NCBI GenBank assembly: GCA_963800175.1 | Contig: CAWCZS010000002.1 | Span: 960,328-1,024,327 of the forward strand | Source: Candidatus Dormiibacterota bacterium | Lineage (GTDB): Bacteria > Chloroflexota > Dormibacteria > Aeolococcales > Aeolococcaceae | Length of the DNA stretch: 64,000 nucleotides | Direction: 5' to 3' | Part shown: piece by piece, positions 1 to 64,000 of the stretch | Numbering within the stretch: position 1 is the first letter of the stretch | Layout: each line of letters opens with the position of its first letter | Made by a program: the position numbers and the translations under genes | The notes under the pieces: generated by a model | The model's database searches: none | The model's input: the letters and a program-made list of their open reading frames with translations, nothing else | What the model was told of the DNA's origin: nothing

Positions 1-1027
1 GCCGCGCTCGCCCAAAGTGATCACGGGGCTCGTGATCCTCGCGGTCTTCGCGGTGATCGCCATCATCGGCGCCTGGATCGCTCCGTACTCCCCGAATCTC
101 ACCAATGAGAGTTGGGTGCAGCACGTTCTCGTTGCCGGCACCGGTCCCGGGACGAACATCAAGGCCGACTACTACCCACTTCCGTTGGCGCCATCGAGCG
201 CGCACTGGCTCGGCACCACGATCTTTGCCCAGGACGTCTGGTCGCAACTGCTTGTCTCGACTCAGGCCACGGTTGCGGTCGGGCTGCTCGCGGCAGCGAT
301 CTCCACGGTGCTCTCGATCATCGTCGGAGTCACTGCGGGCTACCTCGGCGGCGGCGCCGACGAGGGGCTGTCGTTGCTCGGCAACGTCTTTCTCGCGATC
401 CCAGGGCTGCCGTTGCTGATCGTGCTCGCCGACTACGTGCCGGCCGCGGGCACGAGCATCTTCCTCGTCAGCCTGATCATCGCGATCACCGCATGGGCGT
501 ACAGCTCCCGGGTGCTGAGGGCGCAAACCCTCTCGTTGCGCAATCGGGACTTCGTTGAGGCAGCACGGGTTTCGGGAGAGGGGAGGATCCGCATCATCCT
601 CGTCGAGGTCCTGCCGAACCTCATTCCGATCGTGGCAGCGTCATTCCTTTTCACGACCCTGTACGCGATCGGCGCGTACGTCGCCATCTCCTTCCTCGGC
701 CTCGCCGGGTCACCGACGTCGTCACCACCAGGCCTCTGGAACTGGGGCTACATGCTGCGCGAAGTCTTCGCGAACGATGCGGTGCGCGGCGGCTGGTGGT
801 GGTGGTGGCTGCCGCCCGGCCTCTGTATCGCGCTGCTCGGCACAGGCCTGGCACTCCTCAACTTCGGCATCGACGAATTCATCAATCCCCGGCTCCGCGT
901 CGCCGGGTTGTCCCGCAAAGCCGCGCGCAAGCTGGGGATCAGCCGCCGGCCGAAGCTCGGGCTCACGCCCGTGGTGCGAAACCGCATCAAGGTCGACGTG
1001 GGCACGGCGGAACCGGGGACGCCATGA
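1..1027 (+). CDS. Oligopeptide/dipeptide ABC transporter permease (OppC/DppC family), 5'-partial at window edge
   Basis: ORF 17..1027 is open back to base 2. It has multi-TM hydrophobic N-terminal helices and a C-terminal LLPPGL...NxLGDxxR-type EAA-loop permease signature. Confidence 0.8.
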   Translation, partial: PRSPKVITGLVILAVFAVIAIIGAWIAPYSPNLTNESWVQHVLVAGTGPGTNIKADYYPLPLAPSSAHWLGTTIFAQDVWSQLLVSTQATVAVGLLAAAISTVLSIIVGVTAGYLGGGADEGLSLLGNVFLAIPGLPLLIVLADYVPAAGTSIFLVSLIIAITAWAYSSRVLRAQTLSLRNRDFVEAARVSGEGRIRIILVEVLPNLIPIVAASFLFTTLYAIGAYVAISFLGLAGSPTSSPPGLWNWGYMLREVFANDAVRGGWWWWWLPPGLCIALLGTGLALLNFGIDEFINPRLRVAGLSRKAARKLGISRRPKLGLTPVVRNRIKVDVGTAEPGTP

Positions 1028-2188
1028 CCCTCCAAGGGATGAGCGCCATGAACAGCTCCGCGAGCCCGGCCGTGTCTCCTTCCGCCGCGAGCCTGGATCC
1101 GGTGCTCGAGATCCGAGGCCTGTGCGTCGACTACGGCTTCGGCGACGACGCGGTGCATGCGGTTTCCGACTGCGACCTGACGCTTGGCCGCGGCCGCGTC
1201 CTCGGTCTGGCGGGGGAGAGCGGCAGCGGCAAGTCGACGCTTGCCATGGCCGCGATCCGTCTGCTCCGCTCGCCGGGTGTCATCACCGGCGGCGAGGTGC
1301 TTTTCCACTCCAAAGCCGAGTCCGGGACGCGAGCTCGCGCCGACTGTTGACCTACTGGTGGCAAACGAGGAGCAACTCCGAACCGTCCGTTGGTCCGAGA
1401 TCGCAATCGTCCTGCAGAGCGCGTTGAATGCGCTCAACCCGGTGAGCACCATCGGCGCGCAATTCGACGAGCTGCTGGCAACCCATCGTCACGGGATGAG
1501 CCGGGCCGACAGACGCGAACGCGCAGGCGACCTGCTCGAGCTGGTGGGCATGACGGCGGACCGGCTTCGCAGCTATCCACATGAGATGTCAGGTGGCATG
1601 CGCCAGCGGGCGATGATCGCGATGGCGCTCGCGCTGGATCCCCAGGTCATGATCCTCGACGAGCCCACGACGGCTCTTGACGTGGTGACCCAGCGCGAGA
1701 TCCTCGAGGAATTGATGGGACTGCGAGACCGGCTGGGTTTCGCGGCGCTTTTCATCACGCACGACCTCTCACTGCTGGTCGAGTTCGCCGACGACATCGC
1801 GGTGATGTATGCGGGCCGGCTCATGGAACGGGCGCCCGCGGCGTCGCTGTTTCGCGCGCCTCGTCTTCCGTATACGCACGGCCTGCTGCACTGCTTTCCG
1901 CCGATGCACGGCGATCGCTATCGGATGGAGGGGATTCCCGGCTCGCCCCCCGATCTGCGAGATCTTCCGCCGGGCTGCGCGTTTCATCCGCGATGCCAGT
2001 GGGCGATGCCGCAATGCGGTCAGGATGTGCCAAAACTCGAACCGCTGGCGGGGACGTCTCGCGAGGTTGCCTGCTGGCTGCATCGCGGTAACGCGACAGC
2101 TCCTCCCGAGTTGACGCTTCCGGATCCCGCGATGGGGCCTCCAGGTGTCGCACCGCCCATCGACACGAGCGCGGGGCGCGCTGTATGA
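1024..2188 (+). CDS. Opp/Dpp-family ABC ATP-binding protein (OppD-like), frameshift near 1320-1350
   Basis: ATG at 1024 overlaps the permease stop. Walker [10 protein letters not shown] is in ORF 796..1350. Signature [12 protein letters not shown], Walker [11 protein letters not shown] and the C-terminal oligopeptide-ABC tail are in ORF 1184..2188, in the +1 frame. Confidence 0.8.
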
Positions 2189-3237
2189 CCACGCTCGCCG
2201 TCGTTCCCGACGCCGGCCCCGAGGCGCCCGTGCTCGAAGGCCGAGGTTTGACGAAGTCGTTCTCGGTCAAGCGGGGTAGCGGACTGCTCGCGCGCCGCTC
2301 GCGGCTCCATGCGGTGGATGACGTTTCGCTGCAGCTGACGGCCGGAGCGGTCACCGCCGTCGTGGGCGAGAGCGGATCCGGCAAGACAACTGTTGCCCGA
2401 TTGCTCGCCAGGATCGTGAAACCCGATGCCGGCGATGTGCTCCTCGACGGAAAGCCCGTCGCCGCGACACGCTCCCGCGCGTTCGCGGCGCAGGTGCAGA
2501 TGGTGTTCCAGGACCCGTTTGCCTCACTCAATCCCGTGCACAGGATTCGCCATCACCTGGCGCGCCCCCTCCAGATCCACCACACCGCCGACGGTGACGT
2601 GGAACAGGCGGTGATGCAACTGCTGCACCGTGTTGCGCTCGATCCACCGGCGAAGTTCGCCGACAAGTTTCCCCACGAACTCTCAGGCGGCCAGCGACAG
2701 CGAGTCGCGATCGCCCGAGCCCTTGCGGTGCGTCCCCGGGTGCTGCTGGCCGATGAGCCGGTGTCGATGCTCGACGTTTCGATCCGCCTCGGCGTGCTCA
2801 ATCTGCTCGCCGATCTTCGCGACCGTGAGCAGCTCGCAATCCTTTACGTCACGCACGACATCGCGTCCGCGCGATATCTGGCCGACACCATCGTGGTCAT
2901 GTACGCCGGCCAGCTGGTCGAGGTGTCGCCGAGCGTCCGCCTCACCGACTCGCCGGCACATCCGTATACGCAACTCCTGCTATCCGCGGCGCCGGATCCG
3001 GAGCGGCTCGAGCGCCCGGTGCTCGCGGCCCGCGGAGCGCCACCGAGCCTGCTGGCGCCACCGCCCGGATGCCGTTTTCATCCGCGCTGCCCGCATGTGA
3101 TGGACATCTGCAAGCGCACGGCACCGCCCACGGTGACCGTTGCCCCGGTCACTCCGCAGCCTGCTGGTTGCACGTCGATAACGGTGAGCACCACGGCGAC
3201 GTGGCCATGGCGCCCGTGTCGCCGATTGTCGCGCTGA
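2185..3237 (+). CDS. Opp/Dpp-family ABC ATP-binding protein (OppF-like)
   Basis: Walker [10 protein letters not shown], signature [12 protein letters not shown], Walker [12 protein letters not shown] and a C-terminal CRFHPRCP motif. The start overlaps the upstream ATPase stop. Confidence 0.85.
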
Positions 3238-3359
3238 CGGGGGAGTCAGAAGTGCAACGCCCCCCGTAGTCGGCCGCATGCCACCCACCGAAGCAACGGG
3301 AAGTGCACTGCCCAACGCAGTGCGTCGGAGATCACGAATACGGTTAGAGGAGACACAAC

Positions 3360-5144
3360 ATGAGGCGGAGACCAGTCATTGCTGTTCTCGGCGTGACGAC
3401 ATTGTTCGTCGCGGCATGCTCGGGGTCCAGCCCAGGACCCACAAAGACGACAGGGGCGCCACTCATCTACGAACCGACCACCGGGGTCACGTTCTCGGAT
3501 GACTTCAACCCCTACGACCCCAACTCGGTGGCATCGAGCGTCGGGATGAAGAGCATCCTGTACGAGCCATTGGTCGAATTCGATCAACTCGATCCGACTG
3601 CCGCGGGGACCCATTACTGGCTCGCGACGGCGTACGCCTTCCAGAATGGTGGCAAGGATCTGCAGATCACCGTGCGAACCGGCGTGAAGTTCAGCGACGG
3701 ATCGTCGTTCGGTCCGAAGGACGTCGCGGCCACATTCGTTGCGATGAACAACCCCAAGGCCGACACCCCGGGGGTTCCGCCGCAGGTCTCCGCGCCCACG
3801 ATTTCCGGCAACAACGTGACGCTGCACTTCGGCACGTCGCAATTCACCGGCCTGTGGGCAATCCTCGGTACGACCTACATGATGCAGGCATCGGTGGCGA
3901 ACGAGATCGCGCAGAACCCCACCATGCAGATCACGCATCCGGTCGGCACCGGACCCTTCGAGCTCGACAGCTATTCCACGTCGCTGATCAAGTTCAAGCC
4001 AAATCCCAACTACTGGGGCGGAAAGCCACCGGAGTCGGAGGTCGAGGTGCCGTCTGTCGCCACGAACGCGGCCGCGGCTGATGCACTCGTGAGCGATCAA
4101 CTCGACTGGGCCGGCAACGACATCCCCAACATCTACGCCAGCTTCGTCAACCTCGACCCGCAGACCAACCATGCCTGGTTCGCGTCAGGAAACACCGTCG
4201 TGATGTGGTTCAACCTGAATCCGGGCAACGGTGGCGCCACCGGGATCAGTGATGCGGCGGTTCGCAAGGCGGTCAGTTACGGCATCGACCGCAATGCGCT
4301 TGCCCTCCTGGGCGAGTCCGGGTACGAGGAGCCGGCGAGCTCATCCAGCGGACTGATCCTGCCGAACCAGAAGGCGTTCCTTCCGTCGGACGGCAGCCTC
4401 ACCGGTGATCTCTCCACCGCGGGCAACGTCCCTGATGCGACAACCGCGGCGGCAGACAAGCTGCCAAGCGGTGACGACGTCTACGACATCCTCACCGGCG
4501 ACGGTTGGAAGGCGCCCGCAACGTCGTCCTACAGCAGTGGAACCTACAAGTCGGCCGGAAACTGCGACGGCACCAACGTTGCCAACTGCTGGACCAAGGC
4601 CGGCCAGATCATCAAGTTCTCCGTCTACGATCCGGTCCCCTTCTCCGACTACTGGGAGGATGCCTCGCTGATCTCCCAGGAACTGCAGGCGCTCGGCATG
4701 GACGTGACCACCAAGCCCGCGCAGGGGTATTCGGACTGGAACGCCAACCTCACCGGAACTCCTTCTGCGTGGCAGACGGCGTTGCACTGGGGTAACGGCG
4801 GCAGCATCCCGTACATCCAGTACGAGGACTGGCTGGACGGATCGAGCTCCACAACGGCAGCGCATTACGAGGGGTACTCGAACCCGGCTGCCGAGGCAGC
4901 GCTGCAGACCTATGCCAGCACGGATCCCACCGACACCACGGACCTCTATCCCGCTGTCCAGCAGCTCGAGAAGATCATGTCGACAGATGTTCCCGAGGCA
5001 CCGCTACTCTATGGCGCGGATTGGAACGTCTACAGCAGCACCAAGTACGTCGGATGGCCTGACCAGTCGGATCCGTACATGGACCCGTCGCCGAGCGATC
5101 CGCAAATGCCATACATCCTGATGCAGCTCAAGCCCGTCTCCTGA
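3360..5144 (+). CDS. ABC transporter substrate-binding protein, family 5 (peptide/oligosaccharide), lipoprotein
   Basis: 594 aa. Signal peptide with lipobox (LFVAACSGS). Size and composition are typical of SBP_bac_5. Confidence 0.75.
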   Translation: MRRRPVIAVLGVTTLFVAACSGSSPGPTKTTGAPLIYEPTTGVTFSDDFNPYDPNSVASSVGMKSILYEPLVEFDQLDPTAAGTHYWLATAYAFQNGGKDLQITVRTGVKFSDGSSFGPKDVAATFVAMNNPKADTPGVPPQVSAPTISGNNVTLHFGTSQFTGLWAILGTTYMMQASVANEIAQNPTMQITHPVGTGPFELDSYSTSLIKFKPNPNYWGGKPPESEVEVPSVATNAAAADALVSDQLDWAGNDIPNIYASFVNLDPQTNHAWFASGNTVVMWFNLNPGNGGATGISDAAVRKAVSYGIDRNALALLGESGYEEPASSSSGLILPNQKAFLPSDGSLTGDLSTAGNVPDATTAAADKLPSGDDVYDILTGDGWKAPATSSYSSGTYKSAGNCDGTNVANCWTKAGQIIKFSVYDPVPFSDYWEDASLISQELQALGMDVTTKPAQGYSDWNANLTGTPSAWQTALHWGNGGSIPYIQYEDWLDGSSSTTAAHYEGYSNPAAEAALQTYASTDPTDTTDLYPAVQQLEKIMSTDVPEAPLLYGADWNVYSSTKYVGWPDQSDPYMDPSPSDPQMPYILMQLKPVS

Positions 5145-5254
5145 GCTCGCAGCACAGCAACGATTTGTCGCCATCACGTTGATGGGAGGGTCCGTCCGGC
5201 CGGCATCGCGCCGGCCGGACACCCGGACCCGATTCAAAGAAAGGAAACGCAACC

Positions 5255-7777
5255 ATGAACGCCACTGCCACCGATGAACGCGGTGACGAGTCCGACCTGC
5301 TGACGCGCCTCAGTCTCGAGGAGAAGGTTCACCTCCTGACCGGCGCCGACGCCTGGTCGCTCAACGCGATCGCGAGTGTCGGACTGCGCTCGATGGTTGT
5401 CTCCGACGGCCCATCCGGCGTGCGCGGACGCCGCTTCGATCCGGGTCATCTCTCCTCGTCGCTGCCGTGTCCTGTGGCCTTGAGTGCCACCTGGGACGAG
5501 GATCTCGTCACGGAGGTGACGCGTGCACTCGGGGTGGAGGCACGATCGCGAGGGGTCGATGTGTTGCTCGCGCCGACGGTGAACATCATCCGTACGCCGC
5601 TGAGTGGGCGAGGCTTCGAATGCTTCTCCGAGGACCCGTTTCTGACGTCGCGCATGGCGGTTGCATACGTGCGCGGTGTGCAGGACGCCGGCGTGGGGGC
5701 CTCCGTCAAGCATTACGTGGCCAACGATTCCGAGACCGATCGGCGAACCTACGACGCCGTCATCACCGAGCAGGTACTCCGGGAGCTGTATCTGCCGCCG
5801 TTTGAAGCGTGTGTTCTCGAGGCCGACGTGGCGATGGTGATGGCTGCGTACAACTCCGTCAACGGCGACACCATGACCGCCAATCGGCCGCTGCTTCGAG
5901 ATCTGCTCAAAGGCGAGTGGGGATTCCAGGGCGTCGTCGTTTCGGACTGGTCCGCGACGAGGACAACGGAGCCAACCGCCTTGGGGGGACTGGATCTCGC
6001 CATGCCGGGGCCCCGTGGACCATGGGGCGAGCAGTTGGTAGCAGCTGTGCGTGCCGGTGCCGTCCCCGAGGCCGACATCGATGACAAAGTGTTGCGGCTG
6101 CTGGGACTTGCTCGCAAGGTCGGCGCGCTCGACGGTGTCTCCGGCTCGTTGTCGAGTGACGGTGGAGCGAGTGGACACGATGCCGCAGACACTCCGTCCT
6201 CGTTGGTGGATCACGCACTGATGCGCGAGGTGACCTCGCGGTCGTTCGTGCTCCTCCGCAACGAGGATGGCCTGCTGCCACTGAAGAACACCGACGTGCG
6301 GCGCGTCGCGCTCATCGGACCAAATGTCGCGCATCCGCAGACACAGGGCGGCGGCAGTGTGCGTGTGCTGCCAGTCATCCGGCCCGGAGTTGTCGAGTCG
6401 CTGCGCACGCTGGGTGAGTTCGATGAGGTTGATGTGCAGGAAGGCTGCGCCACGTGGGCCACGATCCCACCGCCACCGAGTGGCAGTGTGCGTGATCCGG
6501 TAAGCGGCGACATCGGTGTGCGCGTTGAGGTTCGTGACGCTGCGGGCACACTGGTGTACGAGGCCACGCATCCGACCAGCGTGCTCACATGGTGGGACGG
6601 CCTGCCTGCGACGGTGCATCGCCCGGGATCGGAGTTGCTGATCCGCGCTCGTTATCGGGCCGCGAGTGGATGGCACACACGTGATCGGCGTCGCGGGCGT
6701 TGGACTGCTGAGCATCGCGGTCGACGGCTCCGAGCGTGCGGAGGCGACGACGCTGCCGCCGACCGAGGTGGTGGAAGCGTTCTCGCGTCCGCCCGAGCTC
6801 CGTGTGCCGATCGAGTTGCGCGCGCGGCGCCGACGTGGAAATACGGGCGGCATTCCGGCCGACGATTCGAGGACCGGAGGCGGGCTTTGTCACCATGCGG
6901 TTAGGCGTGACGCCGAAGGTCGATGAGGATCAATTGCTCGACGCCGCCGTTGCGGCTGCCGTCGCAGCCGATGTCGCTGTCGTTGTGGTCGGATCCGCGG
7001 AGGGGACCGAAAGCGAGGGCTACGACCGCGACACAATGTCGCTGCCGGGAAGACAGGACGAATTGGTGCGACGTGTTGCCGCCGCACAGCCAAAGACTGT
7101 CGTCGTTGTCAACTCGGGGATGCCCGTGCTGATGCCGTGGGTCGACGACGTCAAGGCCGTCATGCAGGTGTGGTTTCCGGGCCAGGCATTCGGGGAGGCG
7201 CTGACGGATTGCGTGCTCGGCGTCGCCGAGCCCGGTGGCCGGTTGCCGGTCTCGATCCCCCGCGAGGAGGCCGACTCTCCCGTGCTGCATGCGAAGCCAA
7301 AGGGAGGCACGCTCACTTACGCCGAGGGACTGCTCGTGGGGTATCGCGGCTACGACCGCGACGAGCGCGAGCCGCTGTTCTGTTTCGGCCATGGGCTCGG
7401 TTACACGGAGTGGAGCTACGAACTCGTTGTCCCTCGAGGGTGACGCGGTGCATGCGCACGAGGACCTCCCGGTCATCGTGACCCTGCGCAACACCGGACA
7501 CCGCCGTGGCCGCGAGGTGGTGCAGGTCTACCTGGAACCACACGATGACGAACCCGACCGTCCGCTGCGCACCCTGGCTGCCTTTGTCACGGTCGACGCC
7601 GAGGCCGGCGAGTCCGTCAGCGCGCGACTGGTGATTCCGTCCCGGGCATTTGCACGGTTCGATGCGGAGCTGCGCGACTGGACCTGGCGTCCGGGGACCT
7701 ACACCGTGCGAGCGGGCCGGTCGTCGCGAGATCTCAGGGTCAGCCAGCCGGTCCGCCTCGGCGTGCGTGTGATCTAA
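5255..7777 (+). CDS. Glycoside hydrolase family 3 beta-glucosidase (BglX-like) with C-terminal FnIII-like domain; at least 3 frameshifts (near 6655, 6830, 7440)
   Basis: N-terminal GH3 motifs (LSLEEKVHLLTG, GFxGVVVSDW, KHYVANDSE). The GH3 C-terminal domain (VVVVGSAEGTESEGYDRDTMSLPG...VVVVNSGMPVLMPW) is in ORF 6736..7443. The FnIII-like tail is in ORF 7235..7777. Together the segments tile one gene across four frames. Confidence 0.8.
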
Positions 7778-7819
7778 CCTCGAAGGGCACAGGAGCCCAT
7801 CGCGATCCAGGGGGAAACC

Positions 7820-8380
7820 ATGACCACGCTCGAGAACCGGCCGAAGACCGCGCTGATCGTCATCGACGTCCAGAACGCGGTGGTCGGAGCCGCGCACGAG
7901 CGCGACGCCGTCGTCGCGAACGTGAATACCCTCGTGGACAGAGCTCGAGATGAGGATGTCCCCGTGATTTGGGTCCAGCATTCGGACGAGGACATCGAGA
8001 AGGGCAGTGAGGGCTGGCAACTCGTCCCGGAACTCTCCCGCGATGCGGCCGAGCCCCTGATCTTCAAGAACTACCCGGACTCCTTTGAGGACTCGACGCT
8101 CGAGTCCGTGCTCGCGGGGCTTGGCGTCGGCCGGCTCGTCGTCGTCGGCGCCCAGACGGATCAGTGCATCCGCTCGACACTGCACGGCGCGCTCGTCCGG
8201 GGATATGACGCCACGCTCGTCAGTGACGCTCACACGACCGAGGACCAGACCGAGTGGGGCGCGCCGCCACCCGACAAGGTGATCGCACACACCAATCTGT
8301 ACTGGACGTATCAGACGGCGCCGGGGCGCACCGCGGGAACGGTCAAGACCCAGGACGTGGACTTCGCCGCCTCCTCCTGA
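7820..8380 (+). CDS. Isochorismatase-family cysteine hydrolase
   Basis: 186 aa with ALIVIDVQN and VVVGAQTDQCIRST motifs typical of isochorismatase-like hydrolases. Confidence 0.8.
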   Translation: MTTLENRPKTALIVIDVQNAVVGAAHERDAVVANVNTLVDRARDEDVPVIWVQHSDEDIEKGSEGWQLVPELSRDAAEPLIFKNYPDSFEDSTLESVLAGLGVGRLVVVGAQTDQCIRSTLHGALVRGYDATLVSDAHTTEDQTEWGAPPPDKVIAHTNLYWTYQTAPGRTAGTVKTQDVDFAASS

Positions 8381-8461
8381 CGGTTCGGGCCTGGGCGCCC
8401 GAACATCCTCTGGCGTCGTCCGTAGAGTGGCCCTGCTACAGCTTCGTTACCGGCACGAACG

Positions 8462-10078
8462 GTGGGTTCGCCGGATCTCTGGCAAGCTCGACGCGGCGCG
8501 TTAGCCACTCACGGAGCTGGCCCACTCAAGTTGCGAAATACCAAGGACCGGGTTCGTCGCTCGGCACCGTTTGCCATCGCCGGCCTGGTCGCGCTCGGGA
8601 GCACGCTGCTTCCGCCAGGTCCCAGACATCCGCTCTGGCTGCTGCTTGCGATCGCGCTCGCCGTAGCGCTGGCGCTGGACGGCATTCTCGGGATGTCCAC
8701 GCGGGCACCGGCCTGGGTCCCGACGGTGCAGCTCCTGGCTACCGTGGCCGCTATCAGCGTCCTCGCGTATGCGGATGGCCCTTCATCGGGCCTCTCGGCG
8801 CTGCTGCTCCTCCCGGTGATCTTCTCGGCGCTCTACGGCAAGCTCCGCGAGGCCGCGTTCGTCATCCCCGCGATCGTCGTGGCGGACACCTTTATCTGGG
8901 CCCAGGGCACCTCCAATCCGGCCGCGCTGTTCCGGAGCCTTGTGGTCTACGCAGGGCATCGCACTGCTGGTCACCTTCGCGACGCACGGGCTGCGGCAGC
9001 GCTTGAGCACGGCAGTCGGCGCGGCCGATGAACGGGCTCGCCAGCTCGCCGTCATGGCGAACGCCGCGCAGGCGCTCAACAGCCTCGACCCGGATGAGGT
9101 GATGGCGATGGCGTCGCACCTGGCGGCGATCCTCGTCTCGCCCCACGGCGATGCTCCGCGCCGGGGCCAGTATTTCGTCCTCGACGGCGATGAGATGGTG
9201 GTTGCGGCAGACAGCGACGAGGTGGGGATCAGCCTGGCCGGAGAGCGCTGGCCGACCGCCGAGCATCCCGCGGCCGTCGAGGCGATTCGCACCGGTCGGG
9301 CAACGGCGGTCCGATCGACCTGGATGACTTCGGGCCGCATTGTCCGCACGCCTGATCCAGCTGAGCGGCATCACCCACTCCGCGTATGCGCTCGTGACGG
9401 TCGACGGGAAAGCCGTCGGGATTCTGTCGGCAGTCGAGCCGCGGACGTCCGATCGCCGATGACCTCGTGGAACGGCTTGGCTCGCTTGCGCATCTCACCG
9501 AGCTGGCGCTCGCAAACGCCATGACCCATCGTCGTTTTCAACGTCAGGCCACCGTCGACGCGCTCACCGATCTGGCCAACCGCCGCGGCTTCGACCTTGC
9601 GCTCCGACGAATTTCGGGGCGCACGCCGTTCGCGATTCTCGTCGTCGACGTCGATGGGCTCAAGGTCGTCAACGACCAGTGGGGACACGCGCAAGGCGAC
9701 CGGCTCATCGTCGAAGTCAGCGCCGCGCTTGCCGGTGTGATCCGCCGCGGGGACACACTCGCGCGAGTGGGTGGCGACGAATTCGCCGCTCTCGTGCTCG
9801 ATGCGTCGGACGAAGCGATCGCGCAACTCGAAACACGGATGCAGGCGGCGGTGGGTCGACTGCGACTGGAGTCCGGCATTCCCAGTATCAGCGTCGGCGC
9901 GGCGCTTGGGGCCAGGGATGAGGCGCCGCAGGACGTGTACGAGCGGGCCGACAGCGCCATGTACCGCGTCAAGCGCCGAAGGCACGCCGACCGCGCGGCT
10001 GTCAGCGATGCCGCGCTGACCGATGCCGCCCACTCCGCTCCGGCGAGAACCGGCGTGCTGGACCCACTCCATTCCTGA
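8462..10078 (+). CDS. Membrane sensor diguanylate cyclase (multi-TM N-terminus, GAF-like middle, GGDEF C-terminus); multiple frameshifts between about 8940 and 9470
   Basis: ORF 8462..9031 has 5-6 TM helices. ORF 8940..9524 continues with a GAF-like region. ORF 9467..10078 has GGDEF motifs (DALTDLANRRGF, RVGGDEFAAL). GAF fragments are visible in the third frame around 9360-9450. Confidence 0.7.
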
Positions 10079-10082
10079 GATG

Positions 10083-11290
10083 ACAGCAATCACGCTATCC
10101 ACCACCGACGGCAATGCCGAAATCGCAACCGAGAGCCGCTGGATCGGCGTCGGTACCTCAACAGCCGCGGAGTCGTATCAAGCCGGGCAGGGAGGCCGCA
10201 TCAACCGCGATCCGCGGCACCGACCCCCGGTTGCTGATCGTCTTCGCTTCTCCCGCGCAGGATCTCGCGGCGATGATCAAAGGCGTGCGCTCGGTTGCGC
10301 CTGCCGTACCGCTCATCGGCTGCACCACAGCGGGGGAGATCGCGACCGACGGGCCTGGCGACAACGGCGTCGTGGTGACCGCACTCGGTGGCAGCGGCTT
10401 CTCGGTCGCGACCCACGCGGCCCGAAACGCTTCGCGAGACCTGCGCGGTGCGGGCGCGGCCGCAGCCACCTGCGCGGAGCACGAGCGTGCCGGTGAACAC
10501 CAGGTCCTGCTCCTGCTGACTGACGGTCTCGCCGGCGATCAGCAGGAAGTCGTTCGAGGCGCATACAGCGTCGTGGGCGCATCCGTGCCGCTGGTCGGTG
10601 GCTGTGCCGGCGACGATCTCGCAATGCGCAAGACCTTCCAGTTCTTCGATGGCGAGGTCATCGAGGACTCGGTCGTCGCGGCCGCCATCACCTCGGATGC
10701 GCCGTTCGGCATCGGCGTCCAGCACGGGTGGACCAGGGTTGGTGCTCCGTTTCTCGTGACTGCCAGCAATGGGACTCGCGTGCTTGCGCTTGACGATCGG
10801 CCCGGCACTCGACGTCTATCTCGAGCGCCTCGACGCTCCCGCCGAAGCGCGCACCGATCCCGCGGCGTTCACACGATTTGCGCTGACGCATCCGTTCGGG
10901 TTGAATCGCCGCAGCGGCGAGGAAGTGCGCTTCATCGCCGAGGCGAACTTCGAAGACCGTTCCATCGTCTGCATCGCCGAGGTCCCGCAGGGCGGGCTTG
11001 CGTGGATCATGAAAGGCGACGCCGGGTCCGTCCTGGAGGCGACCACCGCGGCGTGCTCACAGGCAATCGATGGGCTTGTCGGGCGTCCACCACTCGGGTT
11101 TCTCGCTTTCGACTGCATCGCCCGGCGCGGGGTTCTCGGCAACGAGGGCATTCGCGAAGAGGTGAGTCAGATCAAGTCGTATGCGCAGGGCGCGCCGGTC
11201 GCCGGCTTCTACACATATGGGGAAATCGCTCGCACACACGGGGTCAGCGGATTCCACAACCAGACGTTGGTGGTGCTCGCCTTCGGCTGA
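10083..11290 (+). CDS. FIST-domain sensor protein (FIST_N + FIST_C); frameshifts near 10190 and 10780
   Basis: FIST_N-like LLIVFASPAQDLAAM...LIGCTTAGEI and FIST_C-like ...FLAFDCIARRGVLG...GFYTYGEI motifs. The N-terminus MTAITLSTTDG... lies in ORF 10023's frame. Confidence 0.7.
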
Positions 11291-11294
11291 TGGC

Positions 11295-13634
11295 ATGAAG
11301 AGCACCGATCGCGCTGCGGCTCCAGGCAACTGGTCGACTCAGCAACTGGCGGAATTCCTCGTCGCTGTGGCCGCAAGCACCGACGAGCGTTCGGCGCGCC
11401 TGTGCGCGATGCAGTGGGCATCCGAGGTGTTGGAGGCCGAGGTGGCGGCTGTCGTCACCGCTGACTCGGTCGTCGACATGATCGGGTTTCCTCGGGGCCA
11501 GGTTCCGGTTGCGGCATTGCTCGTCGCGGGCCGCCACTCGAACCACGAACTCCACGTTCCGCGAGTTGGAGCACTGCGCTCGGTCAGCGTTCCCATTGAA
11601 GAGATCGAGGGCCATCTCGTGGTCGGTCGCTCCGGCGACGAGCACTTTGCTGCCGATGAAGTCGGCCTGCTGCGCGCGATGGGGCGCAGTCTTTCGATGA
11701 CTCTTCGCGCGCTGCGCATGCTGGAGCAGGAGCGAGCGCTCCGCGCCGAGGTGGAGCTGCGCGCGCAGGAGAACCTGCGCCTGCTGCTCATGGTGCAGGA
11801 GCGTCAGACGGCCCTCGAACGGCTTTCCAAGATCCGCTTGTCCATCTCGCGTCGCGCGCCGCTGCCGGAGGTGCTCGACTCAGTTGTTGAAGGGGCTCGT
11901 GATCTGCTCGGCGACGAGGTCGTCGGACTCCGGCTCCTGGATGACGAGCACCCCGGGTTCGCGAATCTGGTCTCGTCGACCGGCGTTTCCCACGCGGTGC
12001 TCGCCACGACAAAACGGAGTTCGCTGTCGAACGGCGCCGGCGGACGCGCGATCGTCGAGGATCGCGTGATCATCCTGAACGACTATCAGAACGACTCTGG
12101 TGCGATGAACGAGTTCGTCGGCGATGAGTTGCAGAGTGCGATCGCCGCTCCGATCCACGAAAACGGTCGTGCGGTTGGCAGCATCACTGTGGCGACGCAC
12201 CGCCCAGGGCGTGAATACACCGACACCGACTGCGAGATGCTCGTGGCGCTCGCGGATCAGGCGAGCATCGCGCTCAACGACGCGAAAGCAGTCGACCAGA
12301 TGCGTCATCTCGCGTACCACGACGCGCTGACCGGTTTGCCGAATCGCCTGCTGTTCTTCGAGCACCTGGTTCGCGCGGTCGCCAACGCCAACCGAAGCGG
12401 GGCGAGCACTGCGGTGCTCTACCTTGACCTTGATCGTTTCAAGGTGGTCAACGACAGCCTGGGTCACAACGTGGGCGACCGCCTCCTCGAGGCAGTGGCC
12501 AAGCGCCTCCGCTCCGCACTGCGGACGGCGGACCTCGCCGCGCGTCTTGGTGGTGACGAGTTTGCCGTGCTGGCCGAGAACACGACTGCCGAAGGCGCGG
12601 TGATTCTTGCGGGGCGGATCTGCGATTCGCTCCGTGATCCCTTCGGCATCAGCGGGCATGAGCTGACCGTGACTGCGAGCGTCGGAGTCGTGGTCGATGC
12701 GGCCGGTCACACCGACGCCGACGCTCTCCTGCGCAACGCGGACCTCGCCATGTATCGGGCCAAGGTCGACGGGCGTGGCGGGCATGCGGTGTACGAACCG
12801 GACATGCACGCCGTTGCCTCGGATCGTGCTCATCTCGAGGGGAACCTGCGCCGTGCGGTGGCGCTTGATCAATTCGAGGTGCATTACCAACCGATCGTCT
12901 GGCTGGCGACCGGCAAGGTGCTCGGTGTGGAAGCGCTGGTGCGCTGGCGTCGCGATGACGGTGTGCTGGTTTCACCGGCCGAGTTCATCCCGGTTGCAGA
13001 GGAGATGGGGCTCATCGTCCCGATCGGACGCATGGTCATGGATACGTCGATGCGCCAGGTGCGCGAATGGCAGGACACGCAGCCCGAGGAATGGAGCCTG
13101 AATCTCAGCATCAACCTCTCGGCGCGACAGCTCTATGAACCCGACATCGTGCGCGAAGTGGTTGATGCGCTGACCAGCACGGGTTTCGATCCGACGCACC
13201 TGACGTTGGAAATCACCGAGACCGCGTTGATGCACGACACTTCGACGGTGAGTGCGCGGCTGGACGAGCTTCGCGCTGTCGGTGCGCGCATCGCACTCGA
13301 CGATTTCGGCACCGGATATTCGTCGTTGAGCTACCTGCGCAACTTTCCAATCGACGTCCTCAAAGTGGACAAGTCATTTATCGACGACATAGCGTCGGGA
13401 TCGGACCGTGCGAATCTCGCCCGCGGGATCATCGAGCTCGGAAGGACCATGCAGCTCGACATCGTCGCCGAGGGAATCGAGGATCCACTGCAGGTCGTCG
13501 AGTTGTTGCGTCTGCAGTGCAGCATGGGTCAGGGCTTTCATTTCTCCCGGCCGCTTCCGCCCGCGGAGCTCAGCAAATACCTCCTCGCGCAGCACGGGGT
13601 TCCGGCGGTCAAACCGTCGATCGTCGCGGTCTAG
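11295..13634 (+). CDS. GAF-GAF-GGDEF-EAL c-di-GMP signalling protein
   Basis: ATG at 11295 lies 5 bp after the FIST stop. GGDEF motifs LTGLPNR and GGDEFAVL. EAL motifs EALVRW, DDFGTGYSSL and QGFHFSRPLP. Single clean 780-aa ORF. Confidence 0.85.
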   Translation: MKSTDRAAAPGNWSTQQLAEFLVAVAASTDERSARLCAMQWASEVLEAEVAAVVTADSVVDMIGFPRGQVPVAALLVAGRHSNHELHVPRVGALRSVSVPIEEIEGHLVVGRSGDEHFAADEVGLLRAMGRSLSMTLRALRMLEQERALRAEVELRAQENLRLLLMVQERQTALERLSKIRLSISRRAPLPEVLDSVVEGARDLLGDEVVGLRLLDDEHPGFANLVSSTGVSHAVLATTKRSSLSNGAGGRAIVEDRVIILNDYQNDSGAMNEFVGDELQSAIAAPIHENGRAVGSITVATHRPGREYTDTDCEMLVALADQASIALNDAKAVDQMRHLAYHDALTGLPNRLLFFEHLVRAVANANRSGASTAVLYLDLDRFKVVNDSLGHNVGDRLLEAVAKRLRSALRTADLAARLGGDEFAVLAENTTAEGAVILAGRICDSLRDPFGISGHELTVTASVGVVVDAAGHTDADALLRNADLAMYRAKVDGRGGHAVYEPDMHAVASDRAHLEGNLRRAVALDQFEVHYQPIVWLATGKVLGVEALVRWRRDDGVLVSPAEFIPVAEEMGLIVPIGRMVMDTSMRQVREWQDTQPEEWSLNLSINLSARQLYEPDIVREVVDALTSTGFDPTHLTLEITETALMHDTSTVSARLDELRAVGARIALDDFGTGYSSLSYLRNFPIDVLKVDKSFIDDIASGSDRANLARGIIELGRTMQLDIVAEGIEDPLQVVELLRLQCSMGQGFHFSRPLPPAELSKYLLAQHGVPAVKPSIVAV

Positions 13635-13754
13635 CCTCCTGCGCCTGCGCGAAGCGGGACGTGTAACCCCGGCTGGTATCCCTCCCAGGTCCGCGCCCAG
13701 AGGAGCGGGGGATGAGACGCCGCGTCGCGGCAACGCCGATCGGAGGAAGTACGC

Positions 13755-14468
13755 ATGGCAGGCACCGGACGACATTCCTTGAAGGTCGTCGTTGTGACGA
13801 TTGCGACAGTGATCGGGCTCGGGGCGGTGGGGCTGTTGCTTGCCGGGCTGACGCCGGCGACGAAGGCGACGCTCACGAGCGCGCGCGTGTCCGTCGTCAC
13901 GGGCGCCTCGATCACGATCAAAGACGGCGCGTGTGCCGGTGGCGGCACCGAGTTCTGCTTCAGCCCGGAGTCGGTCACCATCGCGGTCGGCACCGCTGTG
14001 GTCTGGACAAATGAGACCGGCATCAACCACACCACCAGTTCATGCACGTCGAGCGCGTGCCCCGGAGCACCGGCCAACACCGGCAGCCAGACTTTCAGCA
14101 ATCCGGTCGGCGCGGCCAAGGGCAGCACGGAGTCCGTCACGTTCACGAGCGCGGGGACGTACACGTACTACTGCATGATCCACGGCTACAACGCGATGCA
14201 CGGCACGATCATCGTTACCGGTGCGGCGATGCCGAAGATCTCGAAGGTCACGCCGAAGTCCGGACCCGTGGGCACTAAGGTGACGATCACCGGCAAGAAC
14301 CTCGCACTCGCGAGTGCCGTCACGTTCAACGGCACAGCGGCCGTCATCACCTCGGACACCGCGACCAAGATCGTGGTCAGGGTCCCTGCGGGCGCGACCA
14401 CAGGAAAGATCGAGGTCGTCGATCCTGACGGCAGTGCCATGAGCTCGGCAAGCTTCAAGGTCACGTAG
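13755..14468 (+). CDS. Membrane-anchored type-1 copper (cupredoxin, amicyanin/plastocyanin-like) protein with C-terminal IPT/TIG domain
   Basis: N-terminal TM helix. Cu ligands are His in GINHTT and C-x2-H-x4-M in YYCMIHGYNAMHG. The C-terminal PKISKVTPKSGPVGTKVTITGKNL is IPT/TIG-like. Confidence 0.7.
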   Translation: MAGTGRHSLKVVVVTIATVIGLGAVGLLLAGLTPATKATLTSARVSVVTGASITIKDGACAGGGTEFCFSPESVTIAVGTAVVWTNETGINHTTSSCTSSACPGAPANTGSQTFSNPVGAAKGSTESVTFTSAGTYTYYCMIHGYNAMHGTIIVTGAAMPKISKVTPKSGPVGTKVTITGKNLALASAVTFNGTAAVITSDTATKIVVRVPAGATTGKIEVVDPDGSAMSSASFKVT

Positions 14469-14488
14469 GTGCTGTAATTCGACACCAG

Positions 14489-15823
14489 GTGATCAAACCG
14501 GTCGGACATGCCTGGGGTCGAACGCTGCGCAAGGCAGTGCCTCGTGCGGAGCACGCGGACTTCACGCCGCCAACGGATCGGGGGGACCCGGTGGCGTTGC
14601 TCGAGCGCGGCAACGAGGGACGACGGGTCGACCTGATTCCCATCAGGTTCGGGCGGATGTCCGCAGCGCCGTATCCGTTCTTCCGGGGATCGGCGGCGAT
14701 CATGGCGCGCGATCTCGTTGGAACGCCGGTCAGCGGAATCACGGTGCAGCTTTGTGGTGATGCGCACCTGAGCAACTTCGGTCTGTATGCCACCCCCGAG
14801 CGGCGGTTGGTCTTTGGAGCCAATGACTTCGACGAGACACTTCGCGGTCCGTGGGAATGGGACCTCAAGCGTCTCGCCGCGAGTCTCGTCGTGGCCGCCC
14901 GTGATATCGGTCTCAGCGTGGAGCAGGGTGAGCGGGCTGCCGTCGCCGCCGCGTCCTCGTATCGCCAGCACATCGGGACGTACGCGACGATGGCGGCGCT
15001 CGACGTCTGGTACGCGACAGTCGATGTTCCGAGCGTCCTGCGCCTCATGCGTGACATCCGCACGCACGCGCGACACAGCGTTGCGCGAGCGCGGGAGCGC
15101 GGCCATCTCCGAGCGCTCAACAAGTTGACGGAGACAATCGATGGCATGCCGCGCATACGCCACGACCCGCCGCTCGTGGTGCGCCTCGACGACGAGCCGG
15201 CACTGCTTGCGCAGCTCGACGGTCTCATCGCCGGGTATCGCAGGACGCTACCCGAAGAACGCCGGGTGCTGTTCAATCGATACCGGCTTGTCGACGTCGC
15301 CCTCAAGGTCGTCGGTGTCGGCAGTGTCGGCACGCATTGCTGGATTGGGTTGCTGCGCTCCGACGCAGGCGATCCGCTGTTTCTCCAGGTCAAGGAAGCG
15401 CGCGCGTCGGTGCTCGAGGAGCCGCTCGGCACACGATGGCGCCGCCACCAGGGCAATCGCGTCGTGACCGGGCAGCGGTTGATGCAGGCATTCCCGGATG
15501 TGTTCCTCGGCTGGGCGACTGCGCAGGGATCCGGGCGTCAGTACTACGTCCGTCAACTCGAGGATATGAAGGGATCATTCAACGTCGTCGACATGGACGC
15601 AGGCGAGCTTGCGGCGTATGGAGCTCTCTGCGCATGGACGCTTGCCCGCGCACACGCGCGATCGGGAGATGCGGGCGCGATCGCCGGATACCTGGGATCG
15701 TCTCCGGTATTCGACATGGCGATCGGCCACTTCGCTCGCGCATACGCCGAGCAGAACGACAAGGACTACAACGCGCTCGTCGCGGCGATTGCCGGCGGGC
15801 GCGTCGCCGCCCAAAACGCGTAA
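14489..15823 (+). CDS. DUF2252-family protein (uncharacterized)
   Basis: 444 aa. N-terminal pattern RxxLRKxVPRxxHAxxTPxxxRxDPVALLE...PIRxGRMxxxPxxFxRG...QLCGDAHLSNFG is characteristic of DUF2252. Confidence 0.65.
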   Translation: MIKPVGHAWGRTLRKAVPRAEHADFTPPTDRGDPVALLERGNEGRRVDLIPIRFGRMSAAPYPFFRGSAAIMARDLVGTPVSGITVQLCGDAHLSNFGLYATPERRLVFGANDFDETLRGPWEWDLKRLAASLVVAARDIGLSVEQGERAAVAAASSYRQHIGTYATMAALDVWYATVDVPSVLRLMRDIRTHARHSVARARERGHLRALNKLTETIDGMPRIRHDPPLVVRLDDEPALLAQLDGLIAGYRRTLPEERRVLFNRYRLVDVALKVVGVGSVGTHCWIGLLRSDAGDPLFLQVKEARASVLEEPLGTRWRRHQGNRVVTGQRLMQAFPDVFLGWATAQGSGRQYYVRQLEDMKGSFNVVDMDAGELAAYGALCAWTLARAHARSGDAGAIAGYLGSSPVFDMAIGHFARAYAEQNDKDYNALVAAIAGGRVAAQNA

Positions 15824-15895
15824 CCGCGCTTTCCCGGCGTCCGGCACGGTCCCGGCGCCGAGTTCCCGGCGCGAGACACGGGGTATTCTTGCGCC

Positions 15896-16529
15896 GTGAA
15901 CTCGCGCCTTGTGGTTCCCGCGTACCGGCTTGTGTTTGCGGCTGTGACAATCGCCGCGATCATCAGCCAGGCGGTGGCGTCGATCAACCTCGGGATCTTC
16001 CGCCCTGTCAACTACTTCAGCTATTTCACCATCGACAGCAACCTGATCGCGGTGGCGCTCCTGCTGGTCGGTGTCGCACGTTGGCGCTCCACCAACTCGC
16101 CGGCGAATGGACGTCCTTCGCGGAGCAGGCGTGGTGTACATGTCGGTGACCGGCGTGGTGTTCACGCTGCTCCTGAGTGGCGTTGACGTGGATACGCAAC
16201 TCAAGTGGGTGAACACCGTGGTCCACGAGTTGATGCCGCTTGTCATGGTTGCTGACTGGTTGATCGCACCGCCTGCATCGCGCCTGACACTTCGCCAGGG
16301 AGCGCTGTGGCTGCTCTTCCCACTCGCCTGGATCATTTACACGGTGATTCGCGGCGCGGCAACCAATTGGTATCCGTACCCATTCCTGAATCCGGCCAAC
16401 GGTGGGTACGCCAGCGTGACGCTGTACTGCGTCGGCATCCTCGTGTTCATGCTCGTGGTGTGCGCCGCGGTCGTATGGCTTGGAAACCTCCGCCATCCCG
16501 AGTCCGCGGCTCAGGTGCAGACGGCCTGA
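15896..16529 (+). CDS. Pr6Pr-family integral membrane protein; frameshift near 16090
   Basis: FSYFTIDSNL plus the NWYPYPFLNP motif and about 6 TM helices, split between ORFs 15896.. and 16071..16529. Confidence 0.65.
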
Positions 16530-17289
16530 CGATTACGGTTTCGCACGCTCACCAACACCGCGATGCCGAGGCACACGAGCACCGCGATCACGAGAGCGAT
16601 CGGCACCGCCGGACTCCCACCCGAACTGACAAGCGTGACGACGGCGTGTGGTGACGGCGTGGAAGTTGGTGGGGTGCCGCTGATCGAGGGCAGATCCTCG
16701 GGCGTGGCGGTGGCACTCGGCGTCGTTGCTGTGGGGGTCGTTGCGTGCGCGGGAGCCGTCGCGTCCGGGACTCGCAGTTGGACGAGCAGTCGCGGACTGC
16801 ATGACCGGAGCGTGCGTCGGCCGCGCCGTTGGCCGCGGAAGTCGCGGATGGAACTGGGGGAGGCGTTGCGGGCGTGGCGACCACGATGGTGCCGTGCATC
16901 GCCACGTAGCCGTGGATGCTGCAGTAGTAGTAATAGGTTCCGGCGGTGCTGAATGTGAATGATCCGTGCCCATCCGCGGGCACGGCGACATCGAACGTGT
17001 TGATCCCGGTGCTCGCCGGGGAGCCCGGGCAGGCGCTCGGCGTGCACTGCGCAATCTCATGCGCGACACCACTTGTATCCGTCCATGTCACCGGCATCCC
17101 CGTCTCAGCTGTGGCGATTTCGGGAGTGAAACAGAACGACGTGCCGCCGTTGCTGCATGGGCCGGATGTGATCGCTATCCCAGTGGCTGCGGAGCCTCCC
17201 GTAGCGAGAACGACTGTCGCAGACGCCGCGACAAGTACGCCCGCAACCACGCCGAGCAACGCGCGAGCTCGATGGCGCTCGCTCACCAT
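16511..17289 (-). CDS. Type-1 copper (cupredoxin) paralog with Pro/Thr-rich linker and C-terminal TM anchor; frameshift near 16840
   Basis: ORF 16588..17418 has HEIAQC...YYCSIHGYVAMHG. ORF 16511..17047 supplies the PT-rich linker and the hydrophobic C-terminal helix VPIALVIAVLVCLGIAVLV. Confidence 0.65.
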
Positions 17290-17587
17290 GCGATCACACG
17301 GCGAACAGCGACACACGCGATGGTGCTGACGTCGTTCGACAACGCGGATGCCTCCAGAGCTGGCGTGCGGCTGCCGTGAGTTACGCGGCGCGGTTACACG
17401 CGCGGCCTCCGCTGCCACACGGCTGGTCGCAAACTGCTGGCTGCTTGACCGGTGCTTGCCCTGGGGAGCACGGTCGCCACCGGCCGAGAGCCGTCAGCGT
17501 CAGTGACGGAACTCGAGGCGCTCCGCGGTCGGAGCGAACGAGGCATGCTAGCGGCGATATGCCGCTGCAGCCCTTGGACGAGCTTCG

Positions 17588-18641
17588 ATGAGCATCGTCG
17601 TCCTCGTCGCCACGGCCCTCGCTGCCGGTGTCGAGTGGGTCGAGGCGCTGACGATCGTTCTGGCGGTCGGCATCGTCAAGGGATGGCGGAGCGCGTTGCT
17701 GGGCATGGCGATCGCATTCGTGGCGCTGGCGATCCTGGTTGCGGTCTTTGGGATCACCATCACGTCGCGCATCTCGATCGACGATGCCCGCACGTTCGTC
17801 GGGGTCTTTCTGCTGCTCTTCGGTCTCAAGTGGCTCCATAAAGCCATCCTCCGGTCCAGCGGGCTGAAGTCCCTCCATGACGAGGCCGCTTCCTTCGACG
17901 CGACGACCCAGCGTCTCGGTCCGAAAGGAGGGGCCGCCGGGATCGATCGGGTCGGGGTCACCACGGCGCTGGGTGGCGTCTTTCTCGAAGGCCTCGAAGT
18001 GGTGTTCATCGTCGTCGCGTTGGGTGGCCTCCAGGACATCCCGTCTGCGGTGGCCGGCGCGCTCGCTTGCACTGCTCGTGGTCGCCGGGGCCGGCCTCGC
18101 GTTCCGGCATCCGCTGACGCGCGTTCCCGAGAACACGATGAAATATGTCGTGGGCATCATGCTCACGTCCTTCGGCACGTTTTACGCAGGGGAGGGGATC
18201 GGTGTCCACTGGTGGGGCGACGACCTCAGCCTCGTGGTCTTGATCGCGACGTACGGGCTCGCGTCAATCGCGTTCGTCTGGTTCCTGCGGCGTCCCGCAC
18301 GCCGAAGCGCGCCGTCCGGGCTCGGCCGTGCGATCAAGGCTGTTGTGCTCGAGGTCTGGGGATTGTTCGTCGACGACGGTGCGGTGGCGCTGGTCGCCGT
18401 GGTGGCGCTGCTCGCGGTGGCGTTGTTCGTCCAGCACCAGGGCGACGGACACAACATCGCCGGCGTGCTGTTGATTGCCGGAGTGCTGATCGCAGTGGGC
18501 GTTGGGCTGTCGGCCGCCGGGCGGGCGGCTCGCAAGCCTGTGAAGTCCGATGCGCCGCCTGACCTGTCACCCGGTGGCGCGCTTCGCGAGAGTGACCTCG
18601 TATCCGGCGCTCCCGACCGAGGTGCCGACCGCAACGCATGA
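17588..18641 (+). CDS. Polytopic integral membrane protein, function unknown; frameshift near 18060
   Basis: ORFs 17588.. and 17877..18641 together give about 8 TM helices with repeated GxExxEALTIVLAVG / GLEVVFIVVALGG motifs. Confidence 0.5.
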
Positions 18642-19004
18642 CGCGGGGCTGACGCAGGTCACCGCCTGCAACTGGCGGGGGAACTCAGGAGGTTCGGGGA
18701 GTGCGCGGCATGCTGACAAAGATTGCCCGAACAAAGCGTGATGCAGCCTTGGGAATGTTCGCAGAGCGAATCACTTTTCGGGGGGCTTGACGTACCACCA
18801 CCGACAGGGCGATCATGGCGCCTTCAGATCGACCCGGCAACCTGTTGAGTGGAGAAACTGGTGACCGGATACATGTCATCTATAGCGGGGCGAGGCAGCA
18901 GCGCTTTCCGCATGTGCTCCCACAATTCCGCCTGCACCGCGCACCATTGCCGATGTTCTTCCCGCCGTTGCGCCAGTCCCCACGTTTAAAGAGGTAAGGC
19001 AAGC

Positions 19005-19634
19005 ATGCGATTGAGAATCTGGAGCCTCATCGGTGGCGTCGTGGTGTTCGGCGTGCTGGTCGGGTTCTTTGTCACGCGCTTCCTGAATCCCACGCCGCCG
19101 CAGATCACCGCGACGACCACGTCCACAACGTTGCAGGGGCGGCCCGTGGTGGACTTCAACCTCACCACGGTCGCTGCAGTCGGTACGGCGGGACAGGGCG
19201 GTGGAGAGCATCCGAACTGGGTCGGATATCTGCCGACCACCTTCCTCAAGGTTCCTGCGGGCGCGGTGGTGCACATGACCATCGATCAGCAGGACGGCCA
19301 GACGGGATTGCGCAACGAGTACTTCGGTCTTGTCCGCGGCACGATCAACGACCAGATGACGGTCGACGGCAAAGTGATGGGCGCTCTCAACCCGGCGCTC
19401 GCAGCCCACACGTTCACGATCCCCGACCTCGGTGTCAGCGTCCCGCTCGAAGGGGTGGCGGACAACGCGCCGGCCAACGCGCAGATCGTCGTCCAGTTCG
19501 ACTTCGTCGTCCCGGACACGCCGGGTCTGTTCCGCTGGCAGTGCTTCGTTCCCTGCGCCGCGGGGACGCTCTACGGCAACGGCGGGCCGATGCAGACCCT
19601 CGGCTACATGGCCGGCGAGTTGCAGGTGGGCTGA
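19005..19634 (+). CDS. Membrane-anchored cupredoxin-fold protein adjacent to oxidase subunit II
   Basis: N-terminal TM helix. Beta-rich periplasmic domain with VHMTID and a C-terminal FRWQCFVPCAAG...GYMAG cluster of Cys and Met. Start is 4 bp before ctaC. Confidence 0.55.
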   Translation: MRLRIWSLIGGVVVFGVLVGFFVTRFLNPTPPQITATTTSTTLQGRPVVDFNLTTVAAVGTAGQGGGEHPNWVGYLPTTFLKVPAGAVVHMTIDQQDGQTGLRNEYFGLVRGTINDQMTVDGKVMGALNPALAAHTFTIPDLGVSVPLEGVADNAPANAQIVVQFDFVVPDTPGLFRWQCFVPCAAGTLYGNGGPMQTLGYMAGELQVG

Positions 19635-19637
19635 CCG

Positions 19638-20477
19638 ATGAGAAATAGAGCCACCGCCACCCGAATCGTGATCATCGTCTGGCTCGTCCTGGCGGTCGCC
19701 GGCGACATCGGGCTTGCGCTGGCACCGATGCCGCCTGGTCAAGCGTCGGATCTGGCCTCGAACGAGAGCTTCACGATCCAGTTGCTCGCCCTCATCGGCT
19801 GGCCCATCTTCTCCGCGGTGCTCGCGGCGCTCTTCTTCACGCTCGTGGTGAACCACCTTGCCCCACCCACCGCGGAAGTGAGCGCCGATGCGCTTCGTGG
19901 CAACACCCGCGTCCAGACGACGTGGATCGTGGCCACGCTCGTGGTCGTGCTGAGCCTGGCCGTGTATGGAACCGTCGCACTTGCGATCGATCAACCGGGG
20001 GCAGGCATTTCCACGGACTCGTCGTCACTGCCGATGCCGACTTCGACGAGCCAGCCACTCGAGGTGCAGGTCATCGCGCAACAGTGGTGGTTCACGTATC
20101 GCTATCCCACGTATGGCGGCATCGAGACCGCACAGCTGGTGCTCCCCGTCAACCAGAAGATCCAGTTCCACGTCACGTCGCTCGACGTCGTGCACTCCTT
20201 CTGGTTCTACGCGCTCGGTGTGAAAGCTGATGCGGTGCCACTCAACGACAACGTGGTGACGGCAACGCCCACGAAGATCGGCACGTATCGCATCCAGTGC
20301 GCAGAGCTGTGCGGCCTCTGGCACGGCAACATGGCCGACAACACGGCGATGGTCGTGAGCCAGTCGGACTTCGCTGCCTGGATCCAGCAGGAGACCACCC
20401 TCGACGCGCCGATCATGAAGTACCTGTTGCCGTACAGCCACACGTACCTCCCGCAGCCGGCCATCTACGGATCGTGA
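19638..20477 (+). CDS. ctaC: Cytochrome c oxidase subunit II
   Basis: Two N-terminal TM helices and the CuA site HSFW...CAELCGLWHGNM. Confidence 0.9.
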   Translation: MRNRATATRIVIIVWLVLAVAGDIGLALAPMPPGQASDLASNESFTIQLLALIGWPIFSAVLAALFFTLVVNHLAPPTAEVSADALRGNTRVQTTWIVATLVVVLSLAVYGTVALAIDQPGAGISTDSSSLPMPTSTSQPLEVQVIAQQWWFTYRYPTYGGIETAQLVLPVNQKIQFHVTSLDVVHSFWFYALGVKADAVPLNDNVVTATPTKIGTYRIQCAELCGLWHGNMADNTAMVVSQSDFAAWIQQETTLDAPIMKYLLPYSHTYLPQPAIYGS

Positions 20478-20516
20478 TGATGCTCGACACCCATTCGCAT
20501 ACAAGGGAAAGCTGAC

Positions 20517-22440
20517 GTGGATGCTGTAACCACCGCACGTCCGCCGATGTCGACACCGCCGACACTGGCTCGCCGGCTCAGCGAGTGGGGACTGCCACTC
20601 GGAGTCGTCGGCGCCGTGATCGGGTTCATCATCGGCTTCGCTGTTGGCACGCACGCCATCCCGTACTCCTTTGGCGAGGACAACTCGCTCGGCTCCGACC
20701 CGGGAATCCTCCTCGGCTACGCGCTGAGCGTCGTCGGATTCCTCGCAGGCATGGGGTTCCTCAACTATCCGATCGGCCGTCTGCTGGGTGCGAAGCGCCC
20801 GACGGAGGAGGACAACGCGTACCTCCACGGTGAGGGTGGTGGGCTCGGTCGGTACTTCCGGATGACCACCGACCACAAGGTCATCGGGCTGCAGTACCTG
20901 GTGATGATCCTCACGTTCCTGTTCGTCGGCGGGCTCGGCGCGATGTTCATCCGTACCGAGCTGCTGACCCCATCGCCGACTGTCGCGAACGCGCAGTCAT
21001 ATCTGACGCTCGTCGGGTTGCACAGCACGCTGATGATCTTCATGGCGTCCGCGGCGATCATCGGGCCGTTCGGCAACTACTTCGTGCCGATCATGATCGG
21101 CACGCGCAACATGGCATTCCCACGCGTTGAGGCGCTTGACGTTCTGGCTCCTTCCACCTGCCGGATTGATCCTGCTCTCCACGGTGTTCCTGGGCGGTTT
21201 CACAACCGGGTGGACCGGCTACGCGCCGCTCGCCGATCAGAACGTGCTGGGCATGGACTCCTACCTCATCGCGTTCGCGCTCATCGGCATCTCGATCGGC
21301 CTGTCAGGGCTCAACATGATCGCGACGATCCTCACCAAGCGTGCTCCTGGGATGCCGCTCAGCCGGATGCCGATCTTCGTGTGGTCGGTGCTGGTCACGT
21401 CATTCCTCGGCGCGCTCGCGGCCCCCGCATTGATCGCCGCGGTTCTCATGGAAGTGTTCGACCGCTCGTATCAGACGACGTTCTTCGTCCCCGCCGGCGG
21501 TGGGTCGCCGTATCTCTGGGAGAACCTGTTCTGGTTCTTCGGCCACCCGGAGGTGTACATCTTCGTCGTCCCGGCTTTCGGGCTCGTCATGGAGATGCTG
21601 CCGGTCTTCACGCGACGGCCGCTCTGGGGCTATCGCGTCGGTGTCGGCGGCATGGTCGCAATCGGACTGCTCAGCTTTGTCGTGTGGCAGCACCACCTGT
21701 TCGTGAGCGGTCTCGCGCCGTCACTGCGACCGTTCTACATGTTCTCCACCGAGATGATCTCGGTGCCGACCGGCATCATCTACCTGGTGGCACTGGGGAC
21801 GATGTGGCGCGCGCGCACGCGTTTCACGGTGCCGATGCTGTTCATCTTCGGATTCTTCTTCAACTTCCTGATCGGCGGGTTCACCGGCGTGTTCCTGTCG
21901 GACGTGCCGAGTGACTTCACGCTGCACGCAAGCTACTTCGTGCAGGCGCATTTCCACTACACGATCATGGGAGGGGAGGTCTTCGCACTGATGGCGGCGA
22001 TCGTCTATTACCTCCCGAAGATGACCGGCCGCACCATGGACATCAAACTGCTGCGCTTCCAGTTCTGGGCCGTCTTCATCACGTTCAACGGAACGTTCAT
22101 CTCGCTCATCGCGGTCGGCATTCTCGGCATGCCGCGACGCGTCATCAGTTACGCGGCGTACCTGCAACCGCTGAACATCAGTGCAACGATCTTCGCGTAT
22201 GGGCTCGGGCTGTCGATGACACTCTTCCTCGGCATCCTGCTGTGGGAAGTGTTCATCAAGCAGCGGGTCGCGGCGAGCAACCCGTGGGATTCGCTGGGCG
22301 TCGAATGGCAGGTGCCGACACCGGTGCCGACATTCAACTTCGACCGTGTGCCGGTGTCCTGGTCGTTGCCGTATGACTACGACACAGGCAAGCCCGCGGC
22401 GGACTTCGGGCCGGCCGTGCCCGCCTTGAGTGGAGCGTGA
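20517..22440 (+). CDS. ctaD: Cytochrome c oxidase subunit I with ~65-aa N-terminal extension; frameshift near 21130
   Basis: TTDHKVIGLQYLV, GNYFVPIMIG, WFFGHPEVYIF and HHLFV..HFHYT heme/CuB ligand motifs. The expected FPRLNALSFWLLPP is broken between ORFs 20517.. and 21127..22440. Confidence 0.9.
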
Positions 22441-23042
22441 GCATGAGTGACGTCAGCCCGACCGGGCTCACCGTGATGGACGATACCGACGGCGGACGCA
22501 CGCTGGTCTTCACGTCGCGATTGGTGATGGCGGCGAACACCACACTCCAGCTGAGCCTGCTCTTCGCGTACCTCTATCTCCGCGCCAACAACTTCGCGCA
22601 GATGTGGCGTCCGAGCGGTGTGAACCCCCCGCCGGAGGCGCTCGCGCTCACCGGACTCGTGTTCCCGGTGATCACGCTCGCGGCACTCTGGGCCGTCTAC
22701 AACGCCGTGAGCAAGGCGCGCGACGCGCGGTCCATCAACGGGTTGCTCTGGCTGGCGGTGTTGTGCGCAGTCATCACCGGCACGATCCGCATCGTGCTCA
22801 TGTACCAGTTCAACTGGGAGCTCGACAGCGCGGGGACCTACGCGGCGATCACGACACTCTGGTACGCGGTGGTGTTGAGCGAGTTCATCCTCGTCGGCCT
22901 GTGGCTGCTCAGCCTGACGATGGGGCATGTGCGCGGCACGGATCGACTCAATCCTGCGCGTGCGCGAGCCGTGCTGGATCAGTGGACGTACATCACCGGC
23001 CTTTCGATTGCGGTGTACCTGCTGGTCCAGTTCGTCAAGTAG
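22437..23042 (+). CDS. Cytochrome c oxidase subunit III-like membrane protein
   Basis: 201 aa with about 5 TM helices. The GTG start overlaps the ctaD stop, matching the position of subunit III/IV in actinobacterial cta operons. Confidence 0.55.
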   Translation: MSMSDVSPTGLTVMDDTDGGRTLVFTSRLVMAANTTLQLSLLFAYLYLRANNFAQMWRPSGVNPPPEALALTGLVFPVITLAALWAVYNAVSKARDARSINGLLWLAVLCAVITGTIRIVLMYQFNWELDSAGTYAAITTLWYAVVLSEFILVGLWLLSLTMGHVRGTDRLNPARARAVLDQWTYITGLSIAVYLLVQFVK

Positions 23043-23048
23043 GGCGAT

Positions 23049-23889
23049 ATGCTCTGGCCACCGCTGTTTGACTGGAGTTTCGAGCCAGTACCGATCGTAG
23101 GAAGCGCGTACTGCTGCCTACCTGTACTGGCGCGGGCGCCGGACTGGAGCGTTGGCCCTCGGACGTTCGACATCGTGGGACAACGGTGACACCGCGTTCG
23201 TTCTCGGTATCGGCGCATTGCTCCTCGCGCTGATCTCACCGATCTCGTACTTCGACATCACCCTGCAGTGGGACCACATGGTGCAGCACGTGCTCCTGCT
23301 GCTCGTCGCCCCGCCGCTGATCCTGCTCGCGGATCCGTTCCGCACGGTATGGGCCGGCTACCTGGCCGCGCAGGGGCGCCCGATCGTGATCGAGGGAACC
23401 TGGCCCGCGCGGGTGATGGGCAAGCTCCACTCGGGTCCGAGAGCAGCCGCGGCGGTGGTGGCCCTCTTCAGCGTCGACCTCCTCCTGTGGCATCTGCCCC
23501 CGATCTACAACGCGACCTTGCGGATCGCGTCGGTGCATGACCTCGAGCACCTCACCTTCCTCGTGGTCGGACTGCTCTTCTGGGACCAGGTCATCAGCCC
23601 GTTGCAGGCCCCTGGCCGGTTGTCGCTCCTCGGACGAGGCGTGGTGGTGATGGTGGGCATGTTCGTGAGCTGGGGGCTCGCGATCGTGATCGGCTACGCA
23701 ACCCATCCGCTCTACGCTTACCCGGTGCCGCACGGGGGGTTGAGCCTGCTCGGGGACCAGGAGATCGCCGCGGGCGTGATGTGGGTGCCGGGTGGGGTCC
23801 CATTTCTCATCGCCCTGCTGTATCTCGGCATTCGCTGGTTCGAGGTGGATGACCGCGCCGGATCGAGCGCGGCGGTGACACAGCCATGA
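23049..23889 (+). CDS. ctaG: Cytochrome c oxidase assembly factor CtaG (Caa3_CtaG family); frameshift near 23105
   Basis: HMVQHVLLLLVAPPLILLADP motif. The N-terminus MLWPPLFDWSFEP is in frame 0 and continues in frame 1 (ORF 23152..23889). Confidence 0.75.
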
Positions 23890-24410
23890 TGGTCCGCAGG
23901 CGCCTGATGATCGGTTGCGCGCTCGTGTTGTTCGCCTCCGCGTGCGGGGCAGTGAAGCCCGAGGCGATCCCCACGTTGCAGGTCACCGCGACGGGCGGCC
24001 CGACGCTGACCGGGAAGGACGTCAGCATCACGTCGTTCCGCGGCCGGCCGGTGGTGCTGATCTTCTGGGCGTCCTGGTGTGGACCCTGCCATGATGAGCA
24101 GCCGGCACTGAACGCGGCGTACACGCAGTGGTCGCCTCGCGGTGTCGTGTTCCTGGGCGTCGACCTTCGCGACACGACCACTCCCGCGCTCGCGTTCCAA
24201 TCGGAGTTCAAGGTGCCGTATCCCAGCATCGCCGACACCAACGCGACCCTGGCGATCGACTACCGTATTCCCTCGGCGCCGTCCCTGGTCTTTCTCAACG
24301 CGCAGGGCAAGGTCGCGGACGTCGTGCTCGGGGCGCTCGGCACCATGAGCGTCGCCGATTTCAATGCGGAGCTCACAACGCTGCTGGGCTCGCCGGCCAC
24401 GAGCGCGTAG
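23886..24410 (+). CDS. TlpA/ResA-like thiol-disulfide oxidoreductase lipoprotein
   Basis: Lipobox LFASACG, thioredoxin WCGPC active site, 174 aa. Confidence 0.8.
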   Translation: MMVRRRLMIGCALVLFASACGAVKPEAIPTLQVTATGGPTLTGKDVSITSFRGRPVVLIFWASWCGPCHDEQPALNAAYTQWSPRGVVFLGVDLRDTTTPALAFQSEFKVPYPSIADTNATLAIDYRIPSAPSLVFLNAQGKVADVVLGALGTMSVADFNAELTTLLGSPATSA

Positions 24411-24418
24411 GAGAGGGG

Positions 24419-25373
24419 ATGCAGACCAGCGCAGACATCGTCATCGGCGGAGCGGAGGGGACCGGCGTGCCCACCGTCGCTGTTGACGTCGCCGGTCGCC
24501 GATCCACACAACTCCGCGCGAGCGCTCGCGATTACGTGAGCCTGACCAAGCCTCGCATCATCGTGCTCCTTCTCATCACGGAGATCGCGACGATGGTCAT
24601 CGCCGCGCGGGGGATTCCGTCGCCCGGCGTTGCTGCTGTGGGCCGCGCTCGGCGGGGCGCTCGCATCCGGCGGATCAGGCGCGATCAACTGCTGGTACGA
24701 CCGCGACATCGACCGCGTCATGGCGCGCACGTGCACCCGTCCGCTCCCGTCGGGACGCATTCTGCCGTGGCAGGCGCTCACGTTCGGCGTGTCGTTGATC
24801 GTCGCATCCGTGCTCGTGTTCAGCCTCGCCGTGAATCTGCTCTCGGCCGCGCTGGCACTCGGCGGTGGCTTGTTCTACGTGTTCATCTACACGATGCTGC
24901 TCAAGCGAAGGACGCCGCTGAACATCGTCATCGGCGGTGCCGCAGGCGCGTTCCCGCCACTGGTGGGTTGGGCTGCGGTGCAGGGCAACGTCGGCTGGCC
25001 GGCGTTCGTACTCTTCGCGGTGGTGTTCCTCTGGACGCCGCCACACTTCTGGTCACTCGCACTGCTGCTCCGTCGCGACTACCGCAATGCCAGCGTGCCG
25101 ATGTTGCCGGGCATCATCGGAACGGCCAGGACGCACCGGCGAATCCTTCTCTACCTCGTGGTGCTGATCGCGGCGAGCCTGCTTCCTGGACTCGTTCTCG
25201 GCATCGGGTACACGATCGGCGCGGCAGTTCTGGGCGCGTTCTACATGGGGCTTGCCCTCTGGGCTCGCGCCGAGGGTTCATCACGCGCGGTGGCGCTGCT
25301 GTTCCACTACTCGCTCGCGTATCTCGCGCTCATCTTCGTGGTGGGCGCTGTGGCGGCGGTCGTCCTCGGCTAA
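24419..25373 (+). CDS. ctaB: Protoheme IX farnesyltransferase (heme O synthase); frameshift near 24620
   Basis: LTKPRIIVLLLITEIATM in frame 2, then INCWYDRDIDRVMARTCTRPLPSG and LWTPPHFWSLALL in ORF 24630..25373. Confidence 0.85.
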
Positions 25374-25440
25374 GCGCTCGGGCTCAACTGGCGAGGATCG
25401 TTCAGGTCGAGTCGCCGCCCTAAGCATTGACACGCTGAAG

Positions 25441-28266
25441 GTGATCGCATACGTTGCACGTCCATCTCGATACGGGAAGGAACACGCCATCCTTACTCAG
25501 CACAAGCGCAAGATTCTCCTCTCCACGCTCGTCGCCGTATTCCTTGCAGGAGTCACGGCAGTGCCGACGACAATTGGTGCGGGCGCCGCTCCTGCGCCAG
25601 CGAACGCCGGCGTCGCCGCCCGCATTGCACGTGCTGCCGCGATCGCGCACGCAGACCTGGGCCGCACTGCGAAGCCCGTCTGCGGCCCGGTGCAACCTGG
25701 ATTTGCGCGGTGCCTCGAGTTGGTCGACAAGGCTCCGCTGGGATTCACGCCCCTCACAAGTCCCGACGGCTACGGTCCGGCCGACCTGCAGAGCGCATAC
25801 GCCCTTCCATCGTCGACCAACGGCACAGGCAGGACCATCGCCATCGTGGATGCGTACAACGATCCGGACGCGGCATCGGATCTGGCCACGTATCGATCCA
25901 CGTACGGGCTACCGCCATGCACCGCAGGGAGCGGATGTTTTCGCCAGGTCAACCAGTCGGGTGGGACCTCGCTTCCCGCGGACAACGTGCAGTGGGCGAG
26001 CGAAATCTCGCTCGACCTCGACATGGTCTCGGCCACCTGCCCGAACTGCCATATCCTGCTCGTCGAGGCGTCGATTCCCTACAGCACGGATCTGGGGACC
26101 GCTGAAGACGAAGCCGTCGCTCTGGGCGCGACGGAGATCTCGAACAGCTACGGCGGGCCTGAGGGGACGTTCGACCAGAGCACCGACCCCTACTACGACC
26201 ATCCGGGCATCGCCATCACCGCCGGAAGCGGTGACGACGGCTACGGGGTCAATTACCCGGCGGCTTCGCCCTACGTCACCGCCGTCGGCGGAACGAACCT
26301 CCAGATGACGACCACCGGCCGGGATTGGGCCGAAACAGCCTGGGACGGAGCGGGAAGTGGTTGCAGCGCGTACGAGAGCCGGCCCACGTGGCAGTCGAAC
26401 AATTCGAACATCGTCGCGGTCTGCGGCCACAGAGCTGTCGCCGACGTCTCCGCCGTTGCGGATCCGGACACGCCGGTGGCGGTCTACGACACCTACGGTT
26501 CCGGCGGTTGGGGTCTCGCCGGCGGCACCAGCGCGTCGACCCCGATCATCGCCGGCGTCTTCGCGCTGACGTCGAACGCGTCGGCATTCGGCACGGGGTA
26601 TCTGTACAGCCACACGGCCGGTCTCAACGACGTGACGTCCGGTTCCAACGGCAGCTGCGGTGGCAGTGCGCTCTGCACGGCCACGATCGGATGGGATGGG
26701 CCCACGGGCCTCGGAACTCCCAACGGCATCAGCGCTTTCGGCACGGGCGGTGACCCGATTATCAGCGCAGTCGTCCCTGCGACAGGGCCGGTTGCAGGTG
26801 GTGAGACGGTGACGGTGCTCGGCTCCGGATTTTCGGCACCAATGACCGCAACAATCGGTGGCACGTCAGTGACTCCGACCGCGATCACGGCCGACTCCTT
26901 TCAATTCGTGACTCCCGCGGAGAGCGCGGGCTATGTCCAGATCGAAGCGAGGACCGCGATTGGCCCGAGCCTGCCCGCGGCGCAGTCCGGGTACGTTTAC
27001 ACGGCGCTCAGCAACTACACGGCCCTCCCCGCACCGTTCCGCATTCTCGACACGCGGGCGTTGACATGCATCCAATGCGCGAGCGGCGCTCTGGGCGCGG
27101 GCGCCACGCGAACGGTTCCGATTACGGGGTACACCGATCCCAGGACGCATGAGACTGTCCCTGCAGGCGCGACGGCGGTTGTCATCAACGTGACCGCTGT
27201 GGCGGGCACTGCCGCGAGCCTGCTCACCGTCTATCCGGCCGGCACGTATCAGCCGACCGCGTCGAATCTCAACTTCGCCGCCGGAAAGGCCATTCCCAAC
27301 CTCGTGACCGCCACGCTCGGCGAGAGTGGCGCGATCACCATCTACAACGCTGACGGCATGGTGAACGTGCTCGCCGACGTCGAGGGATACTTCGCGCCCG
27401 AGGCGTCGAGTGATGCCACCGGCGAGTTCCACGCCATCGCCCCGGTTCGCGTCTGCGACACGCGATCGACCTCGACGACGCCCGCCTGCAGAGCCCACGG
27501 CGCGCTTGTCGGCACGACCCCGCTCATCGTCAACGTGACCACGGGCGCCGGAATCCCGAGCAACGGTAATGCCGCTGCCGCGGTGCTCAACATCACCGGG
27601 GTCGCCGGTAACGCCCTGACCTTCCTGAGCGTGTTTCCGACGACATCGACCGGAACCTGTGCGTACGGTGGCAGCACGGCCCCAGCCTTCTCGATGCTCA
27701 ACCTTACCGCCGGCGTCACGCAGGCGAATCGGGTGATGGTGGGACTCGGACCGTCGGCGCCGGGCGGCAATGACACGTCGGTGTGCGTGTACAACGCGGC
27801 CGGGACGATCAACGTGGTTCTGGATGCCAATGGCTGGTTTGGCGGATCCAGCGCCGGAGCCGGCGACCAGTACGAGGCGATCAGCCCGAGCCGCATCTGC
27901 GACACCCGCACGGCGTCGGGCTATCCGTGCGCCGGCGAGACGCTCGGCCCGAACAGCCACGACGTCGTAGCTGTGGCGGGTGTCGGCGGCGTTCCGGCCG
28001 CTGCTTCGGCGAATCCGCCGCTCGCCATCATCGCCAACCTCACCGCGATCGCACCCACTGCGGGCACATACCTGTCGATCTACCCGGCGAACCTCTCGAC
28101 ACTCCCGGTGGTGTCGGACATCAACGACAACCCCGGAGAGGTGCTTGCAAACCTCGTGGTGGTGGAGCTCGATCCAAACGCGGGAGCGGACGACGGCGAC
28201 GTCAACCTTTACAACGCGGCCGGCATCGTGAACGCCGTGGTCGACGTCGAGGGCTGGTTCCAGTAG
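25441..28266 (+). CDS. Secreted S8/S53-type serine peptidase with IPT/TIG domain and three tandem ~125-aa repeats of an uncharacterized domain (start codon uncertain)
   Basis: Signal-like KRKILLSTLVAVFLAGVTA. Peptidase motifs TIAIVDAYNDPD, AGSGDDGY and GGTSASTPIIAGVFAL. IPT/TIG PIISAVVPATGPVAGGETVTVLGSGF. Three repeats each start R[IV][LC]DTR and end D[VA][EN]G[YW]F. Confidence 0.7.
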   Translation: MIAYVARPSRYGKEHAILTQHKRKILLSTLVAVFLAGVTAVPTTIGAGAAPAPANAGVAARIARAAAIAHADLGRTAKPVCGPVQPGFARCLELVDKAPLGFTPLTSPDGYGPADLQSAYALPSSTNGTGRTIAIVDAYNDPDAASDLATYRSTYGLPPCTAGSGCFRQVNQSGGTSLPADNVQWASEISLDLDMVSATCPNCHILLVEASIPYSTDLGTAEDEAVALGATEISNSYGGPEGTFDQSTDPYYDHPGIAITAGSGDDGYGVNYPAASPYVTAVGGTNLQMTTTGRDWAETAWDGAGSGCSAYESRPTWQSNNSNIVAVCGHRAVADVSAVADPDTPVAVYDTYGSGGWGLAGGTSASTPIIAGVFALTSNASAFGTGYLYSHTAGLNDVTSGSNGSCGGSALCTATIGWDGPTGLGTPNGISAFGTGGDPIISAVVPATGPVAGGETVTVLGSGFSAPMTATIGGTSVTPTAITADSFQFVTPAESAGYVQIEARTAIGPSLPAAQSGYVYTALSNYTALPAPFRILDTRALTCIQCASGALGAGATRTVPITGYTDPRTHETVPAGATAVVINVTAVAGTAASLLTVYPAGTYQPTASNLNFAAGKAIPNLVTATLGESGAITIYNADGMVNVLADVEGYFAPEASSDATGEFHAIAPVRVCDTRSTSTTPACRAHGALVGTTPLIVNVTTGAGIPSNGNAAAAVLNITGVAGNALTFLSVFPTTSTGTCAYGGSTAPAFSMLNLTAGVTQANRVMVGLGPSAPGGNDTSVCVYNAAGTINVVLDANGWFGGSSAGAGDQYEAISPSRICDTRTASGYPCAGETLGPNSHDVVAVAGVGGVPAAASANPPLAIIANLTAIAPTAGTYLSIYPANLSTLPVVSDINDNPGEVLANLVVVELDPNAGADDGDVNLYNAAGIVNAVVDVEGWFQ

Positions 28267-28371
28267 GGATCCCTATCGGGGGCGCCGCACTCCTCCGTGC
28301 TTTACGCGCTGGCGACCGGCCCGGCTCTCCGTGATGAGCCAGGCCGGCCGCGATTGCGCGAGAGACGAGTG

Positions 28372-29775
28372 TTAGTGGCCTAAAGCGGCCGTCGCCTGTG
28401 CGTCCATCGTCAACTCGATCGTCGAAACGTTGGATGGGCTCGGGTTCTGGAGGAACTGGATCAGGTCCGCCCAGAGCTTCGGCTCCCAGCTGCCCTGAAG
28501 GTCGTCAAGGCTGAACACGAAGCTGCTCGCATGGACGAGTGCCTGTGCATCAGCCTGGCTCACCGGGTCCGGGTACGCGCTCTGCGCCACCTGGTTGTTT
28601 GGCGACGCGAAGCCGCCGAGGTGCGCCCAGATGGTGCCGGGCTCAGGTCCTGCGAGGTACTTGATGAGCGCAATTGCCTGCGGCGTTGAATTGAGCAACA
28701 TCGCCACGTCACCCGCTCCCTGGATTGCGGTGTTGTTTGCGCTATCGGCGGCGGGCGCCGGGAAGGCGAAGAAGTTGTAGCAGGGAGTTGTCGCGGGGTT
28801 GACGGTGCATGCGGCGCCGCCGGCTCCGGTGGTTCCAGGGGTGTAGTTGGCAGAGTTACCGGTGATCTCGCTGACGACGAAGTCGGCCTCGATCACCATC
28901 GCAGCCTGTGGCTGTGCGGGTGGCTTCGGGAACACCTTGTCGACGCATGCGGGATAGGCGTTGGACAGCGAGCCTGAGAGTCCGCCGAGCAGGTACGACG
29001 TGTTCCCAACGAGCTGCGCCATGGTCGTGAATGCCGTCGTCACCGTTGGATCAGTCCACTTGAGAGTGTGGGCCGCCAGCTTGTCGTAGTCGGCTGCGCC
29101 GGCGGTCTTGAGATAGATGTTCTGCCACATGTCGGCGACCGGCCAGCCGACGTCGGTGCACAGCGAGAAGGGCGTCGTCCCTGCGGCTTTCAACTGCGCG
29201 GCATCGGTCAGCAGCTGCTCCCATGTGGTAGGCGGCGTCGAGATGCCTGCGGCCGTGAACAGCGCGGGGTTGTACCAGATCGTGTTCTTGTTCGCGCCCT
29301 TGAACCACACGCCGTACTGCACGCCGTTGTAACTCGCCAGGGTGTTCCACGCGGCGCCGAAGTTCGACGTCAGGCTGCCGAGGATGCTCGTGAGTGGTTT
29401 GATCGCGCCCTGCTTGGCGAGCGTGTCGAGGGTGCCCGGGTCAGGAACCAGCGCGACATCAGGCGGCGAACCACCGGCCACCGCTGCAGTGAGCGCGGTG
29501 TCCATGTTGTTGCCCTTGCCCTGGTAGTTCACGGTGATGCCCGTGTCGGCCTCGAACGGCGCCAGCGCCGCTTGGAAATCCTGCTGCTCCTGCGCGGTCC
29601 ACTCCGCCCACAACGTGACCGATCCGCCGATCTTCGCGCTCGATGAACCTGAGCTTGAGGATGATGCAGCGGGCGTCGATGTCGAACCGCACGCAGTCGC
29701 GATTCCCAGGATTCCGGCTGTCACCACCGCCAGCTTGCCGAGCGTGCTGACCTGCGTCATAGAGATCCTCCTCAC
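28372..29775 (-). CDS. Sugar ABC transporter substrate-binding lipoprotein (family 1)
   Basis: Signal peptide with lipobox LGIATACGS and a Ser-rich linker. Characteristic SBP_bac_1 size and composition. Transcribed divergently from the permease genes. Confidence 0.75.
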   Translation of the reverse strand: MRRISMTQVSTLGKLAVVTAGILGIATACGSTSTPAASSSSSGSSSAKIGGSVTLWAEWTAQEQQDFQAALAPFEADTGITVNYQGKGNNMDTALTAAVAGGSPPDVALVPDPGTLDTLAKQGAIKPLTSILGSLTSNFGAAWNTLASYNGVQYGVWFKGANKNTIWYNPALFTAAGISTPPTTWEQLLTDAAQLKAAGTTPFSLCTDVGWPVADMWQNIYLKTAGAADYDKLAAHTLKWTDPTVTTAFTTMAQLVGNTSYLLGGLSGSLSNAYPACVDKVFPKPPAQPQAAMVIEADFVVSEITGNSANYTPGTTGAGGAACTVNPATTPCYNFFAFPAPAADSANNTAIQGAGDVAMLLNSTPQAIALIKYLAGPEPGTIWAHLGGFASPNNQVAQSAYPDPVSQADAQALVHASSFVFSLDDLQGSWEPKLWADLIQFLQNPSPSNVSTIELTMDAQATAALGH

Positions 29776-29968
29776 GGGGGCACGCTCGTTCGACCGAGCC
29801 CCGGTGGCCTAATTTGTTCGAGCAACGGTGTACTCCTCCTGTCCCCGAAACGCAACTACCGCAGATCCGTGCTCATACCAACGGGTGATGTTCGTACTGC
29901 GGCGACTTGCCGGTTGCGGATCAACGTCCGCGGACGTAGCATCTCCCGCACTGTGGTGAGGGCCTGAC

Positions 29969-31414
29969 GTGGCGGTTGCCGTTCCGACTGCGGGTGAGTC
30001 GGTTCCGACCCAACCCGTCGGCGAGATCCTCCCGACCACGAGCAAACCGGCAGGAGGCGGTGGGTTCCGCAGTCACCTCGGATCCCTGCTCTTCCTGCTC
30101 CCGGGTGCGCTGTGGCTTTTGCTGATCGTCGTCTACCCGCTGATCGCGACAGTCATCCGCAGCTTCTTCGATGGCAGCGGTCAGAACTTCATCGGCCTTG
30201 GCAACTACCAGGCCGTCTTCTCGACGACAGACATCATCGTCTCGCTCAAGAACAATGTCGTCTGGGTGGTGCTGTTCCCATTCCTGGTGACCTTCTTCGG
30301 GCTGGTGTTTGCGGTGCTCACCGAGCGCATCCGGTGGTCGACGGCCTTCAAAACCATCGTGTTCATGCCACTCGTGTTCAGCGCGACCGCCGCCGGCCTG
30401 ACCTGGGCGTCGATCTTCTTCATCGATCCGCATACCGGCCTGGTCAATGCCGCAATTCAGGGCGTGAGCAATGCCGTCAACCCTCCCGGGCTCTACCCGA
30501 TCGATCCGACCACGGGCCAAACGGTGTCAAGTCTTGCCGCGACCGACGTGCAATCAGGCACCGCCGGCACGCTGGAAAGCAAGGCGACGGTCAGCGCTGG
30601 GAGCACGCTCAATCTCGGTCTGATCGGCATCAGCCCTGTCACGTTGCAGACCAACGGAGCGACGACCGCTGTCGTCCCTACGGCGGCAGCGGGAGCCATC
30701 ACGGGGCTTGTGTGGCGCGACTTCTCGCCGACGCACCCAACCGTGCGCGGCCAGGTGTTCCCGGACGAGGACGGCATTCCCGGCCTGAAGGTCTCACTGC
30801 TCACCTCGAGTGGCGCCGTCAGCGCGACCACCATCACGGCGAACAACGGCACCTTCAAGTTCGACGGTGTCGGGTCCGGTAACTTCCGCGTGCAGATCAC
30901 GGCCAACAATTTTCAGGCCGGCTTCAACGGAATTTTCTTCCTCGGCACGCAATCGCTCACGCCAACGAGCTCGCTGAACCCGACACTGCAGGCCATCTTC
31001 AGCCTGCCGATCGTCGATATCGCGATGATCATCGCTTACCTGTGGATCTGGGCCGGATTCGCAATGGTCGTGATCGGTGCGGGACTTGCGGCGCTCAACC
31101 GCGAGGTGCTCGAGGCGGCGCAGATCGACGGTGCCAGTGAGTGGCAGACGTTGCGTCGCGTCACGGTGCCGATGCTGCGGCCGGTGCTCGTCGTCGTCTT
31201 CGTGACCATGCTCATCAACGTGCTCAAGATCTTCGACATCATCCTGAACATGCCTGCTCCGTCGTCGCAGGGCGGGGCCGCAACACTCGCGGTAGACATC
31301 TACAACGACTTCTCGACACCGACGGGCCAGGGGCTCGCCGCGGCTCTCGCGGTGGTGCTCTTCATCCTCGTCATCCCCGCCATGCTGTTCAACCTCAAGA
31401 GGATTCGCGGATGA
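29969..31414 (+). CDS. Sugar ABC permease (MalF/UgpA-like) with ~200-aa periplasmic insertion
   Basis: EAA-type permease core (AAQIDGASEWQTLRRVTVPMLRP). Residues ~150-350 form a hydrophilic insert containing GQVFPDEDGIPGLKVSLLTSSGAVS...NGTFKFDGVGSGNFRVQI, a Cna-B/carboxypeptidase-regulatory-like beta-sandwich signature. Confidence 0.75.
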   Translation: MAVAVPTAGESVPTQPVGEILPTTSKPAGGGGFRSHLGSLLFLLPGALWLLLIVVYPLIATVIRSFFDGSGQNFIGLGNYQAVFSTTDIIVSLKNNVVWVVLFPFLVTFFGLVFAVLTERIRWSTAFKTIVFMPLVFSATAAGLTWASIFFIDPHTGLVNAAIQGVSNAVNPPGLYPIDPTTGQTVSSLAATDVQSGTAGTLESKATVSAGSTLNLGLIGISPVTLQTNGATTAVVPTAAAGAITGLVWRDFSPTHPTVRGQVFPDEDGIPGLKVSLLTSSGAVSATTITANNGTFKFDGVGSGNFRVQITANNFQAGFNGIFFLGTQSLTPTSSLNPTLQAIFSLPIVDIAMIIAYLWIWAGFAMVVIGAGLAALNREVLEAAQIDGASEWQTLRRVTVPMLRPVLVVVFVTMLINVLKIFDIILNMPAPSSQGGAATLAVDIYNDFSTPTGQGLAAALAVVLFILVIPAMLFNLKRIRG

Positions 31415-32328
31415 GTGTGCAGGCTGCGTCGTTGCCCGTCGCCGCGCCGGTGCACAAGGCCCGGCGGCGGATTCGCCCATCGCGCATTGTCGTCAACGTC
31501 GTCCTCGCGGCGATTGCGATCTTCTGGTTGGTGCCCTCGGTCGGTATTCTCATCATCTCGCTGCGGCCCAACAGCACCTTCGGTCAATCCGGGTGGTGGA
31601 CGGTGTTCACCGCGCCGGCACAGCTGACGTTCAGCAACTACCAGGCGCTGTTCTCGGCAGGATTCAAGCCCGGCGGCGTGCTCGATTCGGTGACGACATC
31701 GATCGCGATCACGGTGCCCGTCACGATTCTCGTCACGCTGATTTCGAGTCTCACCGCGTATTCGCTGGTGTTCGGCAGATGGCGCGGACGCACGGTGGTG
31801 TTTCTGCTGATCGTCGCCATGCTCGTTCTGCCGCTGCAGATGGCGTTGATCCCGGTCGCCAGCCTGTACAAAGTCTTCGACAACGCGACCGGCCTGCAAC
31901 TCTTCGGCTCTGTTATCGGAACGATCATCTTCCACGTCGCATTCGGCCTCCCGTTCGGCATCTTCCTGATGCGCAACTTCTATTCGGGAATTCCGCACGA
32001 CCTGCTCGAAGCGGGCCGCATCGATGGCGCGGGGGAGTGGACACTCTTCCGCAAGGTGGTCTTGCCGATTGGCATCCCGGCGTTGGCGTCACTCGCCATC
32101 TTTCAGTTCATCTGGGTCTGGAATGACCTGCTCGTCGCCCTGATCTTTCTCTCAGGCAATCCGCATTACACGCTGACGCTCTTCCTGTACTCCTACGTGC
32201 GTTCGCTGTCGTCCAACTACTGGGTCATATCGACTGGCGCGATCATCTCGATCATCATCCCGCTTATCGTGTTCTTTGCCTTCCAGCGATATTTCGTCCG
32301 TGGCGTGCTCGCCGGGGCGGTGAAATGA
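31411..32328 (+). CDS. Sugar ABC permease (MalG/UgpE-like)
   Basis: ATG overlaps the upstream stop. 6 TM helices. EAGRIDGAGEWTLFRKVVLPIGIPAL EAA loop. Confidence 0.85.
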   Translation: MSVQAASLPVAAPVHKARRRIRPSRIVVNVVLAAIAIFWLVPSVGILIISLRPNSTFGQSGWWTVFTAPAQLTFSNYQALFSAGFKPGGVLDSVTTSIAITVPVTILVTLISSLTAYSLVFGRWRGRTVVFLLIVAMLVLPLQMALIPVASLYKVFDNATGLQLFGSVIGTIIFHVAFGLPFGIFLMRNFYSGIPHDLLEAGRIDGAGEWTLFRKVVLPIGIPALASLAIFQFIWVWNDLLVALIFLSGNPHYTLTLFLYSYVRSLSSNYWVISTGAIISIIIPLIVFFAFQRYFVRGVLAGAVK

Positions 32329-32338
32329 GGAGCGTGTC

Positions 32339-33730
32339 ATGGCCGGCGTAGTCCTCGACGACTTGACCAAGCGCTACGAAGGCGGTGGTGCGCTCGCCGT
32401 CAACAACTTGAACCTGGATATCAAGGACGGCGAGTTCGTCTGTCTCGTCGGTCCGTCGGGTTGCGGTAAGACGACCGCGTTGCGCATGATCGCCGGACTC
32501 GAGGAGATCACGAGCGGCGAGGTGCGCATCGGCGATCGCGTTGTGAACAACCTGCCGCCGCGCGATCGCGATATCGCCATGGTGTTCCAGAGCTATGCGC
32601 TCTATCCGCACATGAGCGTGCGCGACAACATGGCGTTCGGCCTGCAGTTGCGCAAGACACCAAAAGCGGATATCGACAAGGCGGTCAACGAGGCGGCGCG
32701 CATCCTCGATCTGGATCGTTACCTCGACCGCAAACCCGGCCAGCTCTCCGGCGGACAGCGGCAGCGCGTCGCGCTCGGTCGCGCAATCGTTCGTGAGCCG
32801 TCGGTCTTTCTGATGGACGAGCCACTCTCGAACCTCGATGCAAAGCTTCGAGTGCAGACACGTGCCGAGATCGCACGGATGCACACCCGCCTGCAGGCGA
32901 CGATGATCTACGTCACACACGACCAGGTCGAGGCCATGACCATGGGCGACCGCATCGCCGTCATCAACGAGGGAGTGCTGCAGCAGGCGGGGACTCCCAA
33001 GGAGCTGTACGAGCTGCCGCAGAATCGTTTCGTTGCGGGCTTCATCGGGTCGCCCTCGATGAACTTCATCGACCTCAAGGTGTCGCAGGATGGCGGTGTG
33101 GTCAAGCTCACAGGCGAGGGAGCCGAGATGCGTCCGGACGATACGCAGTCGGCACTGCTGCGCAACCTTGGGCTGGACACGGTCACGATCGGATTCCGGC
33201 CCGAGCATCTTGACCTTGCCCTCGTGACGGGACCTGGACTGAGCGTCACGGTTGTCGTGGACGTGGTCGAGTTCCTCGGCAATGACGAGCTCATTCACGG
33301 CAGTAGCGAGGGCCACGACGTGGTCGCGATCATCGACGCGGACAACACCCTCAAGGTGGGCCAGTCGGTGACCCTCTCGACAACGCCGCGCCGGCTGCAC
33401 CTGTTCAACCCGACAACAGGCCTTCGGATCGCCGAGGGCTCGTCGCCGTTGGCCGGAGGCGTGGCTCACGCGCATCACGACGGGATAACTGGCACCGCCC
33501 TCAAGATTGTGCTACAATCTGCTACAGGATCAATCCCCCTGGAGCAATTGAAATGGCAAGAACAGTCTGGCTCACACTTCGAGCCCTTTACGGCATGGAA
33601 ACCGGACGCCCCTGCCGGGCGTGCGGCGCAGCGATTTCAACTCGGGACGCATTCGGCTCGAGCGAAGGCGTCTGCCGCCTCTGCCGCGACCGCGCCGACT
33701 CGAACGTCTAGCCGCCACCTTCGCGCCTGA
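32339..33730 (+). CDS. Sugar ABC ATP-binding protein (MalK/MsmX-like); ORF extends ~95 aa beyond the usual C-terminus, so an indel may have removed the stop near 33440
   Basis: Walker [10 protein letters not shown], signature [14 protein letters not shown], Walker [12 protein letters not shown] and a TOBE-like C-terminal domain ending ...[13 protein letters not shown]. Confidence 0.8.
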
Positions 33731-33757
33731 TCGCGTGCTCCGTCACAGCGTCACGGC

Positions 33758-34462
33758 GTGATCCGCCGGCAGACGACGTCACGCGTCGAGACGCTCGAGG
33801 ATGAACTCGAGCGTCTCGTGCTCGACGGCCGGTTCAAGCCGGGTGAACACCTCGGCGAGATCGCCCTCGCAGAAGAGTTCGACGTGGGGCGCAATACGCT
33901 CCGCGCCGCCTTCGACGGCCTGGTGCGGCGCGGACTGCTCGTCAAGTCGCGCAACCGCGGCGTCTTCGTGCGCGCGCTCACCGCGCACGACCTTGGCGAG
34001 ATCTACGAGCTCCGCACCGCGCTCGAGGTCCAGGCGTCGCGCATGCTGGCCGCCCGCGCGTGGGCGCCGGACGCCGCAAGAACTGCACTGGCGCAGCACC
34101 ATCGCCTCAGCCCGCGCTCCTCGCAGCGCGCGGTTGTCGAAGCGGATCTCGCGTTTCACCGCGCGCTGATCATCGGCACCGGGAACGCTCGTCTCATTCG
34201 CGCGCATAAGCAACTGGAGGTCGAGATCCTCCTGTGTCTTGCGCAACTCGTCCGCGGATACGCCACAGTCGGCCAGCTTGCCGGCGAGCATGAAGCCGTG
34301 CTTGAGGCGATTGAAGGTGGCAATCCGGACGCTGCTGAAGCCGTGACGCGAGGTCATCTCGAGAACGCCACCGCCTGGCTCGTCGAACGCGCGACGGCGG
34401 ACGCGGATCCGCTTTATGCGGTCGGCTTGGCTGCGCCGAGCGAGTCCAGCGACCGCGGATAG
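33758..34462 (+). CDS. GntR-family transcriptional regulator (FCD-type ligand domain)
   Basis: N-terminal wHTH (GEHLGEIALAEEFDVGRNTLRAAFDGLVRRGLL) plus an alpha-helical FCD-like C-terminus. Confidence 0.75.
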   Translation: MIRRQTTSRVETLEDELERLVLDGRFKPGEHLGEIALAEEFDVGRNTLRAAFDGLVRRGLLVKSRNRGVFVRALTAHDLGEIYELRTALEVQASRMLAARAWAPDAARTALAQHHRLSPRSSQRAVVEADLAFHRALIIGTGNARLIRAHKQLEVEILLCLAQLVRGYATVGQLAGEHEAVLEAIEGGNPDAAEAVTRGHLENATAWLVERATADADPLYAVGLAAPSESSDRG

Positions 34463-34857
34463 GCCTCGTCGATCAGCGGGCTGGAAAGCACGAAGTCTGC
34501 GGTGGCGCGGTTGCACGCCATCGGGATGTTGTGCACCACGGCGATGCGCAGCAGTGCCTTCACGTCGACGTCGTGGGGATGGGGCTCGAGCGGATCCCAG
34601 AAGAAGATGATCACGTCGATACGCCCTTCTGCGATCGCGGCTCCCACCTGCTGATCACCACCGAGCGGTCCGGTGAGGAACCGGTGGACGGGGAGACCCA
34701 ACTCATTCGCGACCATCGAACCAGTCGTCCCGGTGCCGAGAAGATCGTGGCGCGCGAGGGTGTCGCGGTTGAAGCGCGCCCACTCGAGCATGTCGGCCTT
34801 CTTGTTGTCATGAGCGATCAGCACGATCTGCTTTCGTTTCGGACCTGGACGTGGCAC
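34414..34857 (-). CDS. mgsA: Methylglyoxal synthase
   Basis: IVLIAHDNKK...GTGTTG...GPLGGDQQVGA...IDVIIFFWDPLEPHPHDVDVKAL. Its 3' end overlaps the GntR gene by 49 bp on the opposite strand. Confidence 0.85.
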   Translation of the reverse strand: MPRPGPKRKQIVLIAHDNKKADMLEWARFNRDTLARHDLLGTGTTGSMVANELGLPVHRFLTGPLGGDQQVGAAIAEGRIDVIIFFWDPLEPHPHDVDVKALLRIAVVHNIPMACNRATADFVLSSPLIDEAYPRSLDSLGAAKPTA

Positions 34858-35123
34858 GGTCGCCTCCCGGCTGAGCTACTGCGGGTACGATCGCGATTGT
34901 AGCACAATATCGGGTATCGCTAGCTCCGGCAAGACTTGCGCTAGCGCCGCCACGAATCGTCGCTCCCGAGCGGCATCTCGGTTCGCGCGCGGTCGTGGCG
35001 TCGCGCTGACGGCTGGCCCTGGCAGACTCAGGGAATGATCGAGGCAACCTCATAGCCACGACCAGCGACGCCGCCCGCACCGCGGCGCCTGCGCGTGGGA
35101 CGCGCGGCGACGGGTACAAGTGG

Positions 35124-36790
35124 GTGGCGCTCTCCAACACGACGGTCGGCGTGCTGCTCGCCACCATCGACGCATCGATCATGTTGATCGCGATGCCGGA
35201 CATCTTTCGCGGCATCGATTTGAACCCGCTCGAACCGTCGAACAGCTTCTACCTGCTCTGGATGATTCTCGGCTTCCTCATCGTCAGCAGCGTGCTGGTG
35301 GTGGGGTTGGGACGGCTCGGCGACATCGTCGGTCGCGTGCGCATCTACAACCTCGGGTTCGTCATCTACACGGTCGCATCCTTGCTCCTGACGATCGACT
35401 GGATGACCGGGCCGCCAGGAGCGGTGTGGCTCATGGTCTTCCGAGTGGTCCAGGGCATCGGCGCCGCGTGCCTCATCGGCAACTCGGCGGCGATTCTCAC
35501 CGACGCATTCCCCGCCAACCAGCGTGGACTCGCGCTTGGCATCAACAACATCGCCGGTATCAGCGGCGTGTTCATCGGGCTGATTCTCGGCGGGCTGCTT
35601 GCTCCAATCAACTGGCGACTGGTGTTTCTCGTGTCGGTGCCGTTCGGTGTGTTCGGGACCGTCTGGGCGTACCTCAAGCTCGAGGAGCGTGGAGTCCGGC
35701 GGCGGGTTCCGATCGACTGGCTCGGCAACGTCACGTTCGCGATCGGTCTGATCCTGGTGATGATCGGCATCACGTACGGGATCGAGCCGTACGGATCCAA
35801 CCCGATGGGGTGGACAAGCCCGTTCGTGCTCAGCGCGCTCGTGCTCGGCGCAGGCATTCCTCGCGGGCTTTGCGGTGATCGAGGGTCGTGTGCCAAATCC
35901 CATGTTCCGTCTCGGGTTGTTTCGCATTCGCGCGTTCACGTTCGGCACGCTCTCGAGCTTTCTCGCGGCGGTCGGTCGTGGCGGACTGATGTTCATGCTG
36001 ATCATCTGGTTGCAGGGAATCTGGTTACCCGAGCACGGATACAGCTTCACGTCAACGCCGCTCTGGGCCGGCATCTACATGCTCCCGTTGACGGTCGGGT
36101 TCCTGCTCGCCGGCCCGGCATCGGGTTTCCTGTCGGACCGTTTCGGTTCCCGGCCATTCGCCACCGGCGGGATGATCGGCGCGGCCGCGAGCTTCCTGTT
36201 CCTGCAACTGCTGCCGATTGATTTTCCGTATCAGCTCTTCGCGCTGATTCTCTTCCTCAACGGCCTCTCGATGGGGGCCTTCGCATCACCAAACCGAGCT
36301 GGTGTCATGAACAGTCTTCCCCCCGGCGACCGTGGCGCCGGCGGCGGTATGAACGCCACGTTTCAGAGCTCGGCGCAAGTGCTCTCCATCGGCATCTTCT
36401 TCACGCTGATGATCCTTGGCCTGTCTGCGACACTCTCCACGACGATGACCGCAGGAACTCGAAGCGCACGGTGTTCCGGTCGTGGTCGCGCAGCATGTAG
36501 GCCACCTGCCGCCAGTGTCGATTCTCTTCGCGGCCTTCCTCGGATACAACCCGATCCAGACGCTGGTGGGCGCGCACGTGCTCTCGCAGCTGTCCGCCGC
36601 AAATGTCGCGGCGCTCACAGGGCGTCAGTTCTTCCCGACGCTCATCTCCGGCCCATTTGCCGCGGGCCTACACCAGGCGTTCACGTTCTCGCTGATCGTG
36701 TGCCTTGTGGCCGCGGTCGCCTCATGGTCTCGTGGCGGCCGTGTGGCTGCAGTGCAACCGATCATCGCGGCCGAAGCACCGGAGATCTGA
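35124..36790 (+). CDS. MFS transporter, DHA2/EmrB-like (14-TMS); frameshifts near 35860 and 36470; start may lie up to ~60 bp upstream
   Basis: Three ORF pieces (35124.., 35875..36873 frame, 36482..36790) tile one MFS protein. Motifs LIAMPDIFRGI and the WLMVFRVVQGIGAA...LTDAFP motif A region. Confidence 0.7.
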
Positions 36791-38946
36791 AGAGGAAACC
36801 TCAGGACGGAGTGCCGCCTGAAGGTTCTCGGGAGACCGGAGTTCAGCAGTTCACGGACGTGCTCGCGGAATGAGGCGGGCCCCTGTCGCCCGCTCCGTCG
36901 CCGGTTGCGGCGCGCGAACCACTCTCGCAGACCCACCGACGCGCCGCCAAACACCACCATCAAGACGAGCGTCGTCACCAGCGGCACGTTGTTGTGGCTG
37001 TCGTTGTGCGGAATCAGCAGGACTTCGATGACGCCGAACATCGCCAGCCCGAAGCATCCCAGCCACACGCCGCGATGCCACTGGCGCAGATCCCAGCCCG
37101 GAAGAAACCGTAACGGCAGCAGGCCGATCGCGCTGCCGACCAGCCCACTCACAAAGATCGCGGCAAGCAGGTCGTCGAGGATCACGAGACCGAAGAACGC
37201 GCCCGGCTGTTTCGCTGCACCGGTCACCGGCAGCCAGAGCAACCACGCGACGACGGCGACGCCCAGAGTGGTCAGCGAGCACAGCGCCACGATGTGCCCT
37301 TTCTGTGTCGTCGTCAGCTTCGTCGCAAACGCAACACCGCAAATCACGCCGTACAGATATCCGGGCTCGAACTGCGCAAGGCGCGAGATGAGCACGCATA
37401 TCGCCGCAACGCCGAGTCCGAGCGGCAACGCCTGAAGACGCCAGGAACGGCTTTCGTGACGTACGCGGTGATACTGGTAGGTGACGATCGCAGGGAATGT
37501 CGCGCCGAGACAGATTGCCAGCACGACAGCGACGTAGGTGTCGAGCGTCCCCACCGAGGTGCCGAAGTGCGGATCCAGCAAGCCGCCGAGCAGCGCTCCG
37601 ACGAGCACCACCAGAACAAACTTGATCCAGTCGGTGACCGATCGTCGCGACGTCTCAGATGTCTTCTTCGGCCGTATCGCCCATTTGACCTTGCGTTGCA
37701 GGAGCTCACGAATCTCCGCGTAGTTCTCCTCAAACGTCAGGTTGAAGAGTTGCGAAGGAAAGGTGATGAAGAGGATCGCGCCGATCGAAATCCCCGCGCC
37801 CACGGCCACGACCGCCGCAGATGCGAATGCCTCGTCGGGTGTCGGGAGCGACGTCGCGATCGTGGACAACGCCGTGCTTGCGCCGGTCTGCACGACGTAC
37901 AGGTAGCTGTCCTGCGCGGTGATGTCTATCGTGCCGTTTGATCCGTTGGCGATCGCGAAGAGCCCGCCGGAGCCGGCCGGCATGAAGAACATCGTCGCGG
38001 TCTGCGTGGCCGTGTTGTAGTACCCATACAGTCCCGGCAGATTCAACTGCGACCAGGCCATCCACATGCGGCCGTCCGCGCCGAGCACCATCGTCGTCGG
38101 GTTGTAGAAGTAATTCCATCTCAGCTGTTTCGCAACCGGCCCGGGCTCGATCTCGCCCACACCCCACGGTGTGGAGCCGTAGGAGAACCATGGCAGCCCG
38201 TTCGGACCCTCCGCGAGATCCTCTGCTCCGCCGTGCGGCCCGATCGCGAATTGATGCAGCACAGCACCCTCGGGGCTCAACTCCGTGACAGTGCGCCACG
38301 ATGTCGTGTTCGGAACGTCGTACCACGGGTTCGTCCATACCGTGCCGTCGGGCATGACCACGATGCTCGTCGCCGTCGCGTTGGCACCTGCAGGGAGGTT
38401 GTGCTCGGTGACGTGCCCGTTGCTGATCCTCCCGACCCGGTACGGCTTGGTCTCCGTAAACCAGATGTCACCATCCGGGGCACTCGCAATGGAGAGAAGA
38501 CCGCTGTTCGCCGTCGGTGGTTGGTAGGTCTGCAAACGACCGGTGGCGGGATCGAAGGAATCAACCTCCTGGTTGTTGTTGAAGAACCAGAGGTCCCCGT
38601 CGGGAGCGAGTGCGAGGCACTGCGTCGGTGGCGCGATGAGCGCGACTCCGCCGGGCACGGTATACGTGTGCACGGATCCGTCGGCGTCGACGTGAATGAG
38701 CGCCCATGAGCCGATGCGCTGGGCAAGGATCCAGGCGCTCCCGTCCGGCGCCGACGTGATGCACTCCGCCTCCATCTGCTCGGTCCCGAGGCGGATGCGT
38801 GTGATCGAACCCACGCCGGTCTTTGGCGCCGGCACGCCGGACGCGAACGCAGCGGCGGCGACCGCGCTCATGCAACCGACGGCGCACGCCAGTACTCCGG
38901 CCGCAAGCACACAACTCGCGAATCGTCCCCGCAAACTCCCGACCAT
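36625..38946 (-). CDS. Secreted Vgb/streptogramin-lyase-like beta-propeller fused to a C-terminal polytopic membrane domain
   Basis: Signal peptide. Repeated DG(D/S/T)(L/I/V)WF(T/F)(E/N) blades (DGDLWFFN, DGDIWFTE, DGTVWTN). About 8 TM helices follow from residue ~390. The 3' end overlaps the MFS gene by ~165 bp. Confidence 0.6.
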   Translation of the reverse strand: MVGSLRGRFASCVLAAGVLACAVGCMSAVAAAAFASGVPAPKTGVGSITRIRLGTEQMEAECITSAPDGSAWILAQRIGSWALIHVDADGSVHTYTVPGGVALIAPPTQCLALAPDGDLWFFNNNQEVDSFDPATGRLQTYQPPTANSGLLSIASAPDGDIWFTETKPYRVGRISNGHVTEHNLPAGANATATSIVVMPDGTVWTNPWYDVPNTTSWRTVTELSPEGAVLHQFAIGPHGGAEDLAEGPNGLPWFSYGSTPWGVGEIEPGPVAKQLRWNYFYNPTTMVLGADGRMWMAWSQLNLPGLYGYYNTATQTATMFFMPAGSGGLFAIANGSNGTIDITAQDSYLYVVQTGASTALSTIATSLPTPDEAFASAAVVAVGAGISIGAILFITFPSQLFNLTFEENYAEIRELLQRKVKWAIRPKKTSETSRRSVTDWIKFVLVVLVGALLGGLLDPHFGTSVGTLDTYVAVVLAICLGATFPAIVTYQYHRVRHESRSWRLQALPLGLGVAAICVLISRLAQFEPGYLYGVICGVAFATKLTTTQKGHIVALCSLTTLGVAVVAWLLWLPVTGAAKQPGAFFGLVILDDLLAAIFVSGLVGSAIGLLPLRFLPGWDLRQWHRGVWLGCFGLAMFGVIEVLLIPHNDSHNNVPLVTTLVLMVVFGGASVGLREWFARRNRRRSGRQGPASFREHVRELLNSGLPRTFRRHSVLRFPLQISGASAAMIGCTAATRPPRDHEATAATRHTISENVNAWCRPAANGPEMSVGKN

Positions 38947-39086
38947 CCGGCCTCCGCGCGATTACCCCTTGAACCGAGCGCACGCTCCCCGACGCCGATT
39001 CTTATAGCACACGGTGTTTGGTGCCATCAGCGGCGCGATGGCGATCCGGACGCGCTCGCCCCGGAGTCAGCGCAGCTGGATGGCGG

Positions 39087-40010
39087 TCAGTCGGCGACGC
39101 GCAGGAGGATCCGTCCGCGACCGTGGCCCGTCTCGGACGCGGTCTGCGCCTCGACTGCTTGATCGAGAGGAAACACTTGCTGGATCTCCGGTTTCAACGC
39201 TCCCGAGGCGACGAGCGCAGCCAGCTTTTCGAGATATGGGCTCGTCGCCGCGGGATGCCCGACCGCTTCTGTACGTACGCCGCGCTGTGCTGCGACGTCG
39301 GCGTCCGCCGAGCCGACGACCGTCACGAGGATGCCTCCCGGTTTGAGCGCGCTCCAGGACTGCGCGATGACCGTGCCGCCGACTGTGTCGAGCACCACGT
39401 CCACGTCGTGCACCGCGTCCTCGACATTCGTGGTCGTGTAGTCGATGACTTCATCCGCACCGAGCGAACGGACGAACTCGATGTTGGACGTTGATGTCGT
39501 TGCGATCACATATGCGCCTTTCCAGTGCGCCAGTTGCACGGCGAAGGAGCCGACACCGCCGGCGCCACCCTGCACGAGCACTCGCTGGCCTGCCTCGAGG
39601 TGGCCGGAGTCAAAGAGACCAAGCCACGCGGTCACACCGCCGACGTGCAGCGTCGCGGCCTGCTCGAATGAAACACCTTCTGGAATGTGGGCAATCGTGG
39701 TGACGGGCGCGACCGAATACTCGGCGTACGTTTGCGCTCCGCGGCCGAAAACTCTGTCGCCAACCTTGAAGTCGGTCACGCCTTCACCGACAGACGCGAC
39801 TGTCCCCGAGACGTCCAGTCCCGGCGAGTGCGGCAGCGTCACCGGCATGTACTGCTGCAGATAGCCGGCGCGCATCTTCCAGTCGATCGGGTTCACGCCG
39901 GCGTCGTGGACCTTGATGAGCACCTCGCCTGCTTTGGGCTCGGGGCGATCGACCTCGTCGACCACCAACACCGAAGCGGGACCGTAGCTGTGAAACCGGA
40001 CTGCGCGCAT
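39087..40010 (-). CDS. qor: NADPH:quinone oxidoreductase / zinc-type alcohol dehydrogenase-like (MDR superfamily)
   Basis: MRAVRFHSYGPASVLVVDEVDRPEPKAGEVLIKVHDAGVNPIDW and the cofactor-binding LVQGGAGGVGSFAVQLA. Confidence 0.8.
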   Translation of the reverse strand: MRAVRFHSYGPASVLVVDEVDRPEPKAGEVLIKVHDAGVNPIDWKMRAGYLQQYMPVTLPHSPGLDVSGTVASVGEGVTDFKVGDRVFGRGAQTYAEYSVAPVTTIAHIPEGVSFEQAATLHVGGVTAWLGLFDSGHLEAGQRVLVQGGAGGVGSFAVQLAHWKGAYVIATTSTSNIEFVRSLGADEVIDYTTTNVEDAVHDVDVVLDTVGGTVIAQSWSALKPGGILVTVVGSADADVAAQRGVRTEAVGHPAATSPYLEKLAALVASGALKPEIQQVFPLDQAVEAQTASETGHGRGRILLRVAD

Positions 40011-40178
40011 AGAAGTCTCCGATGTCGATCACTGCCTCCCCGCCATCACGACTGCGGCGTCGGGCTAGTAATTCAATAGTAACATCAGATTCTAACACGA
40101 CGACCGAGAAACGCTCGACGAGACAGGCGCGTCAGGCCTCGCCGGACAGCAGCGCCCAGGCTCGGGACAGCGCGACAC

Positions 40179-40612
40179 TCAAGCGCCGCGATGACAACAT
40201 ATCCGATGCAGGTACACGAGATTGACGTTCGACGGGTTGATGATGGCGGCGATGCCGAGACCGAGCTGCAAGAGGTAGATGGCGAACGTCGAGAGGAGCA
40301 CGGTGAGCTGCGACGCCTTCTCCTTTCTGAGCTGGCGGGTCAGCGTGATGTAGAAGCTCAGTGCGGCGAGAATGGCTGCGGGATAGCCGATGTTGGTCTG
40401 CGGAATCAGCGCGACAAGCGACAGGAAAAAGCTGTTGACCAGGCCGGTGAACGAGCTCTCGGCGAGCCGGCGCGCTTTCGGCGCCGCGTTGGGCCCGAAT
40501 ATCGATCGGGGCGCAGGCTGACGGCGACGAAGAGCAGCCCGATCAGCGCCCCCGCTGCCGCCGAGGTCGCGGCGAAGTAGCCGACGATGCCGCTCTGGGA
40601 CCATCGCCTACA
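40179..40612 (-). CDS. Small membrane protein (hypothetical), apparently frameshifted
   Basis: ORF 40179..40604 has hydrophobic helices ([30 protein letters not shown]...[16 protein letters not shown]). A TM segment in the adjacent frame ([13 protein letters not shown]) sits just downstream of the ATPase stop. Confidence 0.3.
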
Positions 40613-41371
40613 ACACCTTGGAAAGGAAGGCTTTCGTGCGTTCGTGCTGCGGATTGGCGAGCACCTCGCGCGGCGCGCCGCTTCGACGATCACGCCGCCG
40701 TCCATGAACACGAGCGCATCACCGACCTCGCGCGCGAATCCCATCTCGTGCGTGACGACGACCATGGTCATGCCGTCCTGCGCGAGCCCGCGCATCACGT
40801 CGAGAACGTCGCCGACGAGTTCCGGGTCGAGTGCTGACGTCGGCTCGTCAAACAGCATGAGCTTCGGCTGCATCGCAAGCGCACGTGCGATCGCCACCCG
40901 CTGCTGCTGACCACCGGAGAGCTGATTCGGATACACGTCCACCTTGTCCGCGAGCCCCACACGCCCGAGGAGTGAACGTCCGCGCTCTTCGGCAGCTTTC
41001 TGTTGCTCACCCTTCACGCGCACCGGCGCTTCCACGATGTTCTCGAGCGCGGTCATATGGGGAAACAGGTTGAAGCGCTGGAAGACCATGCCGATCTCGG
41101 CGCGTTTGCGGCAGACCTCGCGCTCCGGGAGCTCGTAGATCTTGCCATCGCGCTCGCGGTAGCCGACGAGCTCGCCGTCCACCGACAGCCTGCCGGCGTC
41201 AATCTTCTCGAGATGGTTGATGCATCGCAGGAACGTGCTTTTTCCGGAGCCTGAGGGCCCGACGATGCATAGCACCTCTCGCGGCGCCACCTCGAGGTCG
41301 ATGCCGCGGAGAACATCGAGGCGCCCGTAGCTCTTATAGACAGCTTCGGCCAGAACCATGGGGATCGGCAT
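40604..41371 (-). CDS. Polar amino-acid ABC ATP-binding protein (GlnQ/HisP-like); frameshift near 40670 at the C-terminus
   Basis: Walker [10 protein letters not shown], signature [16 protein letters not shown], Walker [11 protein letters not shown]. The true C-terminus [23 protein letters not shown] is recovered in the adjacent frame. Confidence 0.8.
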
Positions 41372-41381
41372 CAGCGGCTTC

Positions 41382-42374
41382 CTAGGTGTGCCGCGTGTAG
41401 ATCGCGACCGCCTCGGAGGGCGCTGTCGGCACATCGATATGAGCATGGAACAGCATCCGGCGAAAGCGCTGGATCGGGGTGAGCGGCAACTGGCGTGCCG
41501 AACCGCGCGCGAAGTACCGCTCGAGATAGTACTGCCCGAAGGTAAGGATGGAGGTCATGACCAGGTACCAGACGCTAGCGACGATCAGTAGCTCGACGAT
41601 GCGGAAGTTCGCGTTCGAGATCTCGGTCTGGACGTAGAACAGTTCGGCGACGGTGGTGATGTATGCGAGGGACGACGTTTTGAGCATTGAGATTGTCTCG
41701 TTGCCCGTTGGCGGCAGGATGACGCGCATCGCTTGAGGCAGCACGATTCTGCGCATCACGCCGATCCGCGTCATGCCCAGCGCCTGCGCCGCCTCGGTCT
41801 GCCCGTGATCCACGGAGATGATCCCGGCTCGGACCACCTCGGACATGTAGGCGGCCTCGTTGAGTCCCAGGCCGAGGATTGCCGCGAGAAACGGGGAGAC
41901 GATCTGATTGGTCGTGCCCACCCATTCGATGTTGGTGAAGGGAATCCCGATCGAGAGATGCGGCAGGATGAGCGCGATGTTGTACCAGAAGAACAGTTGC
42001 ACGAGTACGGGCGTGCCGCGAAAAAACCAGATGTAGAACCAGCTGAGGGTTGACACGACGGGGTTGACGGAAAGACGCATCACCGCGAGGATGACGCCGA
42101 GGATCCCGCCGATTGCCATCGCAATGACCGTGAGCTCGAGTGTGACGACGATCCCACGCAGAATCTCGGGAAAGAACAGATACTGCTCGACGACACGCCA
42201 ATCGAGGGCGGGCGCCGCGGCGAACGTGTAGACCGCTTCTGCGGCAATGGCAAGGACAACAACGGCGGCAACCCATCGCCATGGATGGCGGAGCGGGATA
42301 GCCTTGATCGCCGCGGGTCGTGCCGGCGGCGGTTCGAACGGCTGACCGGTCCGCGTCTCGGTGCCGACGTTCAC
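41382..42374 (-). CDS. Polar amino-acid ABC permease (HisM/GlnP family)
   Basis: Clean 330-aa ORF. EAA-type motif [25 protein letters not shown]. Multi-TM. Confidence 0.85.
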
Positions 42375-42419
42375 GGCATCATCAGGCCGGAGTGGAGGGT
42401 TGCCGCGGGGTGGCCGGTC

Positions 42420-43405
42420 TCAGTACGACGGCACGCAGGTGGCGCCCACCGGGTTGTTGTCGTTGGTGGTCACAGCCGAACTCGCGATCGCTCCGTCCTG
42501 GACGCCCCAGCTGTCGAGGAGCTTCGTGTAAAAGCCGTTGTCGATCAGGTATTTGATCGCGTCGGTGACCGCCTGCTCGAGGCCGGTCGACTTGACCATG
42601 GCAACGCCGTACGGAGACACGCTGCATGCGGAGCCGCCGATCTTCAGCTTCCCCTGTTTCGAGCTTGACCTGATAGTCGGCCACGGGCTGGTCCGCCCAT
42701 CCGAAGTCGGCTCGGCCTGAGAGTAGCGCGGCGTTCGCCTGCGTCTGGGTTCCGAAGCTCAGCACGGTGATGTCCTGCCTGCCGGCGGAGGTGCAGTGGT
42801 CAGTGTCTCCGGGGATGGCAGCGCCGCCCGGCTTCTTCCCCATGTATCCCCAGGCGTCGGACTCCTCGGTGGTGCCGGACTCCACAGCCACCGTGTGACC
42901 GCACATATCGGCGGCTGTCGAAATCGTCGGACCACCCACCTTCACCAACCACGCCTCTCCCGCCTGGTAATAGGTGATGAAGTCGATGCCCGAGGCCTCG
43001 CGCTCGCTGCGTCGGCGTGAAGCTTGAGAAGCTCATCTGATACTTGGACGGGTTTTCGAGCAGCGCCGGGATGATGTCGGAGAACGTGACGTTGTTGATC
43101 GTGCAGGCGACGCCGAGGACGGCGCAGACGTCCTTGGCGAGCTCGATGTCCCAGCCCACGAGGTCACCGCTGTTGGGGTCGACGAACTCGTTCGGCGCAT
43201 AGGACGCATCGGATGCGATCTGCAACGGTGCGTCGGCCTTGATCGCGGCAGGGACCTCAGCGGCGATGCTCGCCTGCGTGGTCGGCCCCGCGGCGCCCGA
43301 AGTCGTCGCGGCAGGGGTGCTCGAACCACCGCACGCCGCGAGAACGGCAATCGGCACGACGAGTGCGATGCTCGCGCGACGCGAGAGAGAGACGGTGCGA
43401 CCCAT
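42420..43405 (-). CDS. Amino-acid ABC substrate-binding lipoprotein; at least 2 frameshifts
   Basis: Signal peptide with lipobox (IAVLAACGGSS) in ORF 42800..43447. SBP_bac_3-like segments are in ORFs 42382..42948 and 42420..42620. Confidence 0.65.
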
Positions 43406-43563
43406 GAGAGACCCCCAAAGTCCGAGGACGGAATCGGTGGGCGCCATTGTGGACTTTCGCCGCTAATGTGTCCACACGAGGAACGCGCCGGCGACCGCGG
43501 AGGGCTTGGCATCGCCTGCCGATGCCTCGTCGCTCCGACCCCGAAGAAGGCGACAATGGCCGC

Positions 43564-45051
43564 TTGAAGCGAATCAGCCACTGGATCGGCGGCCAGGCGG
43601 TGGCGGGTACCTCCGGCAAGGAGGGGCCTGTTTTCAACCCGGCCACCGGGCAGCAGACGGGTGTTGTCGACCTCGCATCGGCGGCGGAGGTCGACGCCGC
43701 AGTCGAAACTGCTGCCGGCGCGTTCCGGGAATGGCGTGCCGCGTCGCTCTCGCAGCGAACCACGGTCCTCTTCGCGTTTCGCGACCTGCTCGACAAGCAT
43801 CGCGACGACCTCGCGGCGATCATCACTTCTGAGCACGGCAAGGTGCTCTCAGACGCGAAGGGCGAAGTTGCTCGCGGCATCGAGAACGTCGAGTTCGCGT
43901 GCGGCGTCCCGCATCTTCTAAAAGGCGGCTACTCGGAGCAACCGTCGCGCGGCGTGGACGTGTATTCGATCCGCCAGCCGCTCGGCGTCGTCGCGGGTAT
44001 CACGCCGTTCAACTTTCCGGCGATGGTCCCGATGTGGATGTTCGCGAACGCGATCGCCTGTGGCAACACCTTCATCCTCAAGCCGAGCGAGAAGGATCCG
44101 TCGCCCTCGCGGTTCTTTGCCGACTTGTGGCGCGAAGCGGGACTGCCGGATGGCGTCTTCTCTGTGGTGCAAGGAGCGCGCGAAGCAGTGGACCGCCTGC
44201 TCGACCACCCCGAGGTCGCGGCGCTCTCGTTCGTCGGCTCGACGCCGGTCGCGCGACATATCTACGAGACGGGCACGCGCAACGGCAAACGGGTCCAGGC
44301 GCTCGGCGGCGCAAAGAACCACATGGTGGTGCTGCCTGACGCAGACCTGGAGGCCGCGGCGGACGCCGCAGTGTCGGCTGGGTACGGATCGGCCGGCGAG
44401 CGTTGCATGGCGATCTCGACAGTCGTCGCGGTCGGCAACATCGGTGACCGTCTCGTCGAGGCGATCGCCGCGCGTATCCCCGCCGTCAAAGTCGGCGCCG
44501 GCGACGATCCGACGTCCGAGATGGGCCCACTCGTCACGCGCGAGCATCGCGACAAGGTGGCGACGTACCTCGACGCGCAGTCGCTTGGCGGCTCACATCT
44601 GGTCGTCGATGGCCGCGGCAACACGCCGGACGGTGACGGCTTCTTTCTCGGACCATCACTCGTCGATGGCGTCAAGCCCGGATCGCGCGTGTATGACGAC
44701 GAGATTTTCGGACCGGTGCTCTCGGTGGTGCGTGTGGACACGTACGACGAGGCGATCCGGCTGGTTAATGACAATCAGTACGGAAACGGCGTGGCGATCT
44801 TCACGCGCGACGGCGGCGCCGCACGGAAGTTTCAGTTCGAGGTGCAGGTCGGCATGGTGGGGGTCAACGTGCCGATCCCGGTGCCCGTCGCGTACTACAG
44901 CTTCGGCGGCTGGAAGGCGTCGCTGTTCGGTGACACACATATGTATGGACCGGACGGCGTGCATTTCTACACACGCACCAAGGTGGTGACATCGCGCTGG
45001 CCGGAGCCGGGTCCCGGCCGCGTGGATCTCGCCTTTCCCAGCAACGCCTGA
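43564..45051 (+). CDS. mmsA: CoA-acylating methylmalonate-semialdehyde dehydrogenase; start is TTG 43564, or ATG 43556 with a frameshift
   Basis: RISHWIGG N-terminus, ITPFNFPAMVPMWM, catalytic GSAGERCMA, about 496 aa. Aldehyde dehydrogenase family. Confidence 0.85.
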   Translation: MKRISHWIGGQAVAGTSGKEGPVFNPATGQQTGVVDLASAAEVDAAVETAAGAFREWRAASLSQRTTVLFAFRDLLDKHRDDLAAIITSEHGKVLSDAKGEVARGIENVEFACGVPHLLKGGYSEQPSRGVDVYSIRQPLGVVAGITPFNFPAMVPMWMFANAIACGNTFILKPSEKDPSPSRFFADLWREAGLPDGVFSVVQGAREAVDRLLDHPEVAALSFVGSTPVARHIYETGTRNGKRVQALGGAKNHMVVLPDADLEAAADAAVSAGYGSAGERCMAISTVVAVGNIGDRLVEAIAARIPAVKVGAGDDPTSEMGPLVTREHRDKVATYLDAQSLGGSHLVVDGRGNTPDGDGFFLGPSLVDGVKPGSRVYDDEIFGPVLSVVRVDTYDEAIRLVNDNQYGNGVAIFTRDGGAARKFQFEVQVGMVGVNVPIPVPVAYYSFGGWKASLFGDTHMYGPDGVHFYTRTKVVTSRWPEPGPGRVDLAFPSNA

Positions 45052-45086
45052 GGCGATCCCCAGCAGCCTGTTAGGCTTCTCCGGCG

Positions 45087-45945
45087 ATGACTGAATGGAC
45101 GGGAGTGCGAGACAAACGCGTCCTGATCACGGGTGCCACACGGGGGATCGGCCTTGCGGCGGCGCAGGCGCTCGCCCGGCGCGGCGCCAAGCTCGCGATC
45201 GTCGCGCGCGATGACGCTCGAGGCGCCGAGGCTGTTGCCAGTATCGAAGGGCGAGGGCGGATCGACGGTCGATCTTCTCCATGCCGACCTTCTCTCGCAG
45301 GCGTCGATACGCGCGCTTTCCGACGAGATACTGGAGCGATATCCACGCATCGACGTCCTCATCAACAATGCCGGCGCCATCTTTGTGCAGCGCGAACTGA
45401 CCGTCGACGGGATCGAGCGCACCTGGGCGCTCAATCACCTGGCGCCATTTCTGCTGACAACGCTCCTGCTCGACCGGCTCAAAGCGTCGGCGCCCTCACG
45501 GATCATCACCACGGCGTCGGACGCGCACAAGGGAAAGCTCATCCCATTTGATGACCTGAACGCGGAGCGCTCGTGGAGAGGTCGTGGGTTCACGCGGTAC
45601 GGCGAGAGCAAGCTCGCGAACATCATGTTCACTCGCGAGCTGGCACGCCGCCTTGACGGTACCGGCGTGACGACGTACTGCTTTCACCCGGGTGTCGTCG
45701 CGACCGGTTTCAACCGCAACAACGGCGCCATGATGACCGCCGCAATGATGATGATCGCGCCCTTCGTGCGGAGCCCGAGGAAAGCGGCGCAGACACTCGT
45801 GTGGCTTGCCGATTCCCCTGACGTGTCAAAGCAAAGCGGTGGCTATTACGAGGACCGCGCCGTCGCCGTGTCGAGCCGTCAGGCGCAGGATCCCGCGCTG
45901 GCCAAACGCCTCTGGGATGTCAGCGAGGAGCAGATCCGGCAGTAG
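45087..45945 (+). CDS. Short-chain dehydrogenase/reductase (SDR); frameshift near 45230
   Basis: TGATRGIGLAAAQAL Rossmann motif in ORF 45087... NNAG and the catalytic YGESK are in ORF 45133..45945. Confidence 0.8.
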
Positions 45946-45951
45946 CAGACG

Positions 45952-46420
45952 TCAGTGCTTGCCGATGCGCTTGAACCAGGGCTTGCGGCGCCACGACAGC
46001 TCGCCGGCAAGCGCCTCGTTGCGGATCAATTCGCTGTGCAGGACAGTGACGAGGTCGCGCTCGCGCCGGGTTGCCTCGCGCTGATCCATGCCACGGAGTG
46101 CGCGCTCATCGAGTGCACGTCCACGCCACTGGTCGAGCTCCGCGGTCAACTCCACGACCTGGGCATCGCGCTCCTGGACCAGTTCGCGCAACTGGATGAT
46201 GTCGACGAGGTTGTCCATCGCCAGCAGACGCAGCGCCCGCACGGTGTCAGGGCTGTACGGCTCGTCGACAGCCTCGGTCTCGAACAGAGCTTGGGCAAGC
46301 CGCTGCTCGCTTCGGCCCACGAGGTGGAGGGTGGGGACGTCGTCCTCGACCTCGAGCGGCGGCGGCTCGGGCGCGGGTATGGGGTTCAGCGGAATCCCGG
46401 GCAGGACTCGAACGGCCATG
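45952..46420 (-). CDS. Hypothetical protein
   Basis: About 155-aa ORF, Glu/Arg-rich with predicted coiled-coil character. No recognisable motif. Confidence 0.35.
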
Positions 46421-46523
46421 ACGGGCGACCTCCTGGGGAAAGACGTGGAGTGGAACGAGAGAGTTCGCTTCGGGAAGGCTACAACGGATGCAGCCCGAGT
46501 GGCCGCCACACTAGGCTTCCGGC

Positions 46524-49210
<2,687 letters not shown>

Positions 49211-49212
49211 CC

Positions 49213-50442
49213 ATGAGCAGACGCGTCGACCCCTCCACTTCGACGGCGAGAGCGGGACTCGGCCGGGGGAATGCCGACGGCGCCGACCTCGTCGCGCCGT
49301 TGAGCCTCGCATCGGTGCGTGCGTACGAGGATCTCGCGTCGGTGGATGAGGCCATGGAAGGGCGCGACGTCTACCGGCGCTACGGTGGCGGCAATCCCCA
49401 GCGCCTCGAGGAGGCGATGATCGAGCTCGAGACCGTCGCCGGCCGGGCGGCACCGGTGGCGCGGGTGACCTCGAGCGGGCAGGCGGCGCTTGCTCCTCGC
49501 GACGACTCTCGTGGTGACACCGGCGCGCCCTCGCGTTGTCGTCGTGCGCCCCTGCTATGGCGGCACGGATTCGCTCATCGCGGGCCCGCTCGGCAATCTC
49601 GGCGTGAAGATCTCGACGGTCGATATCCCACCTGACGGCGGCGGCAACCACGGCGAGCTCGTTGCCGCCGTCCTCGGGCCGGATGTCGCCGCGGTGGTCG
49701 CCGAGGTCATCACCAATCCGCTCATCGGCCTCGTCGATGTCCCGGCGATCATCGAAGCCACGCATCAGGTCGGAGCGGCCGCCATCGTGGATTCGACGTT
49801 CACGCCGCCGATGCTCTTCCAGCCGTTCGCGCACGGGGCGGACCTCGTCATTCACAGCCTCACCAAGCACCTTTCCGGTCACAGCGACGTGATCGGCGGT
49901 GTGCTCCTCGTCGACACCGGACATGAGGCGAGCGACTGGCTCGACGCCAATGCGCGGCTGCTCGGATGCAATCTCTCGCCCTTCAACTCCTGGCTCGCGC
50001 TTGCGCGGCCTGCGGACAGCAGGGCTGCGGATCGAGCGCTGTACCGAGAACGCCGCTGCGCTCGCCGCGTTCTTCGCGACCCGGCCCGAGGTCGCTGCCG
50101 TTCACTATCCCGGGCGTCGAGGCGAACGGGACGCGGCGCTCGCCGGCCGGCTGTTGCCCCGCGGCTGCGGGCCGATGCTCAGCATCGATCTGCGTGGCGG
50201 TGGCGCCGCGGCGGGGGCCTTCATCCGTGGTCTCGACGGAATCCGTCTGGCGCCAAGCCTCGGCGATGTGGCGACCACCGTGAGCTATCCCACGAGCACC
50301 TCCCATCGATCGCTGAGTCCGCAGCAGCGAGCGGCGCTCGGCATCAGCGATGGCCTCGTGCGCATCAGCGCCGGCATCGAGCGGATCGACGATCTTCGGG
50401 CGGAATTCGACGCGGCGCTCGTCGCGGCGTCGGCCGGATGAG
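49213..50442 (+). CDS. Cys/Met-metabolism PLP-dependent enzyme (cystathionine gamma-synthase/beta-lyase family); frameshifts near 49480 and 49930
   Basis: Three ORF pieces tile the fold. The lysine motif is HSLTKHLSGHSDVIGG and the C-terminus ISDGLVRISAGIE. Confidence 0.75.
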
Positions 50443-50489
50443 GCTCGAGACCGTCCCCGAAGTTGCCGACCCGGTACTCTAGGGGGGAT

Positions 50490-50715
50490 ATGGCACACGT
50501 TCGTCTCGCCAACGGCGGCGACCTCTCCGTGAAGCTCACCGTCGAGGAGATCACCGCCAAGCTCAACGCGTCCGGCGGGGGCTCGGGATTTGTCGAGCTT
50601 CCCGGGCGAGGACGGTCCCTTCCTTGTTCGCCCCGAGGCCGTCATCGCGGTCATCGCCGATCAGCGGCGCGGTGCTGCTGGGTTCCGGGTGGCGCAGGGA
50701 GCCGAGGCCAGCTGA
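50490..50715 (+). CDS. DUF3107-like small protein; frameshift near 50610
   Basis: MAHVRLANGGDLSVKLTVEEITAKLNASG...GFVELPGEDGPFLVRPEAVIAVI matches the DUF3107 pattern once one frame switch is allowed. Confidence 0.45.
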
Positions 50716-50774
50716 TCGGCGTGTCCACGCCGCAGCATCCGGCGCAGCCGGCGTTGACGCTCGTGCCGAGGGCG

Positions 50775-51683
50775 ATGGGGGAGACGATCACCGATCGCAT
50801 CGGCAACACGCCGTTGCTGCGCATCCGGCTCTTCGAGGACGAGTGTCCCGAGGTCGCGGTCTACGCCAAGGCCGAGTTCCTCAACCCCGGTGGCTCGGTC
50901 AAGGATCGCCCCGCGCTGCGGATGATCGAGGACGGCGAACGCTCGGGCCGTCTCACGCCCGGCCGGATCATCCTGGACAGCACGAGCGGGAATACCGGCA
51001 TCGCGTACGCGATGATCGGTGCCGCCAAAGGCTATCGCGTGCGGCTTGTGATGCCGGGCAACGTCAGCGAGGAGCGACGTCAGCTGGTCACGGCATTCGG
51101 TGCGGAGGTCGAGTACAGCGATCCGCTCGAAGGCAGTGACGGCGCGATCCGCCTGGTTCGTGCCATGTATGACGAAAACCCGGATGCGTTCTTCATGCCG
51201 GACCAGTACAACAACGACGCCAACTGGCTCGCGCACTATGACGGGACAGGCGGCGAGATCTGGGAGCAGACGCGCGGCACGGTAACGCATTTCGTCGCCG
51301 CGCTGGGAACGAGCGGGACCTTCATGGGGGTGACGCGTCGGCTCAAGGAGATGAACCCCGACGTGCAGTGCATCAGCGTCCAGCCGGCCGAGCCCTGGCA
51401 TGGTCTCGAGGGCCTCAAGCACATGGAGACCTCGATCGTCCCGGGCATCTACGACCCGACACTCGCTGACGAGGACATCGGCGTCGAAACCGAGCCCGCA
51501 TACGATCTTGCCCGCGAGCTGGCGCGTACCGAGGGCATCCTCGCCGGCCACTCGAGCGGCGCGGCGCTCTGGGCGTGCGGCGAGATTGCGCGGCGGATCG
51601 GCAGAGGCGTCATCGTGACGGTGCTTCCCGACGGCGGCGACCGATATCTCTCGACAGGCCTGTACCGGCGGGCCGGACGGTGA
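50775..51683 (+). CDS. cysM: Cysteine synthase (CysK/CysM family, PLP-dependent)
   Basis: GNTPLLRI, NPGGSVKDRPA, SGNTGIA and GTSGT motifs. Confidence 0.85.
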   Translation: MGETITDRIGNTPLLRIRLFEDECPEVAVYAKAEFLNPGGSVKDRPALRMIEDGERSGRLTPGRIILDSTSGNTGIAYAMIGAAKGYRVRLVMPGNVSEERRQLVTAFGAEVEYSDPLEGSDGAIRLVRAMYDENPDAFFMPDQYNNDANWLAHYDGTGGEIWEQTRGTVTHFVAALGTSGTFMGVTRRLKEMNPDVQCISVQPAEPWHGLEGLKHMETSIVPGIYDPTLADEDIGVETEPAYDLARELARTEGILAGHSSGAALWACGEIARRIGRGVIVTVLPDGGDRYLSTGLYRRAGR

Positions 51684-52133
51684 ATCTGCGCTTCGCGACG
51701 ATCGCACCCGCAGCCGAACGTCGCATTCGCGATCTCGCTGCGGCCGCGTATCCGCACGAGGGATGCGGCGTGCTGCTCGGGCGCAGGGATGGGACGCGGA
51801 TGGTCATCGTCGACGTGACGTCTGCTCGCAACATGTGGACGGAGCGTGCGGCCGATCGCTACGACCTCGATCCGGTCGATTTCATGAAGGCGGATCGCGA
51901 CGGTCGATCGCGCGGACTCGACATCGCCGGGCATCTGGCACAGCCATCCCGACCACCCGGCGCAGCCGTCGAAATTCGACACCGACCACGCGTGGGTCGA
52001 TTACGTCTACGTCATCTGTCGCACGACCACCGCGGGCGCCGAGGACATGAACGCGTTTGCGCTCGAAGCTGAAGGGGCCCCGTTCGGACCGGTCTCGATG
52101 GACATCTCGCCCGTCCCCGGCGTGGGGAAGTGA
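51680..52133 (+). CDS. MPN/JAMM-family metalloprotease (Mec-like); frameshift near 51930
   Basis: HEGCGVLLG (E and the JAMM N-terminus). HSHPDHPAQPSKFD is recovered in the adjacent frame. The GTG start overlaps the cysM stop. Confidence 0.7.
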
Positions 52134-53539
52134 GCCCGGCCGGCGCCACTCGCCGGCGCCGCCACGAGGAGGGAGAGCCGATTGCTCCCGCAGTCGGAGT
52201 GGTCGCAATTGTCGGTCGTCCGAACGTCGGAAAATCGACGCTGTTCAACCGGCTGACGGGAACGCGGCGCGCGATCGTCGACGCCTTTGCCGGACTGACT
52301 CGCGACCGCCTGTACGGCGTGGTGGAGTGGGGCGGAAAACGCTTCACGATCGTTGACACTGCCGGCCTCGACGTGCCGTTGCCGAAGAATGCCGCACCGG
52401 ATATCGCTGCGCTGACGCGTGCAACTCGTGAGCAGGCGCAGATGGCGATCACCGAGGCAGATGTCTGCTGCTTCATGGTCGATGTGCGTGACGGTGTCAC
52501 CGCGCTCGACGAGGAAATCGCCCAGGCGCTCCGCCGCGGAGGAAGGCCGGTCATCCTCGTCGGCAACAAGGCCGACAGTCAGGTCGACAGCTATCGCGCC
52601 GATGAGCTGTACCGCCTTGGCCTCGGCGAGCCGCTGCTCATCTCGGCGTTGCAGGGCACCGACACCGGTGATCTGCTCGACCGTTTCGTCGCGGATCTTC
52701 CCGAGAACGGATCGGCCGGAACCGAGCCATCGGTGGGCGAGGTGAGTGTCGCAATCATCGGCCGCCCGAACACCGGCAAATCCTCACTGCTCAACGGCCT
52801 TGTCGGCTCGGAGCGAGCGCTGGTTTCGCCGGTCGCGGGAACCACGCGCGACGTTGTCGACACCGTGGTGTCACTCGACGGAAGGCAGATCCGGCTTGTG
52901 GACACGGCGGGCATTCGCCGCCGCGGCATCGTCACCGAGAACGTTGAGCGCTACAGCCTGTTGCGATCGTTGCGCGCATTGCAACGCAGCGACGTCGGAC
53001 TGCTCGTCATCGATGCGTCCGAGGGAGCGAGCGCGCAGGACCGGCACATCGCCGGCTACGCAGTCGAAGCCGGCGCCGGACTTGTTGTTGCGGCAAACAA
53101 GTGGGATCTCGTGCGCCATGAGGATCGTGTTGACGCGGCCTATCTCGAGAAGCTCAAGGAGTCGTTCTCGTTTGTCCCGGGCGTTCCCGTGCTGACGTTA
53201 TCGGCGACGGAGCATCGCAACCTGAAACGTGTGATGCCCGCAGTGCTTGCCGTAGCCGACGCGCGCGCCATTCACATCCCCACGCCGGCACTCAACAATC
53301 TGATTCGCAACGCACTCGACGAGCATCCGCCGCGCACCCACAAAGGGAAGCGACTCAAGATCCTGTATGCGACGCAGGCGCGAAGCCCAGTCCCGACAAT
53401 CGTGCTCTTCGTGAACGATCCCGAACTGATGCACTTCGCTTACCAGCGCTATCTCGAGAACCGTATTCGAGCAGTCTTCGGGTTCGCGGGCGTGCGACTG
53501 CGGATCGTGACCCGTCACCGCGACGAGAGCGACGACTGA
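52130..53539 (+). CDS. der: Ribosome-associated GTPase Der (EngA), two G domains + KH-like domain
   Basis: Two P-loops (GRPNVGKST and GRPNTGKSS), DTAG and NKxD motifs. Confidence 0.9.
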   Translation: MSPAGATRRRRHEEGEPIAPAVGVVAIVGRPNVGKSTLFNRLTGTRRAIVDAFAGLTRDRLYGVVEWGGKRFTIVDTAGLDVPLPKNAAPDIAALTRATREQAQMAITEADVCCFMVDVRDGVTALDEEIAQALRRGGRPVILVGNKADSQVDSYRADELYRLGLGEPLLISALQGTDTGDLLDRFVADLPENGSAGTEPSVGEVSVAIIGRPNTGKSSLLNGLVGSERALVSPVAGTTRDVVDTVVSLDGRQIRLVDTAGIRRRGIVTENVERYSLLRSLRALQRSDVGLLVIDASEGASAQDRHIAGYAVEAGAGLVVAANKWDLVRHEDRVDAAYLEKLKESFSFVPGVPVLTLSATEHRNLKRVMPAVLAVADARAIHIPTPALNNLIRNALDEHPPRTHKGKRLKILYATQARSPVPTIVLFVNDPELMHFAYQRYLENRIRAVFGFAGVRLRIVTRHRDESDD

Positions 53540-53590
53540 ACTCCCAGTCGGCCTCGGTGGCCCGGCGCGTTAGAGTCGCTAGGCGCGCCT

Positions 53591-53664
53591 CGGGGAGTAG
53601 CTCAGATGGTTAGAGTACTGGTCTGGGGGACCAGGGGTCGCAGGTTCGAGTCCTGTCTCCCCGA
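53591..53664 (+). tRNA. tRNA-Pro (anticodon GGG)
   Basis: Manual fold. Acceptor stem CGGGGAG/CTCCCCG, D-arm GCTC-AGATGGTTA-GAGT, anticodon stem CTGGT/ACCAG with loop CTGGGGG, T-arm GCAGG-TTCGAGT-CCTGT, discriminator A. Confidence 0.8.
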
Positions 53665-53797
53665 TTCGCAGCCCATTGCACTGCAGTGCAGCCGTTTCCA
53701 CTCGGATTGCAGTGGATTCCAACTTGTGGGGATCAGTCATTTTGCAGGGACTAGAACTCATTCCCTGATTGATGTTCTTTCCTGCAAAACCACTCTA
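53622..53797 (+). repeat. Direct repeat copy 1 (tRNA-Pro 3' half + ~135 bp downstream); candidate attL
   Basis: About 90% identical to 62713..62888 by eye. Contains the palindrome GCACTGCAGTGC and a CAGGGA(n11)TCCCTG hairpin. Confidence 0.7.
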
Positions 53798-54182
53798 AGT
53801 TCGCGCGATCTTCGGCGGAGCGCAACGTCTGGGCCGAACCGAGAACGGATCGAGCGGAGCAAAACGCGTCAGCGCAATTCGAGCCGGCCGCGCAGTCGCC
53901 CAGCGTTGTCGACTAACCTCGCGACGGCGGTCGGCGGGACCCCAAGGTGAATAGAGGCCTTCAGCCTGTTCGGCGCCCGCCCAAGGACATGGTGCGGCCC
54001 CGGCCGCGCAACTCAAGCAGCCGCGCCCACCCGGGTTGCCAAACAGCGGGCAGTCCAGGATCGTTGGTTCTCCGGCGCGGGCCGGCTTATCAAGGCGAAG
54101 GTGTCGTTCAGCCCGGCTGTCCATTTCCAAGCGACTGCACAGCGAGATTTCGAAGCACAGTGTAGATTTCGGCGTACAACCG

Positions 54183-54686
54183 TGAAGGTTATCTGGATCG
54201 CGATAGGTGTGTTGGTCGGCGCTAGCGCCAGTGTGCCCGTCGTCATTCTTACGGCTCGCGATGCCACGAGCGTTGCGCCCGGGGCGCCCACACGCTGCAC
54301 GCTCGGATACGACAACGAAGCGTACAGGTCAGGTTCACCGGGGATAACGCCTCGGGCGAGTGCGACATCTGGCAGACTCTCGATGTCCTGTGGTATGCGT
54401 CGACCACGACCTTGGCCGCAGGACGCAGTGGTGTGCAGCGGGCCCACGGCGAGCCTGTCTCGGACGGTTGTCGACGACGGCGCACAGCTACTCGGCACGC
54501 GAAGCGTGTGCGAGCCTCAACAACTGGGTCAAAGGGGGCCAGCTCAGCGTCCATGACCTCGCGCGGGCCTGGCTTGATGGCCGTCTTGAGGTCACACCCG
54601 AAGATCTGGTTTCGTGCGCGGGTGTATTTTTTGGCGAACCTCGAGCACCGGTGCATGTTCGAGTCAGCCAGGAGCAACCCCGTTGA
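54183..54686 (+). CDS. Hypothetical membrane-anchored protein (frame uncertain)
   Basis: GTG start followed by a TM helix (VIWIAIGVLVGASASVPVVIL). A protein-like C-terminus is in ORF 54360..54686. Confidence 0.25.
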
Positions 54687-55179
54687 GGAGGTCCTCAGGA
54701 GCGTCCCAGCGGCTCGGCATGATGAGGGCAACCAGGAAGGCTTCTGCGGTCAGTAGGCCACCTGCAAGGCCGATGATGGAAGCGCGCTTGCCCGCGCCAC
54801 CTGAGGCGTTCGCCTTCCTCGTACCCAGCAAGCCGAGCAGCGCAGCAATCATGCCAATGGACAGCGCGAAGAGCCACATCACTGTACTCCGCAACCCGAA
54901 TGCCCCAAACAGGAACGTCGGAGCCGGGCCACTAAGATCATTGCTATAGCGATAGTCAGACGGGCCGGGGAAGATCGCTGCGATCGCGATCAGCGCCAGG
55001 GCAATGCCGGCGAATAGCGCGGCGACCATGCCCTGCCGATCGGGCTGCCCTGGTCGTACGTATCGCGAGGACGCGAAGGCAAAGGAGGCATCGTCGGTCG
55101 TGATGCACCTTCCGAGCTTACTCCACGCGAAGGTCGGGCTCACCGCAGCACGCAGATTGCAGGGACGAACTTGGATCAT
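54664..55179 (-). CDS. Hypothetical membrane protein
   Basis: 171-aa ORF with 3-4 predicted TM helices. Confidence 0.4.
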   Translation of the reverse strand: MIQVRPCNLRAAVSPTFAWSKLGRCITTDDASFAFASSRYVRPGQPDRQGMVAALFAGIALALIAIAAIFPGPSDYRYSNDLSGPAPTFLFGAFGLRSTVMWLFALSIGMIAALLGLLGTRKANASGGAGKRASIIGLAGGLLTAEAFLVALIMPSRWDAPEDLLNGVAPG

Positions 55180-55249
55180 CGGTAGCAGGCTCTGCCATAT
55201 TCCGCAACCCGCGGCGGGTGGTCCGCCGCGTGCAGAGCTCGTGATTCAG

Positions 55250-55945
55250 CTAACCGCCGCCCACTGAAGCGATCTTCGCGGCTTGAGCGGTCGCCACTCC
55301 CGGCCCCATCGCGTTGGTCACGAAGCCGACGTTGCTCAGCGCATATTCACCGCAGAGCCAGGCGCCTTCTTGGAAGGTCACCGCGATACCAGTGTCGCCT
55401 TGGAGTGTGCCGATCCATTCTTCGGCCCCGATCGCGGTGCCGATCTTGGGCTTGAGCGTCTGCGTAATCCTTGTGAACCCGCTCTTGAACGATAGGACCA
55501 GGCGTGAGTAGTCAGCTGTCGCCGCCGCCGGGGACGCGTAGTGGTACATCTGGATTTCGAAGAAGACCAGATGTCCAGAGTCCTCGTAGTCCCGCTTGTC
55601 CGTATACGCCACCCCACTGATCTGGCCGTCGCTGACGACGTGCAACCCGGCTCCAGGCTTCGCTCCCGCTGCAGCGGCAACCTCGGCGGCTGTCAACATC
55701 ACCGGGGTGATGTCTCCGGTCGCGAAGGCCGGAGCGACTGAAGGGGTTTCGGTGGGGACCGCAGTTGGTACGGCTGTTGCGCTCGGCGTCGGTGTCGCGC
55801 TTGCGGCGGTCGAAGTCGACTTTGTCGGACCGCTGCCACAGGCAGCCGAGACCACCACGATTGCTCCAACTCCGCCCAGCTGGAACCAACTCGACACAAC
55901 TCGACGAAGACGGCTGGACAGCGATGCAGACCGCGGCATGGTGGT
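55250..55945 (-). CDS. Hypothetical secreted lipoprotein
   Basis: Signal peptide with lipobox (VVVSAACGSG), a Thr/Ala/Pro-rich linker, then a globular domain. Confidence 0.5.
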   Translation of the reverse strand, partial: TTMPRSASLSSRLRRVVSSWFQLGGVGAIVVVSAACGSGPTKSTSTAASATPTPSATAVPTAVPTETPSVAPAFATGDITPVMLTAAEVAAAAGAKPGAGLHVVSDGQISGVAYTDKRDYEDSGHLVFFEIQMYHYASPAAATADYSRLVLSFKSGFTRITQTLKPKIGTAIGAEEWIGTLQGDTGIAVTFQEGAWLCGEYALSNVGFVTNAMGPGVATAQAAKIASVGGG

Positions 55946-56616
55946 CATCGGACGTCTCGAACCTGAGCGCTGGTGGCAGCGCTGTGCGTGGGTGCGTTCC
56001 GCCACGCTGCACCGTCCCACCACTGATCATGCGTTGCATCGCGCGTTGCCCCAGCTGGGATCTCGCGAGCAGCGTCGTGCCACGCCGACCCGTCCCACCA
56101 AGCGTCGCGCTCTGGGGACATCACAAATCCATGCAGTCGCAGCATCGCCGGGACTCGCCGTCCATGTGGTGCAAATGCAGCGACCATGAGCAGGCCGGAG
56201 ATTGCCACCTCGATCGCGATGAAGATGAGGGCATGCGCAGGCGGCGTGGCAACGCCGAGATCCGGCGCGCCAAGTTGTTGACCCCCGCCGACGTACCAGC
56301 TGACCCACACCGCTTCGCCGACGAAGTAGCCTGACATGCAGAGGAGGAGGATCGCGATGCGAGCCTGGCGCGCGAGTGCAACCGACGTCATTCCCAGCAG
56401 GTAGAGCGCCGAGATCCACCCAGAGGTCACGACCAAGGTGATCGTCCCGTCGTAGTCGCCTTCCTCCGCGTTCCACGCGAAACAACCGAAGAGGAAGAAG
56501 GCGCCGAGCATGGCAAGCATCATCACGACGACGATCTCTGAAGCAGGGGTCCGATCTGGCGCGGGTGCCCCTCGCATCTCCAGGTTCAGTGCCGGCGTTC
56601 CTTCGATCTGATCCAT
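55945..56616 (-). CDS. Hypothetical membrane protein with WWDG(S/A)AW C-terminal repeats
   Basis: 4 TM helices. C-terminal WWDGSAWHDA and WWDGAAWRNA repeats. Confidence 0.45.
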   Translation of the reverse strand: MDQIEGTPALNLEMRGAPAPDRTPASEIVVVMMLAMLGAFFLFGCFAWNAEEGDYDGTITLVVTSGWISALYLLGMTSVALARQARIAILLLCMSGYFVGEAVWVSWYVGGGQQLGAPDLGVATPPAHALIFIAIEVAISGLLMVAAFAPHGRRVPAMLRLHGFVMSPERDAWWDGSAWHDAAREIPAGATRDATHDQWWDGAAWRNAPTHSAATSAQVRDVR

Positions 56617-56723
56617 GACGCTACTCCCTATTCCGAGGACAATCGCATGGTGCTGTTGTCCTTGGCACCTCGATCCTCGCTCCGCCCGGGCGCCGCCGCA
56701 TCGGTGTCATCCCGCTTCCGTCG

Positions 56724-57410
56724 TTAGGGCTTTCCCTCATCCCCGTTGCCTGCGATGTTCCGCCCCCCGCTGCGAAGCCAGCTGAGCACGGAGAGCACGC
56801 GGCGATTGTCGTCACCGGTCGATTCGATGTCGAGTTTCGAGAAGATGGCGCTCACATGTGCCTCCACGGTCTTGGGGCTGAGGAAGAGACGCTCGCCGAT
56901 AGCGCGATTCGACCGGCCCTCGGCCATGAGGGCGAGGACTTCCTGCTCGCGCGGGGTGAGCGTGTCGAGCGGGTCGACCTCGCGTCGCCGCTGCACGAGG
57001 CGGGACACGATGGCGGCGTCGATCACTGATCGGCCGGCCGCCACCGTGCGCACGGCCGCGACCAGCTCCGCGACGTCGCCGACGCGATCCTTGAGCAGAT
57101 AGCCGACGCCGTCCGCACCGCGTGCGAGCAGCTGCATCGCGTAGTGGGTCTCGACATACTGCGAAAGGAGCAGCACGCCGACCGCGGGATGGCGCTCGCG
57201 CAGCACGAGCGCTGCCTCGAGCCCCTCGGTGCTGTGGGTCGGTGGCATCCGAATATCGACGATGCACGCATCGGGGGGGTCGGCATCGACCGCAGCGAGC
57301 AGCGCGGCTCCGTCGCCAACCTGCGCGATGACCTCGAAACCGGCGTCGACGAGGATGCGGCTCAAACCCTCGCTGAGCAGAACGGAGTTGTCCGCGATGA
57401 TCACGCGCAT
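56724..57410 (-). CDS. Two-component response regulator, NarL/LuxR family
   Basis: REC domain (acid pocket DNSV, phospho-acceptor D in CIVDIRMPP) plus a LuxR HTH (LTPREQEVLALMAEGRSNRAIGERLFLSPKTVEAHVSAIFSKL). Confidence 0.9.
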   Translation of the reverse strand: MRVIIADNSVLLSEGLSRILVDAGFEVIAQVGDGAALLAAVDADPPDACIVDIRMPPTHSTEGLEAALVLRERHPAVGVLLLSQYVETHYAMQLLARGADGVGYLLKDRVGDVAELVAAVRTVAAGRSVIDAAIVSRLVQRRREVDPLDTLTPREQEVLALMAEGRSNRAIGERLFLSPKTVEAHVSAIFSKLDIESTGDDNRRVLSVLSWLRSGGRNIAGNGDEGKP

Positions 57411-59167
57411 GGCAAGTCCATCCGTATCCGGGTGCCTCCACCGAGCGGGCTGTCGACGTCGATCGTGCCATCGAGTGCTCCGACTTGATCGACGAGGCCG
57501 CGCAGCCCGCTGCCCCGATCCGGTTTTGCTCCGCCGACGCCGTCATCCTCGATGACCACGGTGAGATGTCCCGCCGTGGTGCTCGCCGTCACGACGACAG
57601 CGGTAGCGGCTCCGTGTTTGGCGACATTTGTCAGCGCCTCGCAGACCGCGAAATATGCGGCGGCCTCAACTGCGTCGGGGAGACGGCCGGCGATGTCGGT
57701 GTGCACGGTCACGGGCAGCGGCGCCTGCTCCGCGAGCGACTCCAGAGCGGGCGCGAGCCCGGCGTCGGTGAGGATCGCGGGGCGGATGCCCGCAGCCAGC
57801 GCACGCAACTCCGCGAGCGCCGTGCGGAGCTGCTCCTCCGCAACACGGATCACGTCGCGGGCCTTCTCCGTCTGGCCCGTTTCGAGCCGGGCGCTGATCT
57901 GCCCGAGGCTCATCGAGAGAGCGATGAGTCGTTGCTGAGCGCCGTCGTGCAGATCGCGCTCGAGACGCCGGCGCTCCTCGTCGGCAACCTTCACCAGCCG
58001 CGCACGCGATTCCCGCACCTGCGCGAGGCGAGCACGAAGGGCGGCCTGGAGGCGCTCGTTCTCGATGGCGAGCGAGGCGGCGGCGGCGACGCCCGCAACC
58101 AGTGCCGGGTCGTGCTCGAGCGAGTGATCGTGGACGAGCGCGGCCACCTCCTGCCCATGCCGCTCGAGCAGCGTGGCCGTGCGTGAAGACGAGGCATCAG
58201 GGAGTTTGGTGGGACGACCGTCGCTGTCGACCCACCCCTGACGACGGGGCACCCTGTATGCAATCGTCACGGAGGGATCTCGGAGCGCGCGGGCAAGCGC
58301 GTCGCGCAGTTCGCCCGACGGCGGCGAGGCGCCCAGTTCAACGACGAGGTGGCCGATCGCCGCGACGGCAAGGCGGCTGCGCACCAGCCCGACGACGAAC
58401 GTGATCGGCAGGCTCGCGAGCGCGATGGGCGTTGCGATGGGCAGCACGTTCTGCAACCAGGGCGCTGACGTGGTCAGCGCGGGGGTACTGAGGACGATGA
58501 CCGCAAGGAGCATCGGCCCGCTCGCCCAGAACGCCGGCGCGAGCGCACGCCGCGCAGGCAGCGTCCCGCGCCGGTAGTGGAGCCCGATCACCGCAACGAC
58601 ACCTATCGAGACCGCGACGTTGATGGACTCCTGTACGGCTTCAGCGACGTCGTGCTGCACTGCGTCGTGGTGCAAGGCGAAGACGTCGATGCTCGACGGC
58701 GTGGCGAAAAGGATTTCGGGAAATACGTTCCCGCACAGTGCGACGGCATACGCCAGCCCCACGATTGCTCTGTCGAGCCGCGTCTCAAGGCGCCCCGAGG
58801 GAAACGCGACCACGAGGTGGCCGAGTAGGCCGAACCAGGCGATGTTGAGGAGCAGGCCGACGGCGTCAAGTTGCGGGGAGGGCGTGTAGACCAGGTCGCC
58901 AACGCACCATCCAATCCCAGCGGCCGTCATGAGCATGCCGGTTCGGTTTGCTGGGCGACGCAGCCAAGCGATGCCGCCGACGATCACGTAGGTGAGGGCT
59001 CCAAGCGCGTGCAGCAGCGTCGCCGCCGCTGACGGATGATCCCTTCCGACGATTCCGCCGATCAGCGCCAAAACGACAACAGCGACCCCGGCCGTCATTG
59101 CCGCGAACGGACGCGCCGCGCTGCGATTGACGCGGCTGCTCAAACCGACGGCGACGGCCGTACTCAC
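57401..59167 (-). CDS. Sensor histidine kinase (HisKA_3 + HATPase_c) with ~340-aa polytopic N-terminal membrane domain
   Basis: H-box ERRRLERDLHDGAQQRL, HATPase motifs (EALTNVAKHG, DDGVGG, GSGLRGL). About 9 TM helices precede the kinase core. Overlaps the response regulator gene by 10 bp. Confidence 0.85.
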   Translation of the reverse strand: MSTAVAVGLSSRVNRSAARPFAAMTAGVAVVVLALIGGIVGRDHPSAAATLLHALGALTYVIVGGIAWLRRPANRTGMLMTAAGIGWCVGDLVYTPSPQLDAVGLLLNIAWFGLLGHLVVAFPSGRLETRLDRAIVGLAYAVALCGNVFPEILFATPSSIDVFALHHDAVQHDVAEAVQESINVAVSIGVVAVIGLHYRRGTLPARRALAPAFWASGPMLLAVIVLSTPALTTSAPWLQNVLPIATPIALASLPITFVVGLVRSRLAVAAIGHLVVELGASPPSGELRDALARALRDPSVTIAYRVPRRQGWVDSDGRPTKLPDASSSRTATLLERHGQEVAALVHDHSLEHDPALVAGVAAAASLAIENERLQAALRARLAQVRESRARLVKVADEERRRLERDLHDGAQQRLIALSMSLGQISARLETGQTEKARDVIRVAEEQLRTALAELRALAAGIRPAILTDAGLAPALESLAEQAPLPVTVHTDIAGRLPDAVEAAAYFAVCEALTNVAKHGAATAVVVTASTTAGHLTVVIEDDGVGGAKPDRGSGLRGLVDQVGALDGTIDVDSPLGGGTRIRMDLPCA

Positions 59168-59321
59168 GGGCAGATTGTCACACGCGTCTCAGCAGGAAAA
59201 GGTAGGGAAAGCCCTCGGTTTATCAGCGGGTTCTCGCGCATGTCAGGCGTTCGAGGCGTTGCTAGGATCGCCGTGCAGCGAGCTGACGCACCAGCGTTCA
59301 GGGCTGCGAACGGAGACAGAC

Positions 59322-60794
59322 ATGGCAACCGAGGCGGCACGCAGGCCGACGACCGGAGCCCAGCTCGGGTACGGCAGGCTTGCCGCGCTCAACGCCTTCT
59401 GGTTCGGCGGTGGCGCTCATTGGCAGCCGATCAGCATTGCGCTGCTCCCGGTGGGTGCCATGCTCGTCTCCCGCCACGCTCCCGAACTGGTGGTGGGGCG
59501 CGCAACAGCGGCGGGCGGGATTTTCGCCATGCTTGTCCCGATCCTCGCCGGCCATCTGAGCGACCGGACCTCGTCGCGCTGGGGCCGGCGCCGGCCTTGG
59601 ATGGTGATCGGCACCCTCTTCAACGTGATCGGGCTCGGCCTGCTCGCCTTCGCGGGCAGCCCGGCGATGGTGATCGTCGCCTACGTTTTTGTCCAGGCCA
59701 GCAATAACGCGGCCAGCGCCGCCTATGCCGGCGTGATCCCCGACGTGGTGCCCCCCGCTGAGCGCGGACGCGCCAGCGGGCTGCTCGGCACCATGAACCA
59801 GCTCGGCACGGTGGTGGGGGTTGGGCTGGTCGGGGTCGTGCTCGCGGAGCTCGGCAGCAACCGGAGCGGGCTGATCTTCGGCTACGCGGTGATCGTCGTC
59901 ATCCTCATCGCCTCGCTCGTGATCTCTGTTCGGGCGATACACGAGGCGCCGTCGCAGTTCGCGCGGGTCAAACCCGGCGCCCTTCGACGGATCCCGCCGA
60001 TGGTGACTGTGGCCACGATCGCATTCGTTGTCGCGCTCGTTGCTGTGCTCGCTGTGCTCGTCTTTCCCCTCGGCACCGTCGCGTGGGCGGTCGGCGCGGT
60101 TGCAGTTGTGGCCGGTGCGATCGCGGTGGGCACGGGGCTGCAGGTGCCGGTGATTCGCGGCTTCCTTTCGCCCTTCGCCAACCACGACTTTTTCTGGGTG
60201 TTCCTCACCCGCTTTCTCACCACGCTGGGGATCTGGTCGGTGCTGCCGTTCGTGGCCTTCTATTTCCAGGACGTCGTGGGTCTCCACAACGCTGGCGCGG
60301 CAAGTGCGATCTGGCTTCTGGCTGTGATCGGTGGGGCGATCCTGCCGTCGATCATCGGTGGCCACCTCTCCGATCGCCTTGGCCGGCGCAAGGTCTTCGT
60401 CTACCTCTCCAGCGGCATTCAGGCGGCGGTCGTGTCAGTGCTCGTGTTCGGGTTGGTCACCTCGCTGCCGGTGATGTACGTGCTCGGCATTTGCTTCGGG
60501 ATCGGCTACGGGATGTACTACGCCGTCGACTGGGCGCTCGCCTGCGACGTCCTCCCGGATTGCGAGGGTGCGGCGGGCAAGGACATGGGCTTGTGGCACA
60601 CGTCGTTCACGCTGCCGCAGGCGCTCGCACCAGCAGTGCTCGCAGGTGTCCTCTACTACTTCAACCAGGCGGGGCACACCGTCATCGGACTCAGCACCGG
60701 CCACAACCTCGGATTCCGGCTCGTCTTCGGCGGTGCCGCGCTCTGGTTCATTCTCGGGACCGTCATGGTCAGCCAGATCCGTGGCGTGCGATGA
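59322..60794 (+). CDS. MFS transporter (LplT-like candidate)
   Basis: Clean 490-aa ORF with 12 TM helices and MFS motif-A-like GHLSDRTSSRWGRRRPWM / GHLSDRLGRRKV. Confidence 0.8.
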   Translation: MATEAARRPTTGAQLGYGRLAALNAFWFGGGAHWQPISIALLPVGAMLVSRHAPELVVGRATAAGGIFAMLVPILAGHLSDRTSSRWGRRRPWMVIGTLFNVIGLGLLAFAGSPAMVIVAYVFVQASNNAASAAYAGVIPDVVPPAERGRASGLLGTMNQLGTVVGVGLVGVVLAELGSNRSGLIFGYAVIVVILIASLVISVRAIHEAPSQFARVKPGALRRIPPMVTVATIAFVVALVAVLAVLVFPLGTVAWAVGAVAVVAGAIAVGTGLQVPVIRGFLSPFANHDFFWVFLTRFLTTLGIWSVLPFVAFYFQDVVGLHNAGAASAIWLLAVIGGAILPSIIGGHLSDRLGRRKVFVYLSSGIQAAVVSVLVFGLVTSLPVMYVLGICFGIGYGMYYAVDWALACDVLPDCEGAAGKDMGLWHTSFTLPQALAPAVLAGVLYYFNQAGHTVIGLSTGHNLGFRLVFGGAALWFILGTVMVSQIRGVR

Positions 60795-61477
60795 GCGTCG
60801 CGATCCCGCCGGCCGATCTGCTCCCAGTACAGCGCAAGGCGACGCTCACATACCGGCTCATGCGGGTGTTGCTGCTGCCGGTGTTCCACGTGCTGTTCGT
60901 CTTTCAGGTGGCGGGTCGCCGCCACGTGCCCGGAGGGGAGAACTTCGTGCTCATCGCCAACCATCTCAACTGGCTCGATTCGTTTGCTATCACGGCTTCG
61001 TTCCCACCGGAGCCGCGAATGCACTTTCTCGGCGATCCTGCCGGCCTCCAGACCCGCCGATTCCCGTGGGCGTTCATCCGACGGATCGGCGGCTACATCC
61101 CCGTCAACACCCGAACGGGCAGCGGACGGGCGCTGTATGAGCACGTCGATAAGTGTCTGCAGCGGGGCGGAACGGTCGTGCTGTTTCCCGAAGGCCAGTA
61201 CGGCCTCGAAGGGGAGGTCGGTGCATTGAAAAAGGGCTTCGCGCATTTCGCCATCGAGAACGGTGTGCGTGTGCTCCCGGTCGGGCTCTCGGGCACCAAG
61301 GACCTCTGGTTGCGCAAAAGGATCCTCGTGTTGATCGGAGAGCCGATCGACCCGGCCGGTCTCAGCGTGGACGGTCTTGTTGCCGAAGGACATCGTCAGC
61401 TGGCTGCTCTGGTTCCCATATATCGTGATCCCCGCGGACCTCGGTTCCTGCGGAAGCGGCTCACCAATCTGTTCTAG
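60791..61477 (+). CDS. 1-acylglycerol-3-phosphate / lysophospholipid acyltransferase (PlsC family)
   Basis: HxxxxD block IANHLNWLD, FPEG block and VLPVGLSG. The ATG overlaps the MFS stop (ATGA). Confidence 0.8.
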   Translation: MSVAIPPADLLPVQRKATLTYRLMRVLLLPVFHVLFVFQVAGRRHVPGGENFVLIANHLNWLDSFAITASFPPEPRMHFLGDPAGLQTRRFPWAFIRRIGGYIPVNTRTGSGRALYEHVDKCLQRGGTVVLFPEGQYGLEGEVGALKKGFAHFAIENGVRVLPVGLSGTKDLWLRKRILVLIGEPIDPAGLSVDGLVAEGHRQLAALVPIYRDPRGPRFLRKRLTNLF

Positions 61478-61657
61478 ATTCTGGCGCGCAGGTGATTGGC
61501 CACGTCGCAAGCATCAACCACGGCGCCAGATATGTTTGCTGTCAGCACTTTACAGAGGTCGAAATGACCGTGCTCCGGTGGATGGCGAGATGCCAGTGAC
61601 GCGGATGAATAGCGCCGTTGTTGCGCGGCTCCGTGGTCGTTTTCCGGGGTTAGAGGC

Positions 61658-62209
61658 GTGAGCACGTTCGGAGTGCTCTCGTGGTGGGGGACCCTTACTG
61701 CGGCATTCGTTTGCACGGCGATGGGGTGGGTGATTCACCGCCTCAACGTGCATGATCGGCCGAGAGAGTCCCGTTTTGATTACGTACAAGATGAATGGAA
61801 GGCACTGTGCTTTGCCGGCGCGGGCCTCATCTTTCTCGTCGCGACCGTTGCCATCTCCCCGTGGTGGGCCTGGGCGATGTACGTCGCGGTACTTGCCAGC
61901 GTCGCGACAATCGGCCTTGAGATCAGACATCACAAGAACGATTTGGCGACGTTCCTGAGCACGACGCCGGCCGAACCGATCCCGCCTATGGCGACCCAGG
62001 ACGCAGGGTGGCGGCCTTATCCCCGGTGGCGGCCGATCCGACTGTGGTGCCTCGTGTTCGGTCATCGTTGGCGCCGTGTGGTCAGTACGAACCGTCCGAC
62101 GTTGGACGAGTTCAGAGACGACTACGACTTGATCGTGACGGCGATCCAGTGTCGACGCTGCGGAGAGATCGGTGACGTCAAGGACGCGTTGCGGCGGAAG
62201 GCTTCTTGA
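61658..62209 (+). CDS. Hypothetical membrane protein with C-terminal Cys/His motif
   Basis: 3 TM helices. The C-terminal segment is CLVFGHRWRR...CRRCGE. Confidence 0.4.
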   Translation: MSTFGVLSWWGTLTAAFVCTAMGWVIHRLNVHDRPRESRFDYVQDEWKALCFAGAGLIFLVATVAISPWWAWAMYVAVLASVATIGLEIRHHKNDLATFLSTTPAEPIPPMATQDAGWRPYPRWRPIRLWCLVFGHRWRRVVSTNRPTLDEFRDDYDLIVTAIQCRRCGEIGDVKDALRRKAS

Positions 62210-62294
62210 GGCGCCGTGGCGAAATGGCACGAAGGTAGGCTGAACCCGGCCCGGTCAGGGGCGTACGCCCTGCTGAGAGTGGACGAGGCTGCGT

Positions 62295-62423
62295 CTATCC
62301 GCAGGCTTGCTGGCTACATTGAATGGCATTGAACAAGACGTCGATGAATAGGTAAACACCTGTACCGAGCGCGAGGATGATCACGCCGACGATCACCCAC
62401 CCAAGAGGCGACTCGATCTTCAC
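62295..62423 (-). CDS. Small hydrophobic peptide (42 aa) in a lower-GC segment
   Basis: GTG-initiated MKIESPLGWVIVGVIILALGTGVYLFIDVLFNAIQCSQQACG has a single TM helix. Local GC is visibly lower than in flanking sequence. Confidence 0.25.
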   Translation of the reverse strand: MKIESPLGWVIVGVIILALGTGVYLFIDVLFNAIQCSQQACG

Positions 62424-62712
62424 CTTGGAGGCCAGCGTACATCTTGCTCGGTGGCCGCGTGACGACACATTCCAGCGGTACCGACAAGGTAGGCCTGTAG
62501 GCGTTTGATGGGCATGAAGTTGAAGTCTCGAGCGCCGTCTCCCTGAGAGCGTTGGCGAGGCCCGACGTGGTGGTCCGCCCGCGCGCCGCTACCCGCATCA
62601 GTTCCACGCGATTCGAACGGAATCCAAGACGCGCGCTCTAGTCGTGTTTCCAACCATTTTCCGACGAAACCACTCTAAATCGAACTCAGCACTCGTCGGG
62701 AAATGAGGACTA

Positions 62713-62888
62713 ATCTGGGGGACCAGGGGTCGCAGGTTCGAAGTCCTGTCTCCCCGATTCGCAGCCCATTTCACTGCAGTGAAGCCATTTCCACTCAGTA
62801 GCAGCCGATTCCAACTCCTGGGGATCAGTCACTTTGCAGGGACTAGTACTCATTCCCTGATTGATGTTCTTTCCTGCAAAACCACTCT
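62713..62888 (+). repeat. Direct repeat copy 2 (3' half of tRNA-Pro + ~135 bp); candidate attR / pseudo-tRNA remnant
   Basis: Matches 53622..53797 with one extra A in the T-loop and scattered substitutions. The upstream sequence gtcgggaaatgagg resembles a degraded tRNA 5' half. Confidence 0.7.
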
Positions 62889-63028
62889 ATGAAGCGCCAC
62901 GAGAATCCTGGAGACGATGGCGAGGCCAATGCCCGACGATGAGCGGCAGCGCGAAGGCCTGATGAAGCAGGACACTTGGGCGGCGGTCAGGCAGAGGACT
63001 CAACTCAACGACAGAGGGTTTCCCAAGA

Positions 63029-63712
63029 ATGGCGTCGCACCCGGTCCTCAACTTCAGCACCACCGACTTCCTGGAGGGTATGCCGCGCGCGAGTTGTGAG
63101 CAGATTCTTGTGAACAGCACAAAGATCAGGTATGCCGCCGGGACGATCGCGTTTCAGCCTGGGGATCCCGACCGAGCGGACATCCTTGAAACCGGCTTCG
63201 CCCGCATCTACCTGTCCTCGTCTGAGGGGAGGCAGGCCACCATCAGGTACGTACACGCGGGAGAGTTGATGGGCGGGCTGCTCGTCATGGGCGCCACCTT
63301 CGACGGCTCCGTACAAATCGTGGTGAACTCGACGGTGATCCACCTGGACCTTCTCGCCGTGCGTCGACGAGTTGTCGCGGATCCGGCGCTGGGAAAGGCC
63401 GTCGCAGCGGATCTCGCCATGCGGTATTCCCATGCCGTCCGTACGATCGGCCTTCACGCCTTCGGATCCGTCATGCAGCGCGTCGCGTTCGATCTCTTAG
63501 AGCGGGCCAGCCGGAGCCAATTGTCCACCGGCCTGCTCGAGGCGGAGGTGTCCCAACAAGAGATCGCCGAAGGGATCGGATCGGCCCGCCAGGTCGTCAC
63601 TCGGGGCTTGGCTGAATTGCGGTCGCGAAGTCTGGTCGCGACAACCCATCGCCGCGTCAGGATTCTCGATCCGGTGCGTCTGGAGGCGCTGGCCCTGTCG
63701 AATCTCGTCTGA
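63029..63712 (+). CDS. Crp/Fnr-family transcriptional regulator
   Basis: cNMP-binding-like beta-roll N-terminus and a C-terminal HTH (QQEIAEGIGSARQVVTRGLAELRSRSLV). Confidence 0.8.
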   Translation: MASHPVLNFSTTDFLEGMPRASCEQILVNSTKIRYAAGTIAFQPGDPDRADILETGFARIYLSSSEGRQATIRYVHAGELMGGLLVMGATFDGSVQIVVNSTVIHLDLLAVRRRVVADPALGKAVAADLAMRYSHAVRTIGLHAFGSVMQRVAFDLLERASRSQLSTGLLEAEVSQQEIAEGIGSARQVVTRGLAELRSRSLVATTHRRVRILDPVRLEALALSNLV

Positions 63713-63850
63713 GGACCCAGCCCGTGGACCTGTCACCCAGGTGACATCAATTGCGCCGCGGTGCGCCCATCGTGGCGATGTGCGTGGTCATGGCACGCGC
63801 GAGCCCGACACTGATTCGACCACGGCTACGACGTGGTCAAGGAGGAACGA

Positions 63851-64000
63851 TGCCCGTCTCCCACGCAACTGACCTCGCCGACCAGGTCGAGCGCGCCAAC
63901 ACGAGCGGCCTGACTCCGGTGGTATTCATCCACGGCCTCTGGCTGCTGCCGCACAGCTGGGACCGCTGGGCCACGGTGTTCGCGCAGGCGGGGTACGCGC
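63851..64000 (+). CDS. Alpha/beta hydrolase, 5' fragment at window edge
   Basis: VVFIHGLWLLPHSWDRW is typical of the N-terminal region of alpha/beta-fold hydrolases. The ORF runs off the window. Confidence 0.5.

Follow-up and report, generated by a model that had tools for sequence, protein, structure and literature searches.

A probable tandem array of integrative elements at tRNA-Pro(GGG) in Candidatus Dormibacterota whose tRNA-proximal unit carries no integrase

We analysed a stretch of 64,000 nucleotides from Candidatus Dormibacterota (referred to here as the window). The segment at 53613-62758 belongs, with a probability that we put at about 0.8, to a tandem array of integrative elements at a tRNA-Pro(GGG) gene, in which it is the unit closest to the tRNA. 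The builders of the array are small integrative elements of a hitherto undescribed family from soil Dormibacterota. These are abundant, uncultured bacteria of soil and permafrost and, to our knowledge, almost nothing is known of their mobile elements. The array reveals a variable hotspot behind tRNA-Pro(GGG) that is built by a specific family of tyrosine-integrase elements and contains regulator, transporter, stress and redox genes. This is a familiar genome architecture in an unfamiliar phylum: tandem tDNA islands, many of them integrase-less, are already known from Dehalococcoides, streptococci and Prochlorococcus. The concrete pair of att site and integrase might serve as a genetic tool or as a strain-level marker of gene flow in peat metagenomes. 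The locus is also a cautionary case for island finders that require an integrase.

ARAGORN identifies a single tRNA in the 64-kb window, an intact tRNA-Pro(GGG) on the forward strand at 53590-53665, which represents the attL side of the island. Rfam places it at 53591-53664 (RF00005, 63.1 bits), the limits already given in the initial annotation, and the tRNA-Pro that follows der in relatives has the same or almost the same sequence. The 3' 53 nt of the window gene (53613-53665, the att core at the left end of the island) and the following 133 nt (53666-53798, forward strand), a trailer of the type designated D-alpha, occur again in the same orientation at 62705-62890. This forms a direct repeat of about 186 nt with approximately 92% identity. 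The repeat had been correctly recognised in the initial annotation, together with its orientation, but its second copy starts at 62705 rather than 62713 and its tRNA share is 53 nt rather than 43. The two copies align in three collinear blocks (53613-53649/62705-62741, 92%; 53649-53703/62742-62796, 95%; 53709-53797/62801-62889, 93%), joined in the pairwise alignment by two single-base indels. A 44-nt piece of the repeat is found at these two sites only in the 64 kb (0 expected from 100 shuffles).

The distal copy begins with the displaced 3' fragment of the tRNA (62705-62758, forward strand), the attR core, which matches 53613-53665. Slight decay is visible: CTGGT on the 5' side of the anticodon stem has become CTAAT, and the T loop has gained one A. 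Neither ARAGORN nor Rfam calls the fragment a tRNA. It is followed by a second D-alpha trailer (copy B, 62759-62890, forward strand), 91-93% identical to copy A, and is preceded by a conserved arm (62603-62704, forward strand), the putative P arm at the right end of the island. The arm includes phased GATTCCA-like repeats and a box, TTTCC.G.CGAAA.CACTCTAA.TCGAACT. Its outer boundary is sharp, with column conservation among 28 non-redundant modules rising at 62603 from about 0.5 to at least 0.76. Trailer copy A also contains GATTCCA-like iterons, and its similarity to two relatives (L005 and L096) extends to about position 53835. The window unit has both ends: core and trailer on the left, arm and displaced core on the right.

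The 8.8 kb of cargo between these ends is of native type and multigenic, with genes in both orientations. The two-component system, the MFS/acyltransferase pair and the membrane proteins noted initially are all present according to Pfam and the ORF list. No gene can be assigned in the leftmost part (53799-54660), where autonomous relatives have the integrase and a small HTH gene. Three reverse-strand ORFs for hypothetical membrane or secreted proteins (54664-55179, 55250-56023 and 55945-56616; together 54664-56616) come from the ORF list and match no Pfam family; GC3 is 0.72 in two of them. The starts of these three ORFs are uncertain and two of the three overlap. They are followed on the same strand by a NarL/LuxR-type response regulator (56724-57410; Pfam Response_reg and GerE) and its two-component partner, a HisKA_3 histidine kinase (57401-59167; Pfam HisKA_3 and HATPase_c). 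On the forward strand are an MFS transporter ORF identified by Pfam (59127-60794), a PF01553 acyltransferase (60797-61477) and, from the ORF list, a hypothetical membrane protein of 183 aa with no Pfam match (61658-62209). Homologues of the transporter are about 490 aa in length and cover 86-88% of its ORF, and its true start is probably near 59320.

Since both the GC content of the island (0.653) and its GC3 equal those of the backbone, there is no compositional sign of recent import. Profiling of GC and codon usage, which had been suggested as a check for foreign origin, revealed no difference from the backbone. The lower-GC end reported initially does exist (0.62 for 62210-62594 and 0.55-0.60 in 400-nt windows around the repeats), but the decrease is modest and the island overall does not depart from its surroundings.

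The initial annotation described the island as lacking integrase and excisionase genes, and the searches agree. No integrase, excisionase or transposase domain was detected between the repeat copies by Pfam and motif scans, and no integrase or integrase remnant was found in or next to the island or anywhere in the 64-kb window. The integrase search combined Pfam at E<=1, tblastn with two integrases, and a family HMM (--max) on six-frame translations; the HMM returned only noise at E<=10 and found no integrase downstream of trailer copy B. For the gene-less stretch at 53799-54660, the ORFs gave no Pfam match at E<=1, and neither tblastn with the integrase and HTH protein of the related genome L008 nor the family HMM in six frames returned anything. 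By the same tblastn comparison, the small HTH gene is absent from the window unit. A regular-expression screen for tyrosine recombinases is unreliable when used alone: it missed the L008 integrase, which has GW, not GH, before the catalytic Tyr. Judged from its gene content, the window unit is unable to move by itself. It would be either a fixed remnant or a cis-mobilizable unit using an integrase encoded elsewhere.

Comparison with related genomes and metagenomes defines a module with three parts: a conserved arm of 110 nt, the 3' core of the tRNA and a trailer (D) of 130-200 nt. Relatives are 79-84% identical to the window in DNA sequence up to the tRNA; unrelated DNA follows, and then arm and core again. 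Downstream of the tRNA there is one arm-plus-core module in L002, one in L009 and two in L010. The arm is conserved in all of these (twice in L010) and in 29 metagenome contigs from peat or permafrost, where its motif always lies about 42 nt before a tRNA-Pro core. Contigs L082, L094, L105 and L109 each carry two to three modules separated by unrelated cargo, and different contigs hardly ever have cargo in common. The same integrase-less trailer end, of alpha or beta type, is shared by units with different cargo, and both types coexist within one array without having been homogenised. Identity to the window is 81-96% for the arm and 82-92% for D-alpha, compared with 79-84% for the der coding region; the modules are thus more conserved than the neighbouring coding sequence. 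Within the module, the core hardly varies from the anticodon loop onward, unlike the arm and the 5' side of the anticodon stem. The switch in conservation, seen in about 35 modules, falls where the anticodon loop begins. A tRNA-Pro core accompanies every module, so that the repeat is not the general intergenic element that had been named initially as a refuting possibility.

Nothing within 10 kb of the site in any relative matches the interior of the window island, at either the DNA or the protein level. The relatives compared yielded neither a truly empty site nor the same right flank; the DNA behind the tRNA differs in each of them. No circular junction turned up in the sequences compared. 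A Crp/Fnr-family regulator lies to the right of the island (63029-63712, forward strand; Pfam cNMP_binding and HTH_Crp_2). It had been taken for the chromosomal flank, with tRNA-Pro directly followed by this gene as the expected empty site. No relative has a Crp/Fnr gene within 10 kb of der-tRNA-Pro. Because it is preceded by its own core and leader, the gene is most likely the first cargo gene of a second unit and not chromosomal backbone, and the expected arrangement was therefore probably the wrong one to look for. Exact-protein look-ups gave no match and no population variants for Der, the 183-aa protein or the acyltransferase, probably because gene callers chose different start codons. 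The Crp/Fnr and response-regulator proteins are recorded only on contigs of 1.4-1.8 kb and on one contig of more than 1 Mb. Among viral contigs scanned for the arm, the arm box and the core, none was positive except for an unrelated provirus (L112) at a different tRNA-Pro.

In related genomes, a dedicated integrase is located exactly behind the trailer. The closest integrase-bearing relative, L008, has a 332-aa tyrosine recombinase directly behind tRNA-Pro (the adjacency spans a gap of two Ns). The family (P0001-P0014) has 69-98% internal identity, with the next matches at 32%, and is less than 35% identical to anything characterised. Its members lie behind tRNA-Pro and trailer in L113/L114, L118 and L121/L122, and behind a displaced core and trailer within arrays in L117 and L120. 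The integrase-bearing unit of L117 ends in an arm 87% identical to that of the window, which is itself 87-92% identical to the arms ending other units. The window trailer is homologous to the integrase leaders (putative P' arms) and aligns with those of L117 and L118 up to AAAACCAC, about 12 nt before the integrase ATG (alignment A6). The protein is Xer-like and has no recognised arm-binding domain, so that we only infer that the GATTCCA-like repeats are arm sites; they are putative protein-binding sites. Integrase-bearing units are rare: in unbiased samples an integrase is missing behind about 33 of 34 cores, an excess of integrase-less units of approximately 30 to 1. No primase, helicase or polymerase families were found in the integrase-bearing relatives, and no conjugation genes in any related unit. 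A search among the cargo of relatives for a shared gene that might be an unrecognised recombinase revealed none; the Pfam summaries, two of them confined to the top 25 families, contain only ordinary accessory families.

Site-specific integration into the tRNA gene, as originally proposed, is supported by the recurrence of the same att architecture with different cargo, by the break in conservation at the anticodon loop and by the position of the integrase family. In the mechanism that we envisage, attP would consist of the 110-nt arm, the 3' 53 nt of tRNA-Pro and the 130-200-nt trailer, which would double as the leader of the Xer-like integrase gene. The element would insert by recombination in the anticodon loop, a classic crossover site of tyrosine integrases, to which the conservation pattern points here. 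The tRNA 3' half and trailer of the incoming element would restore the tRNA, and the old 3' half would be displaced to the far end, behind the arm of the element. Successive insertions would push older units downstream and so generate arrays. The repeat had also been considered unusually long for an att core. It is long, but not all of it is core: since the trailer runs into the integrase gene in relatives, the 186 nt can be read as a 53-nt core plus the 133-nt integrase leader (P' arm) of two successive units, unit 1 and unit 2. Copy B would most likely be the leader of the next, older unit, also without an integrase.

Other explanations account for part of these observations. Units might be exchanged by RecA-type homologous recombination, with modules of 300-400 bp acting as portable homology and integrase-bearing units as just one kind of passenger. 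The modules are indeed long and 80-93% identical within and between genomes, nearly all cores in the unbiased samples lack an integrase, and the cargo is of native type; an ortholog of the MFS gene occurs elsewhere in a normal chromosomal, non-array context beside a 23-codon acyltransferase remnant. We nevertheless consider this unlikely, as it explains neither how a displaced tRNA 3' half came to lie on a non-tRNA arm, nor the conservation break at the anticodon loop, nor the integrase family tied to exactly this trailer, and alpha and beta trailers persist side by side in one array without homogenisation.

Local segmental duplication of the tRNA-Pro region, raised as an alternative in the initial annotation, would require no mobile element: the second copy would have lost its 5' half by decay and the genes between would be ordinary ones. 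The backbone composition and housekeeping-like cargo would fit, as would a weak resemblance of the distal copy to the acceptor 5' strand (CGGGAAAT versus CGGGGAGT). It is, however, very improbable, given that one and the same arm, unrelated to the upstream region of the tRNA itself, stands in front of the displaced core in four genomes and 29 metagenome contigs with different cargo, also in arrays, and that the island interior is unmatched near the site in any relative. Even less credible is a functional non-coding RNA or regulatory unit, for example a tRNA-like sRNA, made up of arm, partial tRNA and trailer. The conservation of the module relative to adjacent coding DNA and a compensatory double change in the anticodon stem of the displaced core of L009 might suggest this. 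But no consensus fold of the arm emerges on either strand (alifold energy 0.0, z 0.2-0.7), the true tRNA is the only Rfam match, the anticodon stem of the window's displaced core is broken and its T loop carries an insertion, and the trailer is accounted for as an integrase leader.

Within the integrative-element reading, a more tentative proposal, which we regard as possible although rather doubtful, is that integrase-less units are the main active form, each multigene cassette of native-type accessory genes having a complete attP-like module of 300-400 bp (arm with phased GATTCCA repeats, core and leader) and being shuffled in trans by the rare integrase-bearing units. The greater conservation of the modules than of adjacent coding DNA, the association of one trailer type with different cargo and the numerical excess of integrase-less units would be consistent with this. 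If true, it would imply an integron-like cassette economy in Dormibacterota, anchored on a tRNA gene and operating between genomes and between array positions.

The island can be compared with several known systems. As in tDNA-integrated genomic islands of the Islander type (PMC4383910), an intact target tRNA lies at one end and a direct, displaced 3' fragment at the other, and the conservation pattern would place the crossover at a canonical tRNA sublocation; the window island has no internal integrase. Similarly, it has both ends of the Dormibacterota tRNA-Pro element defined by P0001-P0014 but no integrase behind the trailer. The closest analogues appear to be the ssrA islands of Dehalococcoides, CIME accretion and the tycheposon islands. 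In Dehalococcoides, a related Terrabacteria lineage, multiple islands occur in tandem behind a single-copy tDNA, and either that gene or a direct repeat of its 3' end delimits each of them; about half (15 versus 16) have no integration module and were discussed as possibly cis-mobilizable or fixed (McMurdie et al. 2011, PMC3146451). The two systems also share extra conserved sequence just upstream of each repeat and an integration module that, where present, adjoins attL (PMC3146451). They differ in target (tRNA-Pro(GGG) here, tmRNA in Dehalococcoides), probable crossover (anticodon loop versus T loop), recombinase (332-aa Xer-like tyrosine versus 540-aa serine) and repeat (a 53-nt core with conserved arms of 110 nt and 130-200 nt versus 20 bp), and the integrase-less fraction in our unbiased samples is much higher.

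CIMEs, known from the tandem accretion of ICESt1-type islands (Pavlovic et al. 2004, cited in PMC3146451; review PMC5704250), resemble the window unit in having attL and attR flanks, no recombination or transfer genes, and related units in tandem at one att site. Experiments have demonstrated that a partner ICE mobilises CIMEs, whereas the window unit is described from its sequence; furthermore, units related to the latter have no conjugation genes and their host belongs to an uncultured phylum. Tycheposon islands of Prochlorococcus (Hackl et al., bioRxiv 10.1101/2020.12.28.424599) likewise have tRNA genes as anchors and contain scattered tRNAs, both full and partial; newer insertions push older ones inward, most of the material lacks an integrase, and the cargo is niche-adaptive. 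Tycheposons themselves carry an integrase and a primase/helicase replication module; the window has neither, and no replication genes were found in the Dormibacterota units. The long conserved arms seen here are not a stated feature of tycheposons.

The window array differs from an integron, in which IntI adjoins attI and single-gene cassettes end in an attC that is an imperfect palindrome: no integrase lies beside the array start, the units are multigenic with genes in both orientations, and the arm has no hairpin consensus. An SSV-type integrase split across attP was considered and rejected: the conserved arm and trailer amount to no more than about 350 nt, and the integrase gene is intact and lies wholly downstream of the trailer. 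In pSAM2-type elements of actinomycetes, a tyrosine integrase targets tRNA-Pro with an identity segment of 58 bp extending from the anticodon loop to the 3' end; besides int and xis, pSAM2 has genes for replication and transfer. By this general description, the Dormibacterota elements resemble pSAM2 in combining a tyrosine integrase at tRNA-Pro with identity from the anticodon loop to the 3' end.

A single tRNA gene is called in the window by ARAGORN, a tRNA-Pro(GGG) at 53590-53665 (Rfam tRNA match at 53591-53664, 63.1 bits). A repeat search pairs 53613-53797 with 62705-62889 in three collinear blocks (92-95% identity), which pairwise alignment resolves into one repeat of approximately 186 nt broken by two 1-base indels. 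It comprises the 3' 53 nt of the tRNA gene, from the 5' side of the anticodon stem, and a 133-nt trailer. No further occurrence of a 44-nt piece of it exists in the 64 kb, where chance alone would give none. The coordinates given in the initial annotation are accurate to within about 10 nt and its central interpretation, integration at a tRNA site, is upheld; the finding is real. We consider the intervening segment (53613-62758) to be, with a probability of roughly 0.8, one unit, without an integrase, of a tandem array that an element family built through site-specific recombination at the anticodon loop.

The position of the exchange can be read from approximately 35 displaced copies of the tRNA 3' end (the 'core') with their flanks. 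The core is essentially invariant between CTGGGGG, in the anticodon loop, and CCCCGA at its 3' end. Variation is seen in the stem's 5' strand (CTGGT, CTAGT, CTAAT), and the sequence 5' of the stem diverges together with the arm, the stretch of about 110 nt immediately 5' of each displaced fragment. Column conservation among 28 non-redundant modules, approximately 0.5 to the left of window position 62603, reaches at least 0.76 there and 0.97 at the anticodon loop. This switch implies a crossover in the anticodon loop, a canonical site for tyrosine integrases (PMC4383910). The right-hand part of a displaced core would then be the former working tRNA gene and the left-hand part would derive from the incoming element. 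In the window, the displaced core is slightly decayed (anticodon stem CTAAT and an extra A in the T loop). In the displaced core of one relative (L009:19676-19719) both strands of the anticodon stem have changed in compensation (CTAGT...ACTAG versus CTGGT...ACCAG). This preserves the inverted repeat around the putative crossover, as expected if one recombinase binds both half-sites.

The arrangement recurs in related genomes. GTPase Der, encoded to the left of the island (52130-53539), shares 94-95% identity with its counterparts in several Candidatus Dormibacterota metagenome-assembled genomes (MAGs) and 88% with those in others. Their DNA is 79-84% identical to the window as far as the tRNA end; beyond the tRNA, neither the island interior nor the Crp gene finds a match. 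A further, incomplete copy of tRNA-Pro lies 5-6.6 kb downstream in each of two relatives (L002 and L009); another (L010) has two, at 2 kb and 7.7 kb. The intervening genes (kinase, flavin monooxygenase, TetR regulators, S9 peptidase, ABC transporter) are unlike those of the window and unlike one another, with no recombinase among them in these three loci. In the 88% relatives and in two integrase-bearing loci (L121 and L122), a glycerol-3-phosphate dehydrogenase gene, gpsA, lies between der and tRNA-Pro (L009:11414-12415; L010:11415-12464; L121:5349-6365). In the window (53540-53590) and the 94% relatives, the tRNA directly follows der. Judging from this gene order, gpsA must therefore be elsewhere or have been lost from this position.

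The arm is conserved in the window, L002, L009 and both L010 copies. When metagenome contigs were scanned with its most conserved box, 29 contigs matched, all from peat or permafrost, and nearly all have a tRNA-Pro core at a fixed distance behind the arm. Four contigs (L082, L094, L105 and L109) carry two or three modules 1-7 kb apart. In L082 the spacing between two arm-plus-core modules (212-315 and 1193-1314) is only about 1 kb, which shows that a single short gene, or even less, can make up a unit. Behind the core is a trailer of one of two homologous types: alpha (approximately 133-170 nt), to which both window copies belong, and beta (approximately 200 nt). Outside the modules, different contigs almost never have sequence in common. 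GC3-called genes from 15 long loci indicate that the cargo is of ordinary accessory function: universal stress proteins, V-type and P-type ATPases, aquaporin, TetR/MarR regulators, two-component systems, dehydrogenases, cupins, glyoxalases, peroxiredoxins, ECF sigma factors and a PIN toxin. The arm and alpha trailer also contain phased, GATTCCA-like direct repeats, putative protein-binding sites, at about 12 times their density in the rest of the window (post-hoc Poisson P ~3e-7). The only other assembly encoding the exact Crp protein (L110, approximately window 62850-64275; Logan, ERR10755938) ends inside the alpha trailer, near window 62850. Such a break is typical of repeated modules and illustrates that short-read metagenomes assemble these arrays incompletely.

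In L112, a viral contig of a different lineage, a PF00589 integrase directly follows tRNA-Pro(GGG). Used as a tblastn probe, this protein identifies in a relative with 94% Der identity (L008, PKXZ01000081.1) a complete tyrosine recombinase of 332 aa (11524-12522), just behind tRNA-Pro across a 2-N gap and followed on the opposite strand by a 94-aa ORF. The NN (L008:11509-11510) falls within the T arm of the tRNA, where ARAGORN makes no call, and the tRNA-integrase adjacency in this closest integrase-bearing relative therefore spans a scaffold gap or masked bases. The protein defines a tight family (P0001-P0014; 69-98% identity, next matches 32%). It is Xer-like, its best structural and NCBIfam matches being XerA, XerC and XerD, well under their cut-offs. 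The genomic contexts of its members agree with one another. The order tRNA-Pro, trailer, integrase is found in L118, after der and gpsA, on a backbone shared with the window, in L121 and L122, and before a 91-aa ORF and a DUF2637 gene in L113 and L114. In L120 the integrase, preceded by an SDR cargo gene, divergent arm, displaced core and trailer, has behind it an HTH_3 gene and an Opp transporter. L117 contains an array of three modules; behind the second come a trailer and an integrase with a frameshift, and 7.5 kb beyond, this unit closes with an arm that shares 87% identity with the arm of the window. In L116 the integrase, also frameshifted, is accompanied by a type III restriction-modification system. 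In these two of the seven distinct integrase-bearing contexts, a single frameshift splits the gene into two ORFs (L116:107-1107 and L117:9971-10997), and the units look like ones caught while losing their integrase. Judging from its translation, the ORF behind the L121 integrase (8093-8650) may correspond to the HTH-containing N terminus of an IS630-family transposase.

By alignment, the alpha trailer of the window is homologous to the L117 and L118 integrase leaders as far as AAAACCAC, approximately 12 nt before the integrase ATG. The long repeat is thus the 53-nt core plus an integrase leader (P' arm), and its two copies reflect two units in tandem. The initial annotation regarded the repeat as unusually long for an att core; not all of it is core. 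The end of the beta trailer (L010:12750-12775; ...CAT...GCGCATACATAGCGCTTACAGTTTTG) resembles L008:12860-12890 (...CAT...GCTTACGCAGCGCTTACACTTTG), upstream of the small minus-strand HTH gene behind the integrase. This match, seen in one integrase-bearing locus only, may mean that the beta trailer is the scar of a deletion that took out the integrase and most of the HTH gene.

Six-frame translations of the window and all loci were searched using the integrase-family HMM with all filters off. Matches occur only in L008 and L113-L122; there is none in the window, and the island thus lacks an integrase, as initially noted. In loci gathered without regard to integrase, through Der or the arm, an integrase follows only about 1 of the 34 cores with at least 700 nt downstream; L118, L121 and L122 were classified by hand for this count. 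The second core-plus-trailer (62705-62890) is followed by the Crp/Fnr gene (63029-63712), which is absent near this site in relatives and, by position, would be the first cargo gene of a second, likewise integrase-less unit running off the window.

We regard plain segmental duplication, the alternative raised in the initial annotation, as very improbable. Still less probable is a structured-RNA function for the conserved arm, for which no consensus fold is found on either strand. Homologous recombination through the long modules would exchange units and is a plausible contributing process, but is unlikely as the principal explanation since it accounts neither for the origin of the junctions nor for a dedicated integrase. 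On the preferred reading, an integrase-less unit produced by site-specific recombination, the island may be a fixed remnant or may still be mobilisable in trans. Three observations point to continuing constraint or movement of units: modules are 81-96% conserved compared with 79-84% for adjacent der coding DNA, units with different cargo have an alpha- or beta-type trailer end in common, and integrase-less units far outnumber integrase-bearing ones. Against continuing movement are the window's lack of an integrase, the slightly decayed attR core (that of the displaced side) and the absence of empty-site or circle evidence.

The architecture, a tRNA-anchored tandem island that has lost its integrase, is ordinary; the element family itself is undescribed and its host phylum uncultured. 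The closest described analogue is the tandem ssrA islands of Dehalococcoides. There, the tmRNA gene or repeats of its 3' end mark the island borders, further conserved sequence lies upstream of each repeat, and an integration module adjoins attL (PMC3146451). This module is missing in 15 of 31 islands, discussed as cis-mobilizable or fixed (PMC3146451). The present family differs in target gene, recombinase class and repeat length. The array follows the same logic as the cis-mobilizable element (CIME)/accretion concept and the tycheposon-shaped islands of Prochlorococcus. The unit has the structure that defines a CIME and lacks the integrase that defines tDNA islands and tycheposons. It is not an integron.

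The island encodes three hypothetical membrane or secreted proteins (54664-56616, minus strand), a LuxR-type response regulator (56724-57410), a HisKA_3 kinase (57401-59167), an MFS transporter (59127-60794), a PF01553 acyltransferase (60797-61477) and a 183-aa membrane protein (61658-62209); no gene could be assigned in 53799-54660 or 62210-62602. Compositional profiling, suggested initially as a check, does not set it apart: GC is 0.653 in both island and rest of the window, and GC3 (0.78) matches the remainder (0.80 +/- 0.05). The cargo looks native. The MFS ORF as called overlaps the kinase gene; its homologues, of about 490 aa, cover only 86-88% of it, and the true start is therefore probably near 59320. 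Hundreds of Dormibacterota homologues of this gene exist. An ortholog (79% identical) lies in a chromosomal context without modules, followed by an acyltransferase reduced to its last 23 codons (L123:4132-4200, also in L124-L128; in L123, 70% identity to window residues 203-225). This remnant suggests that the MFS-acyltransferase pair is ancestral and that the island carries its intact form at another locus.
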